Below are positions 1 to 46,191 of a stretch of 46,191 nt of DNA, one piece after another. Source of the stretch: a virus. Positions within the stretch are counted from its first letter, which is position 1. Each line of letters begins with the position of its first letter. The stretch lies in the IMG/VR virus record IMGVR_UViG_3300029905_000012. One strand, written 5' to 3'. Under the pieces are notes generated by a model. That model saw only the letters and a program-made list of their open reading frames with translations. It was not told the DNA's origin and ran no database searches. The translations under genes were made by a program, and so were the position numbers.

Positions 1-99
1 AATGCAAAATTTACTGTTGGTGCTGATAAACAGTTTTGGAATCTACCAAATAATTCCGCGCTGAATGTTATGGAATTATATGGGATGCAATATGTTTAT
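1..99. repeat. Terminal direct repeat, copy 1 of 2 (identical to 46093..46191)
   Basis: Bases 1-99 (aatgcaaaatttactgttgg...gcaatatgtttat) recur exactly as the last 99 bases. The contig therefore closes on itself, with a unique length of about 46,092 bp. Confidence 0.95.
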
Positions 100-492
100 T
101 TAAGTAATTATTTTCCGGCCAGTGTATTTAATAGTAATGCAGACCTTGATTTTATATGGACTACCCCAAAAAGTATGGCCCCATACTTTGAAACTATCGA
201 GGAATTAAATACTTTTTGCGTTCAAAAAAACACAGAGGGAAATCCTTTAACTATTATGTATGTAATGGATACCCCCATCGAAACCCCCATCCCACCCGAA
301 GAACTCGCCGCATACCGTGCCCTCCACACCTACGACGTCGCCACCGTGGTGAGCACCGTCGAGGACGTAGCGGGGCTGGAGGTTAGGTACGTAGCAGACG
401 CACAGAAGTACATCGACAACCGGCTGACCGCGGCGGAATCGCATATCCAGGAAATCGCAGCCGCACAACTCAATGCCCAGACAGGAGGTTGA
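1..492 (+). CDS. Tail fibre, distal/C-terminal part (5'-partial in window; continues from 45700..46191 across the junction)
   Basis: Frame 1 is open from base 1 (NAKFTVGADKQFWNLP...) to TGA 490-492. The same frame is open at the window end back to 45700. Track ORF 70..492 is only the internal-Met version. Confidence 0.7.
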   Translation, partial: NAKFTVGADKQFWNLPNNSALNVMELYGMQYVYLSNYFPASVFNSNADLDFIWTTPKSMAPYFETIEELNTFCVQKNTEGNPLTIMYVMDTPIETPIPPEELAAYRALHTYDVATVVSTVEDVAGLEVRYVADAQKYIDNRLTAAESHIQEIAAAQLNAQTGG

Positions 493-496
493 TACC

Positions 497-976
497 ATGA
501 CCCTGAGTTATCGGACCATCAAAGAAGAAATCGAAGCCGGGCGCTATACGGTCAAGCGCGCGCTGGAGATCATCGGCGTGCAGCACGCCCGCCAGCAGAT
601 CACCGACGACGAATACAATGAGCTGTACAGCATGGTCACAAACCTCGACGCCAACAACTCCGATGACGAGGCCGCCATCTGGCGCACCCAGGTGGAGCGC
701 CGGCTGAAGGAATTGGAGGAAACAGTGGGGCAGCTGCTTGAGGACAGCGACGAGACTGACCCTGACCCTGACACCCCCGACGGCAGCGCGGACAAGCCCA
801 TCGAGGCATACCGCGGTATGACCTACTACAAAGACAAGTACTACCTCGACCCCGAGGACAGCAATACTTACATCTGCACACGCGATCGGGACGACGCCCC
901 AGGCACCGGCCTTGCGTTGTACTACCTGCCGCATGAGTTGGCGGGCATATACTTCCAGACCGTCGAAACCGAGTAA
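497..976 (+). CDS. Hypothetical tail-fibre-associated protein (XkdX-like N-terminus)
   Basis: ATG 497 follows AGGAGG (483-488). The N-terminus (...RALEIIGVQHARQQITDDEYNELY) resembles small XkdX-type proteins that follow fibre genes in Firmicutes phages. Function is not established. Confidence 0.55.
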   Translation: MTLSYRTIKEEIEAGRYTVKRALEIIGVQHARQQITDDEYNELYSMVTNLDANNSDDEAAIWRTQVERRLKELEETVGQLLEDSDETDPDPDTPDGSADKPIEAYRGMTYYKDKYYLDPEDSNTYICTRDRDDAPGTGLALYYLPHELAGIYFQTVETE

Positions 977-1130
977 CAGCAGCTTTTGTACCGGTTTTTT
1001 AGCTGGTATTGCATCTCTTTTAGCATCTTCATTCACTTTTTGAGGTCGATTTAGCAACTGTTATATCTCTAGTTGATCTTTTGTTTGATCTATTGGATTT
1101 TCAGTTGAACTATCTGGAAAGGAGAACCAC

Positions 1131-1373
1131 ATGAACACCAACATCACCGCCGGCACCATTGCCCGCACCGCCTGCCTGGCCCTGGCACTGACCAATCAGA
1201 TCCTCACCTGCTTCGGGGTGCAGGTGCTGCCCATCACCGACGACCAGCTGAACACTCTCATCACCACCGGCCTGACCGTCGGCACCTCCGTCGTGAACTG
1301 GTGGTACAACAACAGTTTCACCACCGCGGCCCGCATCGGCGACCAGCATATGGCCGCCGCCCGCAAGAAGTAA
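1131..1373 (+). CDS. Holin, SPP1-type family
   Basis: 80 aa with two hydrophobic segments. The motif VNWWYNNSFTTAA matches the WW(K/Y)NNSFT signature of SPP1-family holins. RBS is GGAAAGGAG. Confidence 0.85.
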   Translation: MNTNITAGTIARTACLALALTNQILTCFGVQVLPITDDQLNTLITTGLTVGTSVVNWWYNNSFTTAARIGDQHMAAARKK

Positions 1374-1380
1374 ACCACCG

Positions 1381-1418
1381 GCAGCCCCCGCACCTGGGGG
1401 CTGCCCCTTTTTGTTTTC
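1381..1418 (+). terminator. Rho-independent terminator after holin
   Basis: Stem gcagccccc / gggggctgc with a 6-nt loop, followed by cccttttttgtttt. Confidence 0.75.
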
Positions 1419-1432
1419 AGGAGGTACACAGC

Positions 1433-2064
1433 ATGACCCGAGAAGAAAAACGCAACGATTACGAGGGCTTTGTGGAAAAGTTCAAGCCCAAAAAGACCAC
1501 CGACGACTGTTACACCCCGCCCGCCGTTTATGAGGCGGTCAAGGCTTGGGCCTGCCGGCGGTACGGCATCGACCCGGCCTGCACGGTGCGGGCGTGGTCT
1601 ACGCCGACAGCCGCATCACCTACCACAACGGCGCCCAGGTCAACACCGCTTTTGTGACCTCCTACGGGGACAACGCAGTGGAGATCACCCCCGATCTCGG
1701 CGAGGCCATCAAGGTCGCCCAGCAAAAGGGCCGCACCATCAAGCGGACGGTCTACCAGTACCCGCCCAACCTGCTCACCACCCAGGGGGTGCTTGCCCTG
1801 GCCCGCAACGGCGTGCGCTACGCGCTGCCCCGCCGGGAGGCGGTATTCATCCGCGCCCTGGACGCCATGCGGGCCGAGAAGAAGGAAGCCTTCGGCGGCG
1901 CGCTGCTGATCTCTGACGCAGCCGCTGCCCGCAAGGCGGCCGCCGAGCAGGCCTTTGCCCGCGATGAGCTGCCCACCAAAGTCTGGCACCTGTCCGAGCG
2001 GGAACAGGCCATCATCCAAGAGCTGAACAAAAGAGACGACCAAAGCCCCTGTGCTGCACCTTGA
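1433..2064 (+). pseudogene. Adenine DNA methyltransferase remnant (internal deletion plus frame change; catalytic region missing)
   Basis: The N-terminal ~48 codons (ATG 1433, AGGAGG RBS; MTREEKRNDYEGFVEKFKPKKTTDDCYTPPAVYEAVKAW..YGIDPA) are in frame 2. The C-terminal ~155 codons (..RITYHNGAQVNTAFVTSY..WHLSEREQAIIQELN, stop 2062-2064) are in frame 1. Both ends resemble one phage/ICE methyltransferase family. The middle, with the expected DNPPF motif, is absent. The junction is near 1585-1600. Confidence 0.6.
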
Positions 2065-2091
2065 CGGTGTGACACAGGGGCTTTTCGCTTT
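2046..2091 (+). terminator. Hairpin plus T-run at end of methyltransferase remnant
   Basis: cccctgtg...cacagggg, with an inner cacc/ggtg pairing, followed by cttttcgcttt. Confidence 0.45.
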
Positions 2092-2117
2092 GTCCGGTGG
2101 GGTGAATTTGGGGTGAA
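2089..2117. repeat. Direct repeat DR-1 (tttgtccggtggggtgaatttggggtgaa)
   Basis: 28/29 identical to 2347..2375. Each copy contains ggggtgaa twice. Weaker similarity continues about 20 nt downstream. Confidence 0.85.
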
Positions 2118-2232
2118 AGAATGCGAAAACCCGCTTCATAGCACAAACGGAGACAAATTCTGTGAAGCAAAAATCTAGTATGTACGCGGGTTTTCGCAAA
2201 TGGCAAAACCCTGCAAAAGGCAAGGCCCTTTA

Positions 2233-2277
2233 TTGGTAAGGATGAGGTCTCCAGTTCAAATCTGGATAGCAGCTCCA
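2233..2277 (+). other. tRNA 3'-half (anticodon loop to CCA), attP-like core; reads as tRNA-Thr(GGU)
   Basis: Reading 5' to 3': anticodon loop ttGGTaa, stem strand ggatg, variable loop aggtc, T-arm tccag-ttcaaat-ctgga, acceptor strand tagcagc, discriminator t, then CCA. No matching 5' acceptor strand (gctgcta) or 5' anticodon-stem strand lies upstream, so this is only half a tRNA. Confidence 0.6.
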
Positions 2278-2292
2278 CAGATATAGGAAAAT

Positions 2293-2330
2293 CCCTCGAA
2301 GGTATGAGCCTTCGAGGGGTTTTTCTGTTT
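2293..2330 (+). terminator. Rho-independent terminator immediately after the tRNA half
   Basis: Perfect 10-bp stem ccctcgaagg / ccttcgaggg with loop tatgag, followed by gtttttctgttt. Confidence 0.8.
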
Positions 2331-2346
2331 ATGTAATTTCGTAGGT

Positions 2347-2375
2347 TTTGTCTGGTGGGGTGAATTTGGGGTGAA
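2347..2375. repeat. Direct repeat DR-2 (tttgtctggtggggtgaatttggggtgaa)
   Basis: Second copy of DR-1, 258 bp downstream. Together the two copies bracket the tRNA half and its terminator. Confidence 0.85.
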
Positions 2376-2512
2376 TGTCAAAACTTGCTTTCATTGTTAT
2401 GAAACGCGCGGGAATAGTAACACGTAATCCGCAATTCCGCAAGTGAATCATTCGCAAATACACGCGATACAGCAATCATTTTATTGACTGCGGCAAATTG
2501 CCGGCAAGTTGA

Positions 2513-2547
2513 TTCAGCGTATTTTCAGCGTATTTTCAGCGTGTATT
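2513..2547. repeat. Tandem 11-nt repeat ttcagcgtatt (about 3 copies)
   Basis: ttcagcgtatt ttcagcgtatt ttcagcgtgtatt. The last unit is also the right arm of an inverted repeat with cgcaaatacacgc at 2453-2465. Confidence 0.8.
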
Positions 2548-2564
2548 TGCGGATTTACGCATGA

Positions 2565-2607
2565 GCCCCTATAGACAACGGCAATTGTCTGAGGGGCTTT
2601 TTCTTTT
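2565..2607 (+). terminator. Rho-independent terminator in the gene-free region
   Basis: gcccct..agacaa / ttgtct..aggggc hairpin followed by tttttcttttg. Confidence 0.7.
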
Positions 2608-2617
2608 GTTCTAAATG

Positions 2618-2626
2618 TGGTATAAT
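2618..2626 (+). promoter_or_regulatory. Extended -10 promoter element (TGgTATAAT)
   Basis: tg-g-tataat at 2618-2626. There is no good -35, which an extended -10 element tolerates. Confidence 0.45.
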
Positions 2627-2632
2627 GCCTTC

Positions 2633-2731
2633 AAAGCCCTGTGCCCCTGGCGGATGCTTTGGGGGCAGGCAGAGGTCCCCCTTTTTGCATACCCCCAGCG
2701 CGGTTCAACGCGCCGGGGGCTTTCTTTTTTT
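2633..2731 (+). ncRNA. Candidate short non-coding transcript (promoter to double terminator)
   Basis: The segment between the extended -10 and the strong terminator at 2692-2731 has no credible ORF. It contains two hairpins (2661-2686 and 2692-2719). This is purely structural inference. Confidence 0.25.
2692..2731 (+). terminator. Rho-independent terminator
   Basis: cccccagcgcg / cgcgccggggg stem (one mismatch) with loop gttcaa, followed by ctttcttttttt. Confidence 0.75.
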
Positions 2732-2928
2732 GGCGCTTCTGATTCGGAACCATTCTGTTGACGTCAACAAAATGGCCTTTCCGTCTACACATCCCTGCAA
2801 AGGCCAACGGCCTTGCCTTCAATGGCAGCTTCTGCCATCTTTTCCCCTATCAAGATGATGGATTCATATAATATTGCAAAGCCGCAATGTGGAAACGCAA
2901 ATTTTTCAAAAAATCTTGCAAAAACGTA

Positions 2929-2957
2929 TTGACTTACGGAAATGCGAGGTGTATAAT
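2929..2957 (+). promoter_or_regulatory. Sigma-A-type early promoter (TTGACT-17 nt-TATAAT)
   Basis: ttgact at 2929-2934, a 17-nt spacer, then tataat at 2952-2957. It lies 27 nt upstream of the Cro-like gene, whose RBS is AAAGGAGG. Confidence 0.6.
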
Positions 2958-2983
2958 AGCGTCAGAAAGGAGGCAACGATCGG

Positions 2984-3187
2984 ATGTTCAACAAAGACCA
3001 CTTCCAAGCGAAATACATTGAACATGGGCTGAACGCAGCAGACGTAGCCAAAATAATGGGCATCAATCCTGCGACTTTATCCCGCAAGATGAACGGCGAA
3101 TCCGATTTCACTCGCAGTGAAATTCAACTTTTCCGCTCTAAATTGGGACTGTCCGCAAGAGAGATCGACTATATTTTTTTCTGCTAA
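2984..3187 (+). CDS. XRE/Cro-like helix-turn-helix transcriptional regulator
   Basis: 67 aa. The HTH signature is LNAADVAKIMGINPATLSRKMNG. It has a strong RBS and promoter. Confidence 0.8.
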   Translation: MFNKDHFQAKYIEHGLNAADVAKIMGINPATLSRKMNGESDFTRSEIQLFRSKLGLSAREIDYIFFC

Positions 3188-3207
3188 ATGAAGGAGGACA
3201 CCACCAA

Positions 3208-3957
3208 ATGAACGACATGACCGTATTTGAGAACCCCGAGTTTGGCTCCATCCGCACCGTCGAGCTGGACGGCGAGCCCTGGCTGGTGGGCAAGGACGTG
3301 GCCGAGGCTCTCGGCTACACCAACCCCCGCAAAGCACTTGCCGACCACGTGGATGATGAGGACAAGGGGGTAACGAAATGTTACACCCCTGGTGGCGACC
3401 AGGACATGACCATCATCAACGAATCCGGGCTGTACAGCCTGGTGCTGTCGAGCAAGCTGCCGACGGCCCGCAAGTTCCGCCGGTGGGTGACCAGCGAGGT
3501 GATCCCCTCCATCCGCTGCAGCGGCGGGTACATCGCCGGACAGAAGGAGCTTAGCCCGGAGGAGCTGATGGCCCGGGCGCTCAAGGTAGCAAACGATGTG
3601 CTGGCCGCCCGGGAGGCCCGCATTTCGGAGCTGACGGTGCAGAACGCCATCATGGCGCCCAAGGCGGACTACTTCGACGAGCTGGTGGACCGCAACCTGC
3701 TGACCAGCTTCCGGGACACCGCCAAGCAGTTGGGGGTAAGTCAGAACGCCTTCATCTGCTTTCTCAAGGAGCGCAAGTACATCTACCGCGACCAGAAAGG
3801 CAAGCTGATGCCCTACGCCGACAAGAACAACGGCCTGTTTGAGGTAAAGGAGTGTTTCAACAACAAGACCGAGTGGAGCGGCGTTCAGACCATGGTGACG
3901 CCCAAAGGCCGCGAGACCTTCCGGCTGCTGCTGGAAGGATGCAAGAAGGAGGCTTGA
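3208..3957 (+). CDS. Phage antirepressor (Bro-N plus KilAC/ANT domains)
   Basis: The N-terminus FENPEFGSIRTVELDGEPWLVGKDVAEALGY..RKFRRWVTSEVIPSIR is typical Bro-N. The C-terminus DYFDELV..TSFRDTAKQLGVSQNAFICFLKE is KilAC-like. Confidence 0.85.
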   Translation: MNDMTVFENPEFGSIRTVELDGEPWLVGKDVAEALGYTNPRKALADHVDDEDKGVTKCYTPGGDQDMTIINESGLYSLVLSSKLPTARKFRRWVTSEVIPSIRCSGGYIAGQKELSPEELMARALKVANDVLAAREARISELTVQNAIMAPKADYFDELVDRNLLTSFRDTAKQLGVSQNAFICFLKERKYIYRDQKGKLMPYADKNNGLFEVKECFNNKTEWSGVQTMVTPKGRETFRLLLEGCKKEA

Positions 3958-3959
3958 CC

Positions 3960-4220
3960 ATGCTTGAAACCATTCCCCGGATGCGCACGGCGGCCGGGAT
4001 CGTGGCCGAACTCAAGGCTATAGACCCTGACACCGGCGTCACCGAGTATTTCGTCCGGCGGATGATGCGGGAGGGCGTCCTGCCGGTCGTCCGTGCGGGC
4101 AGCAAGACCCTGGTCAATCTGGACGATGTACTGGCGCTGCTGCACAGCGGCACCGCCCAGCCGGACCCCATCCCTACAGCGCCCGGCGGCATTCGCCGGC
4201 TGGACGTAAAGCTCAAGTAA
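3960..4220 (+). CDS. Excisionase-family (MerR-like) HTH DNA-binding protein
   Basis: 86 aa. VTEYFVRRMMREGVLPVVRAGSKTLVNLDDVLALL fits the excisionase-type HTH pattern. Confidence 0.6.
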   Translation: MLETIPRMRTAAGIVAELKAIDPDTGVTEYFVRRMMREGVLPVVRAGSKTLVNLDDVLALLHSGTAQPDPIPTAPGGIRRLDVKLK

Positions 4221-4232
4221 AGGAGATACACC

Positions 4233-4502
4233 ATGAGACACTTTTACATCCGCAAGGCGGTCATCCTGGCCGTCAGGACGGCGGGCCTCGGTATGCTGGT
4301 CCCCGCGCTGCTGACGCTGGGCGGCATCATTGAGGGACCGGTGGACCTGTGGTGGCTGTACGCCCTGGCCTGTCTCGGCTTTGTCTGCGCCAGCTGTCTG
4401 CTGATCGGGCTGGGCGAGGCGCTGGACAGAGAGCTGGCCGCCGACCTCAAGGACTGGCAGCAGGTGCCCGTCCGCAAGATCGACCGGAGGCACAGCGCAT
4501 GA
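4233..4502 (+). CDS. Small membrane protein (2 predicted TM segments)
   Basis: 89 aa with two hydrophobic stretches. RBS is AAGGAG. The stop overlaps the next start (ATGA). Confidence 0.6.
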   Translation: MRHFYIRKAVILAVRTAGLGMLVPALLTLGGIIEGPVDLWWLYALACLGFVCASCLLIGLGEALDRELAADLKDWQQVPVRKIDRRHSA

Positions 4503-5218
4503 GCGCGCCGGCCAAAGAGCCCCAGCCGCTGGGCAGCACCACCGGCAAACGAGAAGATGTCCGTATCTGCGTCCGCTGCGGCAAGGAGATACAGATGGTA
4601 GGGCGTAACGCAAAATATTGCCTGCTCTGCCGCGGGGAGGTATACCGCGAAAGAGCTCGCGCTTACCGAGCCAGCCATCACGCCTCGGCCAATACAGGGG
4701 CCAGTCCCAGTGCTCAGAAAATTCGTTTCTGTCAGCGTTGCGGCGTTGAAATTAAGGATGCACGACCGCAGCAGAAATGGTGCGCCGACTGTCATAAAGC
4801 GGTCAAGGCGCAGCAATCCAGGCAGTCTTACATACGCCGGCATGAGGCGGCCCCGGCCACAAAGCAGCTGATCTGTCAGCGCTGTGGGCAGTTTTTTGAC
4901 GTCTCATCTGCGGGCTATGCCAGAGCAAAGTATTGTCCGGCATGCCGGCCCGTCGTGGAATCAGAACAGCACGCAGCCGGCTATGAAAGAAAAAAGGCTG
5001 CTCGCAGCTTTGCCGGTCCCTACATGACCAACCCTCGCCCCGCAGACGTCGCCACACGTGCCGCAGCTAAAGCACAAGTTGGAGAGGACCGGTTGCGGCT
5101 GCTATCCAATGTGGCCGATTGGGCCGGCATCTCTTATGGAGCGCTGATAGCCAAAAACCCCGAGGCCCGGGCCGAGCTGATCCGGCAATATCAAGAGGAG
5201 AAAGGAGAGATTCCATGA
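4499..5218 (+). CDS. Protein with three zinc-ribbon repeats (CxxC...CxxC x3)
   Basis: ATG 4499 is coupled to the upstream stop. The three units are CVRCG..CLLCR, CQRCG..CADCH and CQRCG..CPACR. Confidence 0.65.
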   Translation: MSAPAKEPQPLGSTTGKREDVRICVRCGKEIQMVGRNAKYCLLCRGEVYRERARAYRASHHASANTGASPSAQKIRFCQRCGVEIKDARPQQKWCADCHKAVKAQQSRQSYIRRHEAAPATKQLICQRCGQFFDVSSAGYARAKYCPACRPVVESEQHAAGYERKKAARSFAGPYMTNPRPADVATRAAAKAQVGEDRLRLLSNVADWAGISYGALIAKNPEARAELIRQYQEEKGEIP

Positions 5219-5328
5219 AACGCCTGTACATCCCCGCCGTCCTGACCGCCGCGCTGCTGGCGCTGGCTGCCTGGCACATCCGGCAGATGCTGACCCTGGC
5301 CCGGGCCGTGGACAGCATCCATCCGTAA
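5215..5328 (+). CDS. Small hydrophobic protein (37 aa)
   Basis: ATGA overlap with the upstream stop. RBS is AAAGGAGAG. There is a single TM-like segment, PAVLTAALLALAAW. Confidence 0.4.
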   Translation: MKRLYIPAVLTAALLALAAWHIRQMLTLARAVDSIHP

Positions 5329-5350
5329 ACACAAGTTAGGAGCAAAGAAC

Positions 5351-6583
5351 ATGAAAACGGTATTTGACCAGATGCAAGAGATTGGCGCAGCGGCCAATAT
5401 CGAAAATTTCCGGGTCATGCAGGGCTGGAGCTACTTGCAGAAAGTCTCTCACACCGAGAAGGTAGCCCGTACCTTCTACGATCGGAACCGGGCGGAAGGA
5501 CGGAACGTCCATGTCTCTGTCGGCGGCCTCGATTCCATCACGCTGCATTACTTTTTGGAAGAGATCGGCGTTCATGTCCCCTGCATCAGCTGTTCCACCC
5601 TGGAAGGCAAAGGCGTCCAAATCGTACACCGCCAAATCCGGGACGAGATGGCGCGGGATTACGCCGACTGGGAAGCCTGCAACGGCGCGCTCCCCCAGGA
5701 CGAGATCGACGCCATCGAGGACCCCGCGCTGCGGGCTGACGAGCAGCGCCGCCTGGACAGCATCCCGCCCAGGCCCGAAATGTGTTTTTTGACCCCCATC
5801 AAGCCAAAAGTGCAGGTGATCCGGGAGTTTGGCTGGCCGGTGCTGTCCAAAGAGATTGCTGGCAAAATTGCCCTACTGCAGAACCCGAGCGACAAGAACC
5901 GCACCGTCCGCCATGCCATCATCACAGGCGAGACGGGGGAATACGGCGGCAACCAGAAGCACAGCCGGATGAAGATGAGCCAGAAGTGGCTGGAAAAATT
6001 CGGCGGGGCGGACGCCGAAGGAGCCGCCCTGGGGTACGCCGCAGCCCCCTTCAAGGTGAGCGACCGCTGCTGCTACTACCTCAAAGAAAAGCCCTGCAAC
6101 GATTGGGCCAAAGCGCACAACAGTGTGCCTTACCTCGGCCTCATGGCCAGCGAAGGAGGCCGCCGCCAAAAGGCCCTCATGATGCACGGCTGCAACTATT
6201 TCGGGGAATCTACCATCCGCAGCGCTCCATTCGCCATATTCGACCGGCAAGACCTGTTGCAGCTGGCCGTTGACCTGCACGTTCCTGTCCCCACAGAGTA
6301 TGGCGAGATCGTTCGGGGCAAAGACGGACTGTGGCGCACTACCATTGCACAGCGCACCGGCTGCACCATGTGCGGCTTCGGAATCCACCTCGAACAGCGG
6401 CCCCACCGCTTCGACCGGCTGCGGGACGCAAATCCCTCTGAATGGGAGTTCTGGATGCGCCACGTCTGTCAGGACGAAAACGGCGATTGGTACGGCTGGG
6501 GGCGAGTGCTGGATTACATCGGCGTAGAGTGGGAGAACAAACCAGGCCAGATCGCCGGTCAACTCTCTTTTGATGAGTTTTAA
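5351..6583 (+). CDS. PAPS-reductase-like (ATP pyrophosphatase fold, IbrA/DndC-like) protein
   Basis: 410 aa. The P-loop-like motif HVSVGGLDSITL matches the SGGKDS-type motif of the PAPS reductase superfamily. There is a C-terminal Cys cluster, TGCTMCGFG. Confidence 0.6.
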   Translation: MKTVFDQMQEIGAAANIENFRVMQGWSYLQKVSHTEKVARTFYDRNRAEGRNVHVSVGGLDSITLHYFLEEIGVHVPCISCSTLEGKGVQIVHRQIRDEMARDYADWEACNGALPQDEIDAIEDPALRADEQRRLDSIPPRPEMCFLTPIKPKVQVIREFGWPVLSKEIAGKIALLQNPSDKNRTVRHAIITGETGEYGGNQKHSRMKMSQKWLEKFGGADAEGAALGYAAAPFKVSDRCCYYLKEKPCNDWAKAHNSVPYLGLMASEGGRRQKALMMHGCNYFGESTIRSAPFAIFDRQDLLQLAVDLHVPVPTEYGEIVRGKDGLWRTTIAQRTGCTMCGFGIHLEQRPHRFDRLRDANPSEWEFWMRHVCQDENGDWYGWGRVLDYIGVEWENKPGQIAGQLSFDEF

Positions 6584-6676
6584 GCAAAAAGCCCCACCCG
6601 AAGAACCAGTTCGGGCAGGGCCAAAAGGTGAGCTATTGCAATCGCTCACCTCGATTATACATGGAGGTAAAACAAA

Positions 6677-7021
6677 ATGCAAGCCATTAAAATCGAACCC
6701 GGCTGCAAGCCGGAACTGACCGAGATGCCCAACACTTTGCGAGCGTTTCAGCAGGCGGTGGGCGGCCACATCGAGGCCCACACCATCACCCGTAGTGACC
6801 TGCCCGCGTTGGTCGTGATCCTCAACGAGGAGGGCCGCCTGCAGGGCCTGCCCGCCAACGGGCGGTTGTACATGGGGCAGCTGTACGGCCACACCCTGGT
6901 GGGCCCGGTGGTGATCGTCCGGGCCGACGAGAGCGGCGAGGAATTCGCCGGCGCGACGGACGGGGACCTGCAGCTCATTACAACCTTATGGACCCCTGTG
7001 AAAGGAGGTAAGTGCAGATGA
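6677..7021 (+). CDS. DUF3846-like protein
   Basis: 114 aa. The pattern ..L.AFQQAVGG.IE......D...VILNEEG.L.GLP.N matches the DUF3846 proteins common in phage/ICE early regions. Confidence 0.6.
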   Translation: MQAIKIEPGCKPELTEMPNTLRAFQQAVGGHIEAHTITRSDLPALVVILNEEGRLQGLPANGRLYMGQLYGHTLVGPVVIVRADESGEEFAGATDGDLQLITTLWTPVKGGKCR

Positions 7022-7215
7022 CTGAAAACGATCGCATGACCCACCAGCGGGCCAGTGGCATCAAGGACGGCTACTGGAGCCCCGCAACCAAAGCAGAACT
7101 TGTGGAGCGCCTGGCCGAATACGAGGACACCGGCCTGCAGCCGTGGGAGATCAAGCAGTTGCTGGACGAAGTGGCCAGGCTGATAAAGGAGGTAAGCGAC
7201 CATGACCAAGGTTGA
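7018..7215 (+). CDS. Hypothetical protein (65 aa)
   Basis: ATG 7018 follows AAAGGAGG. It is tightly packed with its neighbours. Confidence 0.55.
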   Translation: MTENDRMTHQRASGIKDGYWSPATKAELVERLAEYEDTGLQPWEIKQLLDEVARLIKEVSDHDQG

Positions 7216-7573
7216 ACTCATCGCCCTGGCCGAACGCTGGCAGACCAAGGCTGACCGGGCCATGGAGCACTACCAGGAGGACGGCCTGGCCCGCCACAAC
7301 CGCGAGCGGGAGCAGGCCCAGGACCTGGCCGACGCACTGCGGGTCGCCGCCAATGCGGCCGATGACCACAGCGAGCTGATCTCCCTGCGAGGCGCGGTTT
7401 ACTGTCTGGCCGTCAAGGCCCACGCGGCCGCCGATGCGCTGGACGCGCCGGACCGGGCCAGTGACCGGGACATCCTCACCGACCTGGCCCGCAATGTCAT
7501 ATCCACCGCGCGGCTGTACGGGGTGGACAGCGGGCTGACAGCGTCACGCAAGCCCAAAACAAAGGAGGGCTGA
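7202..7573 (+). CDS. Hypothetical protein (123 aa, helical)
   Basis: ATG 7202 follows AAGGAGG. Confidence 0.6.
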   Translation: MTKVELIALAERWQTKADRAMEHYQEDGLARHNREREQAQDLADALRVAANAADDHSELISLRGAVYCLAVKAHAAADALDAPDRASDRDILTDLARNVISTARLYGVDSGLTASRKPKTKEG

Positions 7574-7575
7574 CC

Positions 7576-7713
7576 ATGTTATGGCAAAGCGAAGACCCGA
7601 CCCGCACCAGCAGCCCGCCCGTTGCGGGCTGCCCCGCCCAAGGCCCGCAGACTGCGCCTTCTGCATCTGGCGGGACGGCTGCCCCCGTACCCACAAGCCC
7701 ACAGAGAAAATAA
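7576..7713 (+). CDS. Possible small P/S/T-rich protein (45 aa)
   Basis: ATG 7576 follows AAGGAGGG. It falls below the ORF-track length cutoff. Low-complexity sequence makes it uncertain. Confidence 0.3.
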   Translation: MLWQSEDPTRTSSPPVAGCPAQGPQTAPSASGGTAAPVPTSPQRK

Positions 7714-7743
7714 TCCCTGACCATAAGCAAAAGGAGAAAAAGT

Positions 7744-8106
7744 ATGAAAAACACTGACAGCATCCTGCAGATGGCCCGCGGCGCGTTCGTTGAGCGCGTC
7801 GATTATGAGATGCACAAGGTCATCGACAACATCCTCGACCCCAACACCAAGGCCACCGCCAAGCGCAAGATCACCCTCACCATCGAGCTTGTGCCGGACG
7901 ATGAGCGCCAGCAGATCAACGTCCAGGTGACAGCCAAGAGCACCCTGGCCCCCACCAACCCTGTGGGCACCGCGCTCTACGTCACCGGCAACAGCAACGG
8001 CGAGCCTGTCCTGGCCGAACTGGTGCCTCAGGTGCCCGGGCAAATGGCCATGGACGACGCCGAACAGGAGGCCTCGAAGCTGCTTCGGCTGGCCAAGGAA
8101 ATGTAA
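7744..8106 (+). CDS. Hypothetical protein (120 aa)
   Basis: ATG 7744 follows AAAGGAGAAAAA. It sits directly upstream of the helicase module. Confidence 0.65.
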   Translation: MKNTDSILQMARGAFVERVDYEMHKVIDNILDPNTKATAKRKITLTIELVPDDERQQINVQVTAKSTLAPTNPVGTALYVTGNSNGEPVLAELVPQVPGQMAMDDAEQEASKLLRLAKEM

Positions 8107-8121
8107 ATGGAGGAACACACC

Positions 8122-8265
8122 ATGACTTATTCCGAACGCCTCTGCGCCGCCCAGGACGCCGCGCTGGAGCGGGCATACATGGCCAGTCTGGAACCGGGCG
8201 ACTACTACTATTCGGACAAACCCGACGATGAGGACCAGGACCGGCCGGAGGAGGAAGAAGCGTGA
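8122..8265 (+). CDS. Possible small acidic protein (47 aa)
   Basis: ATG 8122 follows GGAGGAA. It ends ..DEDQDRPEEEEA, and its stop overlaps the GTG of the next gene. Confidence 0.4.
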   Translation: MTYSERLCAAQDAALERAYMASLEPGDYYYSDKPDDEDQDRPEEEEA

Positions 8266-8645
8266 AGGTCGCCATGAAGAATGGGCGGATCGTCCTGGCA
8301 CAGATCGAGCAGGCCCGGATGGACAAGCTCAAAAAGACCGGCCTGCTGCGGTGGAACCGGCGCGAGCGCACCTATTCCGCCCCCGTCAGCCTTGATCTGC
8401 TGAATGCGCTGGCGCAGATCTTCACGCTGCCGGACTGCATCGAGATCGAGCGCCGGCGGCTGGCCGGCGTCGCCCGCGAGCTGGACGCCCAGCGCGCAGC
8501 CGCCGAGCCGGCGCCCCTGGTCCCGTACCCGGTGCGGGCCAGGCTGTTCCGCCACCAGGTGCGGGCTGCCAACATGGCAATGTTGGTTTTTGGGGCCGTG
8601 CCGCTTGAAGAAGAGAGGACAAAACAGTGGGAAAAGTCAGAGTGA
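8262..8645 (+). CDS. SNF2-family helicase, N-terminal fragment (ends just before Walker A)
   Basis: MKVAMKNGRIVL...LFRHQVRAANMAMLVFGAVPLEE looks like the N-terminal domain and Q-motif region of phage SNF2 helicases. The frame then runs into an unrelated tail and stops. Confidence 0.65.
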   Translation: MKVAMKNGRIVLAQIEQARMDKLKKTGLLRWNRRERTYSAPVSLDLLNALAQIFTLPDCIEIERRRLAGVARELDAQRAAAEPAPLVPYPVRARLFRHQVRAANMAMLVFGAVPLEEERTKQWEKSE

Positions 8646-9150
8646 TTTGCAGCCGCTGCGGAAAGATTGTGGAGCGTTACCCGTCGCAGGTGAGCGCCAC
8701 CCCGTTTTGCAGCAGGTCCTGTGCCAAGTCCTACACCAGCGCTCGGATGCACAGATGGAACGAAACCGCAAACCCGAAAAATACATCCGATGGTTGGGAC
8801 ACATCCGCAAGGGAAGCAGCCAGAGCACGTGAACAGCAGAATAAAGGCCCTTGTCAAAAGGGCACCTACCCCAAGTTCTGTGGGAGGCACGAACACCGAG
8901 TAATTGCAGAGCAAAAGCTCGGGCGCAAGCTCCGCCCTGGTGAGGTGGTCCACCACATCAATGGGGACAAACACGACAATCGACCCGAAAACCTTATGGT
9001 TTTCCCAAATCAAAAAGAACACGCCGCTTACCACGCAGTGCATCCAGAGGAAAGCGGTGTACATCTTGGGAAGAGAGGTGATGCCACATGACAAACAGAG
9101 AGCAGCCCGGGAAGGGTTTTGGCCTTCTGTTTGAATAGCCCCGAAATGGG
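8613..9150 (+). mobile_element. HNH homing-endonuclease cassette (about 538 bp) inserted in the SNF2 helicase gene
   Basis: Joining 8612 to 9151 in silico would read ..FGAVPLEE|VRLGKTLTAI.., a canonical SNF2 motif I context (DEMGLGKT-like). The intervening segment is almost entirely the HNH ORF. Confidence 0.55.
8627..9091 (+). CDS. HNH endonuclease
   Basis: HRVIAEQKLGRKLRPGEVVHHINGDKHDNRPENLMVFPNQKEHAAYH is a clear HNH motif. There is an N-terminal Cys4 zinc ribbon (CSRCG..CSRSC). Confidence 0.85.
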   Translation: MGKVRVICSRCGKIVERYPSQVSATPFCSRSCAKSYTSARMHRWNETANPKNTSDGWDTSAREAARAREQQNKGPCQKGTYPKFCGRHEHRVIAEQKLGRKLRPGEVVHHINGDKHDNRPENLMVFPNQKEHAAYHAVHPEESGVHLGKRGDAT

Positions 9151-10482
9151 GTGCGGTTAGGTAAAACCCTAACAGCTATCGCCATCATGGGAGCGCTCTA
9201 CCTCCAGCGCAGGATCACCCGAGTGCTGGTGGTGGCCCCCAGCAGCGTGTGCAGCGTCTGGCCCCACGACCTGGCGGCCTTCGCGGCCTTCCCCTATGAG
9301 GTGCGGGTGCTGCTGGGCGAGAAAAAGCAGAGGCTGGAAGCCCTGCGCAGCCTGACAAACTACCCCAACACGGCCAACCGGCTGCTGATCGCGGTCATCA
9401 ACTACGAGGCCACCCACCGGGAGGGCATCTTCGAGGCGCTGGAAAGCTACGCCGCCGACATGATCGTCTGCGATGAGAGCCAGCGGATCAAAAACCCCAA
9501 GGCCGCCCAGTCCAAGGCGGTGCAGATGCTGGGCGACCACGCCGATTATCGGCTGATCCTCAGCGGCACGCCGGTCCAGAACAGTGTCATTGACCTGTAC
9601 AGCCAGTACCGCTTCCTCGATCCGTCGGTGTTCGGCTCGAACTTCTACGCCTTCCGCAACCGCTACTGCCAGATGGGCGGCTACGGCGGCCACGAGGTGG
9701 TGGGCTTCCAGCACATGGACGAGCTGGTGCGCAAGGAGCACGCCATCGCCCTGCGGGTCACCAAGGCCGAGTGCCTGGACCTGCCCGGGCAGACCTTTGT
9801 CCGCCGGTATGTGCAGCTGGAGCCCGCGGCGCGGCGGCTGTACGCCCAGATCACCCGGGCCAGCTGCGCCGAGCTGGAAAACGGCGAACACGTCACCGCC
9901 TCCATCGTCCTGACCAAGCTGCTGCGGCTGATGCAGCTGACCGGCGGCTTTGTACAGGCCGACGGCGGCGACCGCCCCCGGCCCGCCGGCAGCGCCAAGC
10001 TGGACGCTTTGGCCGACATTCTGGAGGACTACGTCCAGGAAGCCGGGCAGAAGCTGGTGGTCTTTGCCCGCTTCCGCCCCGAGATCGCCGCCATCTGCCA
10101 GCTGCTGGAGCAGCGCGGCATCCGCTATGGCCGCATCGACGGCGAGGTCCCCATGGACCAGCGGGGCGCCATCGTCGAGACGTTCCAGCAGGACCCCGGC
10201 GTCAAGGTCTTTGTAGCCCAGATCCAGACGGCAGGCCTCGGCATCACCCTGCACGCGGCCAGCGCGGCGGTGTTTTACAGCCTGGACTTCAACTACGCCA
10301 ACTACGCCCAGGCCCTGGCCCGCATCCACCGCATCGGGCAGGCACAGCCGGTCACCTACATCCATCTGCTGGCCGAGCACACGGTGGACGAGCAGGTGCT
10401 GGACGCTTTGGAGCGGAAGGAGGACCTGGCCCGCACCATCGTGGACGGCTGGAAAAAGTATTTTCAAGGAGAAAACCCATGA
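9151..10482 (+). CDS. SNF2-family helicase, C-terminal fragment (Walker A onward)
   Basis: It starts (GTG) RLGKT. The DExx box is VCDESQRIKN. Helicase-C motifs include QTAGLGITL and ARIHRIGQ. There is no recognisable RBS before 9151. Confidence 0.8.
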   Translation: MRLGKTLTAIAIMGALYLQRRITRVLVVAPSSVCSVWPHDLAAFAAFPYEVRVLLGEKKQRLEALRSLTNYPNTANRLLIAVINYEATHREGIFEALESYAADMIVCDESQRIKNPKAAQSKAVQMLGDHADYRLILSGTPVQNSVIDLYSQYRFLDPSVFGSNFYAFRNRYCQMGGYGGHEVVGFQHMDELVRKEHAIALRVTKAECLDLPGQTFVRRYVQLEPAARRLYAQITRASCAELENGEHVTASIVLTKLLRLMQLTGGFVQADGGDRPRPAGSAKLDALADILEDYVQEAGQKLVVFARFRPEIAAICQLLEQRGIRYGRIDGEVPMDQRGAIVETFQQDPGVKVFVAQIQTAGLGITLHAASAAVFYSLDFNYANYAQALARIHRIGQAQPVTYIHLLAEHTVDEQVLDALERKEDLARTIVDGWKKYFQGENP

Positions 10483-10898
10483 GCATTATGGAACAGTTGG
10501 ACGCCTACCGCGCGCTGCTGGATAAAAAAGAGCAGCTGGCGGAAGCCGTCAAGGAGAACAACCGCGCCATCGAGGCCGCCCGGGACGCCCTGGCGGACAG
10601 CATGGTCAGCGAGGAAACGATGCAGATCGTACGGGACGGGTACAGCTACACCCTGACCCCCAAGACCAAGTACAGCAAGGCGGCCGGCCAGGATGAGGCC
10701 CTGATGGATGCGCTGCGCAACTATGGCCTGGGCAGCCTGATCCGGGAGACGGTCAACGCCCAGAGCCTCCAGGGGGCCATGAGCGCCCTGGCCGAAGAGA
10801 ACGACGACGAGCTGCCCGAAGAGTTCGAGGGCCTTGTCAACGTGTACACATTCAACGACGTCACCCGGCGCAAAGCCCGGACGTTCCATAAACAGTAA
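10479..10898 (+). CDS. Coiled-coil protein, Siphovirus Gp157-like
   Basis: ATGA coupling to the helicase stop. 139 aa with a coiled-coil N-terminus. The family assignment is tentative. Confidence 0.55.
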   Translation: MSIMEQLDAYRALLDKKEQLAEAVKENNRAIEAARDALADSMVSEETMQIVRDGYSYTLTPKTKYSKAAGQDEALMDALRNYGLGSLIRETVNAQSLQGAMSALAEENDDELPEEFEGLVNVYTFNDVTRRKARTFHKQ

Positions 10899-10911
10899 GG
10901 AGGATTTACCT

Positions 10912-11673
10912 ATGGCAGCCAATCTGATGAAAGCGGAAAACTTTTCTATCGTTCCCATGTCGGGCGAGATCGCCAAGATGCTCACCGAGGAGCTGGACGG
11001 TCTGGGGCAGGTGCCCTTCGACACGGTCAAGATCCCCAGCGGCGGCGGGCTGGCCTTTGAGGTTCCGGGCGACGACCCCGACAACCCCGAGACGGCCCAG
11101 TCCCTCACCGGCGTGATCGTCCATCACCACCCGGTCAATGTCTACTGGGAGCACGACTTCGACGGCTCGGGCGGCCTGCCCGACTGCAGCAGCCCCGACG
11201 GCAAGCACGGCCTGGACACCAGGACCGGCGAAGTCCGGGACTGCGCCACCTGCCCCTTCAACCAGTTCGGCAGCGGCGGCAAGGGCAGCGCCAAAGCCTG
11301 CAAAAACACCCATCGGGTCTACCTGCTGCGGGAGGACGAGGCCCTGCCCATCCTGCTGACCCTGCCGCCCACCAGCCTGCGGGCCTTCAAGGATTATCTG
11401 GCCAAGCGGCTCATTATGAAGGGCAAGCGCAGCGCCGACGTCATCACCTGCATCAAGCTTAAAAAGGAAAAGAACGCCGACGGCATCGCCTATTCGGCCT
11501 GCGTGTTCAGCAAAGCGGCCGACCTGGCCCCCGGCCAGATCGAGGCCATCCAGCCCACCTGCGCCTGGATCAAGGGCGTCGCCAGCCATGTGCCGGTGGT
11601 GGACCAGAGCGCAGAGCCGGATGCAGACGACGGCTTTGTGGATGTGCCCGACGATAAACCCATGCCGTTCTAA
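10912..11673 (+). CDS. Conserved phage protein with a Cys cluster (recombination/ssDNA module partner, function unknown)
   Basis: ATG 10912 follows AAGGAGG. It contains CSSPDG..CATCPFNQFGSGGKGSAKACKN. Confidence 0.6.
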   Translation: MAANLMKAENFSIVPMSGEIAKMLTEELDGLGQVPFDTVKIPSGGGLAFEVPGDDPDNPETAQSLTGVIVHHHPVNVYWEHDFDGSGGLPDCSSPDGKHGLDTRTGEVRDCATCPFNQFGSGGKGSAKACKNTHRVYLLREDEALPILLTLPPTSLRAFKDYLAKRLIMKGKRSADVITCIKLKKEKNADGIAYSACVFSKAADLAPGQIEAIQPTCAWIKGVASHVPVVDQSAEPDADDGFVDVPDDKPMPF

Positions 11674-11690
11674 ACTTTTGGGAGGCCCGC

Positions 11691-12467
11691 ATGGACGAAG
11701 GAAAGAAAAGTGTCATCCTGTATACTGAGTGGGCGCAGCCGTTGAAAACCCTCTCTTTGGAGGATAAAGGCCGCATTTTTGACGCGATTTTGTCTTACTC
11801 CGAAACGGGAGAAACACCACATTTTGACAGCGCCGCCGCAGAAATGGCCTTTTCCTTTATCCGTCTGCGGCTTGACGAAAACGCCCAAAAATGGGCCGAT
11901 ATACGCCAAAAACGTCGCGAAGCAGGACGGCTTGGAGGCAAGCAGCGCCAGGCAAACCAAGTAAATCAAGCAAATGCTACTTTTGCTAAGCAAAACAAGC
12001 AAAGCCAAGCAAATCAAGCTGTTAATGTAAATGTTAATGCTAATGTAAATGCTAATGTAGCAGCTAAAGCTGCTATGCCACAAACGGATCCTGACACACC
12101 CCCAGAACAGCCAGCCGCCCCGCTGCTGCCGCCCTCGCTGGAAGAAAGCTGGCTGAGTTTGGGCCTCGGCAGGCGTATGGGTCCGGCCGTCCAACAGGCC
12201 CTGCGGGCCTACCTGGCGGCCGGGCTGGATGACGCCCTGATCGTCCAGGCCATGCGGGAGGCCGCCGAGCACGATGTCAAGGCTACCCTGCCCTATATCC
12301 GCAGCATCCTGGACCGCTGCCAGGCCCAGGGCATCCGCACCCTGGACGCCTGGCAGGCGGCCCACCGCGGCGGGGGTGGCAAGCGGGTGGATCGGGCGCA
12401 GCCCAGCGGGAACGATTTTTTGGCCGATGCGGCAACGCGGCCCAGGCGGCACAAGAGGAAGGGGTGA
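11691..12467 (+). CDS. Replisome organiser (N-terminal DUF6291-like domain plus C-terminal DnaD-like domain)
   Basis: The N-terminus is ILYTEWAQPLKTLSLEDKGRIFDAIL. The C-terminus is LPYIRSILDRCQAQGIRTLDAW, a DnaD-type motif. The two domains are joined by an N/Q/A/V low-complexity linker. Confidence 0.65.
   Translation: MDEGKKSVILYTEWAQPLKTLSLEDKGRIFDAILSYSETGETPHFDSAAAEMAFSFIRLRLDENAQKWADIRQKRREAGRLGGKQRQANQVNQANATFAKQNKQSQANQAVNVNVNANVNANVAAKAAMPQTDPDTPPEQPAAPLLPPSLEESWLSLGLGRRMGPAVQQALRAYLAAGLDDALIVQAMREAAEHDVKATLPYIRSILDRCQAQGIRTLDAWQAAHRGGGGKRVDRAQPSGNDFLADAATRPRRHKRKG
11957..12058. repeat. AT-rich iteron-like block inside the organiser gene (candidate origin)
   Basis: AAGCAAA occurs 5 times, aaatcaagc twice, and the hexamer aatg(t/c)(t/a) six times in tandem (12021-12058). 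It stands out against the GC-rich background. Confidence 0.45.
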
Positions 12468-12473
12468 TACAGC

Positions 12474-13352
12474 ATGAAATCGGACGCCCGGCTTGTTCGT
12501 GGGGCGGCCCAGAAAGAGCTGGTCAAAGCCTTCGAATCCCTCTGTGGTAGGCATGGCAGGTGGGAGGTGTGGGCTGACTGGATCGTCATGTGCGCCTGCT
12601 CCATTTCCAACGCGGTTGACCGTGCGCACCGGAATGAACGCGAAAAGACGTACAAAACCCTGAGCGAAAAATACACGGAAGCCGAGCGGCAGACCATGGC
12701 CGAGATGCTGGGCATGGTTGTAGCCGCACTGGATGAAAACCAGGATCAAGACCTGCTTGGCGAAATTTTCATGACGCTCGGCCTCGGCAACGAGCACAAC
12801 GGCCAGTTTTTTACACCCTACGACGTGTGCTGCGCTATGTCTGCGCTGAACAGTGAGAATATCGCCGCGCAGGTTGAGAGGCAGGGCTGGGTATCGGTCT
12901 CTGATCCCGCCTGCGGGGCCGGGGCGTTGCTGGTGGCATTCGCCAACGAGTGCCGGCGGCAAAAGGTCAACTACCAGCAAAGCGTGCTGTGCGTTGCCCA
13001 GGACATCGACTTTACCGTCGGCCTGATGTGCTACATACAGCTCAGCCTGCTGGGCTGCGCCGGGTACGTCGTGATCGGCGACACCCTGGTCCACCCGGCG
13101 ACCGCCTATGACCGGAGGGGGCTGATCCCGCGGGATGAGGGGAACGTCTGGTATACGCCCATGTATTTTAGGGACGTCTGGCACTGGCGCCGGGTGTGGG
13201 CCCAGGTGGATATGATGTGCAGCGCGGAAAAGCCGCAAGGCGCAGAGGTTGTTTCAAAACCTGAAACAACCACACAAAAACCGCGGACGCGGCCTAAAAA
13301 GGCACAACCGGCCGCCAGTGAAAACGAATATGGGCAGCTGACCCTGTTTTGA
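12474..13352 (+). CDS. N6-methyltransferase-like protein (SAM-binding motifs present; no NPPY/F motif seen)
   Basis: HNGQFFTPYDV and SDPACGAGALL match HsdM-like motifs X and I. The protein ends about 60 aa after GDTLVHP without a (D/N/S)PP(Y/F) motif. Confidence 0.6.
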   Translation: MKSDARLVRGAAQKELVKAFESLCGRHGRWEVWADWIVMCACSISNAVDRAHRNEREKTYKTLSEKYTEAERQTMAEMLGMVVAALDENQDQDLLGEIFMTLGLGNEHNGQFFTPYDVCCAMSALNSENIAAQVERQGWVSVSDPACGAGALLVAFANECRRQKVNYQQSVLCVAQDIDFTVGLMCYIQLSLLGCAGYVVIGDTLVHPATAYDRRGLIPRDEGNVWYTPMYFRDVWHWRRVWAQVDMMCSAEKPQGAEVVSKPETTTQKPRTRPKKAQPAASENEYGQLTLF

Positions 13353-13369
13353 AAAGAAGGAGTGACCCC

Positions 13370-13765
13370 ATGCAATACAAACTGACCATCCCCGGCCGCC
13401 TGCCTGGCCTGAATGAGCTGATCGAGGCCGAGCGGGCCAACCGATACAAGGGCGCGCAGCTCAAGAAGGACGCCGAGCGCCGCATCTGCGCCGAGATCCG
13501 CCGCCAGCTGCACGGGGTACATATCCGCCGGCCGGTGGTGATGCGGTATCTGTGGGTCGAGCCGGACCGCCGCCGGGACCGGGACAACATCACCGCCGGG
13601 CGCAAGTTCGTCCAGGACGCGCTGGTGCGCTGCAAGGTCCTGCAAAACGACGGCTGGAAGGAGATCGCCAGCTTTGCCGATGATTGGGCGGTGGATAAGG
13701 TGAGGCCCCGGGTGGAGATTGAGATCGTCGAGACAGAGGACGACGTTGGAGGGGATATGAGATGA
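13370..13765 (+). CDS. rusA: RusA-family Holliday junction resolvase
   Basis: ATG 13370 follows AAGGAG. LPGLNELI..ANRY..A.LKK and DRDNI.AGRKFVQDALV match the RusA pattern. Confidence 0.75.
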   Translation: MQYKLTIPGRLPGLNELIEAERANRYKGAQLKKDAERRICAEIRRQLHGVHIRRPVVMRYLWVEPDRRRDRDNITAGRKFVQDALVRCKVLQNDGWKEIASFADDWAVDKVRPRVEIEIVETEDDVGGDMR

Positions 13766-16257
13766 CGTACAGAGAGTTTCTGGAGGGCAAGATCGACGTC
13801 GCGCCGCTGTCCGGCCTGGACGTGGGAGAAGATGAACTGAACCCTATCCTCAAGCCTCACCAGCGTGCCAGCGTGCTGTGGGCGCTGCGTGGCGGACGCC
13901 GGGCGATCTTCGCCCGGTTTGGCCTGGGCAAAACCGTTATGCAGCTGGAATGGTGCAGGCTGGTGCAAAAACACGCCGGCGGGAAAGCGCTGATCGTTCT
14001 GCCCCTCAATGTCAAGCGAGAGTTTGTGGACGATGCCGAAAACCTGCTGCACATTGCCCCGCCGGTCTATGTCCGCACACAGGCCGAGGCAGACGCAGCG
14101 GATGCTCCCATCCTCATGACCAACTACGAGCGGGTACGAGACGGCGACGTAGACCCGCGCGCCTTCGCGGCCGTCAGCCTGGACGAGGCAGCCACCCTGC
14201 GCAGTTTCGGCAGCAAGACCTACCAGGTGTTCCTGGACAAGTTCAAGGGCATCCGGTATAAGCTGGTCAATACGGCCACCCCGTCGCCCAACCGATACAA
14301 AGAGCTGATCCACTACGCAGGTTTCCTTGAGATCATGGACACCGGCCAGGCTCTCACGCGGTTTTTCAAGCGGGACAGCACCAAGGCCAACAACCTGACC
14401 CTCTACCCAGGCCGGGAGCGGGAATTCTGGATCTGGTGCGCGTCGTGGGGGCTGTTCCTGCAAAAGCCGTCCGACCTGGGATTTTCGGACGAGGGATACA
14501 GCCTGCCGCCGCTGGACATCCGCTACCATCGGCTGGACACCGACCTTGCCGACGCCGGATGTGACCGGGACGGCCAGCTCAAGCTGGCGCGGGACGCGGC
14601 CTTCGGCCTGCGGGACGCCGCGCGGGAAAAGCGGGAAAGCATCGACGCCCGCGTCGCAGAGGCAAAACGCATCATCGAAAGCGACCCGGACGCCCACTTC
14701 GTCCTCTGGCACGACCTTGAAGCCGAACGCATGGCCATCAAACAGGCCATCCCGGGTGCCGTTGACATCTACGGGTCCATGGAGGTGGAAGAACGGGAAA
14801 AACGGGTGGAGGATTTCGCCTACGGCCGGACCCGTATCTTTGCCACCAAAAAGAGCTTGTCCGGCAGCGGATGCAATTTCCAGAGGTATTGCCACCGGGC
14901 CATTTTCCTGGGCATCGACTATGAGTTCAACGACTTCATTCAGGCCATCCATCGCATTTACCGCTTTTTGCAGGCACAGCCGGTAATCATCGACATCATC
15001 TACATGGACAGCGAGGCCGAGATTCTGCGGGCGCTCAAGCAAAAGTGGCGGCAGTATGATGCGTTGACCGAGACAATGGAGCAGCTGATCCGGCAATACG
15101 GCCTGGGCACGGCCGCGCTGGAGACCTTGAAACGCACGATAGGAGTGGAGAGAGTGGAAGTCACAGGCAATCAATACAGGGCCATCCACAATGACTGTGT
15201 AGAGGAGCTGAAAACATGGCCTGACAACAGTGTGGACATGATCCTGACCAGTATCCCGTTCGGCAATCACTACGAGTACAGCCCCAGTTACAACGATTTT
15301 GGGCACAACCCGGACGACGAAGCCTTTTTCCGGCAGATGGACTTCCTTACGCCCAACCTGCTGCGGGTGCTGCGGCCCGGACGGGTAGCGGCCATCCATG
15401 TCAAGGACCGTATCCTGTTCGGCAACGCAACCGGCCTCGGAATGCCCAGCGTCGAGCCGTTCCACGCAGACACCATCCGGCACTTCATGCAGCACGGCTT
15501 TGTGTTCTTCGGCATGGTCACCATCGTCACCGATGTGGTGCGGGAGAACAACCAGACTTACCGTCTGGGCTGGACTGAGCAGTGCAAAGACGGCTCCAAA
15601 ATGGGCGTTGGCTGTCCCGAGTACCTGCTGCTGTTCCGCAAGCTGCCCACAGACCGCTCCAAGGCCTACGCTGATGTGCCAGTCAAAAAGAGCAAAGAGG
15701 ACTACACCCGCGCGCAGTGGCAGATCGACGCGCACGCATATTGGCGCTCAAGCGGCGACCGCCTGGTCACCAAAGCGGAAGTCGAGGCCGCGCCCGTGGA
15801 CAAGCTGCAGGCTGTCTACCGCCAATACAGCCGCGACCATGTGTACAGCTATGACGACCACGTCCGCCTGGCCAAAGAACTTGACCAGGAAAGCCGCCTG
15901 CCGGCCACCTTCATGGTCTGCGCGCCGGGCAGTTGGACGGACGGTGTGTGGGACGACATCAACCGGATGCGCACCCTCAACACCAGCCAGCGGCTGAAAA
16001 AGCGGGAGATGCACATCTGCCCCCTGCAGCTCGATATTGTGGAGCGCGCCATCAACCGCTGGTCAAATCCCGGCGACACCATCCTTGACCCCTTCGGCGG
16101 CCTGATGACGGTGCCTTACATGGCCATCAAGATGCAGCGTTATGGCGTGGGCATCGAGCTGAACCCCGATTATTTCCGGGACGGCGTGGGCTACCTGCAA
16201 GAGGCCGACGAGGCTGGAAAGATGTTTACTTTATTCGATTTGGCGGGGGGTCTTTAA
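13762..16257 (+). CDS. Helicase (SF2/SNF2-like) fused to an N4/N6 DNA methyltransferase
   Basis: The N-terminal half has KPHQ..FGLGKT and SLDEAATLRS. The C-terminal half has ILTSIPFGNHYEY (motif IV-like) and ILDPFGGLMTVPY (FxGxG SAM motif). Confidence 0.8.
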   Translation: MTYREFLEGKIDVAPLSGLDVGEDELNPILKPHQRASVLWALRGGRRAIFARFGLGKTVMQLEWCRLVQKHAGGKALIVLPLNVKREFVDDAENLLHIAPPVYVRTQAEADAADAPILMTNYERVRDGDVDPRAFAAVSLDEAATLRSFGSKTYQVFLDKFKGIRYKLVNTATPSPNRYKELIHYAGFLEIMDTGQALTRFFKRDSTKANNLTLYPGREREFWIWCASWGLFLQKPSDLGFSDEGYSLPPLDIRYHRLDTDLADAGCDRDGQLKLARDAAFGLRDAAREKRESIDARVAEAKRIIESDPDAHFVLWHDLEAERMAIKQAIPGAVDIYGSMEVEEREKRVEDFAYGRTRIFATKKSLSGSGCNFQRYCHRAIFLGIDYEFNDFIQAIHRIYRFLQAQPVIIDIIYMDSEAEILRALKQKWRQYDALTETMEQLIRQYGLGTAALETLKRTIGVERVEVTGNQYRAIHNDCVEELKTWPDNSVDMILTSIPFGNHYEYSPSYNDFGHNPDDEAFFRQMDFLTPNLLRVLRPGRVAAIHVKDRILFGNATGLGMPSVEPFHADTIRHFMQHGFVFFGMVTIVTDVVRENNQTYRLGWTEQCKDGSKMGVGCPEYLLLFRKLPTDRSKAYADVPVKKSKEDYTRAQWQIDAHAYWRSSGDRLVTKAEVEAAPVDKLQAVYRQYSRDHVYSYDDHVRLAKELDQESRLPATFMVCAPGSWTDGVWDDINRMRTLNTSQRLKKREMHICPLQLDIVERAINRWSNPGDTILDPFGGLMTVPYMAIKMQRYGVGIELNPDYFRDGVGYLQEADEAGKMFTLFDLAGGL

Positions 16258-16259
16258 CC

Positions 16260-16451
16260 ATGAAGAAAGTCTACATCCTAACCATCGACCTCGAGAATCT
16301 GCGACCGCATGGAGAATGGGTAGTGCTCCAAATCGACAACTATTCTAATTGCGCAATTTTTGGATGTAGCCAGTGCAAAACTGCCGCAGGGATTATTACA
16401 AGACCGACATGGAGATTTTGCCCCCACTGCGGAGCAAAGATGGAGAACTGA
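16260..16451 (+). CDS. Small zinc-ribbon protein
   Basis: 63 aa with CSQC..CPHC. It lies in the lower-GC island. Confidence 0.55.
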   Translation: MKKVYILTIDLENLRPHGEWVVLQIDNYSNCAIFGCSQCKTAAGIITRPTWRFCPHCGAKMEN

Positions 16452-16453
16452 CC

Positions 16454-16663
16454 ATGAGCAACGAGATTATGTTTCCGGACGTAAACGCGCAAGCGTTGAA
16501 AATTGTTAAATATAACCTCGAAAACCCAGATGTCACCATCAGCGAAAAAACAGAAGCCATAAAGCGCGTTGCAGAAATGAAGGCACACGACAACCTGAGC
16601 AAGGCGGATTTGATCTTCGCGCTGCGCTGGCTTTTCCGGTATTACGACTTTTTGGAGGAATAA
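16454..16663 (+). CDS. Hypothetical protein (69 aa)
   Basis: ATG 16454 lies 3 nt after the previous stop. Lower-GC island. Confidence 0.5.
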   Translation: MSNEIMFPDVNAQALKIVKYNLENPDVTISEKTEAIKRVAEMKAHDNLSKADLIFALRWLFRYYDFLEE

Positions 16664-16665
16664 CT

Positions 16666-17013
16666 ATGCGAAAGATAGCTGAAATCAAGAATGACAAACG
16701 TCTCCGAATCGTAGATTCCGGGTTTGATGGTATGGCCTGCTACATCAACGACAAGCGGTACAAGGCACCGCGGGAAATGGCCATTATCGCATCGTGGGCC
16801 GGTGGTTGGGAGCACGTCAGTGTGAGCCTTCGAAACAGGTGCCCCACATGGGAAGAAATGTGCCTTGTGAAGGATATTTTTTGGAGGGATGACGAATGCG
16901 CTGTTCAGTTCCATCCGCCTAAAAACGAGTATGTTAACCTCCACCCGTATTGCCTGCACCTATGGAAGAAGATCGGCGAAGAAACAGACCTGCCGCCGAA
17001 AGAATTTGTTTGA
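16666..17013 (+). CDS. Conserved phage protein (WEHVSVS / LHLW motif family)
   Basis: 115 aa. GGWEHVSVS..PTWEEM..FW..QFHPP..YVN.HPYCLHLW is a recurrent phage domain of unknown function. Confidence 0.6.
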   Translation: MRKIAEIKNDKRLRIVDSGFDGMACYINDKRYKAPREMAIIASWAGGWEHVSVSLRNRCPTWEEMCLVKDIFWRDDECAVQFHPPKNEYVNLHPYCLHLWKKIGEETDLPPKEFV

Positions 17014-17026
17014 TTTGGAGGTGCCC

Positions 17027-17458
17027 ATGACATACCCTGAAAAAATCGCCTATCTCTACCGCTACCGCGACGCGCTGCGGCGGGAAAAGACCATCGCGGA
17101 TGAGATCGAGGCCCTGCGCGCCGAAGCCGCCCGCGTCACTCAGGCGCTGACCGGGATGCCCGGCGGCGGGGACGGGCAGGCCATCCCGCGGGCGGTGGAG
17201 CGGATCGTGGACGCGCAGCAGCGCCTCGCCGCCGAGGCTGCGCGCTGCGCCGCCGCCCGCGCCGAGGTCAGGGCGGCCATTGATACCGTGCCCGACCCCC
17301 TGCGCCGGGACATCCTGACCCGGAGGTACATCCTCGGCCAGCGCTGGGAGCGGATCGCGGCCGACCACAATGTCACCCTGCGATGGGCGGCAAAACAGCA
17401 CCACCGGACGGTGGATGCGATGGAAATTTCGCCCGAAAATCCCGAAAGAGTTCCTTGA
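17027..17458 (+). CDS. Sigma-70 region-4-like DNA-binding protein (putative late-gene regulator)
   Basis: ATG 17027 follows GGAGG. The C-terminus RRDILTRRYILGQRWERIAADHNVTLRWAAKQHHRTV is a sigma-r4-type HTH. It sits just upstream of the packaging genes. Confidence 0.6.
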   Translation: MTYPEKIAYLYRYRDALRREKTIADEIEALRAEAARVTQALTGMPGGGDGQAIPRAVERIVDAQQRLAAEAARCAAARAEVRAAIDTVPDPLRRDILTRRYILGQRWERIAADHNVTLRWAAKQHHRTVDAMEISPENPERVP

Positions 17459-17492
17459 AGTTCCTATTTCGGGCGAGGTATACTGTACTCGT

Positions 17493-17527
17493 AGAGCCAC
17501 GGATGGAGACACCCGCGGCTCTTTTTG
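17493..17527 (+). terminator. Hairpin plus T-run upstream of the tRNA
   Basis: agagccacgg / ccgcggctct (one mismatch) followed by tttttg. Confidence 0.55.
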
Positions 17528-17530
17528 TAT

Positions 17531-17604
17531 GCGGCGGTAGCTCAATGCAGAGCGGCGGTCTCCAAAACCGCGGGCTGCAGGTTCGACTCCTGCCCGTCGT
17601 GCCA
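17531..17604 (+). tRNA. tRNA-Trp: tRNA-Trp (anticodon CCA)
   Basis: Manual fold: acceptor gcggcgg/ccgtcgt (two G-U pairs), D-arm gctc-aatgca-gagc, anticodon arm gcggt-ctCCAaa-accgc, variable loop gggct, T-arm gcagg-ttcgact-cctgc, discriminator G, encoded CCA. It is close to E. coli tRNA-Trp in the anticodon and T arms. Confidence 0.9.
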
Positions 17605-17885
17605 GCATCCGGGACCCCGTAACCGGACCTCGAAAGCGCATGGTGGTTTCTTTGTGCATACACTCCTTTCCCACCGCCGGGAGCTGCGGGCGTCCCCCTT
17701 CGCGCCCGCCCAGGTCGGAGGCCCCGGAAGGCTGTAACAGGCCTGTGCGCTTTATTTTTTGTTTCGCGGGTCCTTCCTGGAGGGATTGGCCCTGCGGGGC
17801 ACGGAAGGCCCGATGCTTTTCTGCGAAAAAAATTCAACAAAATTCACACTTCGTTACAACTAACTTTGCAGAATGAAATGACAGC

Positions 17886-18443
17886 ATGAGAAACGTTGAA
17901 AATGGAAAGGCGTTTGCCGGTGGACTCTACCGCGTGGAGGTCGTGGCGGACCTGTTTGGGGTGAGTGTGCGGCGTATCCAGCAGCTCACCCAGGAGGGCG
18001 TCCTGCCGACCACCGAAACCCCGGACGGACGCCGGTATGATCTTGTGCCGACGGTGCAGAAGTACACGGCCTATCTGTCCGACAAGGCCTACGGGCGCAG
18101 CAAAACGGACAAAGAGGCCGAACTCAAGGAGCAGAAGCTGCGGGCCGAAATCGCCCTGAAAAACAGCCAGGCCGAGCTGCACAAGCTGAAAACGGCCATT
18201 GAAAAGGGCGAGTACATCGAGGTCAGCCAGGCGGTGGATGAGCTGTCCGACTTTATGGCAAACTTCAAAAAATTTGCCTATGGAATGACCTCACGCCTGG
18301 CCGGCATGCTGACCGGCTATGTGGATGCAACCACCGTGAGAAGTACGCAGCGGTCGCTGCGAAAGGAGTTGGATACCATGCTGAATGCCTTTGTGGACGG
18401 GATGCGGCTGAAAGGTGACGACCAGGGCGGGATGAAGGCGTGA
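17886..18443 (+). CDS. terS: Terminase small subunit (N-terminal MerR-like HTH)
   Basis: The HTH is VADLFGVSVRRIQQLTQEGVLP. It lies directly upstream of TerL and overlaps it. Confidence 0.7.
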   Translation: MRNVENGKAFAGGLYRVEVVADLFGVSVRRIQQLTQEGVLPTTETPDGRRYDLVPTVQKYTAYLSDKAYGRSKTDKEAELKEQKLRAEIALKNSQAELHKLKTAIEKGEYIEVSQAVDELSDFMANFKKFAYGMTSRLAGMLTGYVDATTVRSTQRSLRKELDTMLNAFVDGMRLKGDDQGGMKA

Positions 18444-20290
18444 GCCGTCGCCCTGCGGTAAAGCCCTATGATCTGCCGGCGTGGATGGCTCCCGCCGTTG
18501 AACTGCTGCGCCCGCGGGAGCGGCTGAGCGTGTCCGCGTGGGCCGAGAAAAACCGTATCCTCCCGGACAGCAATTCCATTTCAGGCCCCTGGCGCAATGC
18601 TCTCACCCCCTACCTGACCGAGATCATGGACGCCTTCAGCGACGATACCACCGAGCGGATCGTCTTTGTCAAGCCCACCCAGGTGGGCGGCACGTCGGCT
18701 ATGGAGAACGCTCTGGGCAGCGCCATCGATCAGGACCCGGCGCCAGCCATGATCGTCTATCCTTCCGACGAGCTGGCCGAGCGGACCGTCGAAGCAAAGC
18801 TGGGGCCGATGTTCCGCCAGTGCAAGCCGCTGCGGGCCAAGTACAGGGAGCATGAGAGCAAGGTCCTCGCGCAGAAATTCCGGGACATGACCGTCTATCT
18901 GACCGGCGCCAACAGCCCGGCCGACCTGGCGTCCACCCCCATCCGGTACCTGTTCCTCGATGAGGTGGACAAGTACCCCGGAGCGACAAAGCGCGAGGCC
19001 GACCCCATCTCCCTGGCCATCGAGCGCACCAAGACCTACATCTTCAACCGCAAGATCTTCATGGCGTCCACCCCCACCCTCAAGACCGGCCCCATCTGGA
19101 AGGCCAAAGAGGAGGCGGACGCCGAAAAACACTATTTCGTGCCCTGCCCGCACTGCGGCAGGTACATCGAGCTGAAATTCGCGCAGCTCAAATGGCCCAG
19201 CAAGGACGACGTGCCCGACCGGGCAAAGCGCGCCGACATGACCACCTACCTGTGCCAGGAGTGCGGCTGCATCATCACCGACCGGGACAAGGGCGCCATG
19301 CTGCGCGCCGGCCAGTGGCAGTACGTCCGGCAGGACGCGCAGACGCCCAAGAGCGTGGCCTACTGGATGAACACCCTATACTCCCCGTTCACCTCCTTCT
19401 CGGACATCGCGCGGGAGTTCATGAAGTCAAAGGACGACCCCGACCTGCTGCACAACTTTGTCAATTCGTGGCTGGCCGAACCGTGGGAGGATACCAAGCT
19501 CAAGACCAACGCCGAGATGGTGATGGAGCGCCAGACTGCCGTGCCGGCCTGGGAGCTGCCTGCCTGGGCCAAGCTGTTGACCGGCGGCATCGACGTGCAG
19601 GAAAACTGCCTGTACTGGACCATCCGGGCCTGGGGCGACTACATGACCAGCCAGAACGTGGCGCACGGGCAGGCCCTCTCGATGGACGAGGTCGAGCGGA
19701 TCATGAACACCGAGTTCCGCGCCCCGGACGGCGGGTCCATGATGGTGGACCTCGCCCTGATGGACAGCGGCGATCAGACCGACGCCGTCTACAATTTCTG
19801 CATCGCCAACACCGAGTGGGTGCGGCCCTGCAAGGGCGTGTCCAACCTGCAGGGGCATTACCGCATCTCCACCGTGGACAAGGCCGGCAGCCGGGCCAAC
19901 GGCCTGCAGCTCATCCTGGTGGACGGCGGCAAGTACAAGGACATGATCGCCGCCCGGATGCGCCGCCCGAACGGCAGCGGGTCGTGGATGGTTCACAAGG
20001 ACTGCGACCTCGACTACGCCGAGCAGGTCACGTCCGAACACAAGGTCACCGAGCGGGTCAACGGCAGAGAGGTGCAGCGGTGGGCGGTAAAATCCTCCCA
20101 CGCCGACAACCACTACCTGGACTGTGAGGTCTATGCAGCGGCCGCCGCCGACATCATGGAGGTGCGCTCGCTCTACCTGTGGGACGATGCCGCAGCGGCT
20201 GCACAAACGCCGCCGGCCGCTGCGCCGGCGCAGCGCCATCAGCCCGCGCCCGAAGAAGATTGGATCAGGGAAAACGAAAACTGGCTCTGA
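18440..20290 (+). CDS. terL: Terminase large subunit, GpA (lambda-like) family
   Basis: WAEKNRILP..SGPWRN..TPYL.EIMDAFSD..IVFVKPTQVGGT, LFLDEVDKYP and a CPHCG..CQECG zinc motif are typical of GpA-type terminases. Confidence 0.9.
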   Translation: MSRRPAVKPYDLPAWMAPAVELLRPRERLSVSAWAEKNRILPDSNSISGPWRNALTPYLTEIMDAFSDDTTERIVFVKPTQVGGTSAMENALGSAIDQDPAPAMIVYPSDELAERTVEAKLGPMFRQCKPLRAKYREHESKVLAQKFRDMTVYLTGANSPADLASTPIRYLFLDEVDKYPGATKREADPISLAIERTKTYIFNRKIFMASTPTLKTGPIWKAKEEADAEKHYFVPCPHCGRYIELKFAQLKWPSKDDVPDRAKRADMTTYLCQECGCIITDRDKGAMLRAGQWQYVRQDAQTPKSVAYWMNTLYSPFTSFSDIAREFMKSKDDPDLLHNFVNSWLAEPWEDTKLKTNAEMVMERQTAVPAWELPAWAKLLTGGIDVQENCLYWTIRAWGDYMTSQNVAHGQALSMDEVERIMNTEFRAPDGGSMMVDLALMDSGDQTDAVYNFCIANTEWVRPCKGVSNLQGHYRISTVDKAGSRANGLQLILVDGGKYKDMIAARMRRPNGSGSWMVHKDCDLDYAEQVTSEHKVTERVNGREVQRWAVKSSHADNHYLDCEVYAAAAADIMEVRSLYLWDDAAAAAQTPPAAAPAQRHQPAPEEDWIRENENWL

Positions 20291-20299
20291 GGAGGCCCC

Positions 20300-20527
20300 A
20301 TGAAAAACACGACCAAAGATAAAACCGAGCTGCTGGGGCAGGTCAATGCGGCGATCAAGACCATCCTGGTCGGCGGCCAGTCCTACAAGATCGGCAGCCG
20401 GTCGCTGACGCGGGCCGACCTCGCCATGCTCAAATCCCTGCGGGACGACCTGGAAGCCCAGATTGCCGACGACGACAGCGGGCCGCTACTGGGCCGCACC
20501 TATGTGGCCTTTTTTGACGGGAGGTGA
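20300..20527 (+). CDS. Head-tail joining protein, gpW-like
   Basis: 75 aa, located between TerL and the portal as in lambda. The pattern is ..GGQSYKIGSRSLTRADLAMLKSLRDDLE. Confidence 0.7.
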   Translation: MKNTTKDKTELLGQVNAAIKTILVGGQSYKIGSRSLTRADLAMLKSLRDDLEAQIADDDSGPLLGRTYVAFFDGR

Positions 20528-22032
20528 TGGGGGTGGGCTTTCTCGACGATATGATCGCCGCCGTGTCCCCGCAGTGGGCCTACAAGCGGGAGGCCTGGCG
20601 GCAGAGCTATGACGCCCTGCGCCACTACGATGCCGCCGGGTACGGCCGCATCAACTCCCACTGGGCCGCCGTCAACGAGAGCGCCGAGACCACCGACCGG
20701 TTCAGCCGGGACGTGATCCGGGCCAGGGCGCGCGATCTGGAGCGCAACAGCGACATCCTGCAGGCCATCGTCCTGGCCTACAAGCGCAATGTGGTGGGCA
20801 AGGGCTATACCCTGCGGGCGAATACGGGCGACGATGATCTCAACCGGCGCATCGAAAACCTGTGGCGGCAGTGGTGCAAGGCCCGCAACTGCGACGTCAC
20901 CGGCGAACAGTCCTTCACCCAGATCCTCCGCATGGCGGTGGAGCGCAAAAAGGTGGACGGCGGCATCCTGTTCCTGTTCCGGCACACCTCCGGCGGCTTG
21001 GTGCCCTTCAAGCTCCAGGCCATCGAGGTGGACGAACTGGACGTGAGCCGCACCGAACCGCGCCGCCGCGGGAACCGGGTGGTGGGCGGCATCGAGTACA
21101 ACGCCTGGCGCAGGCCGGTGGGCTACTGGATACAGCAGTACGACATCGAGGGCTGGCGGATGTTGGAATCGGCCTACGTGGACGCCAAAGACGCCTACTT
21201 CCTGTACTCCAAGCGGCGACCCAGCCAGATTCGGGAAATTTCGGACATGGCCCACACCCTGACCCGCATCCGGGACGTCAACGAGTTTATCAACGCCGTC
21301 TCGGTTAAGGAACGGATCGCCGCCTGTCTGGCAGTGCTCATCAAAAAGGCCATCCCCACCGGGGGCGGCATCGGGCGCTCGGCCGGCCGCAGCCCCGACG
21401 GGCGGGTCGATTATGCCGGCAAGCGGCTGTCCCCCGGCATGATGATGGAGATGGGCGCCGGCGACGAGGCCCAGGTGATCGACCCGCACAGCGCGGCCAC
21501 CGACGCCACCGCCTTCCTGCGCACCCAGCAGAGCCTGATCGGCGCCGGGCAGGGCCTCAGCTACGAGGCCGTGTCCCGCGACATGAAAGGCTCGACCTAT
21601 TCGTCCGCACGGCAGAACGCCATCGAGGACGAGGACACCTACGCCGAGGAAGTGGAACTTCTGCAGGAGTTCATGACCGAGGTGTATGAACAGTTTGTCA
21701 TTTCGTGCTATCTCGCCGGGCTGCTCGATCTGCCCGGCTTCTGGGATAGAAAGGCCGAGTACCTGGCGCACGCCTGGGTCAAGTCGCCCAAGAAGTGGAT
21801 CGACCCGGCCAAAGAAAGCTCTGCCGGTCAGACTGCGCTGCAGTCCGGGCAGAAAACCTATCAGGACATCTGCGCCGAGCGCGGCAAAGACTGGCGGCAG
21901 GCGGTGGACGAGACTGCCGAGGTGCTGGCCTACGGCCGCGAAAGGGGCGTGAACATGGAGGAGGTGATTTTTGGAAATGGCGCACAGATCGCAGCCCAGC
22001 AAAGCGACGACCCCGAAGGAGCCGAGGAATAA
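20524..22032 (+). CDS. Portal protein, lambda family
   Basis: 502 aa. SPQWAYKREAWRQSYDALRHYDAAG..RARARDLERNSD matches lambda-type portals. Confidence 0.9.
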   Translation: MMGVGFLDDMIAAVSPQWAYKREAWRQSYDALRHYDAAGYGRINSHWAAVNESAETTDRFSRDVIRARARDLERNSDILQAIVLAYKRNVVGKGYTLRANTGDDDLNRRIENLWRQWCKARNCDVTGEQSFTQILRMAVERKKVDGGILFLFRHTSGGLVPFKLQAIEVDELDVSRTEPRRRGNRVVGGIEYNAWRRPVGYWIQQYDIEGWRMLESAYVDAKDAYFLYSKRRPSQIREISDMAHTLTRIRDVNEFINAVSVKERIAACLAVLIKKAIPTGGGIGRSAGRSPDGRVDYAGKRLSPGMMMEMGAGDEAQVIDPHSAATDATAFLRTQQSLIGAGQGLSYEAVSRDMKGSTYSSARQNAIEDEDTYAEEVELLQEFMTEVYEQFVISCYLAGLLDLPGFWDRKAEYLAHAWVKSPKKWIDPAKESSAGQTALQSGQKTYQDICAERGKDWRQAVDETAEVLAYGRERGVNMEEVIFGNGAQIAAQQSDDPEGAEE

Positions 22033-22615
22033 AGACCGCGCCACCCGCAGCATGGGCCAGTTCCTGGCCCGCGAGGAGGACGGGCAGGACAGCCGCCGGC
22101 GCATCCTCAGCTTTTCCAGCGAGGAACCGTACCAGCGGTGGTTCGGCCCGGAAATTCTCGACCACGCGGGGGACGCCGTGGACCTTGCCCGGCTGAACGA
22201 GGTGGGGGTGCTGCTTTTTAACCACGATGTGGACCGGGTGGTCGGCAGGGTGGTCCGGGCCTGGGTCGAAAACAACCGCGGCATGGCCGAGGTGGAGTTC
22301 GACACCGACGAGGACGCCGAGCGCATCTTCGAGAAGGTCCGGTCCGGCACCCTGAAGACCACGTCGGTGCGGTACCGCGTCGATGTCTGGGAGGAGGTGG
22401 CCCCCGGCAAGAAGTCGCAGGACGGCCGCTTCACCGGCCCCTGCCAGATCGCCCGGAAATGGACGCCGATGGAAGTTTCCATCGTGTCTGTGCCGGCAGA
22501 CGCCACCGTGGGCGTCGGCCGGTCCGAAGAAGACGGAGCTGCCGCCCTCGCTCTGTGGGAGCGGCAGATCAAGATCAACCAGAACAAACTCTCTGGAGGT
22601 AAACATGAACACTAG
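21977..22615 (+). CDS. Prohead maturation protease (HK97/S78-like)
   Basis: LLFNHD..VVGRV.., ..SVRYRV.. and MEVSIVSVPAD fit the prohead protease pattern. The start is uncertain: ATG 21977 has a GGAGGAGGTG RBS but overlaps the portal, and ATG 22052 is the alternative. Confidence 0.75.
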   Translation: MAHRSQPSKATTPKEPRNKDRATRSMGQFLAREEDGQDSRRRILSFSSEEPYQRWFGPEILDHAGDAVDLARLNEVGVLLFNHDVDRVVGRVVRAWVENNRGMAEVEFDTDEDAERIFEKVRSGTLKTTSVRYRVDVWEEVAPGKKSQDGRFTGPCQIARKWTPMEVSIVSVPADATVGVGRSEEDGAAALALWERQIKINQNKLSGGKHEH

Positions 22616-24107
22616 ACAGGAAGCACTTGCCCGTCAGCAGGAGCTGGTCAACCTTGCCCGCAGCGAGGGCCGCGGCCTGACTGCGGACGAACAGGCTGAA
22701 TTCGACCGCTGCCAGGCTGTCATCGACGGCGACGGCACCCGCGGCGAGGACGGGGCCGCGCCCAGCCAGGACGCCGCGGCAGAGGCGCAGCGCGCTGTGG
22801 AAAACGAGCGCCGCCGGATGAGCGACATCATCAACCTGTGCCGGCAGACCGGCATGGACCCCGCCGGCTACATCCAGGACGGCTCCAGCGTGGAGGACGT
22901 CCGCAGAGCTGCGGTGGATTTTCTGATCCAGCACCATGGCCCTGTGGGCGCTCGGATGTCTGAAAGCGGCAGCGACGAGGACAATTTCCGCGCCGCCGCC
23001 TCGGACGCCATGCTGCTGCGCAGCGGCATCAGAACCGCCAGCCCCGCCGCCGGCGCCGAGCAGATGCGCGGGCTGTCCCTGCGCGACCTGGCCATCGAGT
23101 GCATGGCGCGCGAGGGCCTGGGCACCACCGCCTCGCTGATGCGGATGTCCAAGGACGACCTGTGGGGGATGGCGCAGCGGCAGTTCTTCAACCCCACCGC
23201 CGCCTTCCCCGCCATCCTGGACAACACCATCCGCAAGGCCATCGTGCAGCGGTATCAGGCCGTGCCCACCACCTTCCAGCTCTGGACCACCAAGGGCAGC
23301 GTCACCGACTTCAAGCCCACCAAGGACCACGAGTACCTGGCGGGCGGCGCCGGCGAGTTTCTGCCTGTCGGTGAGGGCGGCGAACTTAAGCATGACACCC
23401 CCAAGACCGACCTGCTGCCCCAGCGCAAGATCAGCACCTACGGCCGCCAGTTCTCGATGACCCGCGAGGCGTTCATCAACGACGACATCGGCTTCATCAC
23501 CCAGGTGCCCGGCATGTATGCCGCCAGCGCCAAGCGGACCCTCAACAAGCAGGTCTATTCCATCCTGTACTCGAACCCCACCATCTTCGACGACAAGGCC
23601 CTGTTCCACGCGGACCACGGCAACCTCGTGACCTCCGGCGCAGCGCCCTCCATCGAGAATATCCAGGGCATGATCCTGAAGATGATGAGCCAGACCGACC
23701 CCTTCGGCGACAGCATCACCGTGCAGCCCCGCTTCATCGTGGTGCCGGTCGGCTACGGCTTCACCCTGGCGCAGATTCTCCAGACCGCCCAGATCGAGGT
23801 GGACGGCATCGGCAGCCACACCGCCAACGCGCTGTACCAGTACCGCAACCAGCTCCAGGTCATCGAGGACGGCACCCTGAACACCCTGGCCGGCACAGGC
23901 GCCGTGCCCTGGTTCATCATCGCCGACCCGAGCTACGCCCGCTGCATCCAAGTGGACTACCTCAACGGCCAGGAGACCCCGACCATCCGCCGGATGGAGA
24001 CCCCCGGCCAGCTCGGCTATGTGTGGGACATCTGGCTCGACTGGGGCGTCACCGTCGTAGACTACCGCGGCGCGGTGAAGAACCCCGGCGCTAAAATCAC
24101 CCTGTAA
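22603..24107 (+). CDS. Major capsid protein, HK97-like, with N-terminal coiled-coil delta/scaffold region
   Basis: ATG 22603 follows GGAGGT. 501 aa, directly after the protease. The longer track ORF from 22383 is an out-of-context extension. Confidence 0.85.
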
Positions 24108-24119
24108 GGAGGCACTACC

Positions 24120-24452
24120 ATGAGCGCAAAGTACTGGCAGAAAGGCGAAGCCATCGACTATACCGCCGCCGCCAAGATCGCCGCCGGCGACGTCGTGAAC
24201 CTGGCCACTCGCATCGGCGTGGCCGCCGCGGACATCGCTGCCGGCGAGACCGGCGCCGTCCATGTGACCGGCGTCTTTGAGATGCCCAAGGCCACCGGCG
24301 CCGTCACCCTGGGTCAGGCCCTGTACTGGGTCGTGGCCGACGAGAATATTTCCACCGCCGCGGGCACCGAACCCGCCAACATCCCGGCGGGCTGGGCCGT
24401 CGCTGCGGCAGAATCCGCCGATACCACCGTCCTTGTCAAACTGCTGGGTTAA
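24120..24452 (+). CDS. DUF2190-like head decoration/cement protein
   Basis: 110 aa, Ala/Gly-rich with a beta pattern. It directly follows the capsid gene. Confidence 0.65.
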   Translation: MSAKYWQKGEAIDYTAAAKIAAGDVVNLATRIGVAAADIAAGETGAVHVTGVFEMPKATGAVTLGQALYWVVADENISTAAGTEPANIPAGWAVAAAESADTTVLVKLLG

Positions 24453-24454
24453 GG

Positions 24455-24790
24455 ATGGGCGCGCTTTCTTTCAAGGACTGTGTCGCTGCCGACGTCCACA
24501 ACGTCTTTCTCAACCCGATGGAGTTTGCCGACAGGCATACCATCGACGGCCGGGAAATGGACGTGGTGGTGGACGACAACGCCCTGCTGGAGCGGGATGC
24601 AGCCCGCGGCGGCATCTTCCCTGACGGGATGTACCGGGCGCGCAAACTGATCTTTGTGGCCACCGTGGACTACGGCGGCCGCCCCATGCCGGGCAAGCGC
24701 CTGAACCTTGACGGCCGCGACTACTATGTGCAGCAGGCCGACGACGAGGCGGGGATCCTTGCCATTGAGATCGAGGCGGTGAGGACATGA
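24455..24790 (+). CDS. Head-tail connector/adaptor protein (uncertain)
   Basis: Called from position and size in the head-to-tail transition block. Confidence 0.5.
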   Translation: MGALSFKDCVAADVHNVFLNPMEFADRHTIDGREMDVVVDDNALLERDAARGGIFPDGMYRARKLIFVATVDYGGRPMPGKRLNLDGRDYYVQQADDEAGILAIEIEAVRT

Positions 24791-25443
24791 TCCACCTGGA
24801 AGTCGATACCAACGACGAGATCGTCCGCATCGGCCAGCGGCTTGAAAAACTGGCCTTTGAGGCCCCCGACGTGCTGCGGCTGTCGATCAATGCGGCGGCC
24901 CGCAAGGTGCGCAAACAGCTCACCGAGGACGTGGCCGAAGTCTACACCATCGACGACGCCATCCTGCGGGACCGCAGCAAGGGTGCCCCGCGCCTGCAGA
25001 CCGCAAAGCCCGGCACCATCGAGGCGGTGATCCGCTCCCGCGGGCCGGTCAACGACCTGATGGACTTCCTGGTCCAGCCGTCCAGCGCGGGCGCGCGGGC
25101 CAAGGTGCTGCGTTCCGGCGGCATGAAGCCGCTGGAGCGCGGCGGCGCGCCGGCCTTTATCACCCAGTTTTCCAGCGGCCACCGGGCTATCGTGCAGCGG
25201 CAGATCGGGCAGACCTACTCGATGGACGGCGCTCGCCGCCGCATCGAGCGGTACGGCTATCCGCACAAAGGGCAGTGGCCCGACCTGACCCGCATCAAAA
25301 AGCTGCTCGGCCCGGCCGTGCCCAGCATGATGGCGAACGAGCAGGTGCAGGAGAGCGCCCGCGTGCTGATGTACCGCACCCTCGAAGCTGAGATCGACAA
25401 GCGGATCGCAAAGGCGCTCAAGGCGAATGGAGGTGCCAAGTGA
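24787..25443 (+). CDS. Neck / head-closure protein (uncertain)
   Basis: ATGA-coupled. Called from its position between the head and tail modules. Confidence 0.5.
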   Translation: MIHLEVDTNDEIVRIGQRLEKLAFEAPDVLRLSINAAARKVRKQLTEDVAEVYTIDDAILRDRSKGAPRLQTAKPGTIEAVIRSRGPVNDLMDFLVQPSSAGARAKVLRSGGMKPLERGGAPAFITQFSSGHRAIVQRQIGQTYSMDGARRRIERYGYPHKGQWPDLTRIKKLLGPAVPSMMANEQVQESARVLMYRTLEAEIDKRIAKALKANGGAK

Positions 25444-25958
25444 CCATCGACTTTTTGGAGGACGCCATCAAAGAGGACCTGGAACGGCTCTTTGATGGCG
25501 AACTTTTTGCCAGCTCTGCGGGGGACCAGCGGCCGCTGCGCATCATCCTGCAGGACTTGCCTGCGCCCACCGGCTACGATGAGACGACCCGGGCCGGGGA
25601 CATCCCCGAACCCTGCATCCAGGTCTACATCTCCGGCGGCAAGATTGCGGACGTGAACAGCGCCCAGGAGGTCAGCGTCACGCTCCATATCTGCCTGTAC
25701 AATGACGGCCACCCGAAGTCTGGGTCTGACCGCCAGGGCTACCGCGGCGTGATGCACATCATCCAGACGATCTACGGGCGGTACGCCCGCAACCCAGCGG
25801 TGCAGATCAAGCCCGGCACCTCGGGCATCGAGGGAGGCTCCTGGTGGTTCAAGTTCCCGCTGGAGTGGGAGACAGCCCTCGCCCGGCCCTATTACACCGG
25901 AAAAATGACCCTCAAATTCGACGTCCCGGCCTTTAGAACGGAGGACTATTACACATGA
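25440..25958 (+). CDS. Neck / tail-completion protein (uncertain)
   Basis: GTGA-coupled start. Positional call. Confidence 0.5.
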   Translation: MTIDFLEDAIKEDLERLFDGELFASSAGDQRPLRIILQDLPAPTGYDETTRAGDIPEPCIQVYISGGKIADVNSAQEVSVTLHICLYNDGHPKSGSDRQGYRGVMHIIQTIYGRYARNPAVQIKPGTSGIEGGSWWFKFPLEWETALARPYYTGKMTLKFDVPAFRTEDYYT

Positions 25959-26236
25959 ACAAGACCAAACAGGCTGCCGAAGCGTCCGGCGGCACCCTGG
26001 TCTACTGCGGCCCCACCATCCGCGGTGTGGCGCAGCAGTGGACCTGCTACACCAACGGACTTACCCCTGGGCTGGCCGCTCTGGCCGCAGAGGACCGGGC
26101 CGTCGCCGGCCTGGTGCTGCCGCTGGAGCGGCTGCCCGACGCCAGAAAGCAGATCGCGTACAAGTACGGCCGTATCTACACGCTCTATAAGCGCGTACAG
26201 GCCGGCCTGGCCGAGAAGACCAAGCAGGAGGTGTAA
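25955..26236 (+). CDS. Hypothetical protein (93 aa)
   Basis: ATGA-coupled. It lies directly upstream of the sheath gene. Confidence 0.55.
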   Translation: MNKTKQAAEASGGTLVYCGPTIRGVAQQWTCYTNGLTPGLAALAAEDRAVAGLVLPLERLPDARKQIAYKYGRIYTLYKRVQAGLAEKTKQEV

Positions 26237-26238
26237 CC

Positions 26239-27717
26239 ATGCCCTATAATCATGGCGTAAGCGTGACCGAACAGGCAACCAGCCTCACTGTTCCTGTAGA
26301 GAGCGACGCTGCCTTACAGGTCGTTTTTGGGACTGCACCTATCCATATGCTGGACGATCCTGCAGCCGCCGTCAACAAGCCCATTCTGTGCTACTCCTTC
26401 GCTGAGTGCCAGAATAACTTTGGGTACTCGGATGACTTCAAGAACTTCACCCTGTGCCAGAGCATGGACTACTGCTTCCGTGTTTTCAACGTGGCGCCGA
26501 TCATCCTGGTCAATGTGCTGGACCCCAACAAGTCCACCCACACCACCGCCAACGTGGAAGAAGAAGTCACTGTCCAGGCCGACGGCACCCTACGGTACGA
26601 CAAGCCCTATGTGCTGCTGAACACACTCGTGGTGAAGAATGCGGAAACGCCCCTGGTCGCTGGTGAGGATTACCTGGCCAGCCATTCGGACGACGGTTCT
26701 GTCCACATCGTTGTTCTGGACGACACGGCGGCGGAAGCGGCTACCCTCAAGGTGTCCAGCAAGAGTCTCAAGCCGGACGGCGTCACCGTCGCCGACATTG
26801 TGGGCGGTGTGGATGCGCTGACCGGCCAGGAGACCGGCATCGAGTTGATCCGACAGATTTATCCCCGCCTGGGCATGACCGCCGGCATCCTCCTTGCCCC
26901 CGGCTGGAGTCAGCAGCCCGTAGTGGCAGCGGCTCTCCAGGCCAAGACCGAGGGCATCAATGGCGTGTTCCGCGCGGTGACCTATATCGACATCTCCACC
27001 GACGCAGAGGAGAACGGCGCAGCGGTCTACAGCGGCGTCAAAACCGCCAAGGAAAAGCTGGGCGTTACATCTGCTTTTGCGGCGGCATTGTGGCCGATGA
27101 TCGCCATTGGCGACAAACGCTACTATTACTCCGCCGCTTTTGGTGCACTGACCGCCTACACCGACAGCACCCACGAAGATGTGCCCTATGCAAGCCCCTC
27201 CAACAAGGCGCTGCGCTGCACTGGCACTGTATTGCACGACGGCACCGAGGTGCTGCTGGACCAGCAGCAGGCCAACGATACCCTGAATGCCAATGGCATC
27301 GTCACTGCCATCAATGTCAACGGCTGGCGGTCCTGGGGCAACAATACCGCCGCCTATCCGTCTACCACCGACCCGAAGGACCGGTGGCTTGCGGTGCGGC
27401 GTTTCTTCAACTGGGACGCGAACAACTTCATCCTGACCTATTTCCAGAAGGTCGATGAACCCGGTAACCGCCGGCTGATCCAGTCGGTCATCGACAGCCA
27501 GAACATCAAGGGCAACGGTTATGTGGCGCGGGACTACTGCGCGGGCTACAAGACCGAGTTCCGCGCTGATGAGAACCCCACCACCAGCCTGCTGGACGGT
27601 CATTTGACCACCCACACGTTCCTTGCACCCTATATTCCTGCAGAGTTCATCGAGAACATCAACGAGTACGACGTCTCCGCGCTGGAGACCGCCCTGACCG
27701 GAGGTGAAGCCGCATGA
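26239..27717 (+). CDS. Contractile tail sheath protein
   Basis: 492 aa. The N-terminus MPYNHGVSVTEQATSL..VVFGTAP is typical of sheath proteins, and the tube gene follows. Confidence 0.9.
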   Translation: MPYNHGVSVTEQATSLTVPVESDAALQVVFGTAPIHMLDDPAAAVNKPILCYSFAECQNNFGYSDDFKNFTLCQSMDYCFRVFNVAPIILVNVLDPNKSTHTTANVEEEVTVQADGTLRYDKPYVLLNTLVVKNAETPLVAGEDYLASHSDDGSVHIVVLDDTAAEAATLKVSSKSLKPDGVTVADIVGGVDALTGQETGIELIRQIYPRLGMTAGILLAPGWSQQPVVAAALQAKTEGINGVFRAVTYIDISTDAEENGAAVYSGVKTAKEKLGVTSAFAAALWPMIAIGDKRYYYSAAFGALTAYTDSTHEDVPYASPSNKALRCTGTVLHDGTEVLLDQQQANDTLNANGIVTAINVNGWRSWGNNTAAYPSTTDPKDRWLAVRRFFNWDANNFILTYFQKVDEPGNRRLIQSVIDSQNIKGNGYVARDYCAGYKTEFRADENPTTSLLDGHLTTHTFLAPYIPAEFIENINEYDVSALETALTGGEAA

Positions 27718-28238
27718 GTCAGAGACCCATCCCCAGCAAGATCAACAACTACAACGTCTACAACGACAATCAGGGCGGCCGGCTGATCGGCGTAGGCGCA
27801 GAGACTACTCTGCCGCCCTTTGAGTCGATGGCCGAGACCGTCAGCGGCGCGGGCATCCTGGGCGAGTTCGACGACCCCGCCGTGGGGCACTTCTCCAATA
27901 TGCAGTTGGAGATTCCGTTCCGGCTGCTGGACGGTGAGTCCATCGACCTGATGGACCCCAACGGCGTGGCACTGACCCTGCGGGTTTCCCAGCAGGTGAT
28001 GAACGACCAGATGGCCACGAATTTCCGCAGTATGCGGGTCGTGGTCCGCGGCAAGTGCGCCACCCTCGACCCCGGCACCCTGAACCCCGCCAACCCCATG
28101 AACGCGTCGGTGGCCGTCAATATCGCGTACATCAAGATCGAGGTCGACGACGAAGAGCTGGTCGAGCTGAACAAATTCAACCCGCGTTTTGCCATCCGCG
28201 GCGTTGATAAACTGCAGAAAGTGAGGGAGCAGACCTGA
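27714..28238 (+). CDS. Tail tube protein (P2 FII-like)
   Basis: 174 aa. INNYNVY.., ..SGAGILGEFD.P..GHF and QLEIPFR fit the tube family. Confidence 0.85.
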   Translation: MSQRPIPSKINNYNVYNDNQGGRLIGVGAETTLPPFESMAETVSGAGILGEFDDPAVGHFSNMQLEIPFRLLDGESIDLMDPNGVALTLRVSQQVMNDQMATNFRSMRVVVRGKCATLDPGTLNPANPMNASVAVNIAYIKIEVDDEELVELNKFNPRFAIRGVDKLQKVREQT

Positions 28239-28585
28239 TGAGTGAGAAAAACGAAAACGCAATCGTCCTGCCTGCGGCAGAGAAAAACGAGCTGATCCTT
28301 CGCTTTGCGAAGTCCTATCGTTTTGAGGGTGCAGAGTATAGTGAAGTCGATCTGACCGGGCTGGAAAACATGAGCGCGGGGGACTTGTGCGCTGTTGGCA
28401 AGCTGGTCTCCCGCTCTCTGGGCGCGACCCCCGTGCCCGAGCTGACGGTGGACTACGCCGTCTATATGGCCGCCCGGGCGTCCGGCAAGCCGGTGGAGTT
28501 CTTCCAGCGGCTGCCGGCGAAGGAGGCCATCAAGCTGAAAAATCTGGTCACTTCTTTTCTGTACGGCGGGGATGGAGAGGAATAA
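28238..28585 (+). CDS. Tail assembly chaperone (gpG/P2 gpE-like)
   Basis: 115 aa, between the tube and tape-measure genes. Confidence 0.75.
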   Translation: MSEKNENAIVLPAAEKNELILRFAKSYRFEGAEYSEVDLTGLENMSAGDLCAVGKLVSRSLGATPVPELTVDYAVYMAARASGKPVEFFQRLPAKEAIKLKNLVTSFLYGGDGEE

Positions 28586-28752
28586 CCCCGCCTGAGATCA
28601 AAAAAGGGTGCATCGCACTCTCTCTCCAACTGCACAGCGGCGTGGACTACTTTTTGTCCCTGCCGCTGGACGAGCTGAACGATATGGCCAGGGTGGTGAT
28701 TGAGTATGCCAAAAAGCAAGGTCATGGAACTGGCCATCAAAATCGCTGGTAA
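28238..28752 (+). CDS. Tail assembly chaperone, -1 frameshift-extended form (G-T / E+E'-like)
   Basis: The -1 frame is open from before the chaperone stop to 28752. It encodes ..ITPPEIKKGCIALSLQLHSGVDYFLSLPLDELNDMARVVIEYAKKQ with no start codon of its own. No slippery site was confidently identified. Confidence 0.5.
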
Positions 28753-30988
28753 GGTCGACAAGTCGCTCGGAAAGAGCGTCAAGACCTCATCCAAGCAGCT
28801 TAACTCCATCGTTAAGGTGGCCAACCGGGTCTCTACCGGTGTGGCGGCCGGAATGGCTGCGATGGGCACCGGCGCGCTGGCGGCGGGCAAGTACATGACA
28901 GGCCTTGCCAACGAATGGCAGCAGGCGACCACCCAGGTGGCCAACGCCACCGGGGCTGCCGGCCGGGAGCTCGAAACGCTGCGCGGCGTCATGGAGGATG
29001 TTTACGCATCCGGCTTTGGCGAGGATGTGGCGGCTATCGGCGATGCTGTCGCCATCGTGGACCGCAATATGAAGAGTCTGAGCAAGGGAGGACTGGCTTC
29101 TGCTACCAAGGGTGCCCTGGCTCTGCAGCAGGCTTTTGGCTATGACGTGGCGGAAAGCACCCGCGCGGCCGAAGCCATCCGCAAGAACTTCAATGTCTCG
29201 GTCGAAGATGCCTTTAACCTGATTTCCACCGGTGCGCAGAACGGACTTGACTTTTCGGGCGAACTGATCGACTCCATCAACGAGTACTCGGTCCAGTTTG
29301 CCAAACTCGGCTTCTCGGCCGATCAGATGTTCCAGGTCTATCAGGCCGGCGCAGACGGCACGGCCTGGAATCTGGACAAGGTCGGCGACGCCGTGAAGGA
29401 GTTCTCCATCCGCGCCATCGACGGCAGCGACACCACCATCGCGGCATACCAGGCTCTCGGGCTGAACGCCGACCAGATGATGGACAGGTTCGCTGCGGGC
29501 GGAGAAGGCGCGAATAAAGCCTTCTTCGACGTCATTGACCGCCTGCTCGACCTGGACGACAAGGTCCAGCGCGATGCTGTGGGCGTCAAGCTGTTTGGCA
29601 CCATGTGGGAGGACCTGGGCGTGGATGCTCTGCAGGCCATGGCCGAGGCCTCCGACGCCGCCTATGCCGCCGGCGATGCCATCGAGCAGATCAACCAGGC
29701 AAGCCTGAGCGGCCTTGACAGCACAGTGCGGCAGATTGGGCGGCAGTTTGAGGTCGCCATGCTGCCCGCTGCAGAGCGGGTCTACAGTACCCTCACCGAT
29801 CGTGCACCAGAAATCGCGGATGCCATCAGCAGCCTGTCCCCCGTGGTCGAGGAGATCGCGGGGGATTTTGCCGATATGGCGACCGACGCCATCACCGACG
29901 GCCTGCCCGAACTGGTGGATGGTATCCGCGATTTTGCATCCTGGGCCGGGACAGCCTACGACAAGGCGAAACCCTTCTTGGACTTCCTGTGGGAGCACAA
30001 GGGCACTGTCATGGCCTTTGCTGTCGGCCTGCGGGCGGTTGGCCCGGCGGTCAACACGGTCACCAAGGCCATGAATACCGTTTCCGCCGTCAAGGACTGG
30101 GTGAGCAGCATCAAGACGGGCCTTGCACTGTTCCAGGCATCCGGCGGCTTGGCTAAAGCCGTGGGCGTATTCAAGGCACTGGGTTCTGCCATGATGGGGC
30201 CTCTGGGCATCCTTCTGGCTATTGGCGCGGGGCTTGTCCTGCTCTACCAAAACTGGGACAAGGTCAATGCGGCGGTCACGAGCTTCATTGTTTCGATCAG
30301 TGAAAAGTTCCCGACAGCGGCCGCTGCCCTGCAAGCCTTCTGGAGCGGCATCCAGGCCGCAGCAGGCAACGCCAAAGCAATCATCCAAAACCTGTGCGAT
30401 TTTGTGAACAACGTCTTTGCCGGCAACTGGGAAGCCGCCTGGCAGAACATCGTAAACATTTTCGGCAACCTGTTTGGGATGCTTGGAAACATCGTAGCAG
30501 CCCCTATCAATGCTGTGATTGCTCTCATCAACAAGGCCATTGAGGGAGTCAATTCCATCTCGGTGACCATCCCGGACTGGGTGCCGGTCGTGGGCGGGTC
30601 CACTCTCGGTTTTGACATTCCAACCATTCCGTCGGTCCCGCAGCTGGCAGACGGCGGCGTGGCTACTGGGCCGACCCTGGCCGAGATCGGCGAGGGCGGC
30701 GAGCCTGAGGCGGTCCTGCCGCTGTCCAAACTGGCTGCCATGCTGGACGGCCGCGGCGGAAAGCCTTCTCCTGCCGGGACGCCCCCCGGCGGAAAGCCTT
30801 CTCCTGCCGGGACGCCCCCCGGCGGCGACACCATTGTGTGGTCGCCGGTCTTCAATTTCTATGGCTCGACCCCGACTCGACAGGAAGCTGAAGAAGTAGG
30901 CCGTATCAGTTTCGCGGAGTTCAAGCGGCTCTACAACCAGATGAAAGCAGAAGAACGGCGCAAGAATTTCCGCATCGGCGTGACTTGA
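28706..30988 (+). CDS. Tail tape measure protein
   Basis: About 760 aa. It is helical and Ala/Gly-rich with C-terminal hydrophobic segments, in the canonical position. Confidence 0.9.
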   Translation: MPKSKVMELAIKIAGKVDKSLGKSVKTSSKQLNSIVKVANRVSTGVAAGMAAMGTGALAAGKYMTGLANEWQQATTQVANATGAAGRELETLRGVMEDVYASGFGEDVAAIGDAVAIVDRNMKSLSKGGLASATKGALALQQAFGYDVAESTRAAEAIRKNFNVSVEDAFNLISTGAQNGLDFSGELIDSINEYSVQFAKLGFSADQMFQVYQAGADGTAWNLDKVGDAVKEFSIRAIDGSDTTIAAYQALGLNADQMMDRFAAGGEGANKAFFDVIDRLLDLDDKVQRDAVGVKLFGTMWEDLGVDALQAMAEASDAAYAAGDAIEQINQASLSGLDSTVRQIGRQFEVAMLPAAERVYSTLTDRAPEIADAISSLSPVVEEIAGDFADMATDAITDGLPELVDGIRDFASWAGTAYDKAKPFLDFLWEHKGTVMAFAVGLRAVGPAVNTVTKAMNTVSAVKDWVSSIKTGLALFQASGGLAKAVGVFKALGSAMMGPLGILLAIGAGLVLLYQNWDKVNAAVTSFIVSISEKFPTAAAALQAFWSGIQAAAGNAKAIIQNLCDFVNNVFAGNWEAAWQNIVNIFGNLFGMLGNIVAAPINAVIALINKAIEGVNSISVTIPDWVPVVGGSTLGFDIPTIPSVPQLADGGVATGPTLAEIGEGGEPEAVLPLSKLAAMLDGRGGKPSPAGTPPGGKPSPAGTPPGGDTIVWSPVFNFYGSTPTRQEAEEVGRISFAEFKRLYNQMKAEERRKNFRIGVT
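30755..30820. repeat. Perfect 33-bp tandem duplication inside the tape measure gene
   Basis: ggcggaaagccttctcctgccgggacgcccccc occurs twice in tandem, encoding GGKPSPAGTPP twice. Confidence 0.9.
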
Positions 30989-30998
30989 GGAGGCATCT

Positions 30999-31211
30999 AT
31001 GGCAAGCACTTACACAACACAGCAGGGCGATGCCTGGGACCTTATCGCATACCGCGTCTATGGCGACGTCAAGTATACCGGCTGGCTGATGCAGCACAAC
31101 TTCCCGCTGCTCGACACCTTTGCGTTTGGCTACGGGACCGTCCTTCAGACGCCGCCTTTGCCGACCCCTGACCCGACTGTCAACTTGCCCGCCTGGAGGA
31201 TCACTGCATGA
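30999..31211 (+). CDS. LysM-like tail protein (P2 gpX / XkdP-like)
   Basis: 70 aa. YTTQQGDAWDLIAYRVYGD is the typical gpX/LysM start. Confidence 0.75.
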   Translation: MASTYTTQQGDAWDLIAYRVYGDVKYTGWLMQHNFPLLDTFAFGYGTVLQTPPLPTPDPTVNLPAWRITA

Positions 31212-32206
31212 GGACGCGCAAAGCGAAAGCCGAGCTGACCTGGAACGGCGCCGCCATCACCACCGACATGGAGGGGTACAAAGGCACTGTGACCTATACC
31301 GACCCTGCGGAGGGCGAATCTGACAGCATCGACGTCGAGATCAACGACCGGGACGGCCACTGGGCGGATGATTGGCTGCCGCAGCCCGGCGATACCATGA
31401 CCGCAAAGATCAAAGTGCAGGATTGGGACGGGGAAGGGGATGACCGGGAGCTGGACTGCGGGGCGTTTGTCCTCGATGATTTCAGCTTTTCCGGCTGGCC
31501 CCGGACCGGGACCATTTCGGCAGTGTCGGTCCCGGCCGACCGGTCCTTCCGGGCCAGCTTGCGGAACAAGGTGTGGGAAAAAGCTACCCTGCAGGCCATC
31601 GGCAGCGAGATTGCATCCCGCGCCGGCATTTCTCTGTCCTGGGAGGTGAGCGGATCGCCGCCGACCATCCAAACGGTGGAGCAGATCGAGCAGACAGACT
31701 GCGAGTTCTTCACCTCCCTCTGTCAGGACTACGGCCTGTTTGTCAAGGTCTACTCCAACAAACTCGTGGTATTTGACCGGGAGGATTATAAGGCCAAAGG
31801 CGCAGTGGCTACCATCCGGCCATCGGATATACAGTCCTGGTCCTGGCGGCAAACCCTGGATGGGACTTACACGGGCGGAGAGTACACCTACACTGACCCG
31901 ACCACCGAAGAGGAAATCAAGGTCACGGCCGGCGATATGACCCGCCCGCTCAAGCTCAATGGGAAAGCAGACGACCAGGCAGACGCCCAGCGCAAGCTCA
32001 ACGCCGCCATTGCCAACGCCAACCATGGAGCGATCACGATGACTGTTACCATCACCGGCCGGCCCGACCTGGTGTCTACTCAGTGCATCGAAATCGCTGA
32101 TATGGGCGGCCCCATCTCCGGCAAGTATTTTTTGGACAAGGTCACCAGCCGTGTAGGCAGCGGCTACACAGTCGACCTTGAAATGTCAAAGGTGGTGAGT
32201 GGATGA
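31208..32206 (+). CDS. Baseplate hub protein, late-control gpD-like
   Basis: 332 aa, with the expected position and size. The N-terminus has the gpD-like pattern (..W.G..IT.D...Y....TY.D...GESD.I...). Confidence 0.75.
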   Translation: MRTRKAKAELTWNGAAITTDMEGYKGTVTYTDPAEGESDSIDVEINDRDGHWADDWLPQPGDTMTAKIKVQDWDGEGDDRELDCGAFVLDDFSFSGWPRTGTISAVSVPADRSFRASLRNKVWEKATLQAIGSEIASRAGISLSWEVSGSPPTIQTVEQIEQTDCEFFTSLCQDYGLFVKVYSNKLVVFDREDYKAKGAVATIRPSDIQSWSWRQTLDGTYTGGEYTYTDPTTEEEIKVTAGDMTRPLKLNGKADDQADAQRKLNAAIANANHGAITMTVTITGRPDLVSTQCIEIADMGGPISGKYFLDKVTSRVGSGYTVDLEMSKVVSG

Positions 32207-32913
32207 CCAGACATGAGGTCCGGGTGGGCAAAGTCTCGGCCATCGACTATGAGCGCGGTATGATCCAGGTGGTCTACCACGACAAGGACGACGAGGTCAC
32301 CCGGTATATCCCATTGTTGTCCCACGAGTACATGATGCCTCCTGTGGGCGCGCTTGTCGCAGTGGCACACCTGACCAACGGCAGCGAGGCTGGCGTGGTA
32401 TTCTGGCGGCCGTGGAGCGATAAAAACGTGCCCCCGGAGGGTTACGAAGGCTTGTACCGCAAGGATTTCGATTTGGAGCCGTGGAAGTGCTACATCCGCT
32501 ACGATGCCAATATCCCGGAAAGCCTCTACCATACCGAAGGCGACGATTATGTGGAGATCGTTGGCAAACAGGAAACGCTCGTTAAAAAGGACCGCAAAGA
32601 TACGACCGAGGGCAATAACGAAGAGCAGGTAACCGGAAACAGGACTGTCACCATTCAGGGTAACGCCGACGTCACAGTCAAAGGCAAGCTGACCCTCAAG
32701 GTGGGCAGCTGCACCGTGACCATCGACGGCGGGACAGTTACGGTAGATGCCGCAAGCAAGCTGACTATGACCGCACCGAATATCACAATCGATGGGAATA
32801 CGGTCAACATCACCGGTGCATCCGGTGACTGCGTCATCAGCGGCGTGAGCCTGGTCCATCACGTGCATACCTGCCCGGCTGCGGGCGCGCCTACATCGCC
32901 GCCGCTTGGATAG
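32203..32913 (+). CDS. Baseplate central spike protein (gpV-like)
   Basis: The N-terminal OB-like region is VRVGKVSAIDYERGMIQVVYHD. The beta-helical repeats are (VTIQGNADVTVKGKLTLKVGSCTVTIDGGTVTVDA). The apex motif is LVHHVHTCP. Confidence 0.7.
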   Translation: MTRHEVRVGKVSAIDYERGMIQVVYHDKDDEVTRYIPLLSHEYMMPPVGALVAVAHLTNGSEAGVVFWRPWSDKNVPPEGYEGLYRKDFDLEPWKCYIRYDANIPESLYHTEGDDYVEIVGKQETLVKKDRKDTTEGNNEEQVTGNRTVTIQGNADVTVKGKLTLKVGSCTVTIDGGTVTVDAASKLTMTAPNITIDGNTVNITGASGDCVISGVSLVHHVHTCPAAGAPTSPPLG

Positions 32914-32927
32914 GAGGTGTATGAGCC

Positions 32928-33320
32928 ATGATCGGCACGCTCGGCTCAAATATCGTATTTCGGGTGAGCGACAGCTATGCGCTCACCTTCAACGGCATGA
33001 CGCGGGATGTGACTAGCCGGTGGGCCGTCCACGAGACCCCTGGCATCAAGCCAAAGCCCGAGTTCCTTGGCCCCGGGCTGCAAACCATCAGCCTGCCCAT
33101 TACACTTTCGGCAAGTCTGGGCGTCCGTCCCCGGTCTGTGCTGGAATCCATCGAACAGATGGTGGAGAACGGTGAGGCAGAATATTTCATCCTGGGCAAC
33201 CGACCTGTGGGCGCCAACCGTTTCCGGATCACTGGGGCGAGCGAGACATGGGACCTGATCTATAACAAGGGCGAGTTGGCCCGCGCAAGCCTGACCATTA
33301 CACTGGAGGAGTACACATGA
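32928..33320 (+). CDS. Tail protein, P2 GpU-like
   Basis: 130 aa. The pattern ..R...RWAVHE..G.KPK.EFLGPGLQTISLPI.L....G..P...L......G.. resembles the GpU family. Confidence 0.6.
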   Translation: MIGTLGSNIVFRVSDSYALTFNGMTRDVTSRWAVHETPGIKPKPEFLGPGLQTISLPITLSASLGVRPRSVLESIEQMVENGEAEYFILGNRPVGANRFRITGASETWDLIYNKGELARASLTITLEEYT

Positions 33321-33610
33321 TCTTTGATTTCCAGCTGGAGTACACCTTCGCGGATGACCGTCTGGCCGATATCGACCGGCAGCTCAAGCTGCTGCTTACT
33401 ACCCCCATCCACACCATGCCGCTTGATCGCGAGTTTGGGCTGGATATGTCCTATGTAGACCTGCCAAGCGAAACGGCAAAAGTCCGGTATGTGGCCGAGC
33501 TGACCGAAAAAATCCCCAAGTTTTTTCCCTTTCTCCGCCTCCAGCAGATCGACTGGACGGTGGACGTTGAGGGGCACGTCAAAGCAAAGGTGGTGGTAAA
33601 GAGTGCTTGA
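33317..33610 (+). CDS. Baseplate wedge protein (gpW/gp25-like)
   Basis: 97 aa, immediately upstream of the J-like gene. Confidence 0.65.
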   Translation: MIFDFQLEYTFADDRLADIDRQLKLLLTTPIHTMPLDREFGLDMSYVDLPSETAKVRYVAELTEKIPKFFPFLRLQQIDWTVDVEGHVKAKVVVKSA

Positions 33611-34760
33611 CTGGGAGAGCGCGCTTGCAAATACCCCCGATATTTCCTTCATCGATGACCGCGGTGTGAATGATATCCGCAGCGAGATGGTCGCTGACTA
33701 TGAGACCTATATTTCCGCGGCCACTGGCGAGACTGTCACTCTTGACAGATCGAGCCCGCACCGGATGGAACTGTACGCTGCGGCCGACCAGATATACCAG
33801 GCGATGCAGTACATCGACCGGGCAGGCAAGCAAAACCTGCTCAAGTACAGCTATGGCGGGTTCCTCGACAACCTCGGCCTGTTCAAAGGAACGACCCGCA
33901 ACCAGGCGACAGCTGCTTCCACCACCATCCGGTTCACTCTGTCGGCAGAACGGCCCTCAGTTGTTTCTATTCCCAAGGGGACGCGGGTGGCGATGGAGGG
34001 CGTGATCTACTTTGCGACCGACGAATATGCCGAAATCCCCATCGGCGGGATGACCGTTGACGTTCCGGCTACCTGCACGGTGGCAGGGGAAGGAGGCAAC
34101 GGCTACGAGATAGGCGATCTGTCCACCATTGTGGACCCGGTGCCGTATGTGGCCAGCGCCAGCAACATCACACCCACCAGCGGCGGCGCAAACATCGAGA
34201 GTGATGAAAGCTACAAAGAGCGCATCTACCTTGCCCCCGGCGCCTATTCCACGGCGGGGCCCGAAGATTCCTACATCTACCATGCCAAGTCCTACAGCCC
34301 TGCGGTGGGCGACGTTGAAGTCACCAGCGACCAGGCTGCCGGAACCGTGGACGTGGTGTTCCTCATGACCGACGGCTCCAAGCCGAATGAAGATGCCATC
34401 GATGGGATGCTCGACTATCTGTCCGCCCGCAACCTGAGACCGATGACAGACCTAGTCCGGGTCGCCGCGCCAGATGAAGTGCCTTATACCATCGCCCTGA
34501 CTTACTACATCAACCGCAGCGACAGCGCCCGCGCTGTATCCATTCAGCAGAGCGTCACGGTAGCTGTCAGCGAATATGTATCCTGGCAGCGCACCATCGG
34601 CCGGGATATCAACCCGGACGAGCTGCGGGCCCGCATCATGGCCGCCGGCGCAAAGCGCATTGTGGTCACCGCGCCCACCTATACGGTGGTGCTCGGCACC
34701 AAAGTGGGCGTTTTGCAGGGTGATCCGTCCGTGAGTTACGGAGGGCTGGAAGATGATTGA
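33603..34760 (+). CDS. Baseplate J-like protein
   Basis: 385 aa. It has a GTG start and the typical size and position of a J-family protein. Confidence 0.8.
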   Translation: MLDWESALANTPDISFIDDRGVNDIRSEMVADYETYISAATGETVTLDRSSPHRMELYAAADQIYQAMQYIDRAGKQNLLKYSYGGFLDNLGLFKGTTRNQATAASTTIRFTLSAERPSVVSIPKGTRVAMEGVIYFATDEYAEIPIGGMTVDVPATCTVAGEGGNGYEIGDLSTIVDPVPYVASASNITPTSGGANIESDESYKERIYLAPGAYSTAGPEDSYIYHAKSYSPAVGDVEVTSDQAAGTVDVVFLMTDGSKPNEDAIDGMLDYLSARNLRPMTDLVRVAAPDEVPYTIALTYYINRSDSARAVSIQQSVTVAVSEYVSWQRTIGRDINPDELRARIMAAGAKRIVVTAPTYTVVLGTKVGVLQGDPSVSYGGLEDD

Positions 34761-35412
34761 ACTAAAAGGCAGTCTCTTTACCCAGATCATGCCGGACAAC
34801 CTGGCCAGCCAGGTTGAAACACAGGCGTTTGCCTATGCGCTGCACATCCAAATCGACAAGCTTCTGGCCTATGCAGATGCCTGCCGCAGCTATGCCGCCA
34901 TTGACACTGCGCCAGAGTTTTTGCTGGATTATCTGGCTGTGGAGCTGCGGACACCGGCCTACCGCGAAACATACCCCATCGAGACCAAACGAGACCTGGT
35001 CAAGGCATCGCTGCTCTTCTATTGCAAGATGGGCACGCCCTGGGCGGTTGAACGGCTTATGAGAGCTATATTCGGTGGCGGCCACATCGCTGAGTGGTAT
35101 GAGTACGACGGCGAGCCGCACCACTTCCGGGCAACCATCGAAACTTCCGCTGGCATCAGTCAGGAGGACGTGCGCGAATTTTGGCTCATCCTTGCCTCAG
35201 TCAAGCGTCTGTCATCCTGGTTGGATGATATCACGACCGTGACTGAGATGACCACCGAACCGCCCATCCACATTGGGACGGCAATGTGCGGCACCGTCAT
35301 GGAAACCACACTCCCGCCGGCCTATGTGGATGTGCAAGCCATCCTCTATGTGGGAGCTGCGCAGTGCGGCACCATTATGCAGACCGTGCTGCCGAACATC
35401 AAGGAGGGATAA
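34753..35412 (+). CDS. Baseplate/tail protein gpI-like (XkdU-like)
   Basis: 219 aa. LPDYLAVEL...Y......KR.L...S...Y..KGT resembles the P2 gpI family. Confidence 0.7.
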   Translation: MIELKGSLFTQIMPDNLASQVETQAFAYALHIQIDKLLAYADACRSYAAIDTAPEFLLDYLAVELRTPAYRETYPIETKRDLVKASLLFYCKMGTPWAVERLMRAIFGGGHIAEWYEYDGEPHHFRATIETSAGISQEDVREFWLILASVKRLSSWLDDITTVTEMTTEPPIHIGTAMCGTVMETTLPPAYVDVQAILYVGAAQCGTIMQTVLPNIKEG

Positions 35413-35413
35413 C

Positions 35414-36415
35414 ATGGCAAATATCTATGGTTTTACAAGCCCGACTGCCGGCCGTGAATTGATTGCGGGTCTGCTTGCAGGAGAGACCCTGACCATCACC
35501 AAGGTGATGGTGGGCACCGGCAAACCCGAAAATCTGGACCAGATGGCGGCGCTGACGGATCTGATCTCGCCGATGGCTTACGCGACGTCCACAACCCCGG
35601 TCCATTCCGGGAGCACTGTGACCATGACCATCGAGTACCGTTCCGACCTCAACGGATCACTGGCGGCAGGTTTTTACCTCAACGAATACGGCGTCTTCGC
35701 CAAAACCGAGACGTCCGAAGAGACCCTGATTTATTACGGCAGTCTGGGCGACTATCCGCAGTGGGTCAACGCCTATAGCCCTGGCCAGCCCCCGGATATC
35801 CGCCGCTTTCCCATTACCATCGTAGTGGCGGACGAGGTCAACGTCAACGTGCAGTACACGGCAGATGCCTTCATCACCGCCGAAGAAGCTGAAGCCCTGC
35901 TGAAAAGCATGATTGATGGTGTGGTCGGCGCCTCCGATGTGGTGGGCATCACCATCCCCGCCTCCGCGTGGGTGCCGGGAGGAACCGGGCTGTATCACTA
36001 CCAGGCGGATGTTGCCTGCGCGTTGGCACTGGCTACACACTTCCCGGTGGCATCTCTGCACGATGATGCCCTGGGCACTGCGGCGGCAGCCGGTGTTGCC
36101 CCTATCATGCAGACATTTGCAGGCAGCGCACGCTTCTATGCGCAGGCCATCCCGGCCGACGATATGAACGCCACACTGGCCCTTATCTCGGGCAGCGAAG
36201 AGCACCCCGGCGACGGCCGCGGCATCGTCAACATGGGCAACACCATGCGAGTCAACGTCCCCGGCGGCGTTGCGGGCCTTGACGAAGACGGCAAAGTCCT
36301 GCCGAGCGTGCTGCCGGATGATATGACCGGCGGCTTCATTCAATACACCGGCCAGTTCCCGGCCAGCCCGAAGCCCAACACGCTCTACGGCGAGACTCTC
36401 GCGGATTATACCTGA
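35414..36415 (+). CDS. Tail fibre protein 1
   Basis: ATG 35414 follows AAGGAGGG. The N-terminus MANIYGFTSPTAGRELIAGLLAGETLTITKVMVG is typical of fibre proteins that attach next to gpI-like proteins. Confidence 0.7.
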   Translation: MANIYGFTSPTAGRELIAGLLAGETLTITKVMVGTGKPENLDQMAALTDLISPMAYATSTTPVHSGSTVTMTIEYRSDLNGSLAAGFYLNEYGVFAKTETSEETLIYYGSLGDYPQWVNAYSPGQPPDIRRFPITIVVADEVNVNVQYTADAFITAEEAEALLKSMIDGVVGASDVVGITIPASAWVPGGTGLYHYQADVACALALATHFPVASLHDDALGTAAAAGVAPIMQTFAGSARFYAQAIPADDMNATLALISGSEEHPGDGRGIVNMGNTMRVNVPGGVAGLDEDGKVLPSVLPDDMTGGFIQYTGQFPASPKPNTLYGETLADYT

Positions 36416-36416
36416 C

Positions 36417-36683
36417 ATGGAAGATCGGATCGAATTCTCCCGCCCTATGAGCGAGGTGAGCTGTATTGTCGGCAATCTTTTTGCGGAGCTCGACCCGCCC
36501 TGCGGTGTGAGCGGCGGCCGGAAAGATGTACTGACCATTTTTGGCAGAACACGAGCCACCGGCGACTGCGCCGTCCTGCGAGTGTACGCAGACCGCTGCG
36601 TATACACCGGGCCGCCCGACGACCTCGAAGCGGCGATGGGCGGATGCTGCCCGGAGAAGGGAGGCTGCCCAAATGGGGAATAA
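36417..36683 (+). CDS. Hypothetical Cys-containing protein (88 aa)
   Basis: It starts 1 nt after the fibre stop and overlaps the avd start by 11 nt. Confidence 0.5.
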   Translation: MEDRIEFSRPMSEVSCIVGNLFAELDPPCGVSGGRKDVLTIFGRTRATGDCAVLRVYADRCVYTGPPDDLEAAMGGCCPEKGGCPNGE

Positions 36684-37212
36684 CGCGAAAGACCTGCTGC
36701 TTGCGGCCAAAGCCAGAGACCTGCTGATCTACACCCGCAAAAAGACAAAACCTGTCAACAGCGACGTGGACGCGCGAGACGTGGCAAAGCTGCTGCGCCG
36801 GATCGCCGAGCTGGACGACCTGGGCAAGGCCCGGGAGGTCTGCACAGCCACCGCAGGCGCGCTCAAAAAGCGCAGCAAAGATGGATTCTCCAAGGTTGCG
36901 TTCCGGGATTTTGGCCAGGATATGCGGGATATCACAAAAGATATCCTGCGCGGCATCTATGCAGCCAACAACATACCGTTTGCGGCTGAGCCTGAGCGGC
37001 GCATCGCCCTGATCGACGAGGTGCTGAATAACGCCGCACTGCTGCTGGAGTACATCTCCATCTGCAAAGAAGCTGAAATCATCAGCGCGCAGACCGCCGG
37101 CATCTGGTCCGGCAAGGCAGTGGACGTCAAGCGCATGGCTGCAAGCTGGCGCATCAACAGCGCCCAAAGGGCACAGGCCCTTAAAACCAAAGGGTGTACG
37201 CGGCAGGGATGA
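36673..37212 (+). CDS. avd: DGR accessory variability determinant (Avd-like four-helix-bundle protein)
   Basis: ATG 36673 follows GAAGGGAGG. AKDLLLAAKARDLLIYT.. and ..ILRGIYAANNIP...ERRIALIDEVLNNAALLLEYISICKEAEIISAQT....GKAVDVKRMAASW fit the Avd/S23-like helix pattern. It is immediately upstream of TR and RT. Confidence 0.7.
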   Translation: MGNNAKDLLLAAKARDLLIYTRKKTKPVNSDVDARDVAKLLRRIAELDDLGKAREVCTATAGALKKRSKDGFSKVAFRDFGQDMRDITKDILRGIYAANNIPFAAEPERRIALIDEVLNNAALLLEYISICKEAEIISAQTAGIWSGKAVDVKRMAASWRINSAQRAQALKTKGCTRQG

Positions 37213-37249
37213 CACCCTGCCGCTTGCGTTAGGGAATGGCCCGTAACGG

Positions 37250-37379
37250 CCCCGCCCGTGCCTGGTCCCGGTCGCCGAACCTCAACAACAACAACGACAA
37301 CAACAACGTCTGTACGGTGGAGGCGGACGGCGATGCGAACAACTGGAACTGCAACAATTCTTATGCGGTCGCGCCCGCT
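37250..37379 (+). repeat. DGR template repeat (TR)
   Basis: The TR is 130 nt and intergenic, with 13 AAC codons plus 1 AAT in register. It matches 39273..39399 except at TR adenines and for one 3-nt length difference. Confidence 0.9.
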
Positions 37380-37587
37380 CCGATGAACGCGAGATCGAGT
37401 AACGCCGCGCCGCGCGGCGCGAAAGCAGAACACATCATCAAAGGGGGCCTATTTCCTGTTGAATGCCTGCCGCTTGTTGCAGGCGGACGACAAACACATC
37501 GCACCGAGGCCGACGCCCACTGTGTGAGCGCAGCGGCTGCCGCGAAAGCGGGCCGGTGCTGGGTCCTTGCATCAACGCGGGACAAAC

Positions 37588-38769
37588 ATGACATACGAAG
37601 AAATTTGCGACTTTGAGACGCTTTACACCGCCTACCTTGCAGCCCGCAAAGGCAAGCGGAAAAAGCGGAGAACGCTTGAGTTCGAGGAGAACCTGCTCGA
37701 AAACCTGAAAGACATTTCGGACGACCTGTCAAACGGCGTTTATCAGCCTGGGGAGTTTGAGCGCTTCAAAATTTTCGAGCCGAAGGAACGGGACATCGAA
37801 GCCCCGGCATTTAAGGATAAGGTTATTCTGCACGCCGTCGCAGACAATGGTCTGTACGATGCCATCACGTCCAGCTTTGTGCGGAATAACTGCGCGAACC
37901 AGCGCGGAAAGGGCACCGCAGACGCCGTAATCAGGCTGAAACAGTGCTTTGTGCGCTACTACGCGCAGTATAAGACTGCCGATGGCTGGATTTTGAAGTG
38001 CGACATCCGGCATTTCTTTGCCAGCATCGACCACGACATTCTGAAAGCAAAACTGCGGAAAGTCGCCAGAAAACACGACATCGACCCGCGCATTTATGAC
38101 CTGCTGTGCGTCTACATCGACAAGGCAGAGGGCCTGCCGCTGGGCTATCAAACCTCGCAGCTGTTTGCCTTGCTGATGCTGGACGCCCTCGATCATTACA
38201 TCGAGGAGGAGCTGGGTTTTCGGTTCCACGTGCGGGGCATGGATGATTTTGTGGTGCTTGCACCGACCAAAGAAGACGCCGTGCGGCTGCTGGATACTAT
38301 CCGAAAAGCTGTCCATGACAGCAAACTCGAACTTAACAAGAAAACGGCCATCTTCCCCATGCGCAACGGCGTGGATTTTCTGGGCTACCGCACCTATCTG
38401 ACCGAGACGGGCGCGGTGGTTCAGAAGCTGCGCAAAAGCTCCATCCAGCGCATCCGAAAGCGCATCAAACGCTGGCGGCACGACTACGCAGAGGGAAAGA
38501 TCACAGCCGAAAAGATCAAAAGCAGCTTTTTGGCGTGGGATGCCCACGCGGCTTTTGGGGACACCTACGCTTTGAGGCAGAAATACGCGAAGGAGGTGGG
38601 CGAAATTATCGGGGAGCCGATAAGAATCCACAAAAAGATCAATTCGACGCGCATCCAAAGGGAGAAGCGCCGGGAAAAGCAGTACCGCTGCATCGAAGCA
38701 AAGCGCAAGCGCCAATTTGCCATGCAGGCAGGGTACAGCAAACCCGGAGTTCCCCCATGGAGCGAATAA
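37588..38769 (+). CDS. DGR-type reverse transcriptase
   Basis: RT motifs seen: FEPKERDIEAPAFKDKVILHAV, NCANQRGKGTADAV, KCDIRHFFASIDHDIL, LPLGYQTSQLFALLML (the DGR-typical (I/L)GxxxSQ motif) and RGMDDFVVLA. The start is ATG 37588, or 37567. Confidence 0.9.
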   Translation: MTYEEICDFETLYTAYLAARKGKRKKRRTLEFEENLLENLKDISDDLSNGVYQPGEFERFKIFEPKERDIEAPAFKDKVILHAVADNGLYDAITSSFVRNNCANQRGKGTADAVIRLKQCFVRYYAQYKTADGWILKCDIRHFFASIDHDILKAKLRKVARKHDIDPRIYDLLCVYIDKAEGLPLGYQTSQLFALLMLDALDHYIEEELGFRFHVRGMDDFVVLAPTKEDAVRLLDTIRKAVHDSKLELNKKTAIFPMRNGVDFLGYRTYLTETGAVVQKLRKSSIQRIRKRIKRWRHDYAEGKITAEKIKSSFLAWDAHAAFGDTYALRQKYAKEVGEIIGEPIRIHKKINSTRIQREKRREKQYRCIEAKRKRQFAMQAGYSKPGVPPWSE

Positions 38770-38784
38770 GAAAGGAAGGTGTAT

Positions 38785-41766
38785 ATGCCGACTGTAAAAC
38801 TCGGTACAAAATCCGTCGGGAGCATCATAAAACTGAATGAGCTCGGGAGGCCTGCAAACTATATCATCATTCAGCAGGGGCTCCCGTCCTCCGGAAACTA
38901 TGATGCGAGCTGCAACGGCACCTGGGTGCGCCGTCAGAGCGCCGTGGCAGAAAAAGAATGGGATAGTTCCAATAACGATTACGCAAATTCCGACATACAC
39001 TCGTGGCTGAATAACACCTATAGTGGATTTCTGGCCATGTTGGATGACGACATCCACTCCCAGGGCGTCCTGAATGTAAAAATCCCTTACAGACCCGGCA
39101 GCGGTATGAGCAGTACTGTCAACAGTGGCTCGCGCGGCTTGAGCTGCCGTGCGTTCCTGCTGTCCATGTTGGAGGTTGGACTTACTCCGGGATACAGCCC
39201 GAGAGAAGGCGCCACTCTCTCCTATTTTTCGAGCGGGGGTGCATCCAGGCGAATCGTCAACTACAATGGTTCCCCCGCCCGTGCCTGGTCCCGGTCGCCG
39301 GACCTCGGCGCCGACGACGGCAGCGTCGTCTGTGCGGTGGAGGCGGACGGCGGTGCGGACTACTGGGGCTGCTACGATTCTTATGCGGTCGCGCCCGCTT
39401 TGATCCTGAACTCTGATCTCTGGGTCTCTGACGACGGCACACTCTCGATCAACCAGCCCCCCAGCGCCCCGTCGAGCATCGCAGCCAGCAACGTGATCGG
39501 CAACCAGAACGCCACCGTGACCCTCGGCGCAGCGACCGATGAGGATGGGACCATCGCCAACTACATCTACGAGCGGCAGGTGGACGGCGGCAGGTGGACG
39601 CAGTTTGCGAGCACCAGCAGCCTGAGCGTTACCGACAGCATCAACGACAGCTGGACGACCGTGACCTACCGCGCCAAGGCGGTGGACAACCTGGGCGCAG
39701 AGGGCCCGTATGCGACCAGTCAGGCATACACCGTCGTGCACAACCAGCCGCCGACGGCCCCGGGGTCCATTAACGCGACCAACGTTGTGGGCGGCCAGGA
39801 TGCGACGATCACCATCACGGCGGCCACCGACCCCGACGGCACGGTGGAGAGCTATGTGTATGAGCGCAGCGTGGACGATTCGTCGCACTGGGACATTATC
39901 GCCACCACCAGCGCTCTGAGCACCACCGATACCATCAGCAGCGAGTGGGGCACGGTGGCCTACCGGGCGAAGGCTGTCGACGACGACGGCGCGTCCGGCC
40001 CCTATGTGACCAGCGAGCAGTACGACGTCAACGTCGGATGGGTGCTGATTGGCGGCCCCAGCACCGCAATGGGTCAGCAGATCAAGCCTTTCACCCTGAG
40101 CGCCAACATCGGCGTTTCTGGCCAGACCGGCGTCACCGGCATCGCCGTGACCGGCTACCTGGACGGGAAAAAAGTCCTGGATACGACCATCAACCAGAAT
40201 GACAACGCCGAAATCTACGTCGACACCCGCATCCTTGCCAGCGGTCAGCACACCATCCAGATGACGGCCGAAAAGACCGACCTGCTGCCCGCCAACAAGG
40301 CGTGGCAGTTCGCCATCCCGTTCAATGCCCTGCCGGACGGCGGCAAGGCCGAACAGCTGAGGGACGAACAGGGGAACCCCATCTTCCCGCGCACCACCTC
40401 GCAGCAGGTCATCGGCAAGAACGGCCTGCCGGTCCAGAACGACCTTGACAACATCGAGAAGCGGTTCAGTGGTCTGACCGGGCATCTGGAGCCCGTCGAT
40501 GCGGTGTTCCTCGGCACGGCAGGCGCACAGACCGAGCTCCCGCGCGAGAGCGGCGTCCATTACTGCTTCGGCGTGTACAGCACAGCAGGAAGTACAAACT
40601 TTACGATGGCACTTATCTCGGCTGGAAGTAGTGCTTCCAAAACACTTGACGGCAATGTGACGATTGGAGCAAGCACCGATAAGTTTATTGTCTCGCTCAA
40701 CGGTAGCAATGCAGCTATTGTGCAGTATTTCAAGTTCGTGGTGGACTCTGAGGCAGAGATCGTGACCAACCCTGTCGCCCTGTTCACCGCGCTGGAGCAG
40801 CCGCACGTCTTCTCGGCCAGCGGCGGCAGCACGTCCAGCGTGACCAGCCAGACCGAGGCGCTGCAGACCATCATCGCGGACAACGCAAACCACAACTACT
40901 ACGTGCTGACGGGCACCGACGGTACCAAGTACTACATCGCAGCGCAGGACGTCATCCAGCCGAGCACCGGCAGCTTTACCGGGCCCGTGTACCAGGACGA
41001 CCAGGGCACCACGCTGTATGCGGGACGGACGTTGACGATGGTGGACACCTCCAACGTGGCCGCGCTGTTCCAGCCGCTGGCCGCGACCGTCTACGACGTG
41101 ACCACGCAGGGCACGAGCGTAAGCGCGGGCTCGAACATCAACGAGACGCTGCTGGCCATGATCGAGGCGCAGCCGACCTGGCACCGGTACGCCATTCCCG
41201 GTTCGGGCGGCGAGACCTACTACGTCCTGAGCGAGGCCGTTATCTCACCGGACGCCATGAACGCGCCCGACGTTTACTACTGCACCGACGGCAGCACCTA
41301 CTACACCGGCGGGACGCTGCTGTTGCTTGCCATCGGCAACGTCGGCGACATCATGACCTTTGCGGGCCAGCAGTGGATTATCTCCCACAAGACCGCATCG
41401 GAAGCCTACCTGACGCTGAATGGTCTGTCTGGCAACTCGACTTGGTATGACTTGGACAGCACCTGTCAGACTTGGGAAAACAATCATCTGAATGAAACGC
41501 AGAAAGCCATCCTGAAAACCATTACCGCAGACAGTACATCCGGTTTCGTATTCGTTGCCACCAAAGATCAAATGGACGGTGGTTTTAGCTACTTTAACAG
41601 TAATAGTAGGAGAAGCGTAGGTGACTATTACTGGATTTCTAGCGAGTATTCCTCGGACAGCGCGTGGAGCGTGCGCTACGATGGGTACCTCAACGGCTAC
41701 TACGACGACAAGTCGAGCTCGATCGGGTTCCGCCCGTCCATCTGCATCGACCTGACCAAGCTGTAA
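38785..41766 (+). CDS. DGR target protein: N-terminal lectin-fold (DUF6273-like) domain carrying VR, two FN3/Ig-like repeats, long beta-rich region, C-terminal non-variable paralogous domain
   Basis: ATG 38785 follows AAAGGAAGG (the track start GTG 38779 is also possible). The VR encodes ..ARAWSRSPDLGADDGSVVCAVEADGGADYWGCYDSYAVAPAL.. The C-terminus ..YYWISSEYSSDSAWSVRYDGYLNGYYDDKSSSIGFRPSICIDL shows the same fold signature. Confidence 0.85.
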   Translation: MPTVKLGTKSVGSIIKLNELGRPANYIIIQQGLPSSGNYDASCNGTWVRRQSAVAEKEWDSSNNDYANSDIHSWLNNTYSGFLAMLDDDIHSQGVLNVKIPYRPGSGMSSTVNSGSRGLSCRAFLLSMLEVGLTPGYSPREGATLSYFSSGGASRRIVNYNGSPARAWSRSPDLGADDGSVVCAVEADGGADYWGCYDSYAVAPALILNSDLWVSDDGTLSINQPPSAPSSIAASNVIGNQNATVTLGAATDEDGTIANYIYERQVDGGRWTQFASTSSLSVTDSINDSWTTVTYRAKAVDNLGAEGPYATSQAYTVVHNQPPTAPGSINATNVVGGQDATITITAATDPDGTVESYVYERSVDDSSHWDIIATTSALSTTDTISSEWGTVAYRAKAVDDDGASGPYVTSEQYDVNVGWVLIGGPSTAMGQQIKPFTLSANIGVSGQTGVTGIAVTGYLDGKKVLDTTINQNDNAEIYVDTRILASGQHTIQMTAEKTDLLPANKAWQFAIPFNALPDGGKAEQLRDEQGNPIFPRTTSQQVIGKNGLPVQNDLDNIEKRFSGLTGHLEPVDAVFLGTAGAQTELPRESGVHYCFGVYSTAGSTNFTMALISAGSSASKTLDGNVTIGASTDKFIVSLNGSNAAIVQYFKFVVDSEAEIVTNPVALFTALEQPHVFSASGGSTSSVTSQTEALQTIIADNANHNYYVLTGTDGTKYYIAAQDVIQPSTGSFTGPVYQDDQGTTLYAGRTLTMVDTSNVAALFQPLAATVYDVTTQGTSVSAGSNINETLLAMIEAQPTWHRYAIPGSGGETYYVLSEAVISPDAMNAPDVYYCTDGSTYYTGGTLLLLAIGNVGDIMTFAGQQWIISHKTASEAYLTLNGLSGNSTWYDLDSTCQTWENNHLNETQKAILKTITADSTSGFVFVATKDQMDGGFSYFNSNSRRSVGDYYWISSEYSSDSAWSVRYDGYLNGYYDDKSSSIGFRPSICIDLTKL
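39273..39399 (+). repeat. DGR variable repeat (VR)
   Basis: 127 nt. By manual alignment there are 19 substitutions relative to TR, all at TR adenine positions, and one AAC codon fewer. Confidence 0.9.
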
Positions 41767-41778
41767 GGGGGTGAGCGT

Positions 41779-42411
41779 ATGTACATTTTGAGAGACACAC
41801 CGAGCGCAGAGGGCCAGTATGAGGCCATCCAACAGACCACGCAGCAGATGCCGCCTCCTGGGTACGTCTGGTGGCCTGATTCTCTGGAACGGAACACCTT
41901 CGCTCAGTATGATGGCTTCATTGTACCGGTGATTGCGCGCAAGACTGTCAAGAGCTATACGCCGAACGTGGAGGGCTTTCAGGCCCACCAGAAAGACCTT
42001 CTGACCCTGTGCAAGGCTGAGCGTATCGCAGACAGCAAGACGGAGTTAGCGGCCTATCTGCTGGCGCATCCGATGCAGTGGACAGACGGAAAGTATTATT
42101 CCATCACGGCGGAAAAACAGCAGCAGCTTACCTCGAAAATCATGAGCGCGACTATGGCCCAGACCATGAGCGTTCCGTATAATCTGACATGGAACAGCAC
42201 CGGTGACGAATGCACGACCTGGACGCTGCCCGATCTGTCCTCCCTGGCGTTTGCGATTGACGCCCGCGTTACGTCTCTGGTCAGCTACCAGCAGGAAAAA
42301 GAGGTCGAAATGCAGAATGCCGCAACGATGGATGATCTGGAAGCGATCACCGTCGATTACGATTCCGTGCCCCTCCCTGCTGCATCCACGAACGGCGGTG
42401 AGCAGGCGTGA
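41779..42411 (+). CDS. DUF4376-like protein (fibre-associated)
   Basis: 210 aa. ..AERIADSKTELAAYLLAHPMQWTDGKYYSIT.EKQQQL..., ..W......C..W.. and L..LA.AI fit the DUF4376 pattern seen after fibre genes. Confidence 0.55.
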   Translation: MYILRDTPSAEGQYEAIQQTTQQMPPPGYVWWPDSLERNTFAQYDGFIVPVIARKTVKSYTPNVEGFQAHQKDLLTLCKAERIADSKTELAAYLLAHPMQWTDGKYYSITAEKQQQLTSKIMSATMAQTMSVPYNLTWNSTGDECTTWTLPDLSSLAFAIDARVTSLVSYQQEKEVEMQNAATMDDLEAITVDYDSVPLPAASTNGGEQA

Positions 42412-42842
42412 AAACCGCTTTGAAGTGCGCAGCCCTCGCAGCCAGCGGGGGCTGTCTCTATGTTGTGCTTGAGCTGATCGTAAGAGGCCGGAGCCACTGG
42501 ACGATGTTCGTATTGGGCGGGCTCAGTTTCTTCCTGATCGGGCTTATCAATGAGCTGTTCCCCTGGGGGATGCCGCTGGCCCTGCAAGGTCTGGTCGGCT
42601 CTGTCTGCATTGTTACACCGCTGGAGTTCGTAACGGGATGTATCGTCAATCTGTGGCTGGGCTGGGATGTCTGGGATTATTCCAACCTTCCGTTTAACGT
42701 CATGGGGCAAATCTGCCTGCCGTTTTCGCTGCTCTGGGTGCTGGTGGCCATGGCCGCCGCCGTCCTGGATGACTGGCTGCGGTACTGGCTGTTCCAAGAG
42801 CCTCGGCCCCATTACACCCTCTGGCACTGGGGGGAGGTGTAA
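42408..42842 (+). CDS. Polytopic membrane protein (CmpB/DUF1113-like)
   Basis: 144 aa with 4 hydrophobic segments. WDYS..PFN..G.ICL.FSL.W is typical of this family. Confidence 0.6.
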   Translation: MKTALKCAALAASGGCLYVVLELIVRGRSHWTMFVLGGLSFFLIGLINELFPWGMPLALQGLVGSVCIVTPLEFVTGCIVNLWLGWDVWDYSNLPFNVMGQICLPFSLLWVLVAMAAAVLDDWLRYWLFQEPRPHYTLWHWGEV

Positions 42843-42845
42843 CCA

Positions 42846-43313
42846 ATGGACTTTAAAGCATCCGACCTTTTGCCCATGCTGCCGCCGGTCCTGGTGGCCC
42901 TGCTGAGCCTGGTGGAGGTGTCACCCATCAAGATCAACCCCTGGTCCGGCCTTGCCAAATGGCTGGGGCGGGCCATCAATGGCGAGGTGCTGGAATCCGT
43001 TGCAGAAGCCAAAAAGGCCCAGAAAGAGACCCGCAGGGCCCTGGATGAGCACATCCGGGCGGACGATGAACGCAACGCGGATACGCTGCGGATGCGCATC
43101 CTGCATTTCAACAACGAACTGCTGCGGGGCGACCGGCACACGCGGGAAGATTTTATCGAAATCCTGGCCGTCATTGACGCCTACGAACAGTATTGCAAAA
43201 ATCACCCCGATTACCGCAACAACCGGGCCAGCCATGCCATTGCCAATATTGGCCGGGTGTATGACGACCGGCTGAAACTGCGGGACTTTTTGGGGGAAAG
43301 GGAGGATGGATAA
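42846..43313 (+). CDS. N-terminally membrane-anchored protein, lysis-associated (possible holin-like)
   Basis: 155 aa with one N-terminal TM segment (LLPMLPPVLVALLSLV). It lies directly upstream of the endolysin, with the stop and start abutting. Confidence 0.45.
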   Translation: MDFKASDLLPMLPPVLVALLSLVEVSPIKINPWSGLAKWLGRAINGEVLESVAEAKKAQKETRRALDEHIRADDERNADTLRMRILHFNNELLRGDRHTREDFIEILAVIDAYEQYCKNHPDYRNNRASHAIANIGRVYDDRLKLRDFLGEREDG

Positions 43314-43939
43314 TGCAGACCAGCGGAATCGACGTATCGAAGTATCAGGGCAAGATTGATTGGGCTGCGGTCAAGGCCAGCGGCAAGGCCGCTTTTGCCA
43401 TCATTCGGGCAGGCTATGGCCGGGCAATCAAGCAGATTGACCCGTTCTTTGCGGACAATTACAAGGGCTGCAAGGCCGTTGGAATGCCCGTTGGCGCTTA
43501 CTGGTACAGTTACGCCACCGACACGGAAAGCGCCCGGAACGAGGCGAAAACCTGCCTGGAAGCCATTCGGGACAAGCAGTTTGAATACCCTGTGTGGTTT
43601 GACCAGGAGTATGAGCCGCGCATCAAGGCCCTGACCGACCAGCAGCGCACCGATATCGTCAAGGCGTTCTGCGAGACGCTGGAAGCCGCCGGTTACTATA
43701 CCGGCCTGTATTGCAGCCGTGACTGGCTGACAAACTATCTGCTTTCCGGCCAGCTGAAAGCCTATGACGTATGGGTGGCCGCTTATGGGTCTGACCCCGG
43801 CAAAGTCCCCCTGCCTTATGGCATGTGGCAGTACAGCAGCAAAGGGCGCGTGCCGGGCATTTCCGGCAATGTAGACCTTGATATTGCTTACAAGGATTAC
43901 CCCGCCATTATCAAAGGCGCGCACCTGAACGGCTTTTGA
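43313..43939 (+). CDS. Endolysin, GH25 muramidase
   Basis: GIDVSKYQGKIDWAAVKASG..FAIIRAGYG.., GAYWYSYA and WQYSSKGRVPGISGNVDLD are GH25 signatures. Confidence 0.9.
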   Translation: MQTSGIDVSKYQGKIDWAAVKASGKAAFAIIRAGYGRAIKQIDPFFADNYKGCKAVGMPVGAYWYSYATDTESARNEAKTCLEAIRDKQFEYPVWFDQEYEPRIKALTDQQRTDIVKAFCETLEAAGYYTGLYCSRDWLTNYLLSGQLKAYDVWVAAYGSDPGKVPLPYGMWQYSSKGRVPGISGNVDLDIAYKDYPAIIKGAHLNGF

Positions 43940-43963
43940 AATCCAACACTTTGCTAAATGGTT

Positions 43964-44010
43964 GTTGCAAGTTTTGCAACTGTGGTTCGTAAAACTTGCA
44001 ACACTTTTTG
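43964..44010 (+). terminator. Hairpin (12-bp perfect stem) plus T-run after the endolysin
   Basis: gttgcaagtttt ...15 nt... aaaacttgcaac, followed by actttttg. Confidence 0.65.
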
Positions 44011-44051
44011 ATTTCTGTTTGATTTTCGTTTGATTTTTGAAAGGAGCCGCC

Positions 44052-45776
44052 ATGAATGTACATGAGCTGACCTTACAAAATTATGCCGCAGGCGGCGGGT
44101 GCCCCTCCGCCTGCCAGCCCACTCTGTACCTTGGTACAGCCGGGAGCTATGGCAATGAGCAGATCAATGTTGTGCTCGGAGAAGGCTGGCATGGACTGAC
44201 CGTCAAGGCCGTGTTCCAGCCGAGCGGCGTGCCTGTTGTCGTCCCGGACGGCGGCGGTGTGATCTCTGTACCGTGGGAGGCCACCCAAAGCGTGGTCGCC
44301 TACCCCAATGGCCGCATCTCTTTTCAGGGGTATGTCTCCGGCCGGCTGGTCAATACCTCTGACGTCCCCTATACCGTGGGCGGCAGCAGTGCCGGCTCTG
44401 ACAACACCCCCGCGCCTACCCCGGACGAGTTCCAGCAGTTTGTGGATGCCGTCAAGTCGGACGCAGACCGGGCCGCGCAGGCCGCAGCCGACGCTGAAGC
44501 CGCCGTGCAGAAGGTAACGGACGCTGGGACACAGGCGGTTACAGACATCGGCAACGCCAAGGACAGCGCGCTGGAAGCCATCGACAAGGCGCGTGAAGAG
44601 GCGGCAGGAAGCATTTCTGCCGACGTGGAGGGAGCCAAACAAGCCGCCGCGGACGCCGAGCAATCCGCCGCAGATGCCGAACAGTCAGCCAAGGATGCCG
44701 CCGGCGCTCTTGCAAACGTCCAGGCTGCCGGGAAGTCCGCTTTGGACGACATTGCCACAGAGCGGCAGAATACGCTGTCCGATATCCAGAACGAGGGGGC
44801 CAAGCAGCAGAGCGCCGTTGCTGGCGCGGGCACTGCCGCGCTGGAAGCCATTGGGCAGACAGAACAGGCCGCGATCAACCAGATCCAGCAGGCCGGTGCA
44901 ACCCAGGCATCGGCGGTGCAATCCGCCGGCGCGACCCAAATCGGCCAGGTCAACAGCGCCGGAGCCGCCCAGGTACAGGCTGTAAAAGATGAAGGCGCGA
45001 CCCAAACCGCCGCCCTGAATGATGCCGCGGAAGCCCACAAAAACGATCTTGAAAGCATCGCCTCTCATCCGCCTCAGCCCAACACCGCTACAGGCAAGTG
45101 GCAGGTATGGAACGCTGAGACCGGACAATACGAGGACACAGATGCCCTGTATCAGGGTGGCTATTACACCGCCTCTGTAGCGGAGGACGGTACCCTCACA
45201 TGGCAGGGCAGTCAAGCCGGTATGCCGGAGCTGCCAAGCGTTAACATCAAAGGCCCTAAAGGTGACAAGGGTGACCCTGGTCTTGGCGTCCCCACTCCTA
45301 CTACCTCTGATGCGGGGAAGGTGCCCACCGTCAAGGCCGACGCCTCTGCCTATGAGCTGGCCGGGCCGTATGCACCCCTTAGTGCGGCCATCCGACCCAC
45401 CGCCAGCGGCAACCCTGTCAGCATCACCGACAGCGTGGAGTGGCCGTTGCTGGGCCTCAAGGTCTACGGCAAGAGTACGCAGGACGGCACGCCGTCGCCT
45501 GAAAATCCTGTGCCGATTGTGAGCGCGGGTGATAGTGGTTCAGTCGATATTGTTATCCATGGGGATAACAAAATACCAAAATTAAATCCTACTAGTTTTT
45601 CAGCAAATGGTCTTAACGTAGAGCATGAAAATGGAATAGTGAAAATTCATGGAACTTGTAGTGCTTATACATGGATAAATATATATCCATATATAATGAA
45701 TGGTACGGCTGATACTTATACAGGTACACCAAATTTCAGGACAAGTTGGTGCTATATCTTGCGATTCACCATTTGA
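44052..45776 (+). CDS. Tail fibre protein 2, proximal/shaft part (frame ends at 45776; the reading continues in another frame)
   Basis: ATG 44052 follows AAAGGAG. It has an Ala/Gln-rich coiled-coil region, a short collagen-like GPKGDKGDPG and a GKSTQDGTPSPENPVPIV linker. The frame-3 tail (..PNFRTSWCYILRFTI*) looks non-native. Confidence 0.75.
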   Translation: MNVHELTLQNYAAGGGCPSACQPTLYLGTAGSYGNEQINVVLGEGWHGLTVKAVFQPSGVPVVVPDGGGVISVPWEATQSVVAYPNGRISFQGYVSGRLVNTSDVPYTVGGSSAGSDNTPAPTPDEFQQFVDAVKSDADRAAQAAADAEAAVQKVTDAGTQAVTDIGNAKDSALEAIDKAREEAAGSISADVEGAKQAAADAEQSAADAEQSAKDAAGALANVQAAGKSALDDIATERQNTLSDIQNEGAKQQSAVAGAGTAALEAIGQTEQAAINQIQQAGATQASAVQSAGATQIGQVNSAGAAQVQAVKDEGATQTAALNDAAEAHKNDLESIASHPPQPNTATGKWQVWNAETGQYEDTDALYQGGYYTASVAEDGTLTWQGSQAGMPELPSVNIKGPKGDKGDPGLGVPTPTTSDAGKVPTVKADASAYELAGPYAPLSAAIRPTASGNPVSITDSVEWPLLGLKVYGKSTQDGTPSPENPVPIVSAGDSGSVDIVIHGDNKIPKLNPTSFSANGLNVEHENGIVKIHGTCSAYTWINIYPYIMNGTADTYTGTPNFRTSWCYILRFTI

Positions 45777-46191
45777 AGCAGTTAGTTTTCGAACAGGAAG
45801 TAGTTTAACCACGATACCTAAAGGAAGCAAAAGTATATCCTTAACAGAAGCGGTTACTGGTATATTTATAGAAATTGCAGAAGGAAATACTATTGACTTT
45901 GAAGGAACATTTGGTATCTTTGATGATTATACCAACTTCCAAATTAGCACCCCCAACGGCTTGCCCAGTATCTCTGTTGATTGGGGCGGGAATTATACTG
46001 ATGCGAGCGGGCAGCGAAAATGGGTGGACATTATTGATTACAACAACGAAAAAAAGTATCAGTATATAAATGAAGTTGTTGTTGACGGGACAAATGCAAA
46101 ATTTACTGTTGGTGCTGATAAACAGTTTTGGAATCTACCAAATAATTCCGCGCTGAATGTTATGGAATTATATGGGATGCAATATGTTTAT
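45700..46191 (+). CDS. Tail fibre protein 2, distal part (3'-partial in window; continues at 1..492)
   Basis: Frame 1 is open from 45700 to the window end and on through 1..492. A protein-like sequence starts around 45739 (SGQVGAISCDSPFEAVSFRTGSS...). There is no RBS before ATG 45700. Confidence 0.6.
   Translation, partial: MVRLILIQVHQISGQVGAISCDSPFEAVSFRTGSSLTTIPKGSKSISLTEAVTGIFIEIAEGNTIDFEGTFGIFDDYTNFQISTPNGLPSISVDWGGNYTDASGQRKWVDIIDYNNEKKYQYINEVVVDGTNAKFTVGADKQFWNLPNNSALNVMELYGMQYVY
46093..46191. repeat. Terminal direct repeat, copy 2 of 2 (identical to 1..99)
   Basis: Exact 99-base identity with the window start. Confidence 0.95.

Follow-up and report, generated by a model that had tools for sequence, protein, structure and literature searches.

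A complete, apparently active diversity-generating retroelement with a putative tentaclin-like target in a gut-type, myovirus-like phage

The phage genome described here carries a diversity-generating retroelement (DGR) that is real, complete and apparently active. We are highly confident that its type is avd-TR-RT and that the target gene follows directly downstream. The genome is circular, 46 kb, myovirus-like and gut-type; we analysed it as one stretch of 46,191 nucleotides (the window), in which the cassette is placed between a tail-fibre gene and the lysis genes. A first-pass annotation, made from the letters alone, had proposed an Avd-like gene, a template repeat (TR), a reverse transcriptase (RT) and a target gene containing a variable repeat (VR). 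All four parts are present where it placed them, and its coordinates for the three open reading frames hold. Every ORF of the cassette is intact, and the target starts 15 nt past the RT stop. The features are as follows.

36417..36683, + strand: small acidic Cys-rich ORF (88 aa, pI 4.6, 7 Cys; PHROG 21058, function unknown)
36673..37212, + strand: avd (179 aa, basic, pI 9.76; PHROG 3206, 'Avd protein of DGR', E 7.6e-20)
37200..37234, + strand: perfect 9-bp hairpin (GCGGCAGGG/CCCTGCCGC) spanning the avd stop, then a conserved TAGGG ~16 nt upstream of TR
37250..37379, + strand: TR (130 nt, 32 A)
37380..37587, + strand: TR-to-RT spacer RNA (Sp-like) with conserved secondary structure
37588..38769, + strand: DGR reverse transcriptase (393 aa; RVT_1 E 9.8e-15; PHROG 1423 E 2e-114)
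38785..41766, + strand: target gene (993 aa; PHROG 10993 'Hoc-like' E 5e-84; DUF6273 at aa 56-209, E 2e-19)
38785..39429, + strand: N-terminal DUF6273 domain of the target, containing VR (AlphaFold pLDDT 91.5, pTM 0.90)
39273..39399, + strand: VR (127 nt, target codons 164-205, 11 A)
39385..39411, + strand: IMH-like 3' boundary (GC-rich 14-mer GCGGTCGCGCCCGC common to TR, then VR-specific TTGATCCTGAAC)
40809..41745, + strand: C-terminal extension of the target (312 aa)
41338..41763, + strand: second DUF6273-like domain, at the target C-terminus (profile-profile comparison with the N-terminal domain family)

The template and variable repeats

TR and VR are the sole long direct repeat in the region. 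Two blocks, the constant 21 nt at their 3' end and 29 nt in their centre, each occur exactly twice in the window, where shuffled sequence is expected to hold no copy, and a repeat-block search of the whole window found no second VR. We aligned the two repeats with a 3-nt gap tried at every placement. The best alignments contain 19 substitutions, all 19 at adenines of TR and none at a non-A base; by our own arithmetic, the chance of this is about 0.246^19, roughly 3e-12. The first-pass annotation had reported the same 19 adenine-only mismatches and the same identical blocks of 28 nt at the 5' end and 21 nt at the 3' end. The codon changes it listed (AAC to GAC, GGC, GCC, AGC, GTC or TAC, ACG to GCG, GAT to GGT and AAT to GAT) hold, and the target ORF reads the AAC codons in frame. 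It had missed one feature, a 3-nt gap within an AAC run: TR exceeds VR by 3 nt, which forces a one-codon gap on the alignment there.

The usual TR length, found in four relatives, is 127 nt, and we conclude that the TR of the window gained one AAC. Compared with the identical 127-nt TR of three relatives, it has this one additional AAC and a single A>G change. The 127-nt VR is thus no gap-free copy of the present 130-nt TR; either TR grew after the last homing, or the RT slipped. About 4% of DGRs are on record with in-frame gaps beside AAC (PMC5758913). Nineteen codons of TR contain an adenine and are variable (12 AAC and 1 AAT among them), and none of the 19 can mutate to a stop. At 14 residues, VR differs from what TR encodes.

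The flanks past the common GC-rich 14-mer diverge from the first base (TTGATCC after VR, CCGATGA after TR), and TR carries CCGATGAACGCG, the IMH* equivalent, where VR has TTGATCCTGAAC. Right after CCGCT there is a C in TR and a T in VR, a difference seen again in the Faecalibacterium phage FP_Brigit and in L008, L030 and L034. Judged from these sequences, VR ends in an IMH-like element and TR in a differing IMH*-like one, as expected of a DGR. No hairpin or cruciform was detected within 80 nt downstream of VR: the DNA of 39375-39480 folds at -9.1 kcal/mol (z +1.55), with folds as good or better in 191 of 200 shuffles. A hairpin or cruciform just downstream of VR occurs in many DGRs, not in all; it is optional and does not define them.

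Diversification is ongoing in this lineage. We compared the window with four related elements (L001, L002+L004, L003 and L005) from metagenomic phage contigs of 90-96% nucleotide identity. The TRs of the relatives are near-identical, and three of the five TRs are fully identical; all five VRs differ. The first-pass annotation had predicted that polymorphism would be confined to VR columns that are A in TR, and in the related contigs this is nearly entirely the case: 27 of the 30 variable columns are TR-A, and 80 of 82 VR substitutions relative to the canonical TR fall at TR adenines. In L003 the TR has changed too, at 12 positions, adenines only. Two sister elements, L034 and L036, show 22 differences over 2803 nt, every one of them in VR at TR-A; identity everywhere else requires very recent activity. 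Comparison between contigs thus argues for an active element.

The reverse transcriptase, Avd and the RNA

The RT falls within the DGR group, as had been proposed. Its best PDB match is the BPP-1 DGR RT (8ub7_A, E 8.6e-32), 20 orders of magnitude ahead of a group II intron RT (E 1.5e-11). Motif 4 reads LGYQTSQ, and [LIVM]GxxxSQ is present in 127 of the 127 relatives with a readable motif 4 (150 nearest cluster representatives). Scores against the NCBIfam group II, retron, Drt and Abi models all lie far under the cut-offs. The segment KCDIRHFF aligns with KSDFSKFF of bRT and the MDD of motif 5 is kept; by sequence, the catalytic core (motif 3 Asp, motif 5 xxDD) is intact. Motif 5 is GMDD where YMDD is usual, a clade-wide variant, with the aspartates retained. 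Taken alone, the missing tyrosine of YXDD would cast doubt on RT activity.

The avd product is a divergent Avd with an insertion of ~45 aa in which model confidence is low. No Pfam, NCBIfam or PDB sequence match was found. Its earlier assignment as Avd-like is upheld by the PHROG match, the basic pI and the fold: the AlphaFold model is a helical bundle (pLDDT 74) for which Foldseek finds 2rld, 4dwl (Avd) and 8ub7_B (probability 0.96-1.0, target TM 0.68-0.79), at weak E-values of 0.04-1.4. The 88-aa ORF upstream begins 2 nt past the tail-fibre stop, and its last 11 nt run into the start of avd. Within the clade its identity is 61-65%, with the Cys residues conserved, and its position is likewise occupied in FP_Brigit, phage nd12 and MT837771. 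The ORF is absent from L028, Lelie and Toutatis, though all three keep DGRs, and its place as a DGR part is uncertain.

The hairpin at the end of avd and the TAGGG that follows probably form the 5' portion of the DGR RNA. Relatives have, in the same place, a hairpin of other sequence and then an invariant GGG. On the other side of TR, the spacer RNA has conserved pairing. Helix 1 joins 37378-37385 to 37436-37443, so that the last 2 nt of TR and the TR-specific flank pair with a conserved CAUCAAAG motif; further helices join 37458-37462 to 37487-37491, 37501-37506 to 37554-37559 and 37508-37512 to 37534-37538. Across seven diverse relatives RNAalifold predicts 26 pairs, 19 of them with compensatory changes, and in L028 helix 1 keeps its pairing through a further compensatory change (GAUG/CAUC to AAUA/UAUU). 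Spacer cells are paired in 91.6% of cases compared with 74.8% in shuffles, none of 500 shuffles reaches 91.6%, and slid controls give 31-56%. In BPP-1, an analogous TR-Sp pairing and priming from Sp A56 have been shown by experiment (PMC6182149).

Could the element be a fossil, its adenine-only differences dating from past activity and its homing since lost through GMDD or the TR/VR length mismatch? The TR of the window does exceed VR by 3 nt, tyrosine is found at motif 5 in 112 of the nearest RT representatives, and one clade member, L029, is clearly decaying (RT truncated to 258 aa, VR with a 1-nt insertion). However, GMDD is kept down to 60% RT identity (P0254/L028) and so is no recent lesion, the VRs differ among all close GMDD relatives, and L034 and L036, which differ only at VR positions, are both GMDD. 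With its own ORFs undamaged, the window is very unlikely to hold a fossil. Less probable still, to the point of being negligible, is that the repeats are an ordinary diverged product of duplication or recombination lying beside an unrelated retron, group II intron or defence RT. The top sub-threshold NCBIfam scores do go to group II intron, Drt3a and retron models, but this is because NCBIfam lacks a DGR RT model, and the scores fall well short (group II, 100 versus 300 bits). Group II introns and retrons have SP where this RT has SQ, and Rfam found no intron RNA or retron ncRNA family. Adenine specificity (19 of 19 substitutions in the window; 80 of 82 when the five elements are taken together), along with the affinities of the RT, refutes this explanation.

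The target protein and a proposed mechanism

By its sequence the target appears to be an adhesin-like protein of tentaclin-like or 'Hoc-like' type. It consists of the N-terminal DUF6273 domain, two FN3-like repeats (aa 224-412 match titin FN3, E 0.008, and also PHROG 21129), a middle region and the 312-aa C-terminal extension. Foldseek matches the N-terminal domain to DUF6273 phage proteins in BFVD (E 2e-25, TM up to 0.91); in PDB it finds C-type lectins only at a weak level, too weak to establish that fold independently. The DUF6273 head has been described as C-type-lectin-like (PMC10743442). On the model, VR falls on the strands and loops of aa 167-208, the 181-185/191-195 hairpin among them.

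The 312-aa extension is shared with L005 and missing from L001 and L003, whose targets are 679 aa. The DUF6273-like domain at its end has no Pfam or PHROG match; its profile aligns with that of the N-terminal domain over 146 columns, including the VR-equivalent strands (probability 77%, E 2e-5). This second domain is undiversified, and no TR in the window matches it. The module is widespread, at 50-65% identity in many metagenomic proteins.

We propose the following mechanism. The cassette would be transcribed together with the late operon, and an RT-Avd complex would bind a structured RNA made up of the avd-end hairpin, the 130-nt TR and ~180 nt of folded spacer. cDNA synthesis would begin at the A-free, GC-rich 3' end of TR, probably primed, by analogy with BPP-1, from an adenosine of the conserved CAAAGG motif, which is predicted to pair with the sequence just 3' of TR. 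The RT would copy C, G and U faithfully and place random bases opposite A. The cDNA would then replace VR, with the 3' boundary set by the common GC-rich 14-mer and the VR-specific flank and with the 28-nt A-free block as 5' homology. Up to 19 residues could be recoded on strands and loops of the N-terminal, putatively lectin-like DUF6273 head of a tentaclin-like adhesin, a repertoire of ~8e18 proteins with every variable codon barred from becoming a stop, and occasional slippage in AAC runs would alter the number of codons. Of all this, the parts of the cassette, the adenine-only pattern, the continuing diversification of the lineage and the conserved RNA pairing were observed directly; the nucleotide that primes, the way homing proceeds, the place of the target on the virion and its ligand are inferences.

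It is plausible that the target is a receptor-binding protein. It might instead be a 'Hoc-like' adhesin displayed on capsid or tail that binds mucus, glycans or other ligands in the environment, in which case the DGR would serve to tune adherence, not host range. This possibility, which we think rather unlikely, draws on the PHROG 10993 'Hoc-like head decoration' match, the similar annotation of the FP_Brigit and FP_Toutatis homologues, the FN3/Ig-like repeats, and the separate conventional tail-fibre gene upstream (35408-36415; PHROG 7037, E 2e-34). The tentaclin paper, moreover, leaves either bacterial receptors or intestinal or immune cells as possible partners (PMC10743442). Yet the 'Hoc-like' label is based on Ig-like repeats only, and BFVD structural neighbours include proteins named as tail-collar fibre and receptor-binding protein. 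The target gene also lies within the tail-fibre/baseplate module, with a DUF4376 fibre-like gene and the lysis genes coming directly after it. That downstream gene (41779-42411) had been called a second fibre: the gene is there, but its identity as a fibre must be softened, as the DUF4376 match is sub-threshold and the tail-fibre match weak.

Comparison with known systems

The prototype DGR of BPP-1 (mtd-avd-TR-brt) and that of the window have homologous RTs (bRT, E 8.6e-32), Avd-like proteins, adenine-specific mutagenesis, an AAC-rich TR, and a GC-rich 3' boundary beyond which IMH/IMH*-like flanks diverge. In both, the 3' end of TR pairs with the spacer (in BPP-1, TR U118 with Sp A56; PMC6182149). 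The differences are several. The target lies downstream of the RT in the window and upstream in BPP-1; VR lies N-terminally, in a DUF6273 domain, where BPP-1 has it at the Mtd C-terminus; the window's Avd carries an insertion and measures 179 aa, that of BPP-1 128 aa; GMDD replaces YMDD; and no hairpin is detectable downstream of the window's VR.

Tentaclins, described by Babkin and co-workers in 2023, have an N-terminal C-lec/DUF6273 head with VR, followed by Ig-like domains (PMC10743442). As in the window, VR occupies the C-terminal strands and loops of the N-terminal DUF6273, FN3/Ig-like repeats come next, and the gene sits inside a DGR cassette of a gut phage. Described phage tentaclins, however, are 313-649 aa, compared with 993 aa and an extra, putatively lectin-like C-terminal domain here; the target fits the paper's single 'tentaclin-like' example, BK023705 (830 aa), and not the core family (PMC10743442). 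Neither its size nor its extra DUF6273-like domain agrees with the core definition, which makes 'tentaclin-like' the more cautious name.

The cassette is already known from Faecalibacterium phages, and N-terminal VRs and in-frame AAC indels have both been published before. FP_Brigit (NC_047909; also FP_Toutatis and phage Lelie) has the same order of baseplate J, P2-I, tail fibre, (small ORF), Avd, TR and RT, then a DUF6273 'Hoc-like' target and lysis genes. TR precedes the RT, and VR follows ~2 kb downstream, within the N-terminal portion of the target. Adenine-only mismatches, the LGYQTSQ motif and the spacer RNA motifs are shared too. The DGR of the window has no nucleotide-level match in the phage collection; at the protein level, identity to FP_Brigit is 55% for the RT and 38% for target aa 1-494. 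Motif 5 is RYMDD in FP_Brigit and RGMDD in the window, and the FP_Brigit target is 617 aa, whereas that of the window reaches 993 aa and ends in the second DUF6273-like domain.

An adenine-specific repeat pair beside avd and RT genes

The window element is a complete and very probably active diversity-generating retroelement (DGR). The first-pass annotation had described a real observation and read it correctly as a DGR, as the adenine-only substitution pattern, the matches of the reverse transcriptase (RT) and Avd, and the variation of the variable repeat (VR) between contigs all indicate. Re-reading of the ORFs returned the three genes at the coordinates first given for them, including the 15-nt step from RT to target.

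Features of the cassette and its surroundings (window positions)
17531-17604, tRNA-Trp (CCA), the sole Rfam or ARAGORN match in the phage genome
34753-35412, Tail_P2_I, myovirus-like tail gene
35408-36415, tail fibre, myovirus-like tail gene
36417-36683, small Cys-rich ORF, 88 aa, acidic, 7 Cys; PHROG 21058, function unknown
36673-37212, avd ORF, same direction as RT and target, 179 aa
37588-38769, RT ORF, same direction as avd and target, 393 aa
38785-41766, target ORF, same direction as avd and RT, 993 aa; starts 15 nt past the RT stop
40809-41745, C-terminal extension of the target, 312 aa; present in the close relative L005, absent from the close relatives L001 and L003
41338-41763, second DUF6273-like domain, last 142 aa of the target; profile-profile match to the head family
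42408-42842, small membrane-protein gene downstream of the cassette, ABC_trans_CmpB-like, possibly a holin
43313-43939, GH25 endolysin gene downstream of the cassette

The single long direct repeat of the region pairs 37250-37379, the template repeat (TR, 130 nt), with 39273-39399, the VR (127 nt). With the 3-nt gap moved through all positions, the top alignments show 19 substitutions, each of them at an A of TR, and place the gap anywhere within the AAC runs; by simple arithmetic, the chance of 19/19 substitutions falling at A is ~3e-12. The manual alignment of the first-pass annotation was thus right in its substitution count, its list of codon changes and its constant 28-nt and 21-nt ends; it had left out the one-codon length difference. 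TR holds 32 adenines and VR 11. Two blocks of the repeat, 21 nt at its 3' end and 29 nt in its centre (A written as N), are present in exactly two copies each across the 46-kb window, and no such matches are expected in shuffled sequence.

The A-containing codons of TR are all in frame (12 AAC, one AAT and six others). None can be mutated to a stop, and the possible protein variants number ~8e18. No VR varies further 3' than the A at TR offset 113, and the last 16 nt are A-free. VR ends in a GC-rich 14-mer that it has in common with TR, beyond which the flanks are unlike from the first base (IMH vs IMH*); a flank difference of C in TR and T in VR is repeated across the family. We found no hairpin or cruciform 3' of VR.

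Because TR copies a coding segment, it also reads as an ORF, of 126 aa in the window (37236-37616). Two annotation artefacts touch this segment in relatives (L026:2202-2354 and L006:4971-5765): the TR ORF is a 'DUF6273 domain-containing protein' CDS in FP_Toutatis, and an 'Avd' CDS is drawn over both the small upstream ORF and TR in FP_Brigit.

The RT is of the DGR type, as first proposed. It matches Pfam RVT_1 and PHROG 1423 (E 2e-114), and in NCBIfam, which lacks a DGR model, its scores with group II intron, Drt3a and retron models all stay below threshold. Its best relative among all PDB sequences is 8ub7 chain A (E 8.6e-32; 'Diversity-generating retroelement ribonucleoprotein reverse transcriptase' in the Foldseek entry description), followed by a group II intron RT (1.5e-11). 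The LGYQTSQ motif aligns to IGSLTSQ of bRT, the RT of the prototype Bordetella phage DGR, BPP-1. Moreover, [LIVM]GxxxSQ is present in 127/127 nearest representatives with a readable motif 4 (150 taken from a 1.8-billion-protein library).

Support for the earlier naming of the upstream ORF as Avd comes solely from PHROGs and fold comparison. Sequence searches of Pfam, NCBIfam and PDB gave no match; PHROG 3206, 'Avd protein of DGR', did (E 7.6e-20). The protein has a pI of 9.76, and the mean for DGR Avd proteins is 9.5 (PMC5758913). A model from 13 homologues (pLDDT 74) shows a bundle of helices in which an insertion at aa 28-72 is poorly resolved, and Foldseek matched it to 4dwl (BPP-1 Avd), 8ub7_B (Avd in the DGR RNP) and the Avd-family member 2rld with probability 0.96-1.0, target TM 0.68-0.79 and weak E-values.

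Between the tail-fibre gene and avd, and overlapping the latter by 11 nt, lies the small Cys-rich ORF. It is conserved, occupies the same spot in FP_Brigit, nd12 and MT837771, and is confined within the phage collection to DGR-bearing phages; it is missing from Lelie, Toutatis and L028, a member of the wider clade. We considered it as a fifth DGR component and did not adopt this, as it is missing in several related DGRs and is equally placed for a tail-fibre accessory role. It may be a fibre accessory gene and not a DGR component.

The window begins and ends with the same 99 nt (1-99 and 46093-46191), so that the assembly is circular at 46,092 bp. The DGR sits at the junction of the tail and lysis modules, since the holin-like and GH25 endolysin genes follow the cassette. 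At this end L001 and L003 pass from window 42820 into 1117, ~0.8 kb replacing ~4.5 kb of lysis-region genes. An exact-pattern scan of the genome-contig collection found no prophage, and a protein-based scan of the genome collection returned relatives at <=50% RT identity only, in Clostridia and Oscillospiraceae MAGs; the phage host therefore remains inferred. The closest relatives with a cultured host infect Faecalibacterium, and the GC content of the window is ~60%.

Variation between related contigs

A DNA pattern of constant ends and a variable gap uncovered four related elements on four contigs, one in IMG/VR (L001) and three in metagenomes (L002+L004, L003 and L005), with 90-96% identity to the window over 8-9 kb. 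Three of them have an identical 127-nt TR, from which that of the window differs by one additional AAC and one A>G. The five VRs, that of the window included, are all different. As anticipated from the sequence of the window, their polymorphism lies mostly in TR-A columns (27/30 variable columns), and of the 82 substitutions that separate them from the canonical TR, 80 fall at A.

Homologues of Avd led to a sister element (58% Avd identity) that is more telling still. Its two contigs, L034 and L036, come from different sequencing runs and have 22 differences in a 2803-nt overlap. All 22 fall within the 125-nt VR, and all 22 at TR adenines. These contig comparisons strongly indicate a lineage that is diversifying at present or was until very recently, and near-identical contigs differing only at TR-adenine positions of the VR amount to a clean natural experiment. 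One clade member (L029:630-4240) seems to hold a DGR in decay, with an RT ORF of just 258 aa, a target broken into short ORFs and a VR into which 1 nt has been inserted when set against TR.

Spacer RNA and a two-headed target

The TR-to-RT spacers share sequence blocks among seven relatives with RT identities down to ~50%. RNAalifold on these seven spacers gave 26 pairs, 19 of them with compensatory changes. Paired cells make up 91.6% of the total vs 74.8% in shuffles (0/500 reach 91.6%), and slid partners give 31-56%. In helix 1, the TR-specific flank and the two TR bases before it (37378-37385) pair with a conserved CAUCAAAG (37436-37443, spacer positions 57-64); L028 retains this helix via a double compensatory change. 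The structure is seen by comparative analysis only, the global fold of the avd-end/TR/spacer RNA having an energy no better than shuffles (z 0.33), and Rfam has no match in the cassette. In BPP-1, the equivalent pairing of TR U118 with Sp A56 positions the priming adenosine, and the first templated base is within the GC-rich, A-free end of TR (PMC6182149). By analogy, cDNA synthesis would be primed from an A of CAAAGG, predicted to lie at 37440-37442, and would start within GCGCCCGC, close to 37377-37378.

The avd stop codon lies within a perfect 9-bp hairpin, and a GGG before TR is conserved in all relatives. A scan for promoters and terminators gave no signal beyond background, which agrees with co-transcription with the tail genes.

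The target has the layout of the published tentaclin family of phage proteins, an N-terminal C-lec/DUF6273 head carrying the VR followed by Ig-like domains. Residues 56-209 match Pfam DUF6273 (E 2e-19), the protein also matches PHROG 10993, 'Hoc-like head decoration', and aa 224-412 bear a weak likeness to the tandem FN3 domains of titin. Residues 1-230 are modelled with confidence (pLDDT 91.5), and this model overlays numerous phage DUF6273 proteins (E 2e-25, TM up to 0.91). A Foldseek search of the PDB with the head gave no significant match and only weak C-type lectin fragments, so its lectin fold rests on the literature. The VR-encoded residues 164-205 form strands and loops, including a 181-185/191-195 hairpin.

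The window target is of a longer kind, with its 312-aa C-terminal extension and second DUF6273-like domain. Pfam, PHROG and PDB sequence searches with the extension were empty, and BLASTP of the N-terminal against the C-terminal target domains gave no match. The link between them comes from profile-profile comparison alone: hhalign places the last 142 residues with the DUF6273 head family (probability 77%, E 2e-5, 146 columns), including the VR-equivalent strands. The C-terminal domain is a widespread module of metagenomic proteins outside any Pfam or PHROG family, and the window holds no candidate TR for it. A protein that pairs a diversified lectin-like head with a fixed one offers a testable handle on tentaclin function.

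The GMDD box, codon-number differences and a mutated template

Motif 5 of the RT (38236-38250), the YXDD catalytic box, reads RGMDD, where its relatives have RYMDD and, in one case, RFMDD; a Gly thus stands where a tyrosine is almost universal. GMDD is present in every clade member (window, L001, L003-L005 and L028-L036), down to 60% RT identity, and is confined among the 150 nearest representatives to the two closest clusters. The GMDD enzyme is evidently functional, because the diversifying pair L034/L036 carries it. A limited literature search found nothing on such an RT variant.

TR and VR differ in length inside AAC runs in 6/11 clade members vs 1/8 of the RYMDD and RFMDD relatives. The VR is 3 nt shorter than TR in the window (37284-37307 in TR vs 39307-39327 in VR), L028, L029 and L030, and 6 nt shorter in L001 and L032; L027 too belongs to the loci with in-frame differences of 3 or 6 nt. 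The length of TR is not fixed either: it differs by one codon between the window (130 nt) and the canonical TR (127 nt), and between L032 and L030.

The TR of L003 (L003:1001-1127, ERZ1090878 NODE-123) departs from the canonical TR by 12 changes, all at adenines (7 A>G, 4 A>T, 1 A>C), and retains TR-specific flanks. The VR of the same contig cannot be derived from this TR, with 9 non-A mismatches. The pattern suggests that mutagenised cDNA or a copied VR has replaced the L003 TR, the alternative being a chimeric or otherwise faulty assembly.

Could one property of the enzyme account for both peculiarities? A glycine-relaxed primer grip in an active GMDD-clade RT might produce slippage in AAC runs, and with it frequent indels, loop-length variation and occasional overwriting of TR, as in L003. 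We regard this as unlikely. The clade indel frequency is far above the survey base rate, in-frame codon gains or losses between TR and VR being found in ~4% of DGRs in the 2018 survey (PMC5758913); the difference between 6/11 and 1/8 is not significant (Fisher p = 0.15). In the same survey, 7% of DGRs have a TR and VR of unequal length; 74% of these differences adjoin AAC, and slippage is given as their cause. Long AAC runs could themselves cause frequent codon-number differences, and this explanation is sufficient. We do not claim a link between GMDD and indels, since in-frame AAC indels are already published. The GMDD RT, the TR/VR length changes and the mutated TR are nonetheless testable handles on DGR fidelity and template protection (IMH vs IMH*).

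How does the element compare with known systems? By megablast, the cassette had no nucleotide-level match among 50,697 phage records. At the protein level, Faecalibacterium phages come closest: FP_Brigit, FP_Toutatis and Lelie, and with them unannotated human-gut contigs and the phages nd4 and nd12. FP_Brigit (RT 55%, target 38% over aa 1-494) has the same gene order as the window (baseplate J, P2-I, fibre, Avd, RT, 'Hoc-like', lysis) and an adenine-specific TR/VR pair at corresponding positions. In the 2018 survey scheme the cassette has architecture B1 (avd-TR-RT), and N-terminal and internal VRs are rare but known (PMC5758913). For none of the GMDD RT, the indel-prone AAC tract, the L003 TR and the two-headed target is a new mechanism established, nor does any of them upset current understanding. 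The type of DGR is already described in Faecalibacterium and other gut phages, and the window adds one more well-documented, evidently active member to this large gut-phage set.

Follow-up and report, generated by a model that had tools for sequence, protein, structure and literature searches.

The DGR cassette and its surroundings

The window, by which we mean the whole stretch of 46,191 nt analysed here, contains a complete DGR. Its elements are found in the order avd, TR, RT and target, which is the order proposed in an earlier reading made from the sequence only, and all of them lie at or near the positions suggested there. The carrier is a temperate Faecalibacterium-type myophage with the target encoded in the tail-fibre region, after Baseplate_J, Tail_P2_I and a tail fibre gene and before the lysis genes. 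The features of the locus are given in Table 1. The protein which follows the target has 64% identity with the gene downstream of a target homologue in a DGR-less locus (L015).

Table 1. Features of the DGR locus and of its target gene in the window
Feature	Position	Strand	Size or residues	Basis and remarks
Tail_P2_I, just before the 333-aa tail fibre gene	34753-35412			Pfam
Tail fibre protein, upstream of the cassette	35414-36415	+	333 aa	PHROG 7037 'tail fiber protein', 2e-34
ORF directly 5' of avd	36417-36683	+	88 aa	PHROG 21058, function unknown
avd (accessory variability determinant)	36673-37212	+	179 aa	PHROG 3206 'Avd protein of DGR', E 7.6e-20
TR (template repeat)	37250-37379	+	encodes ARAWSRSPNLNNNNDNNNVCTVEADGDANNWNCNNSYAVAPA	Direct repeat with VR
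DGR reverse transcriptase (RT)	37588-38769	+	393 aa	Pfam RVT_1 1e-14; PHROG 1423 2.3e-114
Target gene, tentaclin-like ('Hoc-like') modular binding protein	38785-41766	+	993 aa	Continuous ORF with RBS
N-terminal DUF6273 (C-type-lectin-like) domain	38785-39429	+	residues 1-215	Pfam PF19789, 2e-19
VR (variable repeat)	39273-39399	+	residues 163-205	Direct repeat with TR; ends in GC-rich GCGGTCGCGCCCGCT
Two tandem FN3-like repeats	39451-40035	+	residues ~223-417	Repeats 59% identical, E 1e-38
Conserved core	40036-40809	+	residues ~418-675	Column entropy; present in all isoforms
C-terminal cassette	40810-41748	+	residues ~676-988	Two ~65-80-aa 'YY' repeats and lectin-like domain
C-terminal divergent DUF6273 / C-type-lectin-like domain	41347-41763	+	residues ~855-993	AF2, Foldseek, hhalign
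Putative orphan VR-like hypervariable patch	41614-41724	+	residues 944-980	Entropy 2-3 bits on invariant scaffold
Protein always following the target	41779-42411	+	210 aa	Pfam DUF4376 1e-4, below curated cut-off (weak)

The product of avd is recognized by its PHROG; profile searches gave no match for it in Pfam or NCBIfam. In the RT, residues 185-191 are LGYQTSQ, which fits the DGR-clade motif [LIV]GxxxSQ. Its catalytic motif is RGMDD instead of RYxDD: a G replaces the canonical Y of YxDD. The ORF directly upstream of avd has 81% identity with an ORF in the same position in L019, a locus with another baseplate type, and FP_Brigit and nd12 also have homologues of it just before avd. It was not found in the DGR-less locus L018. 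To judge from this distribution it accompanies the DGR cassette and is a candidate for an extra accessory gene. Two points can be directly tested by DGR biochemists: that a lineage with a GMDD-type RT, not YxDD, still mutagenises, and that this conserved ORF accompanies avd-TR-RT.

The template and variable repeats

TR and VR differ by 19-20 substitutions inside the repeat, every one of them at a TR adenine; none is found at the 62+31 non-A positions scanned. The remaining differences are a CC/TT change just beyond the GC-rich 3' end (39385-39399), past which the two repeats diverge, and a 3-nt gap in an AAC tract. Such a match lies far outside what chance would give: the runner-up in the window is mismatched at 26 of 62 non-A positions. 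A scan of the whole window which tolerates changes at A gave no second VR for this TR, so that the cryptic copy which the sequence-only reading had wished to exclude is absent. Downstream of the VR neither an inverted repeat nor a stable fold (z = 0.87) was detected which could correspond to the hairpin that in BPP-1 accompanies the GC-rich homing signal (IMH).

Among relatives the TR is nearly invariant, with 4 differences in 141 nt. Five loci have near-identical TRs and different VRs, with 14-19 A-site substitutions per lineage. Pairs of proteins with at most one difference in the N-terminal framework differ in about 11-13 residues of the VR, and the hypervariable columns across homologues correspond to residues 173-198, inside the VR. 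Since all differences between TR and VR fall on TR adenines and the VRs differ between near-identical relatives, we conclude from these comparisons that the DGR is currently active and belongs to the adenine-mutagenesis type. Random bases would be placed opposite A during reverse transcription of the TR RNA, and the resulting cDNA would replace the VR. In this way the N-terminal domain alone would have its ligand surface reprogrammed.

Organization of the target protein

The target gene starts with an ATG at 38785, preceded by AAGGAAGG. As proposed in the sequence-only reading, the VR is found near the N-terminus of the 993 residues. We have considered whether the VR domain might be a separate short ORF which ends in the VR, in which case the arrangement would be canonical. 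Nothing was found in favour of this gene model. There is no stop codon from 38785 to 41766, and gene calls on dozens of independent contigs give the same uninterrupted protein of 980-1008 aa. The linker which follows the VR, LILNSDLWVSDDGTLSINQPP, is conserved among homologues, and published relatives share the gene model with an N-terminal VR. Because the ORF is continuous and its frame is kept in more than 80 full-length homologues, the separate ORF was rejected; its probability is negligible.

After the N-terminal domain there are two FN3-like repeats, also detected as a DNA repeat (D2), which have weak matches to FN3 domains of titin (E 0.005), in agreement with the earlier proposal; PHROG 10993 and 21129 cover residues 218-321 in this region. 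The beta-rich stretch that follows had been estimated at about 550 residues, a figure which has to be reduced: the uncharacterised part has about 430 residues (418-850). It starts with the core, where conservation within the protein is highest, with a mean column entropy of 0.1-0.6 bits vs 0.7-2.0 at both ends. Profile and PDB searches with the core gave no family match and no PDB sequence match. The C-terminal cassette contains two YY repeats with 31% mutual identity (E 4e-8). Isoforms of 679-681 aa keep the core and have lost the whole cassette by an in-frame deletion (...QPHV/IDLTAL); in other homologues it is swapped for other modules. By these comparisons the cassette is optional and exchangeable. 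We infer that residues 418-675 anchor the protein on the virion tail and that both ends are probably exposed binding heads.

Both this anchor and a location of the target in the virion tail are suggested by gene order and conservation only. In L015, L018 and L019 the target homologue directly follows the baseplate wedge genes, and a further fibre gene is lacking. The alternative is that the target is a Hoc-like capsid decoration or an adhesin, not a tail fibre or receptor-binding protein. Residues 4-321 match PHROG 10993, 'Hoc-like head decoration' (4.8e-84), the FP_Brigit target is annotated likewise, and tandem Ig/FN3-type repeats together with a binding domain at the N-terminus, not the C-terminus, are reminiscent of decoration proteins and adhesins (PMC10743442). 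However this label stems from an analogy of architecture: T4 Hoc has no lectin domain and a different anchor (PMC10743442). The gene is always found between baseplate wedge or tail fibre genes and lysis genes, in L015 and L018 it is the sole fibre-sized gene after Baseplate_J and Mu gp48, and exchangeable C-terminal tips are typical of fibres. A decoration protein is thus rather improbable.

Two lectin-like domains in one protein

The N-terminal domain matches PF19789 in residues 56-209 with 70.5 bits, vs a cut-off of 23.5. The AF2 model of residues 1-215 has a pLDDT of 94.3, with strands 181-185 and 191-195 within the VR, in line with the surface beta-hairpin which the VR forms in tentaclins (PMC10743442). 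In Foldseek it has a single significant PDB match, 9qa6 (E 2.7e-6, TM 0.63), and no significant direct match to a canonical C-type lectin. DUF6273 has been assigned to the C-type-lectin fold (PMC10743442). The assignment of this domain to a lectin fold comes from its DUF6273 membership, its homology to the C-terminal domain and the literature, which together support the lectin-like domain claimed in the sequence-only reading. The VR makes up its last ~43 residues.

The same reading had noticed that the fold signature recurs at the C-terminus, and this is supported. Residues 834-993 have no direct Pfam match even at E 10 and stay below the DUF6273 gathering threshold; however 24 of the 53 members of the C-terminal domain family match PF19789 (best 1.4e-28). 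In hhalign the two domains align with 94.6% probability (E 7e-8), the VR being aligned to the variable patch of the C-terminal domain. The profile comparisons thus identify the latter as a true remote paralogue of the N-terminal domain, and they give indirect support to its place in the DUF6273 superfamily. Its AF2 model (pLDDT 95.5) has its best structural matches in 8q4e, the C-terminal domain of Legionella Lcl (E 1.9e-4, probability 1.0), and in 9qa6 (TM 0.68); it also matches CD23, snaclecs and NKG2A at probability 0.9-0.98. Its predicted fold is C-type-lectin-like. No TR-like partner of the C-terminal copy is found on either strand of the window: even with changes at A tolerated, every candidate has 23 or more non-A mismatches in 81 nt. 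This agrees with the earlier remark that no nucleotide similarity of this copy to the TR could be seen.

The variable patch of the C-terminal domain

The C-terminal copy had been described as static. This is true among close relatives: 14 proteins which come from different samples have the same patch sequence, and of 55 pairs of proteins with no more than 6 differences in the framework, none has more than 2 in the patch. It is not true across lineages, where the patch is as variable as the VR of the N-terminal domain and has DGR-like signatures. A comparison is offered by L009 (ENA ERZ16268263 scaffold_339), a contig unrelated to the window, which has a bona fide TR/RT/VR trio for a homologous domain; there the TR adjoins the domain, and TR and VR are mismatched at 17 A sites and 2 non-A sites. 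Compared with this TR, the patch of the window is mismatched at 13 of 32 A sites and at 11 of 76 non-A sites (p = 0.005), and its variable columns coincide with AAC codons of that TR. NNC codons are found in 16 of the 20 variable codons, vs 49% in the whole gene (p = 0.005); in the genuine VR they are 11 of 12. The residues in the variable columns are mostly Y, S, D, N and G. Two homologous loci, L011 and L002, are identical over ~900 nt and then have 39 changes within ~110 nt, with identical flanks. The 3' flank of the patch, GGGTTCCGGCCGTC, is identical to the TR of L009, and the homology ends right after GGCCGTC.

No cognate TR for the patch was found in the window, in the loci of relatives or in pattern scans of IMG/VR, GTDB genomes and JGI metagenomes, so the evidence for a DGR origin of its diversity is indirect. 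The patch also has indels, and variability reaches residues 882-905, beyond the stretch equivalent to the TR; these two features fit recombination or selection as well. We infer that the C-terminal domain is an orphan or fossil VR carried by an exchangeable cassette. Its variable surface would have been produced in a previous genomic setting, with another TR as template. In this phage the head would be fixed, and it would change by exchange of the cassette or of the patch, not by templated mutagenesis.

A different explanation is that the domain was never a DGR target and that its diversity is due to diversifying selection on a receptor-binding surface, together with mosaic recombination of fibre tips. 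Several features agree with it. At the position of the C-terminal cassette, homologues may have nothing, a lectin-type module, a full DUF6273-type module or another module; between the window and L006 the divergence is not limited to the patch and takes in residues 881-985, the entire distal half of the domain, and framework divergence increases along with that of the patch. The indels may be added here, but they do not exclude a DGR origin, because the genuine VRs of the N-terminal domain and of L009 also show indels in AAC tracts. Selection and recombination alone do not account for variable columns which fall on the AAC codons of a genuine TR for a homologous domain, nor for the A bias of the mismatches, the excess of NNC codons and the richness in Y, S, D, N and G. 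We consider this explanation unlikely.

The opposite possibility is that the C-terminal domain is a live second target, whose diversity comes from the TR of another DGR, acting in trans from the host or from a co-resident prophage. Both heads of the protein would then be programmable, each by a retroelement of its own. The sharply limited changes between L011 and L002 agree with it, as does the 3' flank shared with L009. The borders of the patch are those of the TR/VR homology in L009, and L011 has the TR-type base at the 5' junction. DGR components can act in trans and on targets which are not adjacent (PMC5758913), but remote targets are not expected for phage DGRs according to Wu et al. (PMC5758913). 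No such TR has appeared in the searches described above, and the patch nearly never differs between proteins with the same framework, where the VR of the N-terminal domain always does. The 3' homing sequence would also be incomplete, since the homology to the TR of L009 stops after GGCCGTC. A live second target is therefore highly improbable, and it would be almost as surprising if the domain were a still serviceable VR, rewritten in trans now and then by the TR/RT of a different DGR in the host or in a co-resident phage. In a weaker form of the idea, VR domains already diversified by other DGRs would be taken up by phages and serve as exchangeable fibre tips.

The explanation which we prefer for the whole locus, with a probability of about 0.78, is an active avd-TR-RT DGR with a tentaclin-like target downstream of the RT, which has a fixed, former VR as its C-terminal head. 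If the fossil VR is real, diversity made by a DGR can outlive its retroelement and spread as ready-made, exchangeable receptor-binding cassettes; surveys which count only VRs matched by a TR would therefore underestimate the reach of DGRs. If rewriting in trans took place instead, the result would be a fibre with two programmable heads and cross-talk between DGRs of different elements.

Comparison with known systems

The order of the genes and the position of the VR had been considered non-canonical, in the sense of unusual. This does not hold: FP_Brigit (2018) and Lelie (2024) have an RT followed by a target with N-terminal DUF6273, downstream of baseplate genes. Wu et al. 2018 have described 48 cassette architectures, in which the position of the target varies around an avd-TR-RT core (PMC5758913). 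The tentaclins (2023) are a published class of such targets, one protein having a second C-terminal lectin domain (PMC10743442). The architecture of cassette and target is not new, it is already published for Faecalibacterium phages, and our results mainly confirm the layout of these gut phages, with a DGR upstream of a tentaclin-type protein whose N-terminal lectin head is mutated. The new detail is found at the far end, where an untemplated lectin-like domain looks like a former DGR target: templated and untemplated heads of the same fold are found in one protein, and the untemplated one seems to show the footprint of a different TR. An abundant unannotated subfamily is also added, with 607 homologues in metagenomes.

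[quoted passage not shown] The target has 38% identity with that of FP_Brigit in residues 1-494, where the similarity ends; in tblastn it matches nd4 and nd12. With 993 aa it is larger than the tentaclins (313-649 aa). Behind the lectin domain they have between one and four Ig-like/FN3 domains, and the target has two; unlike them, it continues with a core of ~260 aa without a detectable family, the two YY repeats and the second lectin-like domain, whereas phage tentaclins end with an Ig-like anchor domain which has a seven-residue consensus. It corresponds to the 'tentaclin-like, more complex' category of the tentaclin paper (PMC10743442). [quoted passage not shown] The C-terminal cassette gave no tblastn match in 50,697 phage records, which do not include BK023705, so its lectin-like module has no detectable relative there and is absent from these deposited phage genomes.

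Lelie and the candidate prophage CP11 belong to the same host group and also have two DUF6273 modules associated with one fibre region, with the RT followed by a target with N-terminal DUF6273 (PMC11792537). In them the large and small DUF6273 targets are separate proteins with two VRs, both templated by the TR (PMC11792537), while in the window a single protein contains both modules and the TR serves just one of them. The system of BPP-1 (mtd-avd-TR-brt) has the same adenine-specific mutagenesis from TR to VR, an Avd, a DGR-type RT and a VR with a GC-rich 3' end, which closes a lectin-type fold with variable residues on a fixed scaffold. The scaffold is of Mtd type in BPP-1 and of DUF6273 type in the window, where, unlike BPP-1, the target follows the RT, the protein starts with the VR domain and no hairpin is detected past the VR.

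The structural matches of the two domains, the C-terminal domain of Legionella Lcl (8q4e) and the N-terminal DUF6273 domain of an IgA peptidase from Thomasclavelia ramosa (9qa6), have 12-17% identity with them; they are cellular proteins and not DGR targets. Closer relatives of the C-terminal domain are found in standalone lectin-domain proteins of 170-260 aa, with 50-69% identity. In L009 the same type of domain lies at the end of a protein of 442 aa and is a genuine VR, served by a TR and an RT of its own, whereas in the window it is fused to a tentaclin-like protein and the local TR has been lost or was never present. L009 also carries decayed paralogues.

Organization of the retroelement

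A complete diversity-generating retroelement (DGR) is found on the + strand of the window, followed by a tentaclin-like target protein of 993 amino acids. The gene order avd-TR-RT-target (TR, template repeat; RT, reverse transcriptase), the coordinates and the place of the variable repeat (VR) near the N-terminus had been given correctly by the sequence-only reading: a TR scan of both strands of the whole window, tolerating A-site mismatches, finds this VR and no second one, the next-best site having 26 mismatches at 62 non-A positions. The 15 nt between RT and target hold the ribosome-binding site AAGGAAGG. The Avd protein, recognized by PHROG, has no match in Pfam or NCBIfam. The gene model with a single ORF stands: over 80 full-length homologues share one continuous frame, which rules out the VR domain as a separate short ORF. 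An antisense ORF of 1151 aa (37729–41184, – strand) extends across RT and target; coding evidence for it was not found, and we ascribe it to high GC content and sense-strand codon bias.

Features of the DGR in the window and of related sequences
Feature	Position	Strand	Remarks
88-aa ORF	36417–36683	+	overlaps avd start
avd	36673–37212	+	PHROG 3206 "Avd protein of DGR", 7.6e-20
Template repeat (TR)	37250–37379	+
Reverse transcriptase, 393 aa	37588–38769	+	Pfam RVT_1 1e-14; PHROG 1423 2.3e-114; DGR signature LGYQTSQ
Target ORF, 993 codons	38785–41766	+	uninterrupted
Variable repeat (VR)	39273–39399	+	encodes residues 163–205
Unrelated contig with its own DGR, L009 (ENA ERZ16268263 scaffold_339)	10001–19089	– (DGR)	RT 13966–15786; TR 16221–16125
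Examples of target C-terminal forms	L001 9560–9628		P0069, P0071, P0092, P0094, P0045

TR and VR of the window differ by 19–20 substitutions, all of them at TR adenines; no non-A position inside the repeat differs. Homology stops past the GC-rich GCGGTCGCGCCCGCT, where the next bases are CC in the TR and TT in the VR. The TRs of five loci (the window and the loci with target homologues L001, L002, L006 and L011) hardly differ, at 4 positions in 141 nt, and each of their VRs has its own set of 14–19 A-site changes. In a set of 80 full-length proteins, about 11–13 VR residues differ between members of pairs whose N-terminal framework differs at one position or none. Judged from these comparisons, the DGR is active.

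The catalytic motif of the RT is RGMDD, at 38236–38247 (residues 217–220): Gly replaces the canonical Tyr of YxDD. This motif is common to all six related loci; the RTs of FP_Brigit, Lelie and two unrelated DGRs (L009 and L012) have RY[MV]DD. The RGMDD enzyme evidently works, since the VRs in the lineage still vary at A sites. Repeat lengths also vary. The window VR is one codon shorter than its TR within an (AAC)n tract (TR 37283–37305, VR 39306–39325), and this TR has one AAC more than those of its relatives. In L002, too, the VR lacks 3 nt relative to the TR; in L001 it lacks 6 nt, in L006 and L011 the two lengths are equal, and in L009 the VR is 6 nt longer. These differences suggest slippage in cDNA synthesis or replication. 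No hairpin or cruciform of the BPP-1 type was detected downstream of the VR (39400–39470), where inverted repeats are absent and the z-score of the DNA fold is 0.87.

The 88-aa ORF accompanies the DGR cassette. Its counterpart in L019, a locus with another baseplate type, is 81% identical, and L018, which has no DGR, lacks it; homologues are found directly upstream of avd in FP_Brigit, where they are unannotated, and in nd12. This ORF may be a DGR accessory gene that has gone unrecognized. The 89-aa ORF of L015 is not related to it. L018 and L019 have near-isogenic tail regions, without and with a cassette of about 2.35 kb (88/90-aa ORF, avd, TR and RT), which in L019 is inserted exactly between a gene of about 105 aa and the target. 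On this evidence the DGR behaves as a mobile insert. The lysis genes of L018 include an IS605 OrfB/TnpB-like gene.

Domains of the target protein

At the N-terminal end, residues 56–209 correspond to Pfam DUF6273 (70.5 bits, cut-off 23.5). The AF2 model of residues 1–215 has a pLDDT of 94.3, and its sole significant PDB match is 9qa6, an IgA peptidase of Thomasclavelia (E 2.7e-6, TM 0.63), in which the N-terminal domain is annotated as DUF6273 (PMC12402451). Canonical C-type lectins give weak and partial matches only, so that on direct structural comparison the lectin fold of this domain is putative. For the C-terminal domain, the last 148–160 residues have no match in Pfam; its AF2 model (pLDDT 95.5) matches the C-terminal domain of Legionella Lcl (8q4e, E 1.9e-4), CD23, snake-venom lectins, NKG2A and 9qa6 (TM 0.68).

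No similarity between the two domains is detected by BLASTP: their homology is seen at the profile level only. A profile-profile comparison gives a probability of 94.6% (E 7e-8); in its alignment the N-terminal VR lies opposite YW..S....AW.V..DG........GFRPS in the C-terminal domain. A profile search with the C-terminal domain in 1.84 billion proteins yielded 317 representative clusters; DUF6273 is recognized by Pfam in 24 of the 53 family members tested, with a best E of 1.4e-28. It was right to see the same fold signature at both ends: they are remote paralogues in the DUF6273 / C-type-lectin-like superfamily.

Between the two ends, residues 223–417 (approximately) form two FN3-like repeats, 59% identical to each other, with weak matches to titin. 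Conservation within the protein is highest at residues 418–675 (0.1–0.6 bits per column, compared with 0.7–2.0 at both ends); the stretch 418–850 has no match in Pfam, PHROG, NCBIfam or PDB sequences. Residues from about 676 to 988 are a cassette made of two "YY" repeats (31% identical) and the lectin-like domain. Not all homologues have this cassette, and it can be exchanged: isoforms of 679–681 aa from the same 90%-identity clusters have an in-frame deletion of it, which joins QPHV to IDLTAL, and in other homologues its place is taken by a full N-type DUF6273 domain or by a third YY repeat with an unrelated domain. In the L019 target, a weak and decayed resemblance to the TR is still seen in the DNA of the C-terminal N-type domain, which mismatches it at 13 A sites and 27 non-A sites.

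Variability of the C-terminal patch

The C-terminal copy had been described as static. On short time scales it is: the patch at residues 944–980 (41614–41724) is identical in 14 proteins from different samples, and there are at most two patch differences in 55 pairs with up to six framework differences, whereas the N-terminal VR is always different in comparable pairs. Apparent patch differences of 2–3 residues between proteins with the same framework are mostly alignment shifts. In the longer term the description fails: residues 944–980 are as hypervariable as the N-terminal VR, with 2–3 bits per column around an invariant scaffold (Y949, W950, S952, G967 and GFRPS). A TR-like partner of the patch is found neither in the window nor in L002, L003 and L006.

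The closest relatives of the C-terminal domain are standalone proteins of 170–260 aa. One of them, P0216 (258 aa), is encoded in L009, where the same type of domain closes a 442-aa protein as a genuine VR, with its own TR and an adjacent RT. This TR encodes TSTENSSNNAWNVNSDGNLNNNNNKSNSNGFRPS and differs from its VR at 17 A sites and 2 non-A sites. L009 also has three lectin-domain paralogues with a decayed TR match: the 258-aa copy, with 15 A-site and 11 non-A mismatches, and two 273-aa copies in which little similarity is left. Live and fossil VRs are therefore found side by side in one phage.

When the window patch is aligned with the L009 TR over 112 nt, mismatches affect 13 of 32 A sites and 11 of 76 non-A sites (p = 0.005). 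The Asn codons of this TR align with the majority of the variable columns that the window family has between residues 954 and 980. NNC codons account for 16 of the 20 variable codons of the patch, compared with 49% in the whole gene and 11 of 12 in the true VR. The templated relative, the bias of mismatches towards A sites and the excess of NNC suggest, as far as sequence comparison goes, that a DGR generated the diversity of the patch. A further observation comes from the target genes of L011 (12850–12960) and L002 (9850–9975): about 900 nt are identical, then 39 changes, substitutions and indels, fall within about 110 nt, and the flanks are identical again. The boundaries coincide with those of TR and VR in L009. 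The pattern resembles a replacement of the retrohoming or short-patch type, for which no local TR was found.

We consider that the C-terminal patch is an orphan or fossil VR, probably diversified earlier by another TR and now changing by exchange of cassettes or patches; we give this reading a probability of about 0.65. Its variability could also result from selection and recombination alone, without any DGR history. Three observations speak against a purely DGR origin: variability also reaches residues 882–905; the window and L006 diverge across the whole distal half of the C-terminal domain; and no cognate TR came up when IMG/VR, GTDB genomes and JGI metagenomes were scanned by pattern. The 3' end expected of a TR cognate to 41614–41724 is GGGTTCCG(C/G)CCGTCCATCTGCATCGA. 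An exact 23-mer of the TR2 type has no match in IMG/VR or GTDB; the degenerate TR2-type pattern has one unrelated match in GTDB, in Pirellulaceae, and none in the JGI metagenomes. A looser NNAWNVN-type pattern retrieved only the unrelated DGR L012, and the motif is therefore generic. Set against the A-site bias and the templated relative, an origin by selection and recombination alone appears unlikely to us. Still less probable is that a live TR acting in trans rewrites the patch; DGRs would then cross-talk, and both heads of the protein would be programmable. We prefer the orphan-VR reading, and could not find this character of the second lectin domain described in the literature.

Relation to known systems

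FP_Brigit and Lelie have the same avd-TR-RT-target order and a target with an N-terminal DUF6273 domain; the FP_Brigit protein is 38% identical over residues 1–494. The catalogue of Wu et al. 2018 lists 48 cassette architectures, in which the target position varies around an avd-TR-RT core (PMC5758913). Tentaclins, as a class, carry the VR on a beta-hairpin of an N-terminal C-lec/DUF6273 domain, after which come Ig/FN3 domains; the authors who defined the class note that 5'-proximal VRs are rare and describe a tentaclin-like protein of 830 aa that has a further C-lec domain at its C-terminus (PMC10743442). Lelie and CP11 have one large and one small DUF6273 target, with a VR in each (PMC11792537). 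Because all these systems were already known, the window protein is a member of a published class: it belongs to a larger, previously unannotated subfamily and is not a new architecture. The observation of the sequence-only reading is confirmed and its interpretation partly supported: the "non-canonical" arrangement is not new. The C-terminal module was not matched in a tblastn search of 50,697 deposited phage genomes, a collection which does not include BK023705, the phage of the 830-aa protein. Near-identical DNA is absent from GenBank phages, and a search for related loci in IMG/VR returned a single locus.

Genome position and likely role

The genome is of the myovirus type. From the sheath and tape measure genes, the order continues with Phage_GPD, Baseplate_J and Tail_P2_I to a 333-aa tail fibre gene (PHROG 7037); next are the DGR and its target, followed by a conserved 210-aa protein and the lysis genes. 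In phages with a Mu-type baseplate the target homologue comes directly after Baseplate_J, gp48 and the gene of about 105 aa, either with the DGR cassette (L019) or without it (L015 and L018); no other fibre-sized gene is present in these three loci. A tail-associated binding protein fits better than the label "Hoc-like head decoration" inherited from FP_Brigit, judging by where the gene lies, by the exchangeable tips at the C-terminus and by the conserved centre. The protein would be held through its central region and would present the programmable N-terminal head, together with the fixed C-terminal head when the cassette is present. The phage also has a tRNA-Trp (anticodon CCA) at 17531–17604.
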